From contig JBHGNT010000009.1 in the NCBI GenBank assembly GCA_043228905.1, forward strand, positions 2,356,001-2,420,000: a DNA stretch of 64,000 nt. Reading direction: 5' to 3'. A model generated the notes under the pieces. That model was not told the origin of the DNA. It was given only the letters and a program-made list of their open reading frames with translations, and ran no database searches. Numbering within the stretch: position 1 is the first letter of the stretch; every line of letters starts with the position of its first letter. Origin of the DNA: Azolla caroliniana (Eukaryota > Plantae > Polypodiophyta). Made by a program: the position numbers and the translations under genes. Positions 1-64,000 of the stretch are shown here, in pieces.

Positions 1-114
1 AGAGAGAGTGAGAGAGAGAGAGCTTGTGCGCGCTACACGGATTCTCTTATGCACGGGAAACAAATGGGGGGTGGAAACACCCAACACTACCAGAGACGCA
101 GATGTGCACAACCA

Positions 115-145
<31 letters not shown>

Positions 146-639
146 TTCAATGGAAGAGATACGACCCCGGCTTTGAGCCGGACCAAGGTAGGTTACAACC
201 GCAATCTGCCGCCAAGCCGCCGATCGGGGAGCTCACAGCTCGTTGCGCCGAGGGGGGTCTTGCACAGGAGACCGAGCAGAAGCAAACCCTAGACAAACAC
301 GAACTCTCAACCCTCACGATGAGGAAGAAGAAGATGAAGGAGAAGAAGAAAGAAACTACCTAACCCTAAGTCTAACGGTATACCCTCCTAACTCAAAATG
401 GGCAACCCCTTCAAAAAGGGCGGTCCCTTCCTTTTATAGAACAAGGAGAGGGATGCGTAACAATGTGGGATAAATCCCTTATTACATGGGATCCTCTGTC
501 CCGAATTAACTACTATTCGGCGCCATGATGGCGCCCCTATCATTTACATGATTTGTACAAGGGTGAGTGCACACACTCCACCCCGCCGATTCTTCCGATA
601 TTCTCCGATTTCTCACTATGGCCCGAAGTCTTCACGACA
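1..639 (-). mobile_element. LTR (cut by window edge) of the tRNA-Trp/Phygy-like gypsy lineage
   Basis: Ends TTCACGACA at 639, followed by CCGC and host gag-like sequence. Shares the TATA block (AAATGGGCAACCC..CCTTTTATAG) with the solo LTRs at 1139 and 9106. Confidence 0.8.
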
Positions 640-3324
640 CCGCGTTGAACAACGGATCTGGGACGTCACCGGATGGGACGATCTGGTTGAAGAAAAGACT
701 AGCTTCGTGGAAGCCACATGCCAGAACTACGAGGCTCTGGTAGAAGACAAGCGCGCGGGAAGGGCTGGAGGGGATGTTCCCTCACAGCGGTAAGAGACCC
801 GGTTCGGACAAAAATAGAACGATGTCGGCAACACCGGGGTGCTAGATAAAACGAACGGGCCGGTTACCGGCTGAGCACGGAGATTGAGAGGTCAACGGAC
901 CTACGGAAGGTCCTCGAGGAGTGGATTCTCGACAGCAAGGTGGAGCTATCGCTGAGGGAGGTGCTCAGAATCGCCAAGAAGGAGTTCCGTGACTCCATTA
1001 TGGACTTGGTGAAGCGAAAGCGGCTCTCGACGGAACCAGAGCCGGAGAAGCCCGTGGAGGTGCGGACGACGCACCTAGAAGACACGGCCCTAGAGGATGA
1101 GTCGGATCGGCGTACACACGCATGAAGAGCCAGGACGGTGTCGTGCTATTACGCGCGTGCGTGTAGAAGGGCGGGACCACAGGGGTCTTAGACGAGGGAA
1201 GAAGGGAAGCCGAGAAGATGATTCCGGACGCGTTTCGGAAGCAACCAGATGAGGGAGAGAGAGAGAGAGAGAGGAAGAGAGAGCGTGTGCACTTGACACC
1301 AACTCATGCCCTTATGTACAGAAACGGAGGTAAGAGGACGCCAAAACACCCACACAGACACCGATACGTAGAACCCTCCGCACATATATTACAAGATGAA
1401 GATACAATACCGGCATCGAGCCTGACCTAAGTAGCTCAGGTTGCAACAGTCATCTACTACCAAGCCGCCGGTCGGGGAGCTCTCGGGCTTGTCGCGCCGA
1501 GCGGGGTCTTGCACAGGGGATAGGGCAGCAAACAGAAACACTAGAAGTCCCGGCTTGATGCACAGAACGACGAAGAGGAAGAAGCTGAGGAAAGAAGAAG
1601 AAGAAACGAAACCCTAAAACAAGAGGAAGAGAAAGAGATGGTGTCTCTTAATCCAACGGTATACCCTACGAATGCAAAAATGGGCAACCCTTCTACAAGG
1701 GACCATCCCTTCCTTTTATAGAACAAGGAGAGGGATGCGTTACAATGTGGGATAAATCCCGATTTACATGGGATTCTTCGTCCCGACTTATACGAGGGTT
1801 AGTGCACATGGTGCACCTCGCCGATGTAGCCAATATTTCCCGGTTTCCGCCTCTGGCCGAAATTCTTCACGACAACGGGCAGCGCTCCGTTCAATTTTTG
1901 ACGGTGAGGTCGAACCATGAGCGTAACCGTGAGACCCTCGGCAGCAAGAGCGAAGGGGATTTTTAGAGAGGGCTATCAAGGCGTGGGGTCGTGATAGTCC
2001 GGACACCCCAGAAGAACCCCACACATGTACCATAGATAGAAAATTTTGGTTCTCCGATAATGGAGGTTGTACTATAGCTGGCATCAATGGTCGGGAAAAG
2101 AAGCGGGCGGAAGAAAGACTCAGGGCGTACAGAGTCCTCGGCCCTAGCGAAGAGATTGGTAGTGCCGTGGAGGCGGTCTCCTTTGATGACACCTTGGGGG
2201 AATTACACGAGTTTGTCAAAGCAGGCCTTAGTGAAGACCGGGCAATTCTGGTTAGTTCAGTGGAGATGTACGAAGTCATCGCTGATTTCGGGCAATGGGT
2301 CGGGTTGGGTCGGACGGCCCGCGTGGATACCAAGTACAAGACTGTGGATCGGAAGGTGAGGCCAGTCGCGGCACCCTTGCCGGAGGGCAGTGGAGAGCAG
2401 ATAAAGGGGGTCGCGTCGGACCCAAGTTTATGTCAACCGGTCGGCATAGGGTACCAACTCACCGACATAACCTTAAGGGAGCTCAAGGTCGGTGGGGGTG
2501 GGTTTCTACTGCCGGAGGAGGAGGACCAGTTTCGAGGGATGCTCGGAAGGCACGGGAAAGCATTTGCATTCTCCCCGGAGGAGATCGGGTGCTTAGACCC
2601 AACGATCGTGGAGCCGATGGACGAGTGATCTAGGGCCGGTTTTCGCCAAGGTTGTTCCTACCTGGCACATACTGGTGGACGTGCGGTTTGTTGGGGGTGG
2701 ATGTCATGGAGAAAACCGCCCCTAGGAGGAATCAAGGTAAGGAGACGTGACCCAATCCTTTTCGTGTGTGTGTGTGTTTATGAATTGTACATAGCTAGGA
2801 ATAGATCGGCTAATGTACATATGTACTAGGAAGGGTATTAATTGTGTAGAAATTCAATGATTATCTCCGTCCAAAAGGACAGAGAATAAAGTTGATGTGT
2901 TTTGGTGTAACGGTCTCCTCGGGGAACTATAAAAGGGAGGGGAGAAGAAGAAGATAGGCATCACGTTTTGGCGAGGAGGAAGTGTTGTCGGACTGGGGAC
3001 CGAGCTCTCTCCTCAATCGTTGCTCTCCACTACGTTTTTGTGTCGGTTGCCTCTATTGCATGTAAGCCCGTGTGCTTCCAGTAGAGGCTCCACTGTGTGT
3101 TCTTTGTGTCGTCCGTGTGTGTGCGTGGGACCTCCGTTTTGGGTCTGTTGCCGGTTTGCCGGTTTGCCGGTTGTAATCGTTGTTGACATTGTAATTGAAT
3201 CTTCATTTCCCGTCTCTCTCTTTGTGTTTTTGTGAATCGCTCTCCCTCTTCTTTGTCACGCTCCTTGGTTCACGGCCCCTGCAGTCCCACCTCATTTCAC
3301 ACGCGAGAGCGTAACAACACGACA
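640..3324 (+). mobile_element. Internally deleted Phygy-like gypsy remnant (gag end, partial PR, pol start, PPT, 3' LTR 2702-3324)
   Basis: Translations VTGWDDLVEEKT, LSLREVLRIAKKEF and DTKYKTVDRKVRPV match other copies. Slippery GGATTTTTAG near 1957-1966. Deletions near 1105 (PR active site) and near 2620 (most of pol). G-rich PPT, then TGTCA...CACGACA. Confidence 0.85.
1139..1874 (-). mobile_element. Solo LTR, Phygy-like, 4-bp TSD ACGG
   Basis: ACGG|TGTCGTG...CACGACA|ACGG. The host frame (KSQDG) resumes across it. Confidence 0.92.
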
Positions 3325-4711
3325 ATGCATCTCTACCGACGGATTGACGAAAATGCCTAGAATGGAAATGTTGAAACGAGGGTTGAATCCATAGTTTGCA
3401 AAGAATGGGGAAACCTTCGTGGAGGCATGGATACTATTATTGTAGCCAAATTCCGCGATGGCAAGGAAGTCCACCCAATCCTCTTGTTGGTAGCTTACTG
3501 TACACCAGAGGTATTGTTCGAGGATTTGGTTGACTCTTTCAGTTTGGCCATCAGTTTGAGGGTGGTACGTTGTTGACAAGTTCACAGAAGTCCTGAATGT
3601 TTGCAAAGTCATCGCTAGAAGTGGGAGATAAATTGAGGACCTCGATCAAAAGTGACATCCTCGGGTAAGCCGTGTAGATGAGCGACATTTTTCAGAAAAA
3701 GATCCGTCGTATACTCTCCCGAAATGGTTTTTGAGCATGGGACAAAGTGAGCCATCTTCAAAAACCAATGGACGATCACTAGCATCATGTCATGGCCACC
3801 GACGCGAGTGAGGTCGGTTATAAAGTACGTTGAGAGAGAGGCCCAGGGTCGACTAGGAAGCAGAAGCAGGTGGAAAAGACCGTATGGACGATGGTGAGAG
3901 GCTTTGGAGCAGGCACAAACGTCACATGTCTTGATAAATTCTTTGACAAATTTCCAAGGTTGGGCCACCAAAACCCCCGTGATAGCAACTCTCGTGTTTT
4001 CGCAACCCCAAAGTGACTGACAAGAGGATCATCGTGGGAATTTTGTAGGACTCGAGTGCGACATGCTCTAGCTGGTACGTAAAGGAGGTGATTATGATAG
4101 AGTAGCCCATCCCGAGTTGTAAAGTGACTGAGATCCGAGCTTTGCATTCCTTGGGATGGGTCGTTGATGCGCGCTAGGATGTCGGTAGCGAATGGGTCTG
4201 ACATGTGGCCTAGGCGATTTCCCTGAGCAAGGAATCATCATGCAACATGTAGGTTGCGAACATCTGGAGTTGATCAAGCCGCAATAGACAATGTGATTGC
4301 TGAGAATATGCGTCGTCACCTGGGCATAGCGCAAAATCTAGTCGCCGAGAGAGGGCATCCATTTTCTCATGTTGAACGCTGGGTCGAAACAAAATTTCGA
4401 AGTCGTAGTCGGCGAGAAAAGATTACCAATGAGCCTGCTTCCGATTCAATGTACGACTGGTGGTGTGGTAGATGAGATTCTTGTGGTCGGTCAACACCGT
4501 GATACGATGTTGGCCCCAACGAGATAAGGTCGCCATTCGGCGAAGGCAAAGATGATAGCTGTAAGCTCCTTGTCGTAGACCGAATAATTGATTTTTGGGC
4601 ATGTAAACTTCTGGGAGTAGAAGACGACCGGATGTAGTGTGTCATCGTCGTCTAGCTGGGAAAAAACCGCACCAATGACGAAGTCGGAGTCATCCGTTTC
4701 AACCTGGAAGG

Positions 4712-5312
4712 TGTTAGGAAACAGGTCCCTCCGGATGGGAAGTGAGAAGAACAGTGCTGATGAGAATCTCAGCCTCGGCCGAAACCGGATGAAGAGTACC
4801 CGGCAAGAGCCGGATGGTGAGGGCCCGGTGAGAAGTGCTCACCGGATGAAGGGACATATTCATAAATATGTTTCCTGAGAGTCCATCGGGGCTATATTTG
4901 TAAATAGCCAAAAAGTCATATTAGTATAAATATGACTTAGGGCAAACTCTTTTATAGTAGTTGTTGTCATTCTTGTTGACGCAAGATTAGAGCGTGTAAC
5001 TGTGTACAGAGAGAGTGAGAGAGAGGAAGAGGTCGTTGCCTCTATTGTAACCGCCGCATGTGGCGAAGATAGCAAGCTTGAGGTCGTTGCTTCGGTGCTT
5101 TACTATTGTACATTTTGATATAGTGATAGTTTGTAGTCTGTGGGATGCCGTGGTTTTTTCCCTAGTTTGGGTTTTCCACGTTAACATCCTATGTATTCTC
5201 TTTTCTTTCTGTTTGTGCACTTACCTCCGTTCTTCATTTCTTCTGTGTTCGACTGTACAAAGTGATACACTCTTCGGTAGGAGCCGGAGACTATTCCGCG
5301 TATTCCTCGACA
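4712..5312 (+). mobile_element. Ty1/copia solo LTR, 5-bp TSD GAAGG
   Basis: GAAGG|TGTTAGG...CTCGACA|GAAGG. Homologous to the copia 5' LTR at 59077-59901. Confidence 0.9.
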
Positions 5313-5679
5313 GAAGGGTCACTTGGGGTCTGGGTGAACCAACACTGGGGCTGAGAGAAAAACTGCTTTGAGGGTCTAAAAGCATTGTGTGTTGCGGAGG
5401 TCCAGAAAAATAGAGTGTCTTTTCAAGTAAGTTGGATAAGAGGTTGCACGAATGAAGAAACCTTGTCTATAAATCTTCTATAGAAATTTGGAAACCAAGA
5501 AATGATTGTACCTCTTTCAATTGAGTCGAGACAGGCCAATCGGTGATTGTCGCTACCTTGTGGTTATCCATTGTGATCTCGGTGGGTGAGATCATGTAAC
5601 CCAGGAATTTGACAAAGGTTCGACCGAATTCCCATTTCTCACTTTTGGCGTAAGGCTCATATTCCCGAAGTTTGGTTAG

Positions 5680-6896
5680 GACCAGTCGGACGTGTTGTGT
5701 GTGCTTGTTGAGATACAAGCTCAACATTGGCCGGATCGGTGCGTAAACCGGTGTGCAAACCGGTGTACAACAAGAGGTCGGATTGGTGCGGAAACCGGGA
5801 GGCCGTTGAACAGATATTCCACAAGGGAATATATTTAGGAGTTATTGTAGGAGCTCAGTTATGAGCATTGAAGTACGTGTCAATACTTCTATCAGTCTGT
5901 ATGGACTTGTATAAAAGTGCTCACTGAGCACATCCTATGTACAAAGTTTACACATTATTTTGGATTTAGTTTTTTTCTGTGTTTTAATTCCCTCCCTGTC
6001 TCTCTCGCGTACATTGTGTCTTAAGCTCTCCATTAAACCTGTCTTTTTCCTTGCTGGTATTCTGTGTTTCATATAGCTTCCACACGTAACATTTCGCATG
6101 CTCCTCTAAGTTGGAAGAAAAAACTAGGATGTCGTCAAGGTAGATCAGCACAAAGTGATCGAGGTACTCTCGAAATACATCGTTCATCATGTGCGGGAAC
6201 ACTACTAGGGCATTGGTAAGGCCGAAAGGCATCACCTTGTACTCAAAACGCCCATAGCGCATCCGAAAGGCCGTTTTCAACTTATCCCCAAGCTTGATGC
6301 GCACCAGATTGTAGGCTTCCCGTAGGTCGATTGTGGAGAAGATACGCCCGACCAGCTGGACGTGTTGTGTGTGCTCCTCTAAGTTGGAAGAAAAAGCTAG
6401 GATGTCGTCAAGGTAGATTACCAAAAAGTGATCAAGGTACTCTCGCAATATATCGTTCATCATGTGGTGGAAGACTATTGGGGCATTGGTAAGGCTGAAA
6501 GGCATCACCTTGTACTCGAAATGCCCATAGCACATCCAAAAGGCCGTTTTCAACTTGTCCCCAGGCTTGATGCGCACCAGATTGTAGGCTCCCCCGCAGG
6601 TCGATTGTGGAGAAGATACGCTCGACCAGCCGGACGTGTTGTGTGTGCTCCTCTAAGCTGGAAGAAAAAACTAGGATGTCATCAATGTAAATTACCACAA
6701 AGTGATCGAGGTACTCTCAAAATATATCGTTCATCATGTGTTGGAAGACTACTGGGGCATTGTTAAGGCCGAACGACATCACTTTGTATTCGAAATGCCC
6801 ATAGCGTGTCCAAAAGGCCATTTTCCACTTGTCCCCAGGCTTGATGCGCACCAGATTGTAGGCTCCCCGGAGGTCAATTGTGGAGAAGATACGCCC
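5680..6896 (-). repeat. Tandem triplication of a ~273-bp RT core segment
   Basis: GATACGC anchor recurs at 6341, 6615 and 6888. [21 protein letters not shown] is translated three times. Confidence 0.88.
5706..6098 (+). mobile_element. Probable solo LTR (~390 bp) inserted in RT
   Basis: Starts TGTTG, contains TATAAAA, interrupts the host ...TGTGCT|CCTCTAAG with TGCT duplicated. The right end is uncertain (6091 or 6098). Confidence 0.6.
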
Positions 6897-7674
6897 GGTT
6901 TGGAGTCGATCGAGGAGTGCGGGAATTAAGGGCAAGGGATAACGATTACGCACCATAACTTTCTTGACACCCCGATAATCCACACATAGGCGTAATGAGC
7001 CGTCCTTCTTCTTGACAAATAAAATTGGGGCCTTGGCCAGTGATTTGGAAGGTTGAATGAAGCTCTTCACGAGGTTGTCAACCAGATATGTGCGGAGAGC
7101 CTCAAGTTCGGGTTCCAATAGCCGATAGATTGGCCCGAATGGTGGATGCTCGCCAGCTTGGAGTTCGATTGGGCAATCGTAGGGGCGATGTACCGATAAC
7201 CGATCCGCATTGCGCTTCTCGAATATATTTGAGAAGTCGCTATATTGTGCAGGTAAATTGTTGACAGGAACAGAGATTTCCTACGACAAAATGGCTAGTG
7301 TAGCGACCAAGCTGGAATCATCCGCACCGTCCTCAAGAGAATGTAGTGACTCAGCCAAAATGAGTCGCACGGGAAAAGTGATGGAGCGATTGCACCAATC
7401 CACTATTGGATTATGTGTCTCCAACCAAGATAGCCCCAAAACAATTGGATGTTGGGGGGTTGCAATGAGGTAGAAGGTTAGTACCTCATGGTGGGGTCTG
7501 ACTCGAAGTACCAACGGGATAGTGACTTCCGTAACTGCCCTCGAAGAGAGGACTCGGTTGTCGATCGCTTCAACATATATGGGTTGTGAAGTGTGGATAT
7601 TATGTTTACGGACAAACGATATATCGATAAAACAAGTAGATGCTCTGGAGTCAAGCAAAACATGAGTGTATTGA

Positions 7675-8254
7675 TGTTGACCCAAATGTTAAGCACTAGG
7701 ATAACAACACAACCTGTCATGAATAAGAGCACATCAACAAGGACGTAGAGGAAACAACAAGAGGAAAAGAAGCAAAGAGACGTCCAAGTGTGAAAGGCCC
7801 ATACCCTAAACGTGAAAGTAGTGGCTTTGTGGAGGGTCTCCCATTTGTAAAGATCTCCTAAGTGATTAAGAGCTAGAAGCTTCCTCTCCTCTTTCTTGTA
7901 ACCTTTAAGCTTAAGAGAGATCAGTGAAGTGTTTAGTTAGAGAACACTAATCTCTCTCCCTTGTTGGTGCTAGACCTCATAGTAAAGAGGGTTAATAAAT
8001 ATATTCATTAATCTTGTTGTCTACATTCATTACCCCATTGTTCATGAGAGTGAGCTTGAGAGAGTGAGAGAGATATTGTGCCTAATCATCTATTAGTTGT
8101 TAAGTGAGTGTGAGGCTCGGAGGTGTCCGACAACCATCTTCGCCTGATTCGCCATCAAGAGGGTATACGCCGGTCCGAACCCCGTTATGACATCGAGGAG
8201 CTTACTCCATCGATACATAGATCCTTCACATCTATTTGGCGTCACTACCGGGGA
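7675..8254 (+). mobile_element. Athila-like LTR (7675-8230) with degenerate tRNA-Asp PBS
   Basis: TGTTG...CTTCACA, then TGGCGTCACTACCGGGGA at 8237-8254, a 14/18 match (all transitions) to the Athila-type PBS TGGCGCCGTTGCCGGGGA. Confidence 0.55.
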
Positions 8255-8342
8255 TACGACTGACGGTTGAAGCCTATTTCAAGTAGTCGAAAACTCGTAG
8301 GCTACCCAGTTAACGAAGGAAGAAATCGAAAGAGAACCACTA

Positions 8343-8468
8343 TTTTCTGTTTTTCTTCACTAATTCATAGTTTAATTAAGTTGATTTTCTGTTTTCCCTC
8401 ACTAATTCATAGTTTAATTAAGTTGATTTTCTATTTTTCTCACTATTTCATAGTTTAATTAAGTTGAT
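8343..8468. repeat. AT-rich ~42-bp tandem repeat x3
   Basis: Unit TTTTCTGTTTT..CACTAATTCATAGTTTAATTAAGTTGA seen three times. Confidence 0.85.
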
Positions 8469-9105
8469 TAAAAGAAGTTTTGAACTACCCTCCCTTAATC
8501 GCCTGGACATCAACAAGCTATTTGTTCAGTTAACACCTAACATTGTGGAGATTGAGCCGTTACAGAGCAAGCATAACCACCGCGAGTCTCACGGCTTACG
8601 ATCATCCCACAGGACACGAAACGATAGTTGGCGCCAAAAAGTTCAAATTTCCCACCTAAAGTTCGTCAAAAGAACAGAGTTCAACGAAGGTTCATCCTTT
8701 GACTAAGGTTCATCCTTCGATGAAGGTCCACTCTTCGACGAACCTACAAAAGCTTGACAAGAAAACATGGTTGGATCATCATGGACAGAGATGTTCAAAA
8801 CCCAACCCGCACGCCAGGAGGAGTCCACCCAAACCAACCAAACACACGATGTCGTCCCACCTAACCCAACTCGATACCACAAAGGGTGGCTAACTCCAGG
8901 GACAGTACCAAACATGAACCTCCCATCGAGTTTAGGAACTAAAGCACCTCTCAACACACCCCCACTACAGGAGAGCCCAATGGCAGACCCACTTAGCGTA
9001 GAGGGACACATATGAGACGCAGTGTAGGAGTTAGGGGTGTGTAATAACCAAGATCATTAATCCTAAAATAAAGATATAAATGACACAATCATACTGAAAA
9101 TACGT

Positions 9106-9620
9106 TGTCGCGTAAATACGTGCGTGCGTGTCGAAGGGGCGGGACCACGGGGGTTTCGGACCAGGAAGAGGAGCGAGGAGCCGAATCTGGACCCGTACCG
9201 GAGTCTACCGAACACAAGAGAGAGAGCTTGCACGCCACTTACTCCTGGCTTCGAGCCGGCTACACTCAGAAGAAGAAGAAGAACTACACCCAGACAGAGT
9301 TTTGCCGCCATGGCTACCGCGCCCAGCTTCTCAAGAGGGAGGAGAAGAAGAATGCCACAAGACAGTTACTAACCCTAGAAATTCTTAACAAAACGACCCT
9401 CTACTAAATGGTATACCCTTACGACTCAAAATGGGCAACCCTTCAAAAGGGACCCCTCCCTTCCTTTTATAGCCCAAGGAGGGAGAGATGTTACAATGTG
9501 GGACAATACTCCCCCTTTATTCTATACACCATTTCCCTATTATACATGTGCACATGTTGCACACCACCAACTTGCCCTTTCCACCCCGGTTTCACATCGT
9601 AGCTAGAAATCTTCACGACA
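9106..9620 (-). mobile_element. Solo LTR, Phygy-like, 4-bp TSD ACGT
   Basis: ACGT|TGTCGCG...CACGACA|ACGT. Conserved U5 block (GGCGGGACCAC on +). Confidence 0.9.
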
Positions 9621-12600
9621 ACGTGTTACCACCCATCTGCCCCTGTGCCACAGTCAACAACATAGACGAGGAATCCCGATCTGTCCCATACCAGCTAGGA
9701 TCTCCCCGTCAAGACCTTGGTAGATGACTAGTCCACATCAAAGAGAGCTTCGTCTGAACCACTCATGGGGCCTCCCTTAACCAAGGAGAGTGACGAAGTC
9801 TGGAAGACGAAAGACTCTGGGTTCTAGCTGTTGATGCTAGAAGGCCTCGCCGGTGTATGATTGAGGAAAGAGGAATCGGACCGCGCGGAAAGATGGGTCC
9901 GGGAGGTAACTGGGTGGAGTGACCCGGTCGAAGAAAAGACGGGCTTCGTAGAAGCCACGTGCCAGAACTACGAGGTTTTGGTGGAAGAGAAGCGTCCGAG
10001 AAAGACCGGAGGGGTTGGACCCTTGCAACGGTATGAGATGCGGTTCGGGCAGAGGCAAAATGACGCCGGTGCATCCGGCACACCGGACAAGGCCAAGAAG
10101 GCCGGTTAACGGTTCAGCACAGAGATAGAAAGGACCACGGACCTACGAAAGGTCCTGGAGGAACGGATCCTTGACAGCAAAGTGAAGTTGTCGCTGAGCG
10201 AAGTGCTCGGCATCGCCAAAAAGGAGTTCCACGACTCCATTGTAGACTTGGTGAAACAGAAGAGGCTTTCAACAGAGCTGGAGAAACCAGTGGCTGTGCA
10301 AACGACGCACCTAGAAGACATGGCCCTGGAAGACGAGTTGGCGGAAAGCCACTATTCAAGGCTACATTGGGCCAGAGCCACTACGGAGACCCCCGTTAAG
10401 ATCGGAGATGTCCATGAGCCGGTGGTGGCGTTGGTGGACCATGGTTCGGAAATCAACTTGATGTCCATGGAATTTACAAGAAGGGCAAGTGGCCGATGAA
10501 CACCAAGCATGGGCGGAAAATACGAGCGGCGACGCGTGACACGGAGGAGCTACACGGAGGGTGCCCGAACGTATGAGTGAAAATCGGTGATGTCGAGATC
10601 GATCAACACTTCTTCGTGCAGGAGAGATCCTCGCATCCGGTGATACTCGGGGAACCGTACATTACAGCAACGCGAATGGAGACGAAGGTGCTAGACAACG
10701 GTTCGGCATATGCGCGAGTCAAGAGCCAGGACGGGCGTCACCCCGTCCAGTTTCTGACGGTACGACCGAACCATGAACGAAACCGAGAGACCCTCGGCGG
10801 TGAAAGCCGAGGGAATTTTTAGAGAGGGCTATCAAGGCGTGGGGCCGCGATAGTCTGGACACTCTGGAAAAACCCCACACGTGTGTAGTAGGTAGAAGAA
10901 CCTGTAACATAGGTAGGAAGTTTTGGTTCTCCGACAGTGGAGGTTGTACAATAGCCGGCGTCGTTGGTCGGGAGAAGAAGCGGGCAGAAAAGCGACTCAG
11001 GGCATGCGGAGTCCTCAGTCCCGAAGAGGAAATCAACGGAGCCGTGGAGGCAGTCTCTTTCGACAACACCTTGGGGAAGCTACGGGAGGTGTTAAGAGAG
11101 GGCCTTATTGGAGACCGAACAATTCCGGTATGTACGGAAAAGATGTACAAAGTCATCTCCGACTTTGGTAGAGAACTCGAGTCGGATCGGATGGCCCGAG
11201 TGGATACGAAGTACAAGACTGTGGACCGGAAGGTGAGGCCAGTCGCGGCACGCTTGCCGGAGAGCAACGAGTTACAGATGAAGGGGGTCGCATTAGACCC
11301 AAGTTTACGAGATCCGGCTGGCAGAGGACACCGATTCACCGACATAACGCTACGAGAGCTCAAGGTCGGGGGGGGCGGCTTTCTACTGCCGATGGAGGAG
11401 AGCCGGTTTCGGTGAATGCTCGGGAGGCACGGAAAGGCCTTCACATTCTTGCTGGAGGAGATCGGGTGCGTAGACCCAACGATTGTGGAACCGATGGTGA
11501 TCTTCACGGTACCGCATGTACCCTGGAATCTCAAACCGATACCAGTATCCAGAGCTCACATCCCGAAGTTGATGGAGCTGTTGAAACAGAAGGTGGAGAT
11601 GGGCATCCTCGAACCATCGAGTGCCCCGTATTCTAATCGATGGTTTACTCTGCCCAAGAAGAATGGCACGCTGCGTTTCATTCAGGACCTGCAGCCGGTC
11701 AACAAGGTGACCATTCGGAACGCAGGAATCAGACCGACCATAGACGAGTTCGCAGAGGCCTTCGCCGGAAGGTCAATTTACTCAGTCGGTGATTTGTACT
11801 CGGGATACGATCAGTTCTAGCGAGCCGTGGAGAGTAGGGACATTATGACGATGCGGACTCCCCTGGGCCTAGTACGGATGTGTACCCTTCCGCAAGGAGG
11901 GACGAACTCGGTAGCCCACATGGTGAACGCAATGAGCAAAGTGCTAAGGGATTCTATCCCGGACGTCACCATGCCGTTCTTAGACGACATCCCAATCAAA
12001 GGATGCCCGGTGGAGGATAAGGACGAGACAATCAGACCGGACGGATGCCGGAAATTCGTAGCGGACCACGTCGATGACTGCGAGAAGGTGCTGCGAAGAC
12101 TAGAAGGCGCAAGGCTGACCTTCTCCGGGGAAAAATCGGCCTTCAGGCAATCAGAGATCATGGTCGTCGGACACCTATGCGGGCCATATGGTCGGAAACC
12201 GTCGCTGGCCAAGGTAGAGGCCATCTCCGCGATGAAACGCGACTGCAATTCGGTCACGGAAGTCTGGAGATTCTTGGGAGCATGCGTGTTCTACCATATC
12301 TGGATCCCGCATTACGCCCACGTCGCGGAGCCGCTCTATGGACTGCTGAAGAAAGGGCCTAAATTCGAGTGGAGAGAGGAGCAAACGGAGTCGGTCCGGA
12401 AAATGAAAGAAGCACTTGCTACGGAACCGGCACTCCGTAAAGCGGTCTACGGTAAAGACATTCTGATTTACGTGTCCGTAGACAGAAGTCCAACCGGAAT
12501 CGGATGGGTAATCAACCAGGAGGATGAGAACGGCACGAGGTTCCCCATTCGGTTCAATGGGAAAGTCCTCAGTGAATGACAGCGAGGATACTCCCAGGTT

Positions 12601-15235
12601 AAACGCGAACTCTGGGGTATCGTTTCGGCGGTCAAGGTTGACAAAGATTACCTGATCGGGATGGAGATGATAATTGAGACGAACTCCCTGCCGATTCTCG
12701 GTATGGTTTCCGGGTGCACGATGCCGGACCTGGCAATGCTCAGGTGGATAGCGTACGTGAAGTTCCTAAATCCGGAAATACGACACATTTCCGGAAAGGA
12801 CAACACCATGGTTTCGAGGGCGAGATTCGATGATGAGGACGGCATGGTTTCGGAGGACGAAGAAGTTGGCGTGGACTTCTTTGAGGCGGCATACATAACG
12901 ACAAGGAAGGGGAGCACCCCGGTGCTTAACGAGTTCGACGAGAGCAAGTACGACGGGGAGTGGCTCCGGATCGGCGGGTTCCTAAAGACAATGACACCTG
13001 ACGTGGCGTGGACGAAGGAAGAGACCAACCGGGTTCAGAAGAAAGCATACCGATTCTTCCTACGGGAGGGGTGCATATGGAAGCACCCGAAGAAGAGAAA
13101 CAACATCCCGCTCTGGGTTGTGGCGAAGAAAGAGGAACAGGTGGAACTGCTGACGGCGTACCACGAGAGCCCTTGGCCGGACACCGCGGGACGTGGGCCA
13201 CATTCGAGAAGCTAAAGGGGAAGTACTATTGGCCAGGACTATACCGGGACGTGCATCAGTTCGTGACGACTTGCGAAAGCTGTCAGATGCACTCCATAGT
13301 TCAACATCGGGACAAACTTCACCCGACCTACCCTCCGACCATCCACTTCAAGTGGATGGTGGATTTGGTGATGATGCCAATGCGATATCTGCTGCTGGCT
13401 CGAGAGGACCTGACAAACCAGGTGGAAGGCTGAGCGTTGTTGAACAAAATGACCGCGGCCGTGTGCCGATTTCTGATCGAAGAAGTGGTATGCCGACCAC
13501 GGAGAACTGGATGCACAAGAGGCTGAACAGTTGTTTCACCGACTAGGGGTTAAACTCTCGCTCACCACGGTGTACAATCCGGAGGCGAACGGGAAGGTGG
13601 AACATGGACACGGGCCAATCGTCAACGCGTTAGTGCGGGCATGTGGAGGCCAAGTCGGGAACTGACCGCGACTCTTACCCTATGCATTGTGGGCTGACCG
13701 AACTACGCACAGTTCGGTAACCAAGTTCATGTCGGCGGAGCTGATGTATGGACAGAAGCCGGTCATGCCAATGGAGTGAACGATCTCCTCATGGGCCACG
13801 GTGGACTGGAGAGACGAGATGAGCCGGGAGGAGCTGTTAGCGGCGCGGATCCGGCAGCTCGAGGGAAGATCGGAGGATGTGGAGCGAGTCGAGGAAAAGT
13901 TGCGGGTCATGAGGGTAAAGAACAAGGGACAATTCGATCGGACTCATCGACTAAGGCTGAAAAAAATCGAGGAAGGCGATTGGGTTCTGGTTTATGACAG
14001 CAGCCTCGACAACTAGCACAAGGCGATGCGGAAGTTCGCAAGGAGGTGGTTCGGGCCTTACGCGGTGACAAGCGCCGATGACAACGAGACCTACCATCTC
14101 GCGGAGCTTGACGGGACGAGGATAGCGGTACCGGTGGGGGAAAAAGGGTCAAAGTGTTCAAAAAGCGGCACGAGAATGAACCGGACCCGAACAACTTGGA
14201 TAGCGAGGACGACCGTTTCGGAGGACGAAGGGTAAGCGCGGGCCGGTCTTCTCCGGCAAGAGTCTATTTTGGCGCATACCGGTAGATGCGTGGTTAGGTG
14301 GGGGCGGATGTCATGGAGAAAACCGTCCCTAGGCGAAATCGGAGAAAAATGTGCACGAATTGGCCCTTATACGTAGGCACAAGTTTTGTTGTAATATATA
14401 TATTTAGGTACAAGTCAGCAGATGTGAATATCCTAGGTAGCACGCATTTCTTAGGTAGAAAATCGAGGCATATATCTGTTCGAAAGGACAGAGAGTAAAG
14501 ATGATGTAACGGGTTGTGACGGCCTCCCTCCTTGGGCTATAAAAGAGAGGGAGAGGAATCGAAAAAGGGACCGCTTTTGTCGAGGACGAAGTGCTATCGG
14601 ACTGGGACCGAGCTCTTCTTCTCTGTCTTTCTCTGTATTTGGTATGTGCAAGTTTTCGGGAGGCTGACTCTGCTCCGCGGAACACCCAAGTGCTTTTGGC
14701 CAAGTCTCCATCTCGCGTCTGTGTGCGTGTAGGCGTCAGAGCTCATCGTTCACCGGCCCACCGGTTGTAACCCCTTTTATCTGATATATGTCAGGAATAG
14801 TACTAAAGCAGAGATGGAATTAGTACTAAGAGGAGTAGTACTATTAGTACTAAGAGGACGGGACTGCGTAAGATTCCCGAGAGAGAGGAAGTGAGAAGAG
14901 GAGAGAGAGAGAAATAGGATGATGACAGCAGCTCTTATATTATATGAAAGATAAGTACAAATCGGCTAAGAGGCTTAAGACTGGTGTTGAACCAATTTGG
15001 TTCAAAACAATGCCTTGTGCCTCCTTTTATAGTGTTTTTAGGAATAATCCTGAAGCTTCTAGAATGTTCTAGAGAGATCTGGAATATACATCAATTTTCT
15101 ATGATAAAGCATAAATGAAAATAATATCCTACAAAATACAATTCATAGTCTAATGGTAAGAGCTCGACCCATGTAGCATAAGGTCATGGGTTCGAGTCTT
15201 GCCATATCATGCCATATCATGACACTATCTCCCCC

Positions 15236-18200
15236 TTAAAGACAACGAGTGGAACGAGTCGGCGCTAATTGCGGACCGGGTTTGTCCGGATATTTTCGGT
15301 GGAAATCAGCAAGAAGATCTTGTGCATTGGCAACATTCTCGACGGGTTCCCAAGTACGTTCGCTCGGACTATAACCGAGCCAATCGAACAAGTAATAAAG
15401 TTTGTTGCGAACAAGTTTGGAATCGAGGATGGCAGCAACTTCATACTCCGGGCCGGCGTCCAACTCCAGCGGGGGCGGCGGTGGTGTCACACGATCGGGA
15501 ATGGTGTTTGCTTTATAAGGTTCAAGAAGAGAACAATGGAAAACCGGATGTATCTGAAGCTGCGGAGGGAGATCAAGGCGGAAGGTGACATCATTAATCT
15601 TCCCCGTAATACGGAAAGGACCGAGTCGTCGATAATCCAACTTGTCGCACGGTCGAGTAGTCTTGATGTGACGACGTAAGAGCCATACTCGATCTCCGAT
15701 GGCAAAAGAGGAGGGAATCCGATGACGATCCGCATAAGTCTTCTGTGTGTGTTGAGCATGACGAAGGTGAGTAGAGAGATCCATCTGGATCTTGCGTAGC
15801 CTCTCCAAATGATCCTCGGTACGAGGGTTGGTAGGTAGCTCCGGAGTGTCGATCACTGACCAGCGAGGATGGAAACCAGTATAAGCGAAAAATGGGGAGA
15901 CCCGAGTCGAGGAGTGAATAGCATTATTATACGCAAACTCCGCAAAGTGGAGAATCTCGGCCCAATCGTCCTGTTGATAACTCAGGAAACACCGGAGATA
16001 TTGCTCCAGCGTTTGGTTTGTTCGTTCCGCCTGTCCGTCGGTCTGAGGATGGTAGCCGGAGGAGAGGTTGCAGGAGACCTTGAGCATCTTGAAGAGATGC
16101 TGCCAAAATTTGGAGACAAATTGCGGGCCTTGGTCACTGATAATACTATCTGGGAGGCCATGATGCCGAAATACATCACGCATAACAAGAGCGGCGGTTT
16201 CCTCACTAGTGATGGCTTTAGTACATGGCACAAAATGTGCCATCTTCGTATATCGATCGACGACGGTTAGGATAGCATCGAACCCCTTCGAGACCGGCAG
16301 ATCTGTGATAAAATCAAGACAAATAGACTGCCATGACTTACTTGGAATTGGTAAAGGTTCCAACAAGCCATATGGATGGTGTCGTGGCATCTTTGCTCGG
16401 CAGCAAGCATCACAGGTCCGAACGTAGTCGTCGACAAAACGGCGCATGTGGGGCCACCAAAAAGATCGCTGCACTAGCTCCAACGTCTTAGTACTACCGA
16501 AATGTCCCGTCGTATGGGTGTCGTGACAATGTTGGACGATTTGAAGGCGACAGGAGCAATCGGGGACATATACGTGCTTTTTAAAGAATAACAAACCATC
16601 ATGATATTCGAATTGCCGGTAGTCAATACCTGGTTGTTGAGACTGAGAGCAGGATGCCCAAGAAGTATCAATGTGCGCCAAGATGTCTTGAGCAAAACTA
16701 TCCGTCTTCAAGGTTGCACGTATGTCATCGGTAATCTGTGTATCCATCGGGGTGTGAAAAATCCGCGTCGTGTGCAATCGTGTTGGTCCCAAGATTACTT
16801 GCTTTTGATTATCAAATGTTGCGTCACCAGGACGAGGTGCAAGATATGAACGCCGTGATAGTGCATCTGCTTTTCCTTGCTGCTTCCCCGGTCGATATGT
16901 GATTTTGAAGTCGAAACGCGTGAGGAATTGCGCCCACCGAGCTTGCCGTCGATTTAGTACGCGAGCGTTCTGAAAATAAGCAAGATTTTTATGATCGCTA
17001 AAGACAATGACCTGATGTGGAGAGCCCTCTAAGAAATGCCGCCATTGTACAAATGAATCCACGATGGCTAATAACTCCTTGTCATGTATTTCGTAGTTGA
17101 TTTTTGCGACATTGAATTTGCGCAAATGGAAAGCCACCGGATGCAACTCTTCTTTATCGCCTTGTTGAGAAAGGATGCTACCGAGGGCGAAATCTGATGC
17201 GTCGGCCTCCATGATGAATGGTTTGCTTGTATCCACATGAGCTAGAATCGGTGCTGATGTAAAGGCTTTCTTAAGATGCCGAAAAGCCATATTTGCTTCG
17301 ATGGACCAAAGAAATGCTTGGCCCTTCTTCGTAAGTTGTGTGAGAGGTAAAATAATCTTCGAGTAATCCTGTATAAACTTACGGTAGAAGTTAGCAAAAC
17401 CTAGAAAACATTGTACATCTCGTACCGACCGTGGAATTTGCGACTCTAGTACAGTTTGGATTTTAGCTGGATCCATGGCGATGCCCTTTGAGGAGATGAC
17501 GTAGCCTAGAAATTCCACTTGCTTGCAGTCAAAGCTACATTTTTCTAGCTTGGCATAAAGACCATTCTCGCGGAGTCGCTTTAGTACTAATAGTACATGA
17601 GAATCGTGCTCTTCCTGGGTCTTCGAATAAATCAACAGATCATCCAGATAAATGATCAAACAGATATCCAAGAGGTCTCTGAATATATCATTTGCCATGT
17701 GTTGGAAGACTGCGGGTGCATTGGTTAGGCCAAACGGCATAACAGTATACTCGAAATGCCCATACCGCGTGCGAAAAGCGGTCTTCCACTCATCTCCTGG
17801 TCGGATCCGCACGAGATTATACGCTCCTCGTAGGTCGATTTTAGTAAAAAACTTGGCACCATTAACTCGCTCTAAAAGACTTGATATAAGAGGAAGTGCA
17901 TACCTATTCCGGATGGTGACTTTATTCAATCCGCGGTAATCAACGACAAGACGAAGTGAGCCATCTTTCTTCTTGACAAAGAAGATGGGTGAACCGGCCG
18001 GAGATTTCGAATGACGGATGAACCTGCTTGCCAAGTTCTCCTCTATGTAGGCTCGAAGGACTTCTAACTCGGTGGGTGACAAGTTGTAAATTGGTCCCCA
18101 TGGTGGCTCGGTTCCTGGTTGTAAATCGATGGGACAGTCATAGGGACGGTGATGAGGAAGGGTACCAGCTTTTACCTTGTCAAATACATCGGCATAAGGA

Positions 18201-18778
18201 TGATATTTTGCCGGAAGTTGTACTGAGGAGTTCTTCTTAATAGTGCTGGAAGGATGTACTGATATGGCAAATAGGAACATTGCCTCCTTGGGTCCTTCTT
18301 CGCGTAGTTGATGGAGTGAAATGGTCGAAACTCGGTGAGTTGATTCTTGGGGTGGTCGATATCGGACTTCTCTTGTTCTCCAATCTATGGCTGGATTATG
18401 TAATTCAAGCCAAGGTAATCCTAGGACAATGGGATGCTCTGGACTACTAATTATATTAAATGATGTTATACACACAAAACTACCTAGGACAACTTGAATG
18501 GGTTCTGATTCTTCTACAATATTCCCGGAAGCAATGGGATGACCATCAATGACCACTACAGATGCGGGACAAGGAAGTTTTCTTAAGGATATTTGAGAAG
18601 CTTGGGCAAAATTTCGATCCATGAAACAGGAATTAGCTCCGGAATCTAAAAGTGCTAGGACGGGTACTGGGGGAGTACTTTTAGTACTAACAATGACTTG
18701 GGCTAGGAACACATTGCTAACTTGCTTGGAAGGAATGGAACCACTAATGGGCTGTACAGATCTAGGGCTGCTGTCCAA
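15236..18778 (-). CDS. pol: Pol polyprotein PR-RT-RNaseH-IN-chromodomain (open; probably reached by -1 frameshift at 18811-18817)
   Basis: 1180 aa. LLDSGA, YLDD, ADASD, HHCC, DFITDLP, GPF, chromodomain EYEVAAILD..DWLGY..TWEP. Confidence 0.95.
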   Translation of the reverse strand: MDSSPRSVQPISGSIPSKQVSNVFLAQVIVSTKSTPPVPVLALLDSGANSCFMDRNFAQASQISLRKLPCPASVVVIDGHPIASGNIVEESEPIQVVLGSFVCITSFNIISSPEHPIVLGLPWLELHNPAIDWRTREVRYRPPQESTHRVSTISLHQLREEGPKEAMFLFAISVHPSSTIKKNSSVQLPAKYHPYADVFDKVKAGTLPHHRPYDCPIDLQPGTEPPWGPIYNLSPTELEVLRAYIEENLASRFIRHSKSPAGSPIFFVKKKDGSLRLVVDYRGLNKVTIRNRYALPLISSLLERVNGAKFFTKIDLRGAYNLVRIRPGDEWKTAFRTRYGHFEYTVMPFGLTNAPAVFQHMANDIFRDLLDICLIIYLDDLLIYSKTQEEHDSHVLLVLKRLRENGLYAKLEKCSFDCKQVEFLGYVISSKGIAMDPAKIQTVLESQIPRSVRDVQCFLGFANFYRKFIQDYSKIILPLTQLTKKGQAFLWSIEANMAFRHLKKAFTSAPILAHVDTSKPFIMEADASDFALGSILSQQGDKEELHPVAFHLRKFNVAKINYEIHDKELLAIVDSFVQWRHFLEGSPHQVIVFSDHKNLAYFQNARVLNRRQARWAQFLTRFDFKITYRPGKQQGKADALSRRSYLAPRPGDATFDNQKQVILGPTRLHTTRIFHTPMDTQITDDIRATLKTDSFAQDILAHIDTSWASCSQSQQPGIDYRQFEYHDGLLFFKKHVYVPDCSCRLQIVQHCHDTHTTGHFGSTKTLELVQRSFWWPHMRRFVDDYVRTCDACCRAKMPRHHPYGLLEPLPIPSKSWQSICLDFITDLPVSKGFDAILTVVDRYTKMAHFVPCTKAITSEETAALVMRDVFRHHGLPDSIISDQGPQFVSKFWQHLFKMLKVSCNLSSGYHPQTDGQAERTNQTLEQYLRCFLSYQQDDWAEILHFAEFAYNNAIHSSTRVSPFFAYTGFHPRWSVIDTPELPTNPRTEDHLERLRKIQMDLSTHLRHAQHTQKTYADRHRIPSSFAIGDRVWLLRRHIKTTRPCDKLDYRRLGPFRITGKINDVTFRLDLPPQLQIHPVFHCSLLEPYKANTIPDRVTPPPPPLELDAGPEYEVAAILDSKLVRNKLYYLFDWLGYSPSERTWEPVENVANAQDLLADFHRKYPDKPGPQLAPTRSTRCL

Positions 18779-18804
18779 CCAAATGGCTCCTATTTTGGCT
18801 GGAC

Positions 18805-19165
18805 TTAATCGTTTAACTCTTCATCTAATTGACTAAGGATTTCAAATTTATTTGAGATACTTGGGCTATTAGTACTATGAATACTATCTGACACTCTATT
18901 AGTACCATTAACACTATCAGACACTCCGAAGGGAAGAATTGACTCGGGTTTAGTACAGGCGACGATTTGATTTACCTGTCTTCTTGGCCTACGGGGACAA
19001 TTGATGGCGATATGTCCTGGTCCACCGCAATAAAGGCATAATCGATTGGCACGTCGTCGTTGCTTTTCTTCTTCCGATAACGGGCCGCGGCGACGCATGG
19101 TATCGATCTCCATCGATGTCGAAGTATTTGCTTGAGGTATGTCTCGTGCAAACGGTTTAGCCGCG
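18805..19165 (-). pseudogene. gag: C-terminal gag remnant with CCHC zinc knuckle
   Basis: [14 protein letters not shown]. The N-terminal part is deleted and fused directly to LTR sequence. Confidence 0.88.
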
Positions 19166-19603
19166 ACTGGTGTTGAACCAATTTGGTTCAAAACAATGCC
19201 TTGTGCCTCCTTTTATAGTGTTTTTAGGAATAATCCTGAAGCTTCTAGAATGTTCCAGAGAGATCTGGAATATACATCAATTTTCTATGATAAAGCATAA
19301 ATGAAAATAATATCCTACAAAATACAATTCATAGTCTAATGGTAAGAGCTTGACCCATGTAGCATAAGGTCATGGGTTCGAGTCTTGCTATATCATGCCA
19401 TATCATGACAATATATATACACACACACACACGTTCATCTTGTTTCAATCAGTTGCGGTTTCTGTGTATTTGTGTGTGTGCAAAGCATGGCCATCGTCAG
19501 CACGGCCATTGTCTTTCTTGCTCCTCTCCCTCTCTCTTGTCCCTCGGACCAAGTCCCCCGGGGTCCCGCCTCGTTCTACACGCATGCGCGTAATAACACG
19601 ACA

Positions 19604-21702
19604 ACGGTGTTACAACATTATTATCATAACCAATCGCCTCCGTTAATCAACTCACGTGGAATACGGGATGAACCATAACATTGGAAGGCAAATCCGTAGG
19701 AACCCGTAGAAAAACTTGTTGTCCTACGTGAAATTCCCTCGGTTTTCTATCATGATTCGCATAAAAGACATTTTTGTCTCGTGCCATCTTAAGGTTTTCT
19801 GCTGCCAATTTACATCCTTCAAGCATATCAGAGCGAAAATCCTTTGTACTGTCCAGAGTATGAGAATCAAACGAAACATCAATAGGAGGACATGGCATAT
19901 AACCATACATTCCACCATTTGTATTTTGTTGATGTATGCTTAGCACTGTTGTAGGCAAATTCCACCATAGGAAGATCAGAATAACTGAGACTCAAAGTTT
20001 TTTGCAATTTCAGCATAACTTCTGACCAAAATGTTCTTGTAAACTTGGAGTCTCGATCACTTACAATCTCCATTGGTAGAGCATATAAGCTATAAAGATG
20101 TTTAATAAACTTAATAGCCAATTGCTTTGCGGTAATTATGGATTTCGTTGGAATGAATCTTGCCATCTTGGTAAGCCGATCAACAACCACCCAAATGGCA
20201 TTATTTCCCTCCATGGAACGAGGTAATCTGACTATGAAATCCACGGATATACTTTGCCACTTTTCAACTGGAATATTGAGAGGTTGCAATAAGCCAGCTT
20301 TTTTTTGTTGCTCAGCCTTAATGACCTGACAATGTGGACAATGAATCACATAGGACTCTATCTCAGGTTTCATTTTTGGCCAGATAAACCTAGCTTTAAT
20401 CAAAGCTAATGTTCTTTGCACACCTGGATGTCCAGCAGAAGGGGCATCATGACATTCATATAGAATTTTATTCTTGATGTCCTTTACATGTGGTATGAAA
20501 ACCTTACTATTGCGGTACAATAACCCATTCGCAACATAGTAAAGGTTCTTTGGGGTAGATGTGGTTCCATAATCAACGTCAATACCTGTTTCAGCTCTCT
20601 TCCAAAACTTTGAAAATGTTTTGTCATCAAGGTATTTTTGTTTATCCCGGATCAAATCAAATAAGTCGTCGTTAAATTCCACGAAACTTAGGGCATTAAT
20701 TTCTGGAATACGACTCAGGGCATCTGCAACGAAATTCAAAGCCCCTTTTCGATATCTAATATCAAAATCAAAGTCTTGCATCAACTCCGCCCATCTTGCC
20801 TTTCGACCCTCAAAATTCTTTTGAGAGAGGAAGTATTGCAAGGATTTGTGATCCATTAAAACAGTAAATTTATTACCATACAAATAATGTCGCCATTTCT
20901 TTAAGGCGTAAATGATAGCAAATAATTCTTTTTCTTGAACCGAGTAATTTCTTTGGGCCGAATCCTTTTTTTGCTTTCAAAAGCAATCGGTCTCCCAATT
21001 TGAAATAATGCAGCCCCAATAGCATAATCACTTGCATCCGTCTCAACTTCAAATGTTTGATTAGGATCAGGTATAGCTAAAGTAGGTACATTCACAATTA
21101 ACCACTTCAACTTATTGAAGGTTTCTTCAAGAGAGGCATTCCACTCAATAGGTTTAGTGGACTTTCTTGTAATACCCTTCAACAGGTCCGTAAATGGTGC
21201 AGTGTAGGATGAATAGTTTTGAAGAGATCTTCTTAGAAATCCAGCAGATCCTAAGAAAGATCGTAGCTCCTTAACATTTGAAGGTCGTGGCCAATTTAAT
21301 ACCGCTTCTATCTGAGATTTATCGATAGACACACCCGACCTAGATATGTGGTGTCCAAGATATGTGATTTCCTTTTGAAAGAAATCACATTTAGATAGTT
21401 TGGCAAATAGCTTGTATTCACGAAGCTTGTCCAAAACTATTCGGACATGACGCACATGATCGTCAAATGTATTACTATATACCATGATGTCATCAAGGAA
21501 TATGACCACGAAATCAGCAAGCTGATCTCTGAATATATCATTCATCAATTGCTGGAATGTGGTTGGAGCATCCGTCAACCCAAATGGTAGAACCCGAAAC
21601 TCATAATGACCATAACGGGTTCGGAAAGCTGTTTTGGAAACATCTTCTTCCGAAACCCTGATCCGATGATAGCCAGTGCGCAAGTCTATCTTAGTAAAAT
21701 AT
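19604..21702 (-). pseudogene. pol: Older AT-rich gypsy pol fragment (RT-RH-IN)
   Basis: KIDLRTGYHRIR, FLDD, ETDASD, HDAPSAGHPG..CPHCQ, VDRLTKMA. Frameshifted and internally deleted. Confidence 0.88.
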
Positions 21703-21774
21703 CCGACGTCCGGCGACTAAATAAAATAAATATATAAATATATACATATTTACATATACAAGGAGGGCAAGTAT

Positions 21775-21828
21775 GGATTCGAACCTTGCACCTCCAAGTT
21801 AGGAGTCAATTGGCTTACCATTAAGCCA
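21775..21828 (-). promoter_or_regulatory. tRNA-type Pol III A box/B box in the U3 of element C (second copy 28155-28208)
   Basis: TGGCTTAATGG...GGTTCGAATCC, starts 43 nt apart. Confidence 0.7.
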
Positions 21829-22237
21829 TGCTGTTTAGTTAAAATTATATTTCTATCATTATACTTTTACATGTAAATTCTCATACATGAGATCTAAAAT
21901 GAGTGACATGGTTAGCATGCACCACATGTAATACTTAAGCGCCAAATGGCAAACATGCAATTTATGCATGTCTTGTACCCTCACATGCATCATATGCATG
22001 AGAGCATCTATAAAAGAGGGAAGGGGGAGGAGAAAAAACACGGTTTTTTTTATGAAAATTAGGAGGAAGAAATTCGTTATCAAATTGATTGTGTAATCTC
22101 AACTTCTCTCTTTCCCAATCTATCTTAAGTACTTTCTCGCCAAAGCTTGTATCGACTCTAAATCCTTCTGGTCCAGAACCCCGGCGGTTCCGCCTCACGA
22201 TCCGCGCGTAGTGACGGATCTTCACGACATAATAAAG

Positions 22238-22255
22238 TGGTGAACCCGACGTGAA
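22238..22255 (+). promoter_or_regulatory. Primer-binding site, tRNA-Trp
   Basis: TGGTGAACCCGACGTGAA is complementary to the plant tRNA-Trp 3' end as I recall it (TTCACGTCGGGTTCACCA). Variants at 42031-42048 (-) and 45997-46014 (+). Confidence 0.85.
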
Positions 22256-22296
22256 AGAGGCGGTAGGAAGGATCAAGTCGAGATTAATACTTGGAG

Positions 22297-23664
22297 ATGG
22301 CGTCCTCAAGCAACCAAGCAGGAGAGCTCGAAAGGATGATGCTAATCGTCGAGCAAATGATGAGATCTCGGGACAACGACGCGAGCGTGGAGAAGGCTGT
22401 CGATCGTGTCGTAGAGCTCGAGGGCCAATTCGATGGAAGGAACGTTACGAAGTTCCTTGATGCATATAAGAGGGAGATGAATCAAAGGGACGTGTCTGAG
22501 GCACGTCAAATCGCAAGCTTCAAGAGAGTTGTCGCCAACAACATCCAAAGACGCGTCATCGAGCTTCAAGAAGGAAAGACAACATGGTCCGAGTTCGAGA
22601 AAACGATACTAGCGGAGTTCGTGACTGAAGACTCAACGAGGATGACTCGACATGCCCTAATGAAGTGGATAGAGAAGAAGAATAAGAAGATGAGCGTCTC
22701 GAGGGTGTACGACGAATTCGACCAGATGTTTAGTCGTCTCCCCAATACGGACCAAGTGTTGCTTGAAGAGGACAAGACTTTGTACTTCTTGAAGGCCGTG
22801 GACATAAAGGATAGACGGGAGTTGGGGACTCTTCTCGAAGATGATACCCAAGCAAATGGGCTCGTAGTGGACTGGATCGCGGTGAAGCGGGCATGCAATA
22901 GGTTCGACAAGCGTCGCCAATGGGTTGATGACACCGACTTGACGGGACCGACTACCACGGAGAAAGCAAGACCGCCGAAAGTAGTTGAGCCGCCAAGACA
23001 AAGTAACGTGGAAGAAAAGAAGATTGATGACGACATCATTGAAGAGCTAGCGAAGAAGTTCGAGAAGGTCACTCTAGCCAACATGAATCGTCGGGGCCCT
23101 AAAGGAAAAGAACCCTTTAGATGCGTGTGGTGCGATAGCATGGACCACATGAGAAGGGATTGTACGAGCCTTCGAGAGGCGATTCGACAAAATATCGTAT
23201 ACATAGAGGACAACATGATCTGCTCAAGCGAGACTAGAAGACCCCTACGGGTGAATTTCGGAAGAGGAGGAATGAAGAGATCTATGGAGGATGCCGATGT
23301 GACTCATGTGGATGCGATGCACTATGCTGCGTCGGCCGGAATAAGAGTCGGGAAAGACAAGACTGAAGCTGCTAGAGCGGGAGCAAAGTTTTGGACTTCC
23401 GTTCTCGAATATGAGAAGAAGGGAAAAGTCACATCGAACGAGGTAGAGCTTGCGGACCGAAACGTGCAAAGCATAACCGGGTGGTCGGATCCGGTGGACG
23501 ACAACACCATACTCATAGAGGTGATGTGCGACAACCACGAGGTGTTCGTCGAAGAAAAGAGAAAGAGAATAGAAGAGCAAGGCCCATCAAAAAGACATGA
23601 AACAAGGAACGCGAAAAAGAAGGACGATGCGGAGACGAGTCGACCTTTACAAACGGAGGAATGA
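22297..23664 (+). CDS. gag: Gag of element C
   Basis: ~456 aa. QFDGRNVTKFL capsid-like start, zinc knuckle CVWCDSMDHMRRDC. Confidence 0.85.
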   Translation: MASSSNQAGELERMMLIVEQMMRSRDNDASVEKAVDRVVELEGQFDGRNVTKFLDAYKREMNQRDVSEARQIASFKRVVANNIQRRVIELQEGKTTWSEFEKTILAEFVTEDSTRMTRHALMKWIEKKNKKMSVSRVYDEFDQMFSRLPNTDQVLLEEDKTLYFLKAVDIKDRRELGTLLEDDTQANGLVVDWIAVKRACNRFDKRRQWVDDTDLTGPTTTEKARPPKVVEPPRQSNVEEKKIDDDIIEELAKKFEKVTLANMNRRGPKGKEPFRCVWCDSMDHMRRDCTSLREAIRQNIVYIEDNMICSSETRRPLRVNFGRGGMKRSMEDADVTHVDAMHYAASAGIRVGKDKTEAARAGAKFWTSVLEYEKKGKVTSNEVELADRNVQSITGWSDPVDDNTILIEVMCDNHEVFVEEKRKRIEEQGPSKRHETRNAKKKDDAETSRPLQTEE

Positions 23665-23780
23665 GAATCAAGCCGAAAAGGGGAGCCGAGCATACGAGTT
23701 GAAGAAACGGTTCGGCCCGTGAAGGTTGGTGTCGAAGACCCCGCTCGGAGGACAAGGACAATACCTACCTATAAGCTAAG

Positions 23781-24494
23781 TTGGGCATAGAGCAGACGAC
23801 GGACCTAAAGAAGATTCTCGAAGAACGAGTTCTTGATAGCCACGTAACTTTGTCCTTGAGGGAATTGCTTGGCATTATGAAGAAGGAGTTCCATGACACG
23901 ATCGTGGACCTTGTAAAGAGAAAGAGACAACAATCAAACGAGGAAGAAGAGAAGCCACAGAAAGCAAAAACGAATGCCATAACAATGGCAAGAGACGAAA
24001 TCGATGAAGATATGGTGGACAGCCACTACACTCGACCTCATTGGGCACGAGCGACAACGGAGACGCCTGTGAAAATCGGGGAGAAGAAAGAGACCGTCGT
24101 AGCCTTGATCGACCACGGCTCGGAGATCAACCTCATGTCAACCGACTTCTACAAAAAGGGAAGATGGCCAATCAATACAAACCACGGATGGAAGATTCGC
24201 ACGGCAACAACGTCTACGGAGGACTTGTACGGAGCTTGTCCCAATGTCAAAGTCACGATCGGGGATGTGGAGATGGATCAACACTTCTTCGTACAAGAAT
24301 CGGCGTCGCATCCTGTCATCGTAGGGCAACCTTATATCACATCATCTCGGATGGAGACCAGAGTGTTCGATAATGGAGCAGCCTTCGCACGAATAAAGAG
24401 TCTTGACAACCAAAGATCGGTCCAATTCCTAACGGTGCGAGCCAATCATGAAAGGAATCGAGATAGTCTCGGAGCCGAATCCTCGGATTTTTAG
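23781..24494 (+). CDS. Aspartic protease region (continuous with gag in other copies), ending at slippery G GAT TTT TAG
   Basis: ALIDHGSEINL and VIVGQPY flap/helix motifs. Confidence 0.8.
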   Translation: MGIEQTTDLKKILEERVLDSHVTLSLRELLGIMKKEFHDTIVDLVKRKRQQSNEEEEKPQKAKTNAITMARDEIDEDMVDSHYTRPHWARATTETPVKIGEKKETVVALIDHGSEINLMSTDFYKKGRWPINTNHGWKIRTATTSTEDLYGACPNVKVTIGDVEMDQHFFVQESASHPVIVGQPYITSSRMETRVFDNGAAFARIKSLDNQRSVQFLTVRANHERNRDSLGAESSDF

Positions 24495-27400
24495 AGCGGA
24501 CTATTGAAGCATGGGGCACAAATAGTCTGAGCAATCACAAGACCCCACAAGAAAGAAGAGTGCGTGGATTGCAAGGAGAAGCAACATGTGTCACACCTAG
24601 TGGCGCATGTAAACTAGTACTACCCGACAAGAAGCACAAGCGCCGGATACAAGAATTCGAGAAGATGCTGAAAGAAGAGAATATAATAGAAGAAGGAGAG
24701 TTCGTGACTCATATTATGGAAGAAGCCTCATTTAACGACACCATCGGCGAAATCGAGGACGTTGTGGACTTGAGCTATCTTCACAACCAACGCGTGATTT
24801 CGGTTAATCCGTCAACATTTACGCTATCATCGATGAATACTGTCGTGGCATCTCGATGAAGGAAGCTGACATCAACACGAAATATAAAACGGTGGATAAG
24901 AAGATCAAGCCAGTTGCGGTTCCGCTATCGGAAGATAGCTGGCAAAAGATGAAGGAAGTCGCTAACGATCCAAGCTTAAGAGATCCGAAGAAGATAGGTC
25001 ATGACTTCACCAAAGAGACGAAGGGGAAGCTACGAGTTGGAAAGGAGGATTTCCTTCTCCCTGAAGAGGAGCGAATGTTTCGCGATATGCTTGAGAGACA
25101 TGGGAAGGCTTTCGCATTCTTCCCACGAGAAATCGGATGCGCCGACCCAAAGGTTATAGAGCCAATGGTGATCTTCACGGTGCCTCATGTGCCTTGGAAT
25201 TTGAAACCGATACCGGTTCCGAGAGCACACCTTCCGAAGCTGATCGAGCTCTTAAAGGAGAAGGTGAGTATGGGAATTCTAGAACCGTCGAATGCTCCTT
25301 ATTCCAATAGGTGGTTCACGGTGCCGAAGAAGAATGGATCATTGCGATTCATCCAAGATCTTCAACCCGTCAACAAGGTGACAATTCGAAATGCCGGAAT
25401 CGGTCCGAGCGTGGACGAATTTGCCGAAGCGTTTGCGGGCCGGTCCATCTACTCCATTGGCGATCTCTACTCCGGATATGACCAATTCCAATTGGCGATC
25501 GACAGTCGGGACATTACAACCATGAGGACTCCGATCGGGCTTGTGCGGATGTGTACCTTACCCCAAGGCACAACGAACTCGGTGGCTCATATGGTGAATG
25601 CCATGAATAAAGTCTTGAAGGATTGCATTCCGGACATCACGATGCCATTCTTGGATGATATTCCGATAAAAGGATGTTCGGATGAGGAGAAAGATGAATC
25701 GAAAGATAAGGAAGGTTGTAGAAAGTTCATTGCGGATCATATGAAAGATTGCGAGAAGGTGCTTCAAAGGCTCGAAGATGCGAATTTGACATTTTCGGGA
25801 GAAAAATCCGCATTCGGGCAACCGGAGATCTTGGTGGTGGTTCACTTGTGTGGAGCATACGGCCGGAAGCCCTCGCCATCCAAAGTGAACGCAATCCAAG
25901 ACATGAAAGAAGAATGCGAAAACCAAACGGAGGTTCGAAGGTTCCTTGGAGCGTGCGCGTTTTATCATATATGGATTCCTCACTACGCTCATGTCGCCGA
26001 ACCGTTATATGGACTACTAAAGAAAAGAATAAAGTTCGAATGGCGAGACGAGCACACAGAGGCGATGCGAAAATTAAAGAAACTGCTTCTTGAAGCTCCG
26101 ACACTAAGGAAGGCCGACTATGCCGAAGGGAAACCAATTTACGTGACCGTAGATACGAGCCCAACCGGAATCGGGTGGGTCATCAATCAAGAATGTGAAG
26201 ATAATGCGCGATATGCCGTCCGGTTTGGAGCAAAGGTTCTCAGCGAACGGCAACAAAGATATGCCCAAGTCAAGCGGGAACTTTGGGGTATTGTGTCGGC
26301 AGTGAAGATGGACAAAGATTACCTGATCGGGTCAGAAGTGATAATAGAGACAGATTGTCTCCCAATTCTCGGAATGGTCTCGGGATGTGCGACCCCAGAT
26401 CTTGCTATGCTAAGGTGGATCGCCTACATCAAGTCTTTAAACCCAGAGATCCGTCACATCGCAGGGAAGAAGAACGCCGTGGCTGACATGCTGTCGAGGC
26501 CAAGATTTTCAAATGGAAGTAACATGGTTTCGGAAGATGAAGATGTCGCCCTCGACTTCTTCAAGATGGCTCGATTGTCGGCGGAAGACCAGGACACGCA
26601 AACCCTCCACGCCTTCAACGAGAACGAGTACGAAGGAGAGTGGTTACTCATCGGTAGATTCCTAAGAACATTGACGACAGATGCTTCGTTGACAAAGGAG
26701 GAGGCCCTATGAATCCGAAAGAAAGCTTATCGATACTTCTTGAAGGGAGGATTCCTTTGGCAACATCCAAAAAGAAGGACAGGAATACCACGTCGAGTGG
26801 TGGTAAAGAAAGAAGAGCAAGAGACGCTGATGACCGAATTCCACGAGAGTGCTTGGGCAGGTCATAGAGGAACATGGGCGACGTTCGAAAAGTTGAAGGA
26901 GAAGTACTGGTGGCCAAGCATGTACAAAGATGTACTCCATTTCGTGTCCACATGTGAAACTTGCCAAATATATTCAAATATACGTCATCGTGATGAGTTA
27001 AAGCCGACATACCCACTCACCATTCACTTCAAATGGATGGTGGATCTGGTCTCGATGCCAATGGGAGTGGGACAAATGAAGTACTTAGCGCTCGCAAGGG
27101 AAGACTTGACAAATCAAGTGGAAGGACGAGCCTTGACAAATAAGACGACTTCAGCCGTTTGTAAATTTTTACTTGAAGATGTTGTTTGCTGATATGGATG
27201 TGTAGGGAAGATAGTGGCCGACCGAGGGGAGTTGGACGCGCACGAAGCGACGGAGCTCTTCGAAAGACTAGGCGTGAAGCTCTCCCTCACGACTGCCTAC
27301 AATCCGGAAGCAAATGGGAAGATCGAGCGAGGGCATGGACCTATCGTTAAAGCCATCGTACGGGCATGCAACGGTCGAGTCGGGAATTGGCCACGACTAT

Positions 27401-27978
27401 TACCCTATGCCTTGTGGGCCGATAGAACGACACATAGCTCGGTGACAAGGTATATGCCGACGGAGCTTATGTATGGACAAAAGCCGATTATGCCCATCGA
27501 AAGGACGATCGCCTCATGGGTAGCGATATCGTGGGAGAACGAGATGAGCCGAGAAGAGTTATTAGCGGCGCGGATAAGGCAACTTGAAAGAAGACCTGAA
27601 GATTTAGAAAAAGCGCGAAAGATGATGAAGGCAGCCCGAGTAAAGAACAAAGTTCGGTTCGACAACACGCATCGACTTCGTCCCAAGAAGATTGAAGAAG
27701 GGGATTGGGTTTTGGTTTACGACAGCACCCTTGACAATCAACATAGTACAACAAGGAAGTTCGCAAGAAGATGGTTTGGGCCGTATGTGGTGACAAGTGC
27801 CAACGATAATGCCACATACCACCTTGCGGAACTAGACGGATCAAGGTTGGCCGTACCCATTGCGGGAAAAAGAGTAAAGCTTTTCAAGAAAAGACAAGAC
27901 AAGGATCCTGACCTCGATTACCTCGACGATGAACATAATAGGCCGGATGAAAATGAAGACATGGAGGAATCTAATTGA
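24488..27978 (+). pseudogene. pol: RT-RNaseH-IN of element C (one frameshift, two TGA stops)
   Basis: ORFs at 24560, 24856, 26740 and 27214. YSGYDQF, FLDD, VDTSPTG, HESAWAGH..CETC, WFGPY. Confidence 0.92.
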
Positions 27979-28608
27979 TCATCGTAGCCGAAATCTCACT
28001 TCTTCTCTTCTTGGCACCGGTATCCGGCGACCGACGGCATCCGGCGGCGACACTGGTATCCGGCGACGGTATCCGGCGAACCGGCGTCCGGCGACTAAAT
28101 AAAATAAATATATAAATATATATACATATTTACATATACAAGGAGGGCAAGTATGGATTCGAACCTTGCACCTCCAAGTTAGGAGTCAATTGGCTTACCA
28201 TTAAGCCATGCTGTTTAGTTAAAATTATATTTCTATCATTGTACTTTTACATGTAAATTCTCATACATGAGAGCTAAAATGAGTGACATGGTTAGCATGC
28301 ACCACATGTAATACTTAAGCGCCAAATGGCAAACATGCAATTTATGCATGTCTTGTACCCTCACATGCATCATATGCATGAGAGCATCTATAAAAGAGGG
28401 AAGGGGGAGGAGAAAAAACACGTTTTTTTTATGAAAATTAGGAGGAAGAAATTCGTTATCAAATTGATTGTGTAATCTCAACTTCTCTCTTTCCCAATCT
28501 ATCTTAAGTACTTTCTCGCCAAAGCTTGTATCGACTCTAAATCCTTCTGGTCCAGAACCCCGACGGTTCCGCCTCACGATCCGCGCGTAGTGACGGATCT
28601 TCACGACA

Positions 28609-30433
28609 CCGGATTCTTGGTACTATGGCAAGAAAGGCCACAAGGAGAGCGAGAGCTGGAAAAATTGAGCCGATTCAGACAAAGTCGGATCGAGCCGAAG
28701 AGACGCAGAGAGGCATCAGAGATCACACTATGCAGAAGGCTCTAAACGAGCCGGAAACAAATCGGGCCCAGCTTTTGTAATGAAGCATAAGGCCAATTCT
28801 ATGGCCGTGAACACCTCGAAATCAAGCGAGGTGTGGTATGTTGATTCCGGAGCGTCAAATCATATGACGAGTCACGAGGAATGGTTCTCGTACTTGGAGA
28901 AACCGGAATCACAAGGAGTGGTCGATTCGAGAGACGACACTCCGCATACCATCGAACATGTCGGCGAAGTTCCTCTCACCCATGTCGGGCGGAAAGGGAA
29001 ACTCATGAATGTGTTGCATGTCCCGACAATAACGAAGAACCTAGTGTCGGTCAGTCAGATCGTCGACCAAGGTATGCAAGTTCGATTCACGCACCTCGGC
29101 TGCTTCATAGAAGACGAAGGCAAAGTAATCGCGCAAGGGCGCTGTGAAGGGAGGATGTTTATCCTTGACACTAATCAAGCCGGAACCGCGTTGTACGCGA
29201 ATGGACAAAAGGTTGAATCGACCTGTGGCACAAGCAGTTCGGCCACGTAAATTTCCCACAGCTTCATTAAATGCAGATGAAGAACATTGTTTTCGGGTTG
29301 CCGAAATTTCGTGGCCAGAGTGGCCAAGTCTGCGAAGCTTGTCAAATGGGAAAACAACACCGACTTCCATTCCCCAATGAGCGTAATCGTAGTCGAAGTC
29401 CGTTGGATTTGATCCATTTGAATGTGTGGGGTCCGGCATAGAACGTGAGTCTCAGTGGAAACCGTTACTTTATAACCTTCATCGACGACGTCACTCGACA
29501 CACGTGGCTACGCACGATCACGAAGAAGAGCGAAGTCTTCGCATGTTTCTTGAAGGTTAAGAGCCTTGCAAAAAGGGAAACAGGGCATAAGATCAAATGC
29601 CTACGGTCTGATGGCGGGAAGGAGTACTTTTCCGACCAGTTCACAAGTTATCTACAGAAGGAGGGAATTCGATGAGAATGCTCGTGTAGATATATGCCGG
29701 AGCAGAACGGTGTAGCCGAGCGGAAGAATCAGACAATTGAAGAAGCGGCCAGGGCAATGCTTGAAGAGAAGCATATGCCGAAAGTCTATTGGGCCGAAGC
29801 CGTGAAGACGACTGTGTACTTGCAGAATCGGACTTTTGCTAATGGAGGAGTGACGCCACATGAGCCGTATTTCGGGAAGAAGCGGAACTTGGCACACTTG
29901 AGGATTTTCGACAGCATCGCATATGTGCACATGCCGAAGGAGAAGAGGAGGAAGCTAGATGCCAAGGCCAAGAAATGTATCTTGGTCGGCTATTCAGACG
30001 AGCAAAAAGGATATAAGTGCTATAACCCCCAAACAAAGGAAGTACGCATAAGCCGCGATGTCGTATTTGACGAGTCCGCTTCGTGGTACTTGCTGAAGAG
30101 GAAATCAGCGAGGCTGAAAAGCCTCCACATGATGAGCACGTTGGAGCTCTAAGAGAGAGTTCGATCTCATTTCGGCTAAGCGGGCTGAATGAGGGGTTGG
30201 GCCGAGATGGCCAACCAAATGTTGAGACGGCGAGTAGTGGAGACTCGGTCATGCATTCCCCGCGCAGGAAGTGAGTCTGACTACGAGCAACCTGAAAAAG
30301 AACCTCCACGGAAGAGATTGACAGTAGCCGAAAAGGTCGTGAAATCGGGTAATCATGATTTACGTCGATCTACCCACCAGAAGAACCCCGTAAAGAGATA
30401 CGGGTATAATGAGTACATGGCGCACCATTACGT
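28609..30433 (+). pseudogene. pol: Ty1/copia remnant: knuckle, PR, GAG-pre-integrase, IN
   Basis: WYVDSGASNHMT, FIDD, LRSDGGKEY, EQNGVAER, SRDVVFDE in copia order. Cut by element I. Confidence 0.9.
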
Positions 30434-32786
30434 TGTCGTGTTATTACGCTCTCACATGTGAAATGAGGCGGGACCGCAGGGGCCCTGAACCAAGGAGCAT
30501 GGGAAAGAAGGAGGGGAGCAACTCATAGAAGCACATGGAGAGAGAGACGAGAACAGAAGATTCAATTACAATGTCAACAACGATTACAACCAACAAACCG
30601 GTAACAAACCCCAAACGGAGGTCCCACGCACACACACGGACAACACAAAAATCACACGATGGAGCCTTTGTTGGAAGCACACGGGCTCACGCGCAGTAGA
30701 GGCAACTGACACAAAAGAGTAGAGAGCAACGATGGAAGAGGAGAGAGCTCGGTCCCAGTCCGACAGCACTTCGTCCTCGCCAAAACGCGATACCTTTTAC
30801 GATTCCTCTCCCTCTCTTTTATAGCCCAAGGGAGAGGCCGTTACGACTTGTTACATCATCTTTATTCTCTATCCTTTCGGACAGAGATATGCCTCGATTT
30901 CCTACCTATCAAATCCGTGCGACCTAGGATATTCACATCATCCGACTTGTACCTAAATATGTACATTACAACAAAACTTGTGCCTGCGTGTAAGGGCCGG
31001 TTCGTGCACATCATTCTCCGATTCCGACTAGGGACGGTTTTCTCCACGACATCCGCCCCCACCTAACCGCGCATCCACCGGTATGCGCCAAATAGACTCT
31101 TGTTGGAGAAGATGGGCCCGCACTTACCCTTCATCCTCCGGATCGCCATTCGCTCCGAACCGGTCGTCCTCGCTATCCAAGTCGGTCGGGTCTGGTTCAT
31201 CCTTGTGCCGCTTTCTGAACGCTTTGATCCTTTTCCTGGCTACCGGTACTACCATCCTCATCCCGTCAAGCTCTGTGAGATGGTAGGTCCCGTTGTCGTT
31301 GGCGCTTGTCACCACGTAAGGCCCGAACCACCTCCTTGCGAACTTCCACATCACCTTGTGCTGGTTGTCGAGGTTGTTGTCATATACCAGAACCTAGTCG
31401 CCTTCCTCGATTTTCTTCGGCCTTAGTCGGTGAGTCAGGTCGAATCGTTCCTTGGTCTTTACCCTCTCGGCCCGCATCTTTTCCGCGGCTCGTTCCACAT
31501 CCTCCGGTCTTCACTCGAGCTGTCGGATCCGCGCTGCTAATAGCTCCTCCCGGCTCATCTCGTCTCTCCAGTCCACCGTGGCCCATGAGGAGATCGTCCG
31601 TTCCACCGGCATAATTGATTTTTGCCCGTACATCAACTCCGCCGGCATGAACCCCATCATCGAACTGTGCGTAGCTCGGTCCGCCTACAGCGCGTAGGGT
31701 CCAAGGCGCGGCCAGTTCCCGACCTACCCTTCACACGCTCATACCAAAGCCTTCACAATCGGTCCGTGTCTGCATTCTACCTTCCCGTTCGCCTCCTAAT
31801 TGTACGCCATAGTGAGGGAGAGCTTGACCCCTAACCGGTCAAACAGCTCCTCAGCTTCTTGCGCATTCAGCTCTCCTCGATCCGCCACGATTTTCCCTAC
31901 GCATCTGTACCGGCACACTACCTCTTCGAGCAGGAACCAGCACACCACCGCAGTCGTCTTGTTTGTCAGTGCATGGCCTTCCACTTGGTTCATTAAATCC
32001 TTCCGCGCAAGCACCAGATACCACATTTGCCCTACTCCCATCGGCATTGTCACTAAGTCCACCATCCATTTGAAGTGGATGATCGGGTGCATCTCGTCTC
32101 GATGCCAGATTGCGGAGTGCATTTGACAGTCCTCACACGTCGTCACGAACTGGTACACATCCCGGTACAGCCCCGACCACCAGTACTTCTCTTTCAGTTT
32201 CTTGAACGAGGACCATGTCCCGCGGTGTCTGGCCCAGGGACTCTCATGGTACGCCGTGAGCAACGCGTCCTGCTCGTCCTTTCTCGCTACTATGCAGAGT
32301 GGGACACCGCCTCACTTCTTAGGGTGCCTCCATATGTTCCCGTCCTGTAGGAAGAACCGGTAAGCTTTCTTTCAGATCCGGTTAGCCTCTTCCTTTGTCC
32401 ACGTTGCGTCTAGTGTCATCGTCTTCACGAACCTACCGATCTAGAGCTACTCCCCATCGTACTTTCCTTCGTGGAATTCGTTAAGCGCCGGAGGGCTCCT
32501 CTCCCTCGTTACGTATGCCATCTTGAAGAAGTCTACGCCGACTTCCTCGTCCTCTGAAACCATGCCGTCCTCGTCATCGAACTTCGCTCTCAAAAGCATG
32601 TCGGCCATTGCGTTGTCCTTCCCGGAGATGTGTCGTATCTCCAGATTTAGGGACTTGATGTACGCGATCGATCCACCTGAGCATTGCCAGGTCCGGAGTT
32701 GCGCATCCGGAAATCATACCGAGAATTGGTAGGCAGTCCGTCTCGATTATTACCTCCGTCGCTATAAGATAATCTTTGTTGGCCTT
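30434..32786 (-). mobile_element. Element I: 3' part of a Phygy-like gypsy (3' LTR 30434-31051, degenerate IN)
   Basis: ACGT|TGTCGTG. LTR homologous to those of D and F (3'). PPT at 31052-31063. Interrupted at 32787. Confidence 0.88.
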
Positions 32787-33284
32787 TGTTATTTGGTCGA
32801 CAATTGCTATTTTGCCGACACAGTATAAGACGAACGTTCTATCAAGAAGTTGTGGTTAGACGGATAGATATGAATTAGCTGTAAACTTTATCGGTGATAA
32901 CAGACACCGAGATCGTGACTTATGTAATATAGCTTAACAGAAATAACAGATGACAATAAGTAATCCGTACACAGATATTTCCTAACAATTTTCTATTACT
33001 AAATACAACGATAGATTTTTACAATGCCTTCGGCTCCTTTTATAGGTAACCCGAAGGTCTTTTCTCATCAAGAAATCCTACTGCTTATACTTAACAAGAA
33101 TTACAAAACTTCATAACTAACTATGTCATACTCGACTATTTGCTGAGTCATCGATCCGAACTGCCGATCCAACTCCGACTCCGACCCCGAACATCTTTCC
33201 TATACCGACACATTCATACTTGTCCGGGTAACACTTGTCACACTCGTGGGCCAGGATGTTGTCCGGCGAACCCACAGGACCCCT

Positions 33285-35721
33285 TTACTCCTGTTGTTCT
33301 AAGGAAAGATCTTCCTCCATCTCAAAATCCTCGTCTGCGTCGTCCTGCAAACTGTCGAATAATGAGGGTTCTGCCTCTTGTGTTGCCATGCCTTCCTCAT
33401 CTTCTTCCTCGGCTTCGTCCTCAGCTTTAGTATCCTCCCTGTTGTTGTTTTCCTGTCGGGTTCCTTCAAACAATGGGCTTGGCTCCGCTTCTGTTCCTGC
33501 TTCCGGTGCCCCGAGTCCAGGTGTTTTGGTAATTCTTTCAGCTTCGATATTGTCTAACTCGACGAATGTCTCGACATCATGCTTGTCAAATTCCTGCATG
33601 ATTCTATTAATTTCTTCTTTAAAATAAGCCGCCATATCATATAGGTCCTTAGCAATATCTTCCTGAACTGTGGTCATTGCTTCTTCCGACATCTTGAGGA
33701 AGCCCTTGCCCTGAACCTTCCTATTTTCTCTATCGGCTCTTAATAGTTGAAGCTTTGCGGCTTGTGCTGACCATGTTTGCCAACCCTTCTCCAACGATTC
33801 ATTGACCAATTTTAGGGTGTTAATTCGGTGACGTCTAATAATCGCTTGAACTCTGTCGTGAGTCATTCTAGCCTCAAACTGTGTTGTTGCCAATGTTTTC
33901 CGTAAATCAATGATTATTGCATTGGTCTGTCCTTATGCCTACATCAGCTTAGCTTGGGCCACTAAGAGGTCAAGTCGTCGTTTTTCGGAGACTGTTTGAA
34001 TTTCTGCACATCGGTTTTCTAGGTTCGCTTTCTCTTCATTCCAGTTGTTCTGCTACTGAATAATTTTTTCGTTGTTTCGTCTACTGTGTTGCAAAACAAG
34101 TCTCTTGGCTCTTGACATACTCTTCCAGTTCCTCGACCTGTTGTCGTGTAGTCTCTTGCTGTTGGGCTAATTGTTGGTGTAAATCTTGTATTACATTATC
34201 CTTTTCCCCTAAACATATGTCGGTCGTCGTTTTTGCCGACTGTAATTGAATCTCTATTTCCCTGAACCGGTCCTCAGTCTTTTCCGCCTTAATTTCTACC
34301 TCCCTTTGTGCTTGTTTGGCTTGGTACAACCTCTTTTGTAATTCCGAATCCGTCTCCAAAGGTTTCCTTTGTGACTCTAGCTGGACTATTTGTTCTCTCG
34401 CTTTTTCTAGAGCCCCTTATTCTTCTTGCAGTTTATTTTTCAATTGCTGATTTTCTGCCTGCATTTGTTTGTACTATGCATTAAGCACATCTGTAGTTGT
34501 TGTAGCCTATTTGTATAATTCGGCCATATCCCTGGCCGCTCTGCTAGCCTTTTCATATTCACGGTGTACTTCCACCAATGCCTCATGTAATGGTGGTATT
34601 TGAATGGCTTCACCTCTATTTTTAGCATGTCGTTGTCGACCAATTCTATCCACTTCCACTTGCTCATTTGGTTCGATAGCTCCACATAATGACCTCTGGA
34701 TCATTATTTGATCTCTGTGCTCTTGCGCCATTCTTTCCGACACTTCTTGCAGTCTTTTAGCCAACCATTCTACTAGTTCATATGATGTTCCGAACTGCAG
34801 AATGGCAGCTAGTTCATGTGTTGTTGCCGGAATGTCAGAAAAACCGAGTGCCTCTTGTATCGTTGTCGTTGATGCTTGCCCTTTTTTAACTCGTGACGTG
34901 TCATCTAGATTGACACGAGGTATTTGCGTGCTTTGGGCAGCTTGATCGTTAGTTCTCTTTTTCTTCTGCACAGGTTGTTCTTGCTTCAGTCTAGAGTATC
35001 TTTGAGACCGTTGTTTCACCCTTCGTTGTTTTAGCAATTGCTGCTCCATGTCAACTTGTTGCGATTGCTGTTGTTGTGACGATTGCTCGTCTATCATCCC
35101 TCATAGTTGCATCCTCTGTGGTTGAGACTCTGGTGGTAGAGTCGGTGATTGCTGGGTAGGTTCGGGTTGTGGTATCGATTGTTGTTGTTCCGATTCTTGT
35201 TGGTGCCTTGGTTCCGGTTGTTCAGACTCAGTCTGAGTGGTATCGTCCTGCGTTGATTCTTCTTCCCTCCACTCTTCCCTTTGGACTTGTCATCGGGCTC
35301 GGGATGACTGTACTTGAGGCGGCCGACGCACCTCTGATCGGTTTTCCATCTCTGCATTCGGAAATAATACTGATAACCAACGAGCAAAAATTGGCTTCAT
35401 TGGTTTTCCTTTCCAAACTCTGTTTAGTTGCTCTCTTCGAGCATCTGCCGACAGTAGCCCCCAATCAAAAGCTTCGCCTTCATAAGCGGTGATAATAAAT
35501 TCGGCCCTCTTTTTGGGCATACAATAGAATCTGGGACTAACAAACCCTACTTCCAATAAAAATTTTGCAACTTCATGAAAAAACACATCCCTACCTCCCT
35601 GTGTCTGATACGCTTTGGCAGAGGGCGAATATTCACCAAAATAGGACCGCAAAACATCCTCTGTGACCTTGTTGACAGCGTCGAACCCGCCTCTTGGCAT
35701 CTCCAACACGGCCCATACCGT
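33285..35721 (-). pseudogene. Extra 3' ORF of element H (N-terminus at ~42665-42890); Q/E-rich coiled coil, acidic tail
   Basis: Chain of same-strand ORF fragments (35290, 34507, 34081, 33285) between IN and the 3' LTR. Confidence 0.7.
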
Positions 35722-36407
35722 TGTCGAGGTATCCCTCGCGGATGCGTGGAATGAGGCGGGACCTCAGGGGTCCTGTACCGAAGAGCAAGAGAGAAAAGGA
35801 GAGGGGAAGAGACCCACAAGGTGCGAGTGTAGATTCACAGGGACACGGCCCTTCGACACAGAGACGCGAGTGCGACAATGACACAGAGAGACACGAATGT
35901 AAGTAGAAATATATATAAACAAGACAAACAACAAGCACGAAGTTGGTTACAACCGAACAGGCCGGCGAACAGATGCTGATGCCTGTTCGTAAACGTACAG
36001 AAAGGAAGAAGTAGGTTGGAGGTGCTGCCGGAAGCACTCGGGCATTCCTCAGAGCAGCGCGAGCCTCCCGAAACCTGCACAGAAAGAAGCTATGGAGTTT
36101 GGAAGAGAGAGGAGCCTTCGGCCCACAATCCGACAGCACTTCGTCCTCCCTTCCTTCGCGATCCCCCCTCCCCTCCTTGTCTCCCTCCTTTTACAGGCAA
36201 GGAAGGAGCCATTTCCTATTAACTTCCTACTTACCGAGGATCTTCTATGTACAACATAAGGCGCACGTGTATGAAGAGCCGGTTCCTACGCTCCGGTGCA
36301 CCGATTCCGGTTGTGGACGGTTTTCTTCACGACATCCGCCCCCACCTAACCGCGCATCAACCAGTATGCACCAAATTGAGTTGGAACGGAGAAAACCGGT
36401 CCAACCT

Positions 36408-39400
36408 TTATTCCCCGCCCGTCGGTTCTTCTTCGGTTTTGGATCCTTCGTCGTCCCGGTCCAGGTTATCTGGATCCGGCTCGTCGTCGTGACGCTTCTT
36501 GAACGCTTTGATCTGCTTCCCAGCTACCGGTATCGCCATTCTCGTGCCGTCGAGCTCCACCAGATGGTATGTCCCGTTGTCGTTGGCGCTTTGTACCACG
36601 TAAGGCCCGAACCACCTTCTTGCGAAATTCCGTGTTGCTCGGTGCTGGTTGTTGAGGCTGCTATCGTAGACTAGCACCCAGTCGCCTTCCTCGATCTTCT
36701 TCAGTCGGAGCCGGTGCGTTCGGTCGAACCGGGCTTTGTTCCTCATCCTTGCCACCCGAAGCTTTTCCGTAGCTCGCTCTACGTCCTCCGGTCTTCGCTC
36801 GAGCTGTCGTATGCGCGCCGTCAACAGTTCCTCCCGGCTCATCTCGTATCTCCAGTCCACGGTTGCCCATGAGGAGATCATACGTTCCATCGGCATGACC
36901 GGCTTCTGCCCAAACATGAGCTCTGCCGGCATGAATCCGGTTACCGAACTATGCGTAGTCCGGTCAGCCCATAACGCGTAAGGCAACAGCCGCGGCCAGC
37001 TCCCGACTTGACCTCCGCATGCCCGAACTAACGCCTTGACGATTGGTCCGTGTTCGCGCTCCACCTTCCCATTCGCCTCCGGATTGTACGCAGTGGTAAG
37101 CGAGAGCTTGACTCCTAGCCGGTCGAACAGCTCCTCGGCCTCTTCGGCGTCCAACTCCCCACGATCAACCACGATCCTCCCGACGCACCCGTACCGGCAT
37201 ATCACGTCCTCAATCAGGAACCGACATATGGCCGTGGTCGTTTTGTTCTGAAGGGCTCGACCTTCCACCTGGTTCGTCAGATCTTCCCGAGCCAGGACTA
37301 GATACCGCATCTGTCCTACTCCCATCGGCATCGTCACCAGGTCTACCATCCATTTGAAGTGGATGGTCGGAGGGTACGTAGGGTGAAGCTCGTCCCGGTG
37401 TCGGACTATGGAGTGCATCTGACAGCTCTCGCAAGTTGTCACGAACCGATGCACGTCCCGGTACAGTCCTGGCCACCAATACTTCCCCTTTATCTTCTCG
37501 AACGTGGCCAACGTTCCACGGTGTCCGGCCCAAGGGCTGTCGTGGTAGGTCGTTAGCAGCTCCTCCTGTTCTTCCTTCATCGCCACCACCCGGAGCGGGA
37601 CGCCGTTCCTCTTCTTCGGGTGCTTCCATAAGTATCCGTCCCTGAGAAAGAATCGGTAAGCTTTCTTCCGGATCCGGTTGGCCTCGTCCTTCGTCCACGA
37701 CGCATCCGGCGTCATCGTCCTCAAAAATCCACCGATCTGGAGCAACTCGCCGTCGTACTTGCTCTCGTCGACGTCGTTAAGTGCCGGAGCGCTCATCCCA
37801 TCGGTCGTCACGTACGCTGCCTCGAAGAAGTCCACGCCGACTTCTTCGTCCTCCGAAACCATGCCGCCCTCGTCATCAAACCTCGCCCTCGAAAGCATGT
37901 CGGCCATGGCGTTGTCCTTTCCGGAAATGTGCCGTATTTCCGGGTCCAGGGACTTGATGTACGCTATCCACCTGAGCATCGCCAGGTCCGGTGTCGCGCA
38001 TCCAGAAACCATGCCGAGAATTGGCAGGCAATCCGTCTCGATAATCACTTCTGTCCCGATCAGGTAGTCTTTGTCGGCCTTTACTGCTGAAACGATACCC
38101 CAGAGTTCGCGTTTAACCTAGGCGTACCCTCGCTGTCGCTCGCTGAGGACCTTCGCGCCGAATCGGATCGGGAACCGAATGTCGTCCTCGTCTTCTTGGT
38201 TGACGACCCATCCGATCCAGGTCGGACTCGTATCCACCGTTATGTATACCGGGGTACCCTTCTCGTAGACAGCCTTCCGGAGCGCCGGTGCTGCCGCAAG
38301 AGCTTCCTTCAGCTTCCGGACCGACTCCGTGTGCTCGTCTCGCCACTCGAATTTTCGCCCTTTCTTCAACAACCCATATAGCGGCTCCTCAACGTGGGCG
38401 TAATGCGGGATCCATATGTGGTAGAACGCGCATGCCCCAGGAACCTCCGAACTTCCGTAACCGAGCTACAGTCGGTCTTCATCGCGGAGATGGCTTCTAC
38501 CTTTGCCGGAGACGGCTTCCGGCCATATGGTCCACATAGGTGTCCGACCACCAGGATTTCCGATTGCCCGAAGGCCGATTTCTCCTCGGAGAAGGTGAGC
38601 CTCGCATCCTCTAGCCTTTGTAGCACCTTCTCGCGGTCGTCGATGTGTGTCGCCACGAATCGCCGGCATTCGTCCGGCCCGACTGTCTCGTCCTTCTCTT
38701 CCACCGGGCACCCCTTGATCGGGATGTCGTCTAGAAACGGCATGGTGATGTCTGGGATGCAATCCCTCAGTACCTTGTTCATTGCATTCACCATGTGGGC
38801 TACCGAGTTGGTCCCTCCTTGTGGCAGGGTACACATTCGCACCAGGCCGAGGGGAGTTCGCATCGTCGTAATGTCTCTACTCTCCACGGCTAGCTGGAAC
38901 TGGTCGTACCCTGAGTACAGATCACCGACCGAGTAAATCAACCTTCCGGCGAAGGCCTCTGCGAACTCTTCTATGGTCGGTCCGATTCCTGCGTTCCGAA
39001 TGGTCACTCTGTTGACCGGCTGCAGGTCCTGAATGAAGCGCAATGTTCCGTTTTTCTTTGGTACGGTAAACCATTGGTTCAAGTATGGGGCACTCAACGG
39101 TTCGAGAATGCCCATATCGACTTTTTGCCTCAATAGCTCCATCAACTTCGGGATGTGAGCTCTCGGTACTGGAATCGGCTTGAGATTCCACGACACATGT
39201 GGTACCGTGAATATCACCATCGGCTCCACAATCGTCGGGTCTACGCACCCGATCTCTTCGGGCGAAAACGCGAAGGCTTTCCCGTACCTTCCGAGCATTC
39301 TCCGAAACCGGTCTTCCTTCGCCGGCAGTAGGAACCCGCCCCCACCGATCTTGAGCTCCCAGAGCGTCCCGTCGGTGAAGGTGTGTCCTATGCAGGCCGA

Positions 39401-39907
39401 ATCTCGTAAACTGGGGTCCGACGCAACCCCTTTGATTCGGGACTTGCTGCCCTCCGGTAAGGGTGCCGCGACGGGCCTTACCTTCCGGTCCACAGTCTTG
39501 TACTTCGTGCTAACTCGGGCCGTCCGATCCGACCCGAGCCCCTGACTGAAGTTCGCGATGACTTTGTACATCTCTTCGGAACATACCGGTATCGTCCGGT
39601 CTTCGTTAAGGTCTTCTCCGGCTACCTCCCCCAGCATTCCCAAGGTGTCGTCGAATTAGACCGCCTCCACGGCTCCGCTGATTTCCTCGTCCGGGCCGAG
39701 AACTCTGCACGCTCGAAGTTGCACTTCCGCCCTTGTCTTTTCTCGGCCGACGATGCCGACTATCATACACCCTCCGTTGTTGGAGAAGCAGAATTTCGTA
39801 CCTATCGTACAGGGTTCCTTGGCTTTCGGTCCTATCGTACAGTCGTGGGGTCTTTCCCGAGTGTCCGGGTTGTCTCGGCCCCATGCCTTGGCAGCCGTCT
39901 CTAAAAA
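36408..39907 (-). pseudogene. pol: RT-RH-IN of element E (a few stops and frameshifts)
   Basis: ORFs 38366-39643, 38118-38372 and 36408-38048. Confidence 0.92.
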
Positions 39908-42008
39908 TCCTCTCGATTCTCGCCACCGAGGGATTCGCGGTTTCTCTCATGGTTCGGATGCACCATCAGAAATTGAACCGAATGGCGCCCGTCCTGGCTT
40001 GACCCTCGCGTAGGCTGAACCGTTGTCTAGCACCTTGGTCTCCATTCGCGCCGCCGTGATGTATGGTTCCCCTAATATGACCGGGTGCGAGGACGTCTCC
40101 TGTACGAAGAAGTGTTGGTCAATCTCGACGTCGCCGATCTTGACTCGCACGTTCGGGCAGGCCCCGTGCAGTTCCTCGGTGGCGCGCATCGCCACCCGTA
40201 TCTTCCACCCGTGCTTGGTGTTGATCGGCCACTTTCCCTTCTTATAGAAGTCCATGGACATCAGGTTTATTTCCGAACCGTGGTCCACCAATGCCACCAC
40301 CAGTTCCTGAACATCTCCGATCTTTACCGGGGTCTCCGTGGTCGATCGGGCCCAGTGCGGCCTTGAATAGTGGCTCTCCGCCCACTCATCTTCCAGCGCC
40401 ATGTCGTCGATGTGCGTCGTCCGCATCTCCACCGGTCTTTCCGGTTCCGTCTCCATCGACAGCCTCTTCCGTTTCACCAGGTCCACAATGGAGTCGTGGA
40501 ACTCCTTCTTTGCGATCCCTAGCACCTCTCGCAATGACAGCTCCACTTTGCTGTCGAGGATCCGTTCTTCTAGGACCTTTCGTAGGTCCGTAGTCCTTTC
40601 TATTTCCGTCCCCAGTCGGTATCCGCCCTTCCTGGGGTTATCTTGCACGTTGGACCCACCGTCATCGTTCCGTCGTTGCCCGAATCGGGTCTCGTACCGT
40701 TGTGAGGGCCCGGCCGCTCCGGCTTTTCCCACTCGTTTGTCTTCTACCAAAGCCTCGTAGTTCTGGCAGGCGGCTTCTACGAAGCCCGTCTTCTCCTCAA
40801 CCGGATCGCTCCACCCGGTTATTTCCCGGACCCGTTTCATCTTTCCTTAGCCGTGCGCCGGCAAGGCCTTCTAGCATTGCCGACCAGAACTCGTCCTTGC
40901 TCTCCTTTCGGGCCTCGTTGCCCCCGACCCGAATACCGGCCGACGCCAGGTAGTGGATGGCCTCCACGTGTCGGGCCGCTGCCTCTTCCATCAGTCTCTT
41001 CATACCTCCTCGCACGTTGTTTCAGTTTAGGGCCCTTCTGGTGTCGCCGGCGTGCACCCGGCCTTCCCACAGGTACACCACCCGGTTCCTCAACGCTTCT
41101 GCGAAATCGCCGCAGTCCTTCCGGAGGTGGCCGACCTCGTCGCACCACATGCGCCTGTTCCCTGCTACCGGCCGTCGGTCACGAGCCGGTTCGCCGCCTT
41201 CCCTTCGAGTCTGGGCGATCTGGAGATCCTTTATCGCTCGTGTCAACTCCTCCAGCGCTGCTCCTCCGGATGAGCCATTGACCATGCCGGTCAAAGCCGA
41301 ACCGGTTTCGAGCCACTCCCGGGCCTCTTCCCTTCGCCCTTGCGGCGCCGGTTCAAGCCTCCTTGCTGTGACAAAGCCCGCACCGGCTGCCCCGTCATCA
41401 GCCCATTCTCGCCGTTTGTCGAAACGGCCACAGACTCTCTTAACCGCAGCCCAGTCGGTCGTCAGTCCGTCTTTGGTTTCCAGCAAGGAGCCGACTTGAT
41501 CCCGGTCTCGCTCGTCCACCGACTTGACGAACAGTAGGACCCGGCTCGTATCCAGAACGGTACGGTCAAGCGCTGAAAGGTGCGCAAAGCGTTCGTCAAC
41601 CTCCCGGAGGAGTGCGGACGCGTTTCTTCCCTTGCCGGGGGACTCCACCCATTCCATGAAGTCTCGTTTCGAAAGCCGGAGCGCGTCGTCCAGCCCGTAT
41701 TTTTCTAGGAGTCGACCTTCAAACTCCTCCCAGGTACGGCTCTCCGCCCGCACCTCGAGCACCTCCGCATGGATGCTCGGCATCGCCACTCGAGGGAACC
41801 CGGCAAGACGCCTCTCTTCCGGAATGTCCCGCATCAGCATTTCTGCCCCGTAGGATGCCAAATACTTCGTGGCATCCTTTCCGCTGAACCGGCCGATCGT
41901 ACTGACGACCGCCTCAATGGCTTTGTCGAGGGCGTCGGTGCCCTCGCGTGCACTCAATATCCGATCCACGGCCGAAGCCATGGTCTCTGCAAGATCCGAA
42001 CCCTTCAT
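39901..42008 (-). pseudogene. gag: gag-PR of element E (frameshifted)
   Basis: ATG at 42008. GRFSGKDATKYL, degenerate knuckle, ALVDHGSEIN, ends GGATTTTTAG. Confidence 0.88.
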
Positions 42009-43132
42009 CTTCTGCTCTTCTGCTGCCTCCTTCACGTTGGGTTCACCAAGATGTCGAGGTATCCCTCGCGGATGCGTGGAATGAGGCGGGACCTCGGGGG
42101 TCCTGTACCGAAGAGCAAGAGAGAAAAGGAGAGGGGAAGAGACCCACAAGGTGCGAGTGTAGATTCACAGGGACACGGCCCTTCGACACAGAGACGCGAG
42201 TGCGACAACGACACAGAGAGACACGAATGTATGTAGAAATATATATAAACAAGACAAACAACAAGCACGAAGTTGGTTAGAACCGAACAGGCCGACGAAC
42301 AGATGTCGATGCCTGTTCGTAAACGTACAGAAAGGAAGAAGTAGGTTGGAGGTGCTGCCGGAAGCACTCGGGCATTCCTCAGAGCAGCGCGAGCCTCCCG
42401 AAACCTGCACAGAAAGAAGCTATGGAGTTTGGAAGAGAGAGAAGCCTTCGGCCCACAATCCGACAACACTTCGTCCTCCCTTCCTTCACGATCCCCCCTC
42501 CCCTTCTTGTCTCCCTCCTTTTATAGGCAAGGAAGGAGCCGTTTCCTATTAACTTCCTACCTACCGAGGATCTTCTATGTACAACATAAGGTGCACGTGT
42601 ATGAAGAGCCGGCTCCTACGCTCCGGTGCACCGATTCCGCTTGTGGACGGTTTTCTTCACGACACCGTTTTATTCGTGATCGTCGAGACATTGATTTCTG
42701 CCAACAGAGTTTCCGCGTTCAGGTGCAGCTCTGTTTCTGCGACTTTCAAAAATCCCTGTAACTTATTGCGAATGAGCTAGCGGCGCAAGTTGTCAGATAC
42801 GACAATCAGCATGTTGTCGTCATCGATGAACAGATCTTCACTCAGTGAGGGCTGTGAGAACTATTGTGGGCTATGGCGAAAAAAATCAGAAAACTTGTTG
42901 GCTCGAATGTGTTTCTGCTTTTGTGGTGACACAATCATTATAGAAATAAGTTTTAAGAGATGAATCTTTTGCATGATGCGTAGGGAATAAAAGTATTATT
43001 AATGTTATGATGAGTAAGCGTACTAGTGGAGTGATGGCTAGAAATAGTAATAATGACTAATAGAAATACGTCTCCACCACTTTTACTTATAGTCTTTTGA
43101 AATTACTCCAAGAATCTCTTTGTGAGAGTTAG

Positions 43133-45262
43133 TTATGATTTGTCAAGAAAATATTCCATAATTAGTTTTTTTTTTTTTTTTTTTTGTTCATCCTTGAATG
43201 GGTTTTTCGGCATATGTCCACGATATGGTTTAAGCCGGAAACCATTGACCCATTTCGGTAAAATATCACCTAATAGGGTTCCGAGTTGATACGTACCATT
43301 TTTACAATTCACGATCCAAACTAGTCCTGTCCATCTATACCGAAGTTTTCCTGGCATCGCCCCCATCTTAGTTTGGAAAACCAGTACCGGTTTTCCGATT
43401 CCGAATTGCGATTCTGTTTTCCGTCGGTGTCGATTTACACATGCCTTGGTTTGCCTTTGCTTGTGCTCAAAAGCTGTCATAGCTTGTAGTCAGTCTTCTT
43501 CTAACAGTAATAAAGATTCCTTCCAAAATTGCTCCGACTGTAGTTCATTTAATTTTTTAGTTGCTTGTATTCGGAGTGTCGGAATCTGGAATTCGATTGG
43601 CATCACTGCTTCCAATCCAAAAGCCATTGGGAAGGGTGTTGATTTGATAGATGTTTTGTACGACGTGCGATATGCCCATAAAGCACTCTGTAATTTTTTA
43701 TCCCAGTCCGTACGATTCTCATTTACTATCTTTTTGAGTATTGTCTGCAGGGTTTTGTTTGTCGACTCCGCCAATCCATTCGCTTGTGGATAGTAAGGAG
43801 TGCTTTTCTTATGAACCACTGCATAGTAGGTAGACAATTCATGAACAAGTTTGTTAATGAAATGCATACCTTGATCGCTCACTAATTCTATTGGGCAACC
43901 GAATCGACACCATATACTTTCGTACAAAATTTTTGTTGTTGAAGCTGCCATATTATCCCTAAGAGCTTTAGCTTCTACCCACTTTGTACAATAGTCAGTA
44001 GCCACTATAATATATCTATTGCTTGTTCTTATTGCTGCCAGTTTGAAAGGGCCTACAAAATCCAACCCCCATTTCTGGAAAGGTTCAAGAGGTAACACCG
44101 GTTGAAACGGCATTTGGTCCCTTTCAGTTGGTTGTCCCATACGCTAGCATAAATCACATTTCCGACAATATTCGACCGTATCCTTCATCACTGTAGGCCA
44201 CCATAACCCATTGTTCCATATTTTTCTTGTTGTGGTTTCCCCAGAATAGTGACCTCCTGCAAATCCACAGTGTGATTCCCGAAGGATGACCGATTTCTCG
44301 AATTGTCGTATTGTTCGTCTCCAAATACCATCTGCTCCTTTATGATACAGAGTATCATTCAAAAGACAAAAATTACGACTTCTTACCGCTAGCCTTTTTC
44401 TTTCGCCTGTCGATAGATGTTCCGGTGGCAACCCCGTTGTAAGAAAGATTGTCATTTCTGAAATCCAACCATCCTCACTTTCTTCATTTACATGTTGTGC
44501 ATTTACAGCTTCCACTCGAAAAAGCTGACCATCTGGAAAATCATCCTTGACTCCTGTGCCTTCTTCTCCTGTCTCCAGTCGACTGAGATAATCGGCCACT
44601 GCATGCTGTACTCTTGGCCGATGTAAAATGTCGAATTCGAATTCTTGGAGCAGAAGAGTCCATCTTGCTAACTTGCTAGTTAACTCTTGTTTCGAGACCA
44701 AATAAAGGAGAGCGGAATGATCATTCCTAAAAGATAGTGTCGGAATTTATTGACACTATAGATCATTCCTAAAGCTTCTCTCTCAGTGGTAGAGTAATTT
44801 CTTTCTGCTGTCAAAAGTTTTCGACTGGCATAGTAAACTGGCCTGTACCAATTCGGTTTGGTTAACTGCATTAATACACTTCCGATTGCGATGTCCGATG
44901 CGTCGACAAAAACATGGAAAGGCTTATTCCAATAAGGTGGTTGAACGACTAGAACTTTGGACAACATTTTCCTCAACCAATCATAGGCATCCTGTTCGAC
45001 ACTTGTACATTGAAAAGGAACTTTGTGTATTGTTGTATGTAAGGGAATGGCGATATCCGCAAGATATCTTATCATTCGGTTGTGCCACCGAATCTGCCCC
45101 AAAAAACGACTGAGGGCTTTAGAATTTGTGGGTGCCGGTGCTTCGAGTATGGCTTTAACCTTGTCGGGGTCCACTGCAATTCCTTCTTGACTGACAATAT
45201 GGCCTAATAATGTGCCACTAGTGACCCCGACTGCACATTTAGCCGGATTTAAACTAAGTCGT
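43133..45262 (-). pseudogene. pol: RT end, RNase H and IN of element H
   Basis: ORFs at 44680, 44144, 43490 and 43133. Confidence 0.9.
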
Positions 45263-46751
45263 TGTCGTGATGTTTTTTGTCCATGGTGAGAAAACCGAGC
45301 GGGATAGAGAAAATGGAGATGTGCAACATTGCACATGAACTTAGGGAAATTGTAACATAGGGACAAATAAGCAAATGTAAAGTGTAAGGAGTTAAGGTGC
45401 TCTACAAAGTTGTTAAGTGTAATTGTGATGTGCACTTTGTGGACTAGAGGGAGGTACATAGAGAATGAGTGTAAGAGTGATGGGCATTGAGTAGGACTGC
45501 TAGAGGAGAGAGAGTTAAGGCCCATCAATCTCGAGATCGGGGCAAATATTCTCCTTTGAATGAAAAGGGGAATTGACCACTCCTATTGTATTGTGCCTCA
45601 CCCCTTACCACTATAAAATGGAGTGAGGGGTCCCTTTTGAAGGGGTTGCCTATTTTGTGTATGGGAGGTATACCACTTAGTCTAGGGTTCTTACCGTTTT
45701 AGGGTTAGGGTTTCGTTTAGGGTTTCCTTATTCATCTTCGGTTAGGGTTTTCTCATAGTCGTTTCGTGCAGCCCATGCGGCCACCATTGTTGTAATCATT
45801 CATTTGTTTTAATATAACTTGTTGAGCATCTTGCCTCAGCCGATTTCTCCTTCTATATCATGGTCTTATTCTTTCCTCTTCTCCTCTTGAGCTAAGCTTC
45901 CAAATTATATCTTATTCTTTCTCCTCTACTCCCTAGTCCGAGACCACCGTGGTCCCGCCCCTTCTACACTCACGCGCATAACAACGCGACATATTTTGGT
46001 GCACCTGACGTGAACAGGCGGTAGAGGAATAGAAAGATGAGAGAGTCGGATCTTGCAGAAGCCATGGCTTCGGCTGTGGATCAGATAGTGAGTTCGCGCA
46101 AAGGCACAAGCGCCCTCGATAGGGCTATTGAAGCAGTCGTCGACACGATAGGCCGGTTCGGTGGGAAGGACACCACGAGCTATTTGGAGGCTTACTGAGC
46201 CGAAATAGTGATGAGAGACATCCCGGAGGACAGGCGATTGGCCGGATTCCCTCGGGTGGCGGTGTCGGGCATCCACGCGGAGGTGCTTGAGGTACGGGCT
46301 AAGAGTCGGACCTGTGAAGAGTTTGAAGGTAGCTCCTTGAAAAGTACGGGCTTGATGACGCGCTTTGACTATCGAAGCGGGACTTCATGGAATGGGTGGA
46401 GACCCCCGAAAAGGGGAGAAACGCGTCGGTGCTCCTTCGGGAGTTTGAAGAACGTTTCGCACGGCTTTCAGCGCTGGACCAGACCGTACTGGACACAAGT
46501 CGTGTCCTATTGTTCGTTGAATCGGTGGACGCAAGGGACCGGGAGCAAGTGGGCTTCCTGCTGGAGACTGATGACAGCCTAACAACCGACTGGGCCGTGG
46601 TGAAGAGAGTTTGCAGCTGTCAGGAACTCTATTAAGGCAGAGAAGGATTTAGTACTAAAAGAAGGATTAGTACTATTGTTGGGGAATAGTACTAAGACAG
46701 AGAAGGATTAGTACTATGAGAGGTGTCGAACTTTTGAGAGAAGGAATGAGT

Positions 46752-46787
<36 letters not shown>

Positions 46788-47013
46788 TGATGCGAAAGAT
46801 ATATGTATTATATGAAGGAAGATATACAACAGTAGTTAGAAGGCTTAAGACTGGCGTTGAACCGATTTGGTTCGAACTAATGCCTTGCGCCTCCTTTTAT
46901 AGTGTCTTCAGGAATACTCCTGAAGTTTCTAGAATGTTCCAGAGAAATCTGGAATATACATCAATTTCCCAATAAAACCTAAATGAAAATAATATCCTTC
47001 AAATAACAATTCA

Positions 47014-47066
47014 TAACCTAATGGTAAAGTCTCGACCCGTGTAACAAAAGGTTATGGGTTCGAGTC
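47014..47066 (+). promoter_or_regulatory. tRNA-type A box/B box at the U3 tip of chromovirus LTRs (also 52323-52375, 15146-15198, 19332-19384)
   Basis: TAACCTAATGG/TAGTCTAATGG...GGTTCGAGTC, starts 43 nt apart. Confidence 0.7.
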
Positions 47067-47069
47067 TAG

Positions 47070-50000
47070 TTATGACACTATCCCCCCTTTAAAACGACGA
47101 GTTCCACGAGTCGTTTTGGATTGAGGACCCGGTTTCTCGGGATATCGTCGATGGAAGTCTTCTAGAAGAGCACGAGCATTGGTCACATTCTCGATCGGTT
47201 CCCAAGTACGCTCGCTGGGACTATATCCTAGCCAATCGACTAGATAGTAGAGCTTGTTGCGAACAATCTTGGAATCGAGGATGGCAGCGACCTCATACTC
47301 AGGTCCATCTTCGAGCTCGATAGGAGGTGGTGGTTGTATAGTACGTCCTGGGATAGTGCTCTCGTGATAGGGTTCGAGGAGAGAACTATGAAACACCGGA
47401 TGTATCCGAAGTTGCGGAGGTAGCTCGAGACGAAAAGCGACATCATTAATCTTCCCGATAATACGGAAAGGACCTAATCGCCGATAATCCAACTTCTCAC
47501 ATGGGCGAGTAGTCTTGATGTGTCGTCGTAGCAGCCACACCCGATCTCCAATGTTAAAACTGGATGGAAGTCGATGACGATCTGCGTAGTCCTTGTGTGA
47601 TTGTTGAGCTTGCTGGAGTTGAGTAGATAAATCCGCTTGTATCTTGCGTAACCGCTCCAAACGATCCTCCGCGCAAGGATTTGTGGACACTTCTGGGGTT
47701 TCAAGGACACACCACCGGGGATGATATCCCGTATAAGCGTAGAATGGCGTGACTTTAGTCGATGCGTGGATAGCGTTATTATAGGCAAATTCGGCGAACT
47801 GAAGAATATCTGCCCAGTCATTCTGATGATAGTTGAGAAAGCACCGCAGATACTGCTCCAGTGTTTGATTTGTTCGTTCGGCTTGACCGTCGGTTTGTGG
47901 GTGGTAGCCGGAGGAGAGGTTACAAGTGACCTTCAACATTTTAAAAAGGTGCTTCCAGAATTTTGACACAAACTGGGGTCCACGATCGCTGATGATATTA
48001 TCAGGGAGTCCATGATGCCGACATACTTCCCGCATGACAATTTCGGCGGTGTCTTCACTAGATATTTCTTTAGTACATGGTAAGAAATGAGCCATCTTCG
48101 TATATCGATCCACCACTGTGAGAATCGCACTGAATCCCTTAGAGACTGGAAGATCTGTAATGAAGTCAAGAGCAATGGATTGCCATGGCTTGCTTGGAAT
48201 TGGTAATGGTTCTAATAAACCATATGGATGATGTCTTGGCATTTTCGCTCTGCAGCATGTATCGCAAGTCCGAACAAAATCTTCGACAAATTGTCGCATA
48301 CGGGGCCACCAGAATGATCGTTGTACTAAATCTAATGTTTTAGTACTACCAAAATGTCCTGCTGTATATGTGTCATGGCAATTTTGTACTACTCGAAGGC
48401 GGCAAGAACCATTAGGAACATACAAAAGTTCTTTAAAGAAGAGTAATCCATCACAGTATTTGAATTGCCGATAATCCGTACCTGGTGATTGTGATTGTGA
48501 ACATGACGCTCGAGAGGGGTCAATTTGTGCTAGTATAGCTTGGGCGAAAGCGTCAGTCTTCAAGTCCTCACGTATAGTATTGGTAATGTCGGAATCCACG
48601 GGCATGTCAAAGACCTGTGCTGCTTGCAGTCGTGCTGGACCCAAGATTACTTGCTTCTGGTTATCGAAAGCTGGCTCACCGGGACGTGGTGTTAGATACG
48701 AACGCCGTGATAATGCATCTGCCTTCCCTTGGTGCTTCCCCGGACGATATGTAATTTTGAAGTCGAAGCGTGTGAGGAAGTGGGCCCACCGAGCTTGACG
48801 TCGATTCAGTACACGAGCATCTTGAAAGTAGGCAAGGTTCTTGTGGTCACTGAATACAGTGACCTGATGAGGAGATCCCTCCAGGAAATGCCTCCATTGC
48901 ATAAAAGAATCAACTATTGCTAATAGCTCTTTATCATGAATTTCGTAGTTGATTTCGGCGGCGTCAAACTTACGGGAGTGGAAAGCCACAGGATGTAGCT
49001 TCTCGTCGTTACCCTGTTGTGACAGAATGCTCCCCAATGCGAAATCCGATGCGTCAGCTTCGATAATGAATGGTTTTTCCGGATCCACATGACCTAAAAT
49101 TGGAGCTGATGTAAACGCCTTCTTAAGACTCTCGAAAGCCATGTCCGTCTCTTTAGACCAAATGAATGATTGTCCCTTCCTGGTGAGCTGTGTGAGAGGC
49201 AGCACAATTTTTGAGTAATTTTGTATGAACTTCCGGTAAAAATTTGCAAAGCCTAGGAAGCATTGCACATCCCGCACCGAACGCGGAGTGTGCCATTCTA
49301 TCACCGTTTTCACCTTGGCTGGGTCCATAGATATGCCTTCTGAGGAGATGACATAGCCGAGAAATTCCACTTGGTTGCACCCGAAACTACATTTCTCTAA
49401 CTTTGCATACAGACCATGTTCTCGAAGTCGTTTTAGTACTAATAGTACATGAGAATCATGTTCTTCTTGGGTCTTTGAATAAACCAGTAGATCATCCAAA
49501 TAGATGATCAAAAAATCATCCAAGAGATCTCGAAATATATCATTCGCCATGTGCTGGAAGACTGCCGGCGCATTAGTGAGTCCGAACGGCATGACCGTAT
49601 ACTCGAAGTGCCCATATCTGGTGCGAAACGCGGTCTTCCATTCATCTCCTGGTCGGATCCGTACGAGGTTATAGGCTCCTCGTAAGTCGATCTTCGTGAA
49701 GAACCTGGCACCGTTGATCCGTTCTAAAAGACTTGAGATAAGGGGAAGAGCATACCTATTTCTTACTGTGACCTTATTCAAGCCACGGTAATCTACAACG
49801 AGTCGAAGCGAGCCATCTTTTTTCTTGACGAAGAAAATGGGTGCACCGGCTGGAGATTTCGAATGCCGAATGAAACCGTTCTCCAAATTCTCCTCTATAT
49901 AGGCTCGGAGGACTTCTAGCTCGGTTGGTGACAAATTGTAGATCGGCCCCCATGGCGGCTCTTTTCCCGGTTGTAAGTCGATGGCGCAATCGTACGGCCG

Positions 50001-50627
50001 ATGATGAGGAAGTGTGTTGGCTTGTACTTTATCGAACACATCAGCATACTGACGATACTTCTCGGGAAGTTGAATGGTGGACTCCTCTTTGGTGGTGCTG
50101 GAGGGTTGTACTGATATTGCGAAGAGAAACATTTCCTCCTTGCGCCCTTCCTCACGCAACTGATGTAGCGAAATGGTTGCAACCTTCTGGGTAGATCCTT
50201 GGGTTTGTCGCAACCGGATTTCCCTTGTCCTCCAATCTATGTCTGGGTTATGTAACTCGAACCATGGTAATCCTAAAACTATGGGATGTTCTGGAATACT
50301 AATAATATTAAATGATACTACACATGTTAAGTTATCTAGGACAATATTAACGGGTTCCGACTCTTCTATGATATTACCAGAAGCAATGGGACGACCATCA
50401 ATGACTACTACTGAGGCTGGACATGGGAGCTTTCTGAGAGATATCTGATGAGCTCGGGCAAAATTCCTATCCATGAAGCAAGAATTAGCTCCGGAATCTA
50501 GAAGGGCTAAGGTATGTACTGGAGGGGTACTTTTAGTACTAACTGCTACTTGGGCTACGAACACATCACTAACTTGCTTAGAGGGAATGGAACCACTAAT
50601 GGGCTGCACAGATCTAGGGCTGTCCAA
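47070..50627 (-). CDS. pol: Pol polyprotein PR-RT-RNaseH-IN-chromodomain (intact; -1 frame relative to gag)
   Basis: 1185 aa with all catalytic motifs and a canonical chromodomain. The stop lies just inside the 3' LTR. Confidence 0.96.
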   Translation of the reverse strand: MDSPRSVQPISGSIPSKQVSDVFVAQVAVSTKSTPPVHTLALLDSGANSCFMDRNFARAHQISLRKLPCPASVVVIDGRPIASGNIIEESEPVNIVLDNLTCVVSFNIISIPEHPIVLGLPWFELHNPDIDWRTREIRLRQTQGSTQKVATISLHQLREEGRKEEMFLFAISVQPSSTTKEESTIQLPEKYRQYADVFDKVQANTLPHHRPYDCAIDLQPGKEPPWGPIYNLSPTELEVLRAYIEENLENGFIRHSKSPAGAPIFFVKKKDGSLRLVVDYRGLNKVTVRNRYALPLISSLLERINGARFFTKIDLRGAYNLVRIRPGDEWKTAFRTRYGHFEYTVMPFGLTNAPAVFQHMANDIFRDLLDDFLIIYLDDLLVYSKTQEEHDSHVLLVLKRLREHGLYAKLEKCSFGCNQVEFLGYVISSEGISMDPAKVKTVIEWHTPRSVRDVQCFLGFANFYRKFIQNYSKIVLPLTQLTRKGQSFIWSKETDMAFESLKKAFTSAPILGHVDPEKPFIIEADASDFALGSILSQQGNDEKLHPVAFHSRKFDAAEINYEIHDKELLAIVDSFMQWRHFLEGSPHQVTVFSDHKNLAYFQDARVLNRRQARWAHFLTRFDFKITYRPGKHQGKADALSRRSYLTPRPGEPAFDNQKQVILGPARLQAAQVFDMPVDSDITNTIREDLKTDAFAQAILAQIDPSRASCSQSQSPGTDYRQFKYCDGLLFFKELLYVPNGSCRLRVVQNCHDTYTAGHFGSTKTLDLVQRSFWWPRMRQFVEDFVRTCDTCCRAKMPRHHPYGLLEPLPIPSKPWQSIALDFITDLPVSKGFSAILTVVDRYTKMAHFLPCTKEISSEDTAEIVMREVCRHHGLPDNIISDRGPQFVSKFWKHLFKMLKVTCNLSSGYHPQTDGQAERTNQTLEQYLRCFLNYHQNDWADILQFAEFAYNNAIHASTKVTPFYAYTGYHPRWCVLETPEVSTNPCAEDRLERLRKIQADLSTQLQQAQQSHKDYADRHRLPSSFNIGDRVWLLRRHIKTTRPCEKLDYRRLGPFRIIGKINDVAFRLELPPQLRIHPVFHSSLLEPYHESTIPGRTIQPPPPIELEDGPEYEVAAILDSKIVRNKLYYLVDWLGYSPSERTWEPIENVTNARALLEDFHRRYPEKPGPQSKTTRGTRRFKGGIVS

Positions 50628-50653
50628 CCAAACGGCTCCTATTTTGGCTGGAC

Positions 50654-51823
50654 TTAGTCGTTTAACTCTTCTTCTAATTGGCTAAGGACATCAAATTTGT
50701 TTGCGAGATTCGGACTATTAGTACTATTAGGACTATTATGACTATGAGGACTATCAGAGATTCCTACTGAAATAGACTCGGGTTTAGTATAGTCAGAACT
50801 AACAACGACTTGGTTTACCTGCCTTCTTGGTCTATGGGGACAGTTTATCGCGATATGCCCTGGTCCACCGCAATAAAGGCATAATCGGTTTGTTCGGCGT
50901 CGTTGCTTTTCCTCCTCCGATAGCGGCCCACGACGACGTGTAGTGTCAATTTCCATTGGAGTTGGAGTACTTACTGGAGGCGCATTATGTGACTCCCTTT
51001 GAAAAGGTTTTGCTACCACTGAGGCATAGGTAGGCTCGGATCTTGCCCTCGGCATCTGAAATTGTCGTTCCGAACGTCGCTCGAAGAGGCGGTTGTCACA
51101 TCTGACCGCTCGACTGATTGCTTCTGTTAATGATTTTGGCTCTTCAGGGAAAGTCAAGAGTAAATCCTTGACATCGTTGCGTAGACCATAGCGGAACTGC
51201 TCCATCAATGCTTGATCATCCCAGGGGATATCGGCGGCGAGTAGGCGGAAATCTGCAGCATATGCGGAGGCTGGACGGTCACCTTGGCGTAATCGCCGGA
51301 TTTTGTTGATTGCAGTCCTTATGCTGTCAGTATCTCCAAAACATGCTTTAAACTCACTTATGAATTCTTCAAAATTATTTAGTACTGGAGATTCCTTTTC
51401 TAGTAGCGGAGCGAACCATGCTAATGCTGAGCCATTTAACAACGTGCCTACTAAACCCACTCGTGATGCATCGGTGGGATATCGGGACGGATGCATTTGA
51501 ATAACTAACCGTACCTGGTTAAGAAACCCTCTAAACTGCGATCGCGTTCCATCGAACTTCGTGGGAAGGCCAATCTTGGGTTCTTTATGAATCCCTTGTG
51601 CTCCGTGCCCTTGTTGTTGCATTGCTACGATGGTTGCTTCGAGTTGTTGCACGCGTAACGCAAGTTCCCCATGCTGTTGTTGCGTTTGCTGCTTTTCTAA
51701 GGAAATTTGCTGAAGATCCCCCAACAAGCGTTGATTTTCTTGTTCCAAAGCATGAAACTTCTCTTTCAAGCATTGAAATTCCGAGAAAACGGATTGATAC
51801 TCTTCAGCGCTAACGGTGGCCAT
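50654..51823 (-). CDS. gag: Gag (coiled coil, sushi/PEG10-like capsid, CCHC knuckle)
   Basis: 389 aa. [39 protein letters not shown]. Confidence 0.95.
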   Translation of the reverse strand: MATVSAEEYQSVFSEFQCLKEKFHALEQENQRLLGDLQQISLEKQQTQQQHGELALRVQQLEATIVAMQQQGHGAQGIHKEPKIGLPTKFDGTRSQFRGFLNQVRLVIQMHPSRYPTDASRVGLVGTLLNGSALAWFAPLLEKESPVLNNFEEFISEFKACFGDTDSIRTAINKIRRLRQGDRPASAYAADFRLLAADIPWDDQALMEQFRYGLRNDVKDLLLTFPEEPKSLTEAISRAVRCDNRLFERRSERQFQMPRARSEPTYASVVAKPFQRESHNAPPVSTPTPMEIDTTRRRGPLSEEEKQRRRTNRLCLYCGGPGHIAINCPHRPRRQVNQVVVSSDYTKPESISVGISDSPHSHNSPNSTNSPNLANKFDVLSQLEEELND

Positions 51824-52058
51824 GGGATGAAGGAAAAGGGAAATAAGAGACTAGTAGGAAAGGAGGGAGACAGAAGGAAGAGGGAGAGAAAAGACCAGAC
51901 AGGCACCCAGAAATCGGTTCAAACTGTCAGGAACTCTATTAAGGCAGAGAAGGATTTAGTACTAAAAGAAGGATTAGTACTATTGTTGGGGAATAGTACT
52001 AAGACAGAGAAGGATTAGTACTATGAGAGGTGTCGAACTTTTGAGAGAAGGAATGAGT

Positions 52059-52096
<38 letters not shown>

Positions 52097-55000
52097 TGAT
52101 GCGAAAGATATATGTATTATATGAAGGAAGATATACAACAGTAGTTAGAAGGCTTAAGACTGGCGTTGAACCGATTTGGTTCGAACTAATGCCTTGCGCC
52201 TCCTTTTATAGTGTCTTCAGGAATACTCCTGAAGTTTCTAGAATGTTCCAGAGAAATCTGGAATATACATCAATTTCCCAATAAAACCTAAATGAAAATA
52301 ATATCCTTCAAATTACAATTCATAACCTAATGGTAAAGTCTCGACCCGTGTAACAAAAGGTTATGGGTTCGAGTCTAGTTATGACAGCAGCCGTTTTGAC
52401 AAATGACGTGAGTGGGTCCATAATGGCTTGACGGGGGCGGGTTCTGTTGCGACAAGGAAGGTCGAGGTACCCCCACCGGCGCAAAGGGAAGAGACCCGAG
52501 ACTGGCTCGAGACCAGCTCGACTTCGACCGGCATGGTCAAAGGCTCGTCCGGAGGAGCGGCTTTGGAGGAGCTGACTCAGGTGGTGAGGGACCTCCAGAT
52601 TGCACAAGCACAGAGGGACGGCGGCGAAGAAGTCCGTGACCGAAGGCCTCCTGCTGGGAACCGGTGATTGTGGTGCGACGCGGTAGCCATGCCCGAAAGG
52701 ACTGTGGGAACTTCACCGAAGTGACAAGAGCTAACGTGGTGCACCTATGGAACAGTCGGGTGCACGCTAGCGAGACCCAAAGGGCCCTAGATCTGAATAT
52801 CGGATGAGGGGGTATGAAACAGTTAATGGAAGAAGCTGTGGCTCGCCACGCGGAGACCATCCACTACTCGGCGTCGGCCAGAATCCAGGTCGGAAGTGAC
52901 GAGGTTCGAAAGACAAAGGAAGCCGAATTCTGGCCGTTGATGCTGGAAGGCCTCACCGGCGTATGGCTGAGGAAAGAGGAAGTAGACCGCGCGAAAAGAC
53001 GAGTCCGGGAGGTAACCGGGTGGAGTGACCCAGTCGAAGAGAAGACGGGTTTCGTGGAAGCTGCGTGCCAGAACTACGAGGTTTTGGTGGAAGACAAGCG
53101 TGCAGGAAAGACCGGGGGGGCCAGACCCTCACAATGGTATGAGACCCTGTTCGGGCCAAAGCAGAATGATGCCGGTGCATTCGGCGCACCGAACAAGGCC
53201 AAGAAGGCCGGTTATCGGTTGAGCACAAAGATCAAAAGAACCACGGACCTACAAAAGGTCCTGGAGGAACGGATCCTTGACAGCAAAGTGGAGTTGTCAC
53301 TGAGGGAAGTGCTCGGTATCGCCAAGAAGGAGTTCCATGACTCCATCATAGACTTGGTGAAGCGGAAAAGGCTTTGGACGGAGCTAGAGCCCGAGAAGCC
53401 GGTGGAGGTGCGAACGACGCACCTAGAAGACATGGCCCTAGAGGACGAATTGGCGGAAAGCCACTACTCGAGGCTACATTAGGCTAGGGCCACTACGGAA
53501 ACCCCTGTTCGGATCGGGGACGTCCAAGAGCCGGTGGTGGTGTTGGTAGACTACAGTTCGGAGATCAACTTGATGTCCATGGACTTCTACAAGAAGGGAA
53601 AGTGGCCAATCAACACCAAGCACAGGTGGAAGATACGGGCAGCAACGCGCACCATGGAGCCTGCCCGAATGTACGAGTGAAAATCGGCGATGTCGAGATC
53701 GATCAACACTTCTTCGTGTAGGAGACATCCTCGCATCCGGTGATACTCGGAGAACCGTACATCACGGCGGCACGCATGGAAACAAAGGTGTTGGACAACG
53801 GTTTGGCATATGCACGAGTCAAGAGCCAGGATGGGCATCACTCAGTCCAGTTCCTGACGGTGCTACCGAACCATGAGCGTAACCGCGAGACCCTCGGTGC
53901 CGATAACCGAGGGGGTTTTAGAGAGGGCTATCAAGGCATGGGGCCGCGATAGTCCGGACACCCCGGAAACACCCCACAGATGTACTATAGGCAAAAACAC
54001 ATGTACCATAGGTAGGAAATTTTGGCTCTCCAATAGCGGAGGTTGTACGATAACCGGTGTAGTTGGCTGGGAAAAGAAGCAGGCGGAGGAGCAACTTCGG
54101 GCATGCGGAGTCCTCGGCCCTGAAGAGGAAATCAACGGGGCCGTGGAGCCGGTCTCTTTTGACGATACCTTGGGGAAGTTACGGTAGGTGTTGGGAGAAG
54201 GCCTTAATGAGGACCGGACAATTTTGGTATGTTCGGAAAGGATGTACAAAGTCATCACTGACTTCGGTAATGGACTCGAGTCGGATCGGACGGCCCGAGT
54301 GGATACGAAGTACAAGACTGTGGACCAGAAGGTGAGGCCAGTCGCGGCACCCTTGCCGGAGGGCAGCGAGTTACGGATAAAGGGGATCACGTCGGACCCA
54401 AGTTTACGAGAACTGGCCAGCATAGGACACACGTTCACCGACATAACGCTACGAGAGCTCAAGATCGGTGGGGGTGGATTTCTACTGCCGGCGGAAGAGG
54501 ACCAATTTCGGAGAATGCTCGGGTGGCACGGGAAGGCTTTCGCATTCTCACCGGAGGAGATCAGGTGCGTAGAACCCGACGGTTGTGGAACCAATGGTGA
54601 TCTTCACAGTACCGCATGTGCCATGGAATCTCAAACCGATTCCTGTAACCAGAGCTCACATCCCGAAGCTGATGGAGTTGTTGAAACAGAAGGTGGAGAT
54701 GGCCATCCTCGAACCGTCGAGTGTCCCATATTCGAATCGGTGGTTTACAGTGCCAAAGAAGAACGGCACACTATGCTTCATACAGGACCTGCAGTTGGTC
54801 AACAAGGTGACCATTCGAAACGTAGGTATCGGACCGACCATTGATGAGTTCGCGGAGGCCTTCGCAGGGAGGTCGATCTACTCGGTCGGGGATCAGTACT
54901 CAGGGTACAATCAGTTCCAACTTCCCATAAACAGCAGGGATGTCACGACGATGCGGAATCCTCTCGGCCTAGTTCGGATGTGTACCCTACCATAAGGGGG

Positions 55001-58000
55001 AACGAACTCGGTGGCGCACATGGTGTTGAGGGACTGCATCCCGGACATCACCATGCCATTTCTGGACGACATCCCAATCAAAGGATGTCCAATGGAGGAC
55101 AAGGACGAGTCAGTCGGGCCCGAAGTTTGCCGGATGTTCGTGATGGATCACATCTGCGACTGCGAGAAGGTGCTACATAGACTCGAGAGCGCGCAGCTCA
55201 ACTTCTCCAGAGAAAAATCAGCCTTCGGACAGCCGGAAATCTTGGTAATCAGACACCTGTGCGAGCCTTACGGCCGGAAGCCGTCCCTGGCAAAGGTAGA
55301 AGCCATCTCCGCGATGAAGGATGATTGTGGGTCAGTCATCGAGGTCCGAAGGATCCTGAGGGCATGTGCATTCTATCACATCTGGATTCCGCACTACACG
55401 CATGTCACAGAACCACTTTACGGGTTGCTGAAGAAAGGGCGTAAATTCGAGTGGAGAGACGAGCAGACGGAGTCGGTCAGGAGACTGAAGCAGTTTATGG
55501 CAAGGAAGTCCCCATTTACGTAACGGTGGACACGAGCCCCACCGGGATCGGGTGGGTGATCAATCAAGAAGGTGAAGATGGCGTACGGTTCCTGATCCAG
55601 TTCGGGGCAAAGGTATTGAGCAAGCGGCAGTGAGGATACGCCCAAATCAAGCGCGAGCTATGGGGTATCATTTCGGCAGTCAAGGCCGACAAAGACTATC
55701 TGATCGGGACGGAAGTGATCATCGAGACGTACTTCCTACCGATTCTGGGTATGGTTTCCAGATGCGCGACTCCAGACCTGGCGATGCTCAGGTGGATCGT
55801 GTACATCAAGTCCCTGAACCCGGAGATACGACACATCTCCGGAAAGGATAACGCCATGGCCGATATGCTTTCAAGGGACGAGGACGACATGGTTTCGGAT
55901 AACGAAGAAGTCGGCGAGGACTTCTTCAGGTCAACTAACGTAACAACAAGAAAGGGGAGCACTCCAGCACTTACCGAATTCGACGAGAGCAAGTACAACA
56001 GGGAGTGACTCCAGATCGGCGAGTTCCTAAAGATAATGACACCGGACGCGGCATGGATGAAGGAAGAGACCAACCGGATTCGGAAGAAAGCGTATCGATT
56101 CTTCCTACGGGACGGGAGCTTATGGAAGCACCCGAAGAAGAGAAACAACATCCTGCTCCGAGTGGTGGCGAAGAAAGAGGAACAGGAAGAATTGTTGACG
56201 GCATACCACGAGTCCCTGGGCTGGACACCATGGTATGTGGGCCACATTCGAGAAGCTAAAGGGGAAGTACTGGTGGCTGGGACTATACCGGGACGTGCAT
56301 CGGTTCGTGATGACTTGCGAAAGCTGCCAGGTGCACTCCATAGTCCGACATCGGGACGAGCTTCACCCGACCTACCCTCCGACCATCCACTTCAAGTGCA
56401 TGGTGGATCTGGTGACGATGCCAATGGGGGTAGGGTAGATGCGGTATCTGGTACTGGCTCGGCAGGACCTGATGAACCAAGTGGAAGCCCGAGCGTTGTA
56501 GAACAAAACGACCGCGGCCGTGTGCCGATTTCTGATTGAAGAAGTGGTATGCCGGTACGGGTGCGTAGGTAAGATCGTGGCTGACCGCGGGGAGTTGGAT
56601 GCGCAAGAGGCGGAAGAGCTGTTTGACTAGCTAGGGGTTAAACTCTCGCTCACAACAACGTACAATCCAGAGGCTAATGGGAAGGTGGAACGTGGACACG
56701 GGCTAATCGTCAAAGCGTTGTACGGGCGTGTGGAGGCCAAGTGGAACTGGTCACGGCTCTTACCCTATGCGTTGTGGGCGGACCAAACTACACACAGTTC
56801 GGTAACCAGGTTCATGCCGGCAAAGCTAATGTACGAGCAGAAGCCGATCATGCCAACGGAGCAGACAATCTCCTCATGGGCCACGGTGGACTGGAAAGAC
56901 GAGATGAGCCGGGAAGAGCTATTAGCGGCATGGATTCGGCAGCTGGAGCGAACACCAGAGGACGTGGACCGAGCCGCGAAGAAGCTACGGGTGGCGAGGG
57001 TAAAGAACAAGGGACTCACCGACTGAGACCGAAGAGGATCAAGGAAGGCGACAGGGTTCTAGTGTATGATAGGAGCCTCGACAACCAGCACAGAGCAATG
57101 CGGAAGTTTGCAAGAAGGTGGTTCGGGCCTTATGCGGTGACAAGCGCCAACAACAATGGGACCTACCATCTCGTGGAGCTCGACGAGACAAAGATGGTGG
57201 TATCGGTGGTAGGGAAAAGGATCAAAGCGTTCAAAAAGCGGCACGAGGCTGAACTGGACCTAGACGACCTGGATAGCGACAACGACCGGCTCAGAATGGA
57301 TGATGATCCGGAAGACGAAGGATAAGCATGGGCCGGACTTCTCCGGCAAGAGTCTAATTTTGGCGCATACCGGTAGATGCGCGGTTAGGTGGGGGGGGGG
57401 GATGTCGTGGAGAAAACCATCCCTAGGCAGAAACCGGGTATAACGTGTGTAAAACGGCCCTTACACGTGGGCACAAGTTTTGTTGTATAGTACGTAGATA
57501 GGTACAAGTCGGCTGAGGTGAAATCCTAGGTAGCACGCTTTCATTAGGGAGAGAATCAAGGCGTATCCCTGTCCGAAAGGACTGGGAATAAACATGATGT
57601 AACGAGTGGTAACGGCCTCCCTCCTTGGGCAATAAAAGAGATGGAGAGGTATTGTAAAAAAGGGGGGGGGAAGATATCGCATTTTTTTTTGTGGAGGACG
57701 AAGTGTTGCCGGACTGGAACCGAGCTCTTCTCATCTATCTTCTCCATAGTCGCTCTGTGCAGGTTTCAGGAGGCTGACTCTGCTCCACGGAACACCCGAG
57801 TGCTTCTAGTAGAGTCTCCATCTCGCGTTCTGAGTGTGTGTGTGTGTGTGTGTGTGCAGGCGTCGGAGCCTGTCAGTCGCCAGCTTGCCGGCTGTAACTC
57901 CTCGACTTATATATACATATACATTCGTTCTGTCTCCATCGTTCAGTGTTAGTTGCAACTCTTGTGAATGTGTGTGCTTGTGCGCGTGTGAAGTACATCG

Positions 58001-58095
58001 GTAGTTTCCTTCCCCTCTTCTCATTCGGCTATTTCTCGGTCCAAGGCCCCCGTGGTCCCGCCTCGTTCTCCACGCACGCGCATAACAACGCGACA

Positions 58096-59076
58096 TCGTC
58101 CTTCCCGACATTTCTCCAAACATAGTCGTAGATGCTCAAAATGTTCGGTTTTCCGACTATAAACAGCAAAATCATCCAAAAATACTTGCATAAAGGCAGG
58201 AATGTAATTCCCAAATTTTCCTGTATCACTCTTTGAAATGTTGCCGGAGCGGTCTTCAAGCCAAAAATTATTACTACTGCAACAAACACTCCCCATTCTG
58301 TAACAAAAGTTGTCTTTTCTTGATCTTCCGGATTCATCCGAACCTAATTATAACCACTAAAACCATCTAGGAAACTATATACTTCATGGCCAGCTACCGC
58401 ATCTAATATACTATCTCTAAATGGTAATCGAAACGCGTCCGTAACAATAGCCGCATTTAATTTCCAGTAGTCGACACATACCCGAATTTTTCCATTCTTT
58501 TTCGGAACCACAACTATTGGACTTAACCATGTCGATTTTTTCACCGGACGAATAAACCCTACTTTCAAAAGCTTATCTATTTCTTCTTTAACTTTAATAG
58601 CATAATTAGGATTTAATTGGTACCTGCGTTGTTGAACCGGCTTTACATCCTTTATGAAGGTTGATTTGATGTTGATAGAAAGCTGGATCTAGTCCCTTCA
58701 TATCTTCAAAAGACCAGGCAAAGACATCCTTATATTGCTTTAATAATGTGGTTAACCTTTGTATGTCCGCTTCTATCATTTCCTTAGCAATGAGTATTGT
58801 TTTCAACTCATTGTCCTCATTTCCTTCTGCCAAATTTATTTCCTCCAATGTTGCAGCTTTAACTCATTGGGACACTTTCATCTCTCTATCGGTAGCTTCT
58901 TGCTGGAGTTGTATTTCCTTCATTGCTTGCTCATCTATTGACAATTGCTCCTGGGAATCCACATAAGGCGTCAAGGCTTGTAAAATATCGACCTCGAATA
59001 AAGGAATGATTTTTGGATTATCATCAAAATACTGATTTTCTTCGACCTCGTCTAATCCCTCCATCATATTGACAGA
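58096..59076 (-). pseudogene. pol: N-terminal RT of element H
   Basis: YKDVFAWS, WLSPIVVVPKKNG, FLDGFSGYN, FLDDF. Confidence 0.88.
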
Positions 59077-60120
59077 TGTTGGGAGACAGGTCCCTCCGGA
59101 TGGGAAGGGAGAAGATCAGTGACGATGAACAAACTCGGCCGAGGCCGATAGGCCAAGGCCGAAACCGTATGAGGAGGACCCCGGCTACGGAGAGCCGGAT
59201 GGTGCAGGCTCGGTATGAACCGGATGAGGAGTACCCGGCTACGGAGAGCCGGATGGTGCAGGCCCGGTATGAACCGGATGAGGAGTACCCGGCTACGGAG
59301 AGCCGGATGGTGCAGGCCCGGTATGAACCGGATGAGGAGTACCCGGCTACGTAGAACCGGATGGTGCAGACCCGGTATGAACCGCATGAGGAGTACCCGG
59401 CTACGGAGAGCCGGATGGTGCAGGCCCGGTACGAACCGGAGGAAGAGACATATTCGTAAATATGTTTCTGAGAGCCCATCGTGGCTATATTTGTAAATAG
59501 CCGAAAAGTCATATTAGTATAAATATGACTTAGGGCAAACTAATATTTGGTTGTTGTCAATTTTTTGTATTACATGAGATTAGTGTGCGTAACGTTGTAC
59601 ACAGAGAGAGAGAGAGAGAGAGAAAGAGGTCGTTGCCTCTGTTGTAACCGCCGCCTGTGGCGAAGAGCCTGAGTCCGAGGTCGTTGCCTTCGTGAACTCA
59701 CTGTTTTGTACATTCATACATAGTGACAGTTTGCAGCCTGTGGGCTGCCGTGGTTTTTTCCCTAGTTTGGGGTTTTCCACGTAAACCTCTTGTGTACCAT
59801 TTCTCTTCTTTGTGTCGCGTTTCATTACCTGTTTTTCTATGTGTGAAAAGAATCTCGGTTGTGGCCGAGTCTTGCGCATAAGGAACGTCCAGTTCCCGTC
59901 AAGTGGTATTAGAGCGAAATCGACACAGAAAATGGACGAATCATTTGGCGGCATATTCAAGCTCACCCGCTCCAACTATTCAGTATGGAAGTCGAAGATG
60001 AGGGACATGCTCGTTAGTAAAGACCTCTGGCTGCCGGTTCAGTTCGGGGACAAGAGACCGGACAAAATCGACGCCACGATATGGGAGGTGATGCACATGA
60101 AGACAACGGCGTACATACGG
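59077..60120 (+). mobile_element. Element J: Ty1/copia 5' end (LTR 59077-59901, tRNA-iMet PBS 59904-59915, gag from ATG 59932)
   Basis: TGTTGG...CCGTCA, then AG TGGTATTAGAGC. MDESFGGIFKLTRSNYSVWKSKMRDML is a copia gag start. Cut by element G. Confidence 0.9.
59163..59442. repeat. 54-bp tandem repeat x~5 in copia U3
   Basis: GAACCGGATGAGGAGTACCCGGCTACGGAGAGCCGGATGGTGCAGGCCCGGTAT, period 54. Confidence 0.93.
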
Positions 60121-60662
60121 TGTCGTGCCTTTCGGCTCCGGATCGTTGCGTGAGTCGGGTGGGAACCACAGAGGTCTTGGACTAGGAGAAAGAAGTTCGT
60201 GAGATAGAGATTAATTATGAGTAAATAGCAAAGAGAAAGATAAGAAACTCGTGAATCACACGAGTATACTATATTAATTGGTACTTAGAGTGTTAAGAGA
60301 GAAGTAGATGTATAAATCGTGAATCCCACGAATAATTTTTGTATTGATTCATACTTAATCCAAATAATCAACAACCCTTTATATATTTCTCTCCTCCTTA
60401 TATAAGGAAGGAAGAGCTAAGCATGGCTTCATGCTTTTTTTTTTTTTACAAAAAGTGTTCATGTCCACTAAATGTGCATGTGATGCTTTTTTATTTCCTA
60501 AGTATAGGGCTCATGCACGCTAGATGTGCATGAGTTATTTTTAGTGTCTCGTGTTTTCTTTTTCATATATTAAAAAAATACACGATTTACTTTTTAATAA
60601 AGGTATGCATAAATAAAGGTCTTATACGTATTAAATCTATATTTAAAACACTTAAGATAAGT

Positions 60663-60716
60663 TAATGTAATGGTAAGGTTGGGGTTTGTCAACGTGGAGG
60701 TGCAGAGTTCGAATCA
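60663..60716 (+). promoter_or_regulatory. Degenerate tRNA-type A box/B box in the U3 of element G
   Basis: TAATGTAATGG...AGTTCGAATCA, starts 43 nt apart. Confidence 0.6.
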
Positions 60717-60870
60717 TGCCCTGCGTAGTAATGAATATTTCCTTCTTTTTTACATTTATGTCTCTTTATCCGGCTCTTCCTTGCCGGTATGCCGTTTTCT
60801 TCCGGTTCTTACCGAGCACTCCATTCTCTATCCGGAGGGACAAAAATATAATTTCCACATAGTGTGCAAC

Positions 60871-63800
60871 CTACACTACGACACTCGCCCCCTCCAAACA
60901 CGCACATCCTCCGGTATGTGCCGAAGTTCTTGATTCTTCGTATCCGTCTTCATCCGAAGCTTTCTCCGATTCTCCCCCTATGTCGACTATGAGTTGCAAT
61001 CCACTTTCTTCGCTTCCCGCATCATTGTGGTCTTCGTCCGATTGCTCCTCGTTGTCGGCCTCGACTTGGATCACATAAGGTTTGTCGTCGGTCCGCTTCT
61101 TGAAAATCTTCACCCGCTTCCCGGCTATAGGCACTCGTAGTATTGTTCCATCCAACTCGGACAGTCGGTACGTCCCGTTGTCGAAGACCTTCCGAACCTC
61201 GTACGGCCCGAACCACCTTTTCGCGAATTTCCGCATCGTTGTATGTTGATGGTCCAAGCTACTATCATAGACGATCACCCAATCTCCTTCTTCAATCCTC
61301 CTCGGTCGTAGTCGGTGCTTTGTGTCGAACCGGCTTTTGTTCCGGAACCGTGCTTCTTGTTGTCGGCGTGACACTTCCGCTACATCTTTCGGTCTTCCCT
61401 CCAGTTGTCGTATCCGGACCGCTAGTAGTTCTTCCCGGCTCATCTCTTCCTTCCACGGTAGTATCGTCCATGTCGCGATTGCGGTTTCCGTTGGCATTAC
61501 TGGTGCTTGTCCGGTCATGAGTTCTGCCGGCATGTAACCGGTCACGGAGCTATGCGTCGTCCGATCCGCCCATAGTGCATACGGAAGCATTTGTGGCCAA
61601 TCCTTCACCCTTCCGTCGCATGCCTTCGCAAGTGCTTTCACGATCGGACTATGTCCTCGTTCGATCTTCCCGTTGGCCTCCGGATTGTAGGCCGTTGTCA
61701 ACGTTAACCGAACTCCATGTTTGGCGAAGAATCCCCTAGCTTTGTCCGAGTCGAGTTCTCCCCGGTCCGCAATCACTTGTCCTACGCAGCCGTACCTACA
61801 AAACACTTCTTCCAAAAGAAATTGGCACACCGCGGCACACGTTTTCCTCCGAAGCGCTCGACCTTCAACTTGGTTTGTGAGATCTTCTCGAGCTAACACC
61901 AAGTATTTCTTTTGTCCAATCCCGGTCGGCATAGCTACAATGTCGACCATCCACTTGAAGTTGATTGTCGGTGAGAATGTCGGATGCAGCTCATCTCGGT
62001 GTCGGACCCCGGAGTAGACTTGACATTTCTCGCAGCTTTCTGTGAACTCCGCGACATCTTTATACATGTTCTTCCACCAATATCTTTGCTTGATTTTCAC
62101 AAAAGTTGCCCATGTTCCTCGATGTCCAGCCCAATCGGATTCGTGGAACTCGGACATTATCCGGTTTCGTTGCTCTTTCGTCCCGACTACTCGAAGTGGT
62201 ATCCCATCCGGTCTTTTCGGCGTCCTCCATATTAAACCGTTTTCCAAGAAGAACTTTTGGACTTGCCTCTTCTTCCTTCGGATCTCGGCTCTCCTCTCTT
62301 TATCATTGGTTGAATCCTCGACCTCTTGTAGCATCTTCCCGATCATCAAGGTTTCCCCCTCGTATTCTTCTTCCCGGAATTCTCGGATCACGTTCACTCG
62401 GCATATGTGTTCTGACGTGAAGTAGTCTTCGGAAACTTCTTCATTATCTGATTCGGTTATGTCGTCTTCAAACCGCGCCCTCGATAACATGTCCGCTACC
62501 GCGTTGTCCTTCCCCGAGATGTGTCGAACCTCCGGATTAAATGACTTGACATATGCAATCCACCTTAGCATAGCCACATCCGGTATCGTACAACACCGCA
62601 TCATCCCGAGTATCGGAAGACAATCCGTCTCGATCACCACTTCAGCTCCGATCAAATAATCCCGATCCGATTTTATCGCCGACACGACTCCCCACAATTC
62701 TCTTTTGACTTGTGCATATCCGCGTTGCCTTTCGTTGAGGACCTTTGCTCCAAATCGGATCGGATACCGCGAACCATCCGAGTCGGCTTGATTGATGACC
62801 CACCCGATACCGGTTGGACTTGTATCAACCGTTACTATGATTGGCCGCTCGTAGCTTGGCTTCTTAAGTGATTCCGCCCTCCATAGTGTCTTCTTGAGCT
62901 TCCTCATGGCTTTAGTGTGTTCCGGTTTCCACTCGAATTTCTTACCTTTCCGCAACAAGTGATAGAGCAGGTCCGCTATATGTGCATAGTGCGGAATCCA
63001 TATGTGATAGAATGCACACGCACCCAGAAACCTTCGGACTTCCGATGTTGACTCACATACTTCCTTCATAGCTTGAATCGCATCGATCTTTGTTGGTGAC
63101 GGTTTTCGGCCGTAGGGTCCACATAGATGTCCGACCACCAATATTTCTTCTTGCCCGAATGCCGATTTCTCCCCGGAAAGTGTTAGGTGCACATCTTCTA
63201 GCTTTCGCAACACTTTCTCGCAATCATGAATATGGTCGACCACGAACTTTCGGCATCCCCGATCATCCATAGTCTCATCTTTTTCTTCCACCGCGCATCC
63301 TTTCATCGGAATGTCATCTAGAAACGGCATCGTTATCTCCGGGATGCAATCTCGAAGCACCTTGTTCATCGCGTTCATCATATGTGCAACCGAGTTTGTC
63401 GCTCCTTGTGGTAGTGTGCACATTCGAACTAGTCCTATCGGTGTCCGCATGGTAGTGATGTCTCGGCTCTCCACGGCTAGTTGGAATTGGCCATACCCCG
63501 AGTATAGGTCCCCGATGGAGTATATCGCACGTCCGGCAAAAGCTTCCGCGAATTCGTCCACTATCGGACCGACTCCCGAGTTCCGGATCGTGACCTTGTT
63601 CACCGGTTGCAAGTCTTGGATGAATCGGAGTGACCCATTCTTCTTCGGAACCGTAAACCATCGATTTGAGTACGGAGCACTTGATGGCTCTAGAATCCCC
63701 ATCGCCACCTTCTCCTTGAGCAAGTCGATGACTTTCGGAATATGCGCCCGTGGCACCAGAATCGGCTTCAGGTTCCACGGTACATGATCAATCGTGAAAA

Positions 63801-63984
63801 TCACCATCGGCTCCACTATCTTTGGATCAATGCATCCGATCTCCCTCGATGTGAACGCGAATGCTTTGCCATGTTGCTCCAACATCTCTCGAAACCGTTT
63901 TTCTTCTTCTTGTAAGAGGAACCCACCTCCACCGATCCGAAGTTTCTTCCGGGTCTCATCTGTGAAGGCATGTCCGATATCCAC
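60871..63984 (-). CDS. pol: Open RT-RNaseH-IN ORF of element G (5' partial)
   Basis: 1037 aa uninterrupted. LPQGATNS, FLDD, HHCC, WFGPY, acidic tail running into the LTR. Confidence 0.94.
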   Translation of the reverse strand: MDIGHAFTDETRKKLRIGGGGFLLQEEEKRFREMLEQHGKAFAFTSREIGCIDPKIVEPMVIFTIDHVPWNLKPILVPRAHIPKVIDLLKEKVAMGILEPSSAPYSNRWFTVPKKNGSLRFIQDLQPVNKVTIRNSGVGPIVDEFAEAFAGRAIYSIGDLYSGYGQFQLAVESRDITTMRTPIGLVRMCTLPQGATNSVAHMMNAMNKVLRDCIPEITMPFLDDIPMKGCAVEEKDETMDDRGCRKFVVDHIHDCEKVLRKLEDVHLTLSGEKSAFGQEEILVVGHLCGPYGRKPSPTKIDAIQAMKEVCESTSEVRRFLGACAFYHIWIPHYAHIADLLYHLLRKGKKFEWKPEHTKAMRKLKKTLWRAESLKKPSYERPIIVTVDTSPTGIGWVINQADSDGSRYPIRFGAKVLNERQRGYAQVKRELWGVVSAIKSDRDYLIGAEVVIETDCLPILGMMRCCTIPDVAMLRWIAYVKSFNPEVRHISGKDNAVADMLSRARFEDDITESDNEEVSEDYFTSEHICRVNVIREFREEEYEGETLMIGKMLQEVEDSTNDKERRAEIRRKKRQVQKFFLENGLIWRTPKRPDGIPLRVVGTKEQRNRIMSEFHESDWAGHRGTWATFVKIKQRYWWKNMYKDVAEFTESCEKCQVYSGVRHRDELHPTFSPTINFKWMVDIVAMPTGIGQKKYLVLAREDLTNQVEGRALRRKTCAAVCQFLLEEVFCRYGCVGQVIADRGELDSDKARGFFAKHGVRLTLTTAYNPEANGKIERGHSPIVKALAKACDGRVKDWPQMLPYALWADRTTHSSVTGYMPAELMTGQAPVMPTETAIATWTILPWKEEMSREELLAVRIRQLEGRPKDVAEVSRRQQEARFRNKSRFDTKHRLRPRRIEEGDWVIVYDSSLDHQHTTMRKFAKRWFGPYEVRKVFDNGTYRLSELDGTILRVPIAGKRVKIFKKRTDDKPYVIQVEADNEEQSDEDHNDAGSEESGLQLIVDIGGESEKASDEDGYEESRTSAHTGGCACLEGASVVV

Positions 63985-64000
63985 GGACTTCCGAAGTGCC

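What the first reader, a model, noticed from the sequence alone, without database searches (positions are those of the whole stretch)
47014..47066. Antisense tRNA-type Pol III promoter module in the U3 of dissimilar LTR families (best candidate for a new system)
Seen: seven LTR copies from four elements carry TRRYNTAATGGTAAR followed by RGTTCGARTC. They are A (47014, 52323), B (15146, 19332), C (21828, 28208 on -) and G (60663). In every case the A-box and B-box starts are exactly 43 nt apart, which is the T8-G53 spacing of a short-arm tRNA. The module is always upstream of the LTR TATA box and always antisense to the element. A/B are chromoviruses and C/G are non-chromoviruses with otherwise dissimilar LTRs. 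The acceptor and anticodon stems do not form a canonical cloverleaf, so the boxes are retained rather than the tRNA. Known: A/B boxes recruit TFIIIC, tDNAs act as heterochromatin barriers in yeasts, and Cassandra TRIMs carry 5S promoters in their LTRs. Inference: repeated capture of a TFIIIC site that insulates the LTR promoter from silencing, or that produces short antisense RNAs. In A's 3' LTR a TTTT follows just past the PPT complement (~47088).
Basis: partly seen in the sequence, partly recalled or inferred. Interest (0 to 1): 0.85.

Follow-up and report, generated by a model that had tools for sequence, protein, structure and literature searches.

The report
Backward tRNA-gene promoter in retrotransposon LTRs
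Several distantly related jumping genes of a likely moss-type plant carry, back to front near the outer end of their terminal repeats, the promoter boxes of a tRNA gene but not its folded shape, which likely means they recruit the RNA polymerase III factors, perhaps to shield their own promoter from silencing.

Summary
The motif is real: 7 strict A+B-box modules against 0.05 expected at this spacing, all in LTRs and all antisense. They come from two lineages, not four: A/B (Tcn1-like self-priming chromoviruses) and C/G (tRNA-primed non-chromoviruses). The four best-ranked relatives, found by pol alone, carry it at the same place. None of 47 other loci has the full pattern. Across 8 families, 12-13 of 13 box positions, AGGT at tRNA positions 44-47 and 43-45-nt spacing persist, with an AT-rich upstream tract. 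Anticodon and acceptor arms are at background and no longer pair. That matches what TFIIIC and TFIIIB read on DNA, not a tRNA fold. Best reading: a selected, outward-facing Pol III promoter site that likely acts as a chromatin boundary or opener for the LTR. Binding and function are untested, and abundant sister families lack the module. Helenus and Cassandra (non-autonomous; sense where checked) are the closest known. This scan noted similar LTR boxes before, in fungal-type genomes.

The parts
47014..47066 (+). Module in A 3' LTR: A box 47014-47024 (T8-G19), AGGT at tRNA positions 44-47 (47049-47052), B box 47057-47066; ends 11 nt inside the LTR's outer end
46967..47006 (+). AT-rich tract (78% AT) at -40..-1 of the tRNA-equivalent +1; predicted TFIIIB landing zone
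   Evidence: function inferred
52323..52375 (+). Module in A 5' LTR, facing outward into flanking DNA
15146..15198 (+). Module in B 3' LTR
19332..19384 (+). Module in B's truncated 5' LTR
21776..21828 (-). Module in C 5' LTR
28156..28208 (-). Module in C 3' LTR
60663..60715 (+). Module in G 3' LTR, 168 nt inside the LTR's outer end
46618..52386 (-). Element A: Tcn1-like chromovirus with open gag and pol. LTRs 46618-47077 and 51925-52386 differ by 1 mismatch and a 2-nt gap; 5-bp TSD; gag ORF 50654-51850, pol ORF 47070-50681 with chromodomain
51911..51922 (-). Self-priming site of A, complementary over 12 nt to the LTR stretch about 30 nt past the TATA box; covaries with its target in L001, L003 and L005
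46895..46901 (-). Pol II TATA box of A 3' LTR (52204-52210 in the 5' LTR), 113 nt from T8, on the opposite strand to the module
   Evidence: role inferred from position
46906..46953 (-). Heat-shock-element-like array between the module and the TATA box (approximate bounds)
   Evidence: motif name recalled
14789..19410 (-). Element B: chromovirus, pol 82% identical to A, 5-bp TSD, deletion from R into gag
21703..28608 (+). Element C: non-chromovirus Ty3/gypsy, LTRs 98.7% alike, tRNA-type PBS at 22238-22254, pol interrupted by stops
60121..64000 (-). Element G: non-chromovirus Ty3/gypsy, 3' LTR 60121-60883, open pol running off the window

Best explanation
The module is a tRNA-derived type-2 RNA polymerase III promoter whose boxes and spacing are conserved while its tRNA fold is lost, and it is likely kept by selection as a DNA site for TFIIIC and TFIIIB that likely shields or opens the element's own Pol II promoter in silenced chromatin. 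Shown: position at or near the U3 outer end, antisense orientation, back-to-back with the TATA box, and conservation of the positions TFIIIC reads while the stems decay. Inferred (about 0.75): TFIIIC binds the B box and positions 44-47, and the A box at native spacing places TFIIIB on the AT-rich tract on the TATA side. Inferred, weaker (about 0.5 overall): in the 5' LTR this complex sits between flanking repeat chromatin and the enhancer/TATA, phases or excludes nucleosomes and works as a boundary, as tDNAs do in yeasts. Speculative: it arose when PPT-primed plus-strand synthesis switched onto a packaged tRNA or SINE RNA, which would place an antisense copy next to the LTR end; it then moved between families by U3 exchange.
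For: (1) Non-circular presence. Of 51 loci with sequence past the chromodomain, the 4 best-ranked (L001-L004, pol 73, 69, 67 and 54% identical to A) carry it antisense near the start of the 3' LTR. They score 13, 12, 13 and 12 of 13 box positions, each with AGGT. None of the other 47 reaches 13/13, and 4 of 47 reach 12/13 with AGGT at most 1/4. (2) Selective pattern over 8 families: pairwise identity is 90% at A-box invariants, 88% at positions 44-48 and 91% in the B box, against 29% in the anticodon arm and 33% in the acceptor strands. Within one starred clade (A, L001, L002, L003) the figures are 90/90/81% against 31%. Acceptor pairing 16/56 and anticodon pairing 17/40 equal the cross-family background (0.31, 0.46). 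(3) AGGT at 44-47 is invariant in 8 of 8. Yeast tauB contacts G47, a G45 change raises the TFIIIC equilibrium constant 5-fold, and changes at +44 to +47 alter transcription (PMC11724288, passages). (4) That paper shows the A box is needed for TFIIIB placement, not TFIIIC binding, and that a 32-bp linker is the commonest. Here the linker is 32 bp in 6 of 8 families. (5) The -40..-1 tract is 75-88% AT in 8 of 8, against 1.9% of window 40-mers at 75% or more. (6) In G-family contigs, no variant at 4% or more in 60669-60677 or the AGGT, but 6 of 20 sites between the boxes vary. (7) tDNA/TFIIIC barrier and nucleosome-phasing effects are established in yeasts (PMC2040200 abstract; PMC4228148 passages).
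Against: No binding, chromatin or RNA data exist for this host, and plant TFIIIC barrier activity was not found in my searches. The module is dispensable: 7 of 7 LTRs examined from the E/D/F/H/J group, the most numerous group in this window, lack it. So does L005, sister to L004. In G-family contigs the key C56 is T in 13%, 14%, 24% and 47% of depth in four runs, and the 48 nt upstream are nearly as invariant (4 sites) as the boxes, so the within-family test is weak. AT-rich 40-mers up to 0.78 also occur in module-less LTRs. The fission-yeast barrier is orientation-independent, so a barrier role alone does not explain antisense orientation in 8 of 8 families. AGGT was noticed on the same 8 modules it is scored on. 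Pairwise identities are not independent. The tree is the quick method, without bootstrap. Pol III complexes can also repress nearby Pol II promoters.
Confidence: 0.5

Rival explanations
1. It is a selected Pol III site, but it dampens or polices the element: tRNA-gene-mediated silencing of the LTR promoter, a roadblock to read-in transcription, or an antisense RNA from the 3' LTR across the PPT and the end of pol.
For: The same conservation data. tgm silencing and transcription roadblock are known effects in yeast (PMC4228148, passages). The conserved A box implies TFIIIB loading and so possibly transcription.
Against: No conserved terminator: the first T4 lies 65, 73, 83, 100, 104, 125 or 147 nt from T8, and L001 has none within 700 nt. 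In chromoviruses the 5' LTR copy would read into arbitrary flanking DNA.
Confidence: 0.17
2. It is a neutral relic of tRNA or SINE pieces captured repeatedly next to the PPT and carried along by the LTR.
For: Many families lack it. C56 decays in genomic copies. The D stem is partly kept (23/32 pairs against 0.59 background), which fits origin from real tRNAs. An earlier scan note (e1-9852194) judged a backward tRNA piece in a fungal-type LTR a passenger.
Against: Neutral decay cannot take two stems to background while leaving 102 of 104 box positions, a CpG among them. All 7 strict hits in 64 kb lie in LTRs. Contig depth shows no peak over the module, and at most 2% of laid records run on unlike the LTR, so no free high-copy SINE at 80% or more identity is seen.
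Confidence: 0.15
3. It works at the RNA level: U3 RNA complementary to the D, variable and T loops holds a tRNA, like the 3' part of Ty3's bipartite primer-binding site.
For: The orientation is right for pairing with tRNA. In Ty3 the T and D arms of the primer pair with U3 (PMC5371799, passages). Other families in this genome are reported by earlier notes to use tRNA ends near the 3' LTR (not tested here).
Against: A, L001 and L003 self-prime, with a covarying 12-nt PBS-R complement, so they need no tRNA primer. In C and G the module's positions 60-73 match the PBS-defined primer at only 5/14 and 7/14. Stem-strand positions that a long duplex would need are at background.
Confidence: 0.08
4. 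It is a landing pad or decoy for retroelements that target Pol III start sites.
For: Earlier scan notes e1-10420520 and e1-10420559 report insertions upstream of LTR-borne boxes in fungal-type genomes. Ty targeting to Pol III sites is known (PMC4228148, passages).
Against: 0 of 7 module-bearing LTR copies in the window and 0 of 4 in L001-L004 show an insertion upstream of the A box. The sample is small, and the metagenome contigs are probably collapsed copies.
Confidence: 0.07

Closest known systems
Helenus (TRIMp3; Kojima 2024, PMC10886601; parts 1-4 of 6, figure legends and tables, and one supplement passage read)
   Same: tRNA-derived sequence inside both LTRs, conserved around boxes A and B and unlikely to be a functional tRNA. 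One family is from a lycophyte.
   Different: Helenus is non-autonomous (311-1263 bp) and is thought to be transcribed by Pol III. In the consensus sequences I saw (including Helenus-1_SMo) the tRNA part is sense to the element. Here the hosts are 5.8-kb or longer gag-pol elements with their own TATA box, and the module is antisense, so it cannot make the genomic RNA.
Cassandra and Ajax (5S-type TRIMp3; PMC10886601, PMC7215508 passages)
   Same: A Pol III internal promoter carried in LTRs and conserved over long times in plants (Cassandra).
   Different: Type-1 (5S) boxes, non-autonomous, and the promoter drives the element's own transcript.
tDNA and ETC (extra-TFIIIC) chromatin barriers of yeasts (PMC2040200 abstract; PMC4228148 passages; PMC3395662 search listing)
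   Same: A product-independent role of an assembled TFIIIC/Pol III complex beside a Pol II promoter or a heterochromatin edge.
   Different: Those are host loci. Here the site is carried by the mobile element. ETC sites bind TFIIIC without TFIIIB or Pol III, whereas here the A box and its spacing are also kept. No functional data here.
Ty3 bipartite primer-binding site in U3 (PMC5371799 passages)
   Same: U3 sequence complementary to tRNA T and D arms.
   Different: Ty3 pairs with its specific primer. Here the chromoviruses self-prime, and C/G do not match their primer.
Tcn1 chromovirus clade and Phygy/Selgy non-chromoviruses (Neumann 2019, PMC6317226; Novikova 2010, PMC2864245; passages)
   Same: A and B have a chromodomain, and A self-primes. 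C and G lack a chromodomain, have a tRNA PBS and have coding sequence filling the interior.
   Different: Neither text, in the passages searched, mentions Pol III boxes in the LTR ('polymerase III' occurs 0 times in PMC2864245). Clade names were assigned by features, not by placing reference sequences in a tree.

Membership tests
Helenus / TRIMp3 | tRNA-derived A and B boxes inside the LTRs | tested here: met
   12-13 of 13 box positions in 8 of 8 families
Helenus / TRIMp3 | Non-autonomous TRIM of about 1 kb without coding capacity | tested here: not met
   A is 5.8 kb with open gag and pol
Helenus / TRIMp3 | Promoter in sense orientation, able to make the genomic RNA | tested here: not met
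   Antisense in 8 of 8 families; sense in the Helenus entries seen
Type-2 Pol III promoter | A box T8..G18G19 and B box G53-T-T-C-R-A-N-Y-C61 at tRNA spacing | tested here: met
   consensus recalled, spacing range from PMC11724288
Type-2 Pol III promoter | AT-rich upstream region as at plant tRNA genes | tested here: met
   75-88% AT in 8 of 8; feature from PMC13437025 passages; some module-less LTRs also reach 0.78
Type-2 Pol III promoter | Conserved oligo-T terminator | tested here: not met
   First T4 at 65-147 nt from T8 or absent within 700 nt
Type-2 Pol III promoter | TFIIIC/TFIIIB occupancy or a Pol III transcript | not testable with these tools
   Only contigs could be laid
tRNA gene | Cloverleaf with paired acceptor and anticodon stems | tested here: not met
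   ARAGORN 0; acceptor 16/56, anticodon 17/40, both at background
tRNA-derived SINE | Dispersed copies outside LTRs with their own TSD and tail | tested here: inconclusive
   7 of 7 strict window hits lie in LTRs and there is no depth peak over the module; no whole genome was held, and SINEs under 80% alike would be missed
Tcn1 chromovirus (elements A, B) | Chromodomain at the integrase C terminus | tested here: met
   PF00385 in both pol proteins
Tcn1 chromovirus (elements A, B) | Self-priming instead of a tRNA PBS | tested here: met
   12-nt complement in A, covarying in L001, L003 and L005; this region is deleted in B
Tcn1 chromovirus (elements A, B) | Phylogenetic placement with reference Tcn1 elements | not tested
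   No named reference sequences were in hand (one search gave no organism names)
tDNA/ETC chromatin barrier | Blocks spread of silencing in a TFIIIC-dependent way | not testable with these tools
   Needs a reporter or ChIP

The most novel reading that the evidence does not exclude
Autonomous LTR retrotransposons of two deep Ty3/gypsy lineages in one plant group have repeatedly recruited the host's Pol III pre-initiation complex as a portable boundary at the outer edge of their 5' LTR, a cis-acting counter-silencing device that is swapped between families as a U3 module.
Probability: 0.35. Interest if true: 0.85.

Novelty: new variant of a known kind. Interest (0 to 1): 0.62.

Why it matters
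How retrotransposons stay expressible inside repeat-dense, silenced chromatin is an open question. A TFIIIC/TFIIIB site at the LTR edge would be a cis-acting counter-silencing device borrowed from tRNA genes, and it would give the direct plant test of tDNA-type barrier activity that my searches did not find. It is testable with a one-base B-box mutant. It would also mean that high-copy LTRs scatter many TFIIIC sites over the genome, which could affect chromatin domains and the targeting of Pol III-seeking elements.

Tried and rejected
No whole genome is held for this window, so no genome-wide LTR scan was possible. tRNA gene: rejected. Three scans of viral contigs gave one distant locus (L080) and nothing for the C/G lineage, so C/G rests on two window elements plus laid contigs. 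The run search returned 'no RNA holder listed'; this is no evidence on expression. One run guessed as RNA (X17) behaved as DNA contigs. Cluster look-ups gave no organism names, so the host is inferred only from element types (Tcn1-like and Phygy-like, both described from mosses or Selaginella). A relaxed box scan gave many weak hits in coding DNA, treated as background. These include 53-nt-spaced sense hits in L027 and L044 and a 40-nt-spaced hit in L079, none followed up as LTR modules. The careful tree did not finish, and the quick tree was used (51 rows: A, B, 23 of 80 loci and 26 proteins picked to span identity). In one search, 29 of 80 loci were left out because they lacked the chromodomain end or 300 nt beyond it. 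In one search, 36 of 76 variant rows and 443 loose ends were not shown, so the absence of box variants among the 40 shown is weak. MFE folds of the 8 modules gave no shared structure. I did not identify the source tRNA isotype. The label tRNA-Trp for the C-type PBS is recalled, not tested. Literature searches found no description of an antisense A+B-box module in autonomous LTR elements. Subscription papers and Repbase entries were not searchable, and of supplements I saw one passage of one file.

Full report
Observation. The window is a stack of Ty3/gypsy retrotransposons. A textbook A-box plus B-box scan finds these 7 and no others, against a mean of 0.43 in 40 dinucleotide shuffles at any spacing of 30-60 nt and 0.05 at 42-45 nt. 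All lie in LTRs, antisense to the element, on the U3 side of the TATA box. Three corrections: 43 nt is T8 to R52; the supposed TTTT at 47088 is TTT, with the first T4 at 47114; and the four elements are two lineages, because the A and B LTRs are 78-86% alike and C and G group together.

Anatomy. Element A (46618-52386, minus strand) has near-identical LTRs, a 5-bp TSD, open gag and pol with a chromodomain, and a self-priming site that covaries with its target in relatives. These features fit the Tcn1 clade of mosses and Selaginella (PMC6317226, passages). B is a deleted relative. C and G lack a chromodomain, and C has a tRNA-type PBS. Their relatives D, E, F, H and J in the same window lack the module in 7 of 7 LTRs examined. 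The host is likely a non-seed plant; this is inferred from element types only.

Independent relatives. A pol alignment fetched 79 metagenome loci and one viral locus. Of the 51 with sequence beyond the chromodomain, the four best-ranked (L001-L004) carry the module antisense, with the B box 22-40 nt inside the start of the 3' LTR. None of the other 47 has the full pattern; 4 of them reach 12 of 13 positions without AGGT, which is the background. In the quick tree, A, B and L001-L003 lie in one starred clade, while L004 lies in another beside module-less L005 and L010. The label needs at least 2 changes. L004 shares its R region with L005 but a 20-nt U3 stretch with B, which hints at U3 exchange. 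With C/G, at least three lineages carry the module. Losses from an older origin cannot be excluded.

What is conserved. Over 8 families, box positions match 12-13 of 13. Pairwise identity is 90% at A-box invariants, 88% at positions 44-48 and 91% in the B box, but 29% in the anticodon arm and 33% in the acceptor strands. Acceptor and anticodon stems pair no more than across families; the D stem is modestly kept (23/32 against 0.59). AGGT at 44-47 is invariant in 8 of 8. In the yeast TFIIIC structure paper (PMC11724288, passages), tauB contacts position 47 and changes at 44-47 alter binding and transcription. The same paper finds the linker nonessential in sequence, 32 bp the commonest length, and the A box needed to place TFIIIB. 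The conserved set here therefore matches a DNA footprint of TFIIIC plus TFIIIB loading. The -40..-1 tract is 75-88% AT in 8 of 8, as at plant tRNA genes (PMC13437025, passages), although module-less LTRs can reach 0.78. No terminator position is conserved.

Copies in sequencing runs. Sixteen DNA runs hold half or more of element A's words (one may be the window's own source). Laid contigs show no depth peak over the module in the A or G families, which argues against a free high-copy SINE. In the G family all 23 variant sites were shown: 0 in 60669-60677, 0 in the AGGT, 6 of 20 between the boxes, 7 of 20 downstream and only 4 of 48 upstream. C56 is T in 13-47% of depth. This fits CpG decay of dead copies, but it weakens the within-family test.

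Mechanism. Most likely the module recruits TFIIIC and TFIIIB back-to-back with the LTR's Pol II promoter (inferred). In the 5' LTR it stands between host flank and enhancer, the place for a boundary, and tDNA/TFIIIC barriers and nucleosome phasing are established in yeasts (PMC2040200 abstract; PMC4228148 passages). Against this: the module is dispensable in abundant families, the yeast barrier ignores orientation, and Pol III complexes can also repress neighbours. The fixed antisense orientation may come from the route of capture (plus-strand synthesis from the PPT switching onto a tRNA) or from selection against Pol III reading into the enhancer; both are speculation. Pairing with the primer tRNA is unlikely, because the chromoviruses self-prime and C/G do not match their primer. 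No insertions upstream of the boxes were seen in 11 LTR copies.

Comparison with known systems. Helenus, Ajax and Cassandra carry Pol III promoters in LTRs, but they are non-autonomous and use, or are thought to use, the promoter for their own transcript. The Helenus entries I saw are sense. That paper also notes that not a few Repbase LTRs contain part of a tRNA, without analysing them. This element fails Helenus membership on autonomy and orientation. Six searches found no account of an antisense, box-conserved module in autonomous elements. Earlier notes of this scan describe LTR-borne boxes in fungal-type genomes; they are leads, not support.

Verdict. Real, probably under selection, function untested. 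New variant of a known kind; interest 0.62.

Noticed in passing
window 46906-46953 (A), B LTRs, L001:4340-4440, L004:4270-4345: Heat-shock-element-like arrays (2, 2, 5 and 3 perfect three-unit matches) between the module and the TATA box; none in the other 12 LTRs scanned. Suggests heat-inducible chromoviruses; motif name recalled.
   Followed up: partly
window C LTRs (21900-22010), L002, L003, L005: CATG-rich repeats, and in C, L002 and L003 a shared 10-nt palindrome-like motif, occur in both a non-chromovirus and chromoviruses. This points to modular U3 enhancers that converge or are exchanged.
   Followed up: partly
window 27980-28090: Element C has no recognisable PPT or TG start; a short tandem repeat sits there, and its flanks belong to different elements with no TSD.
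   Followed up: partly
window 45600-45992 and 57404-58096: The two LTRs flanking element F share only the U5 end, so F may be a recombinant; element A is inserted in its gag.
   Followed up: partly
window 47090-47118, and the same place in B, L002, L003: A hairpin-like inverted repeat just upstream of the PPT is kept across the A clade.
   Followed up: no
window 6046-6866 and 59126-59449: A 274-nt tandem triplication within an RT gene, and a 54-nt tandem array.
   Followed up: no
L079:3470-3521: A weaker A/B-like pair with AGGT at 40-nt spacing, upstream of a distant chromovirus and not shown to be in an LTR.
   Followed up: partly
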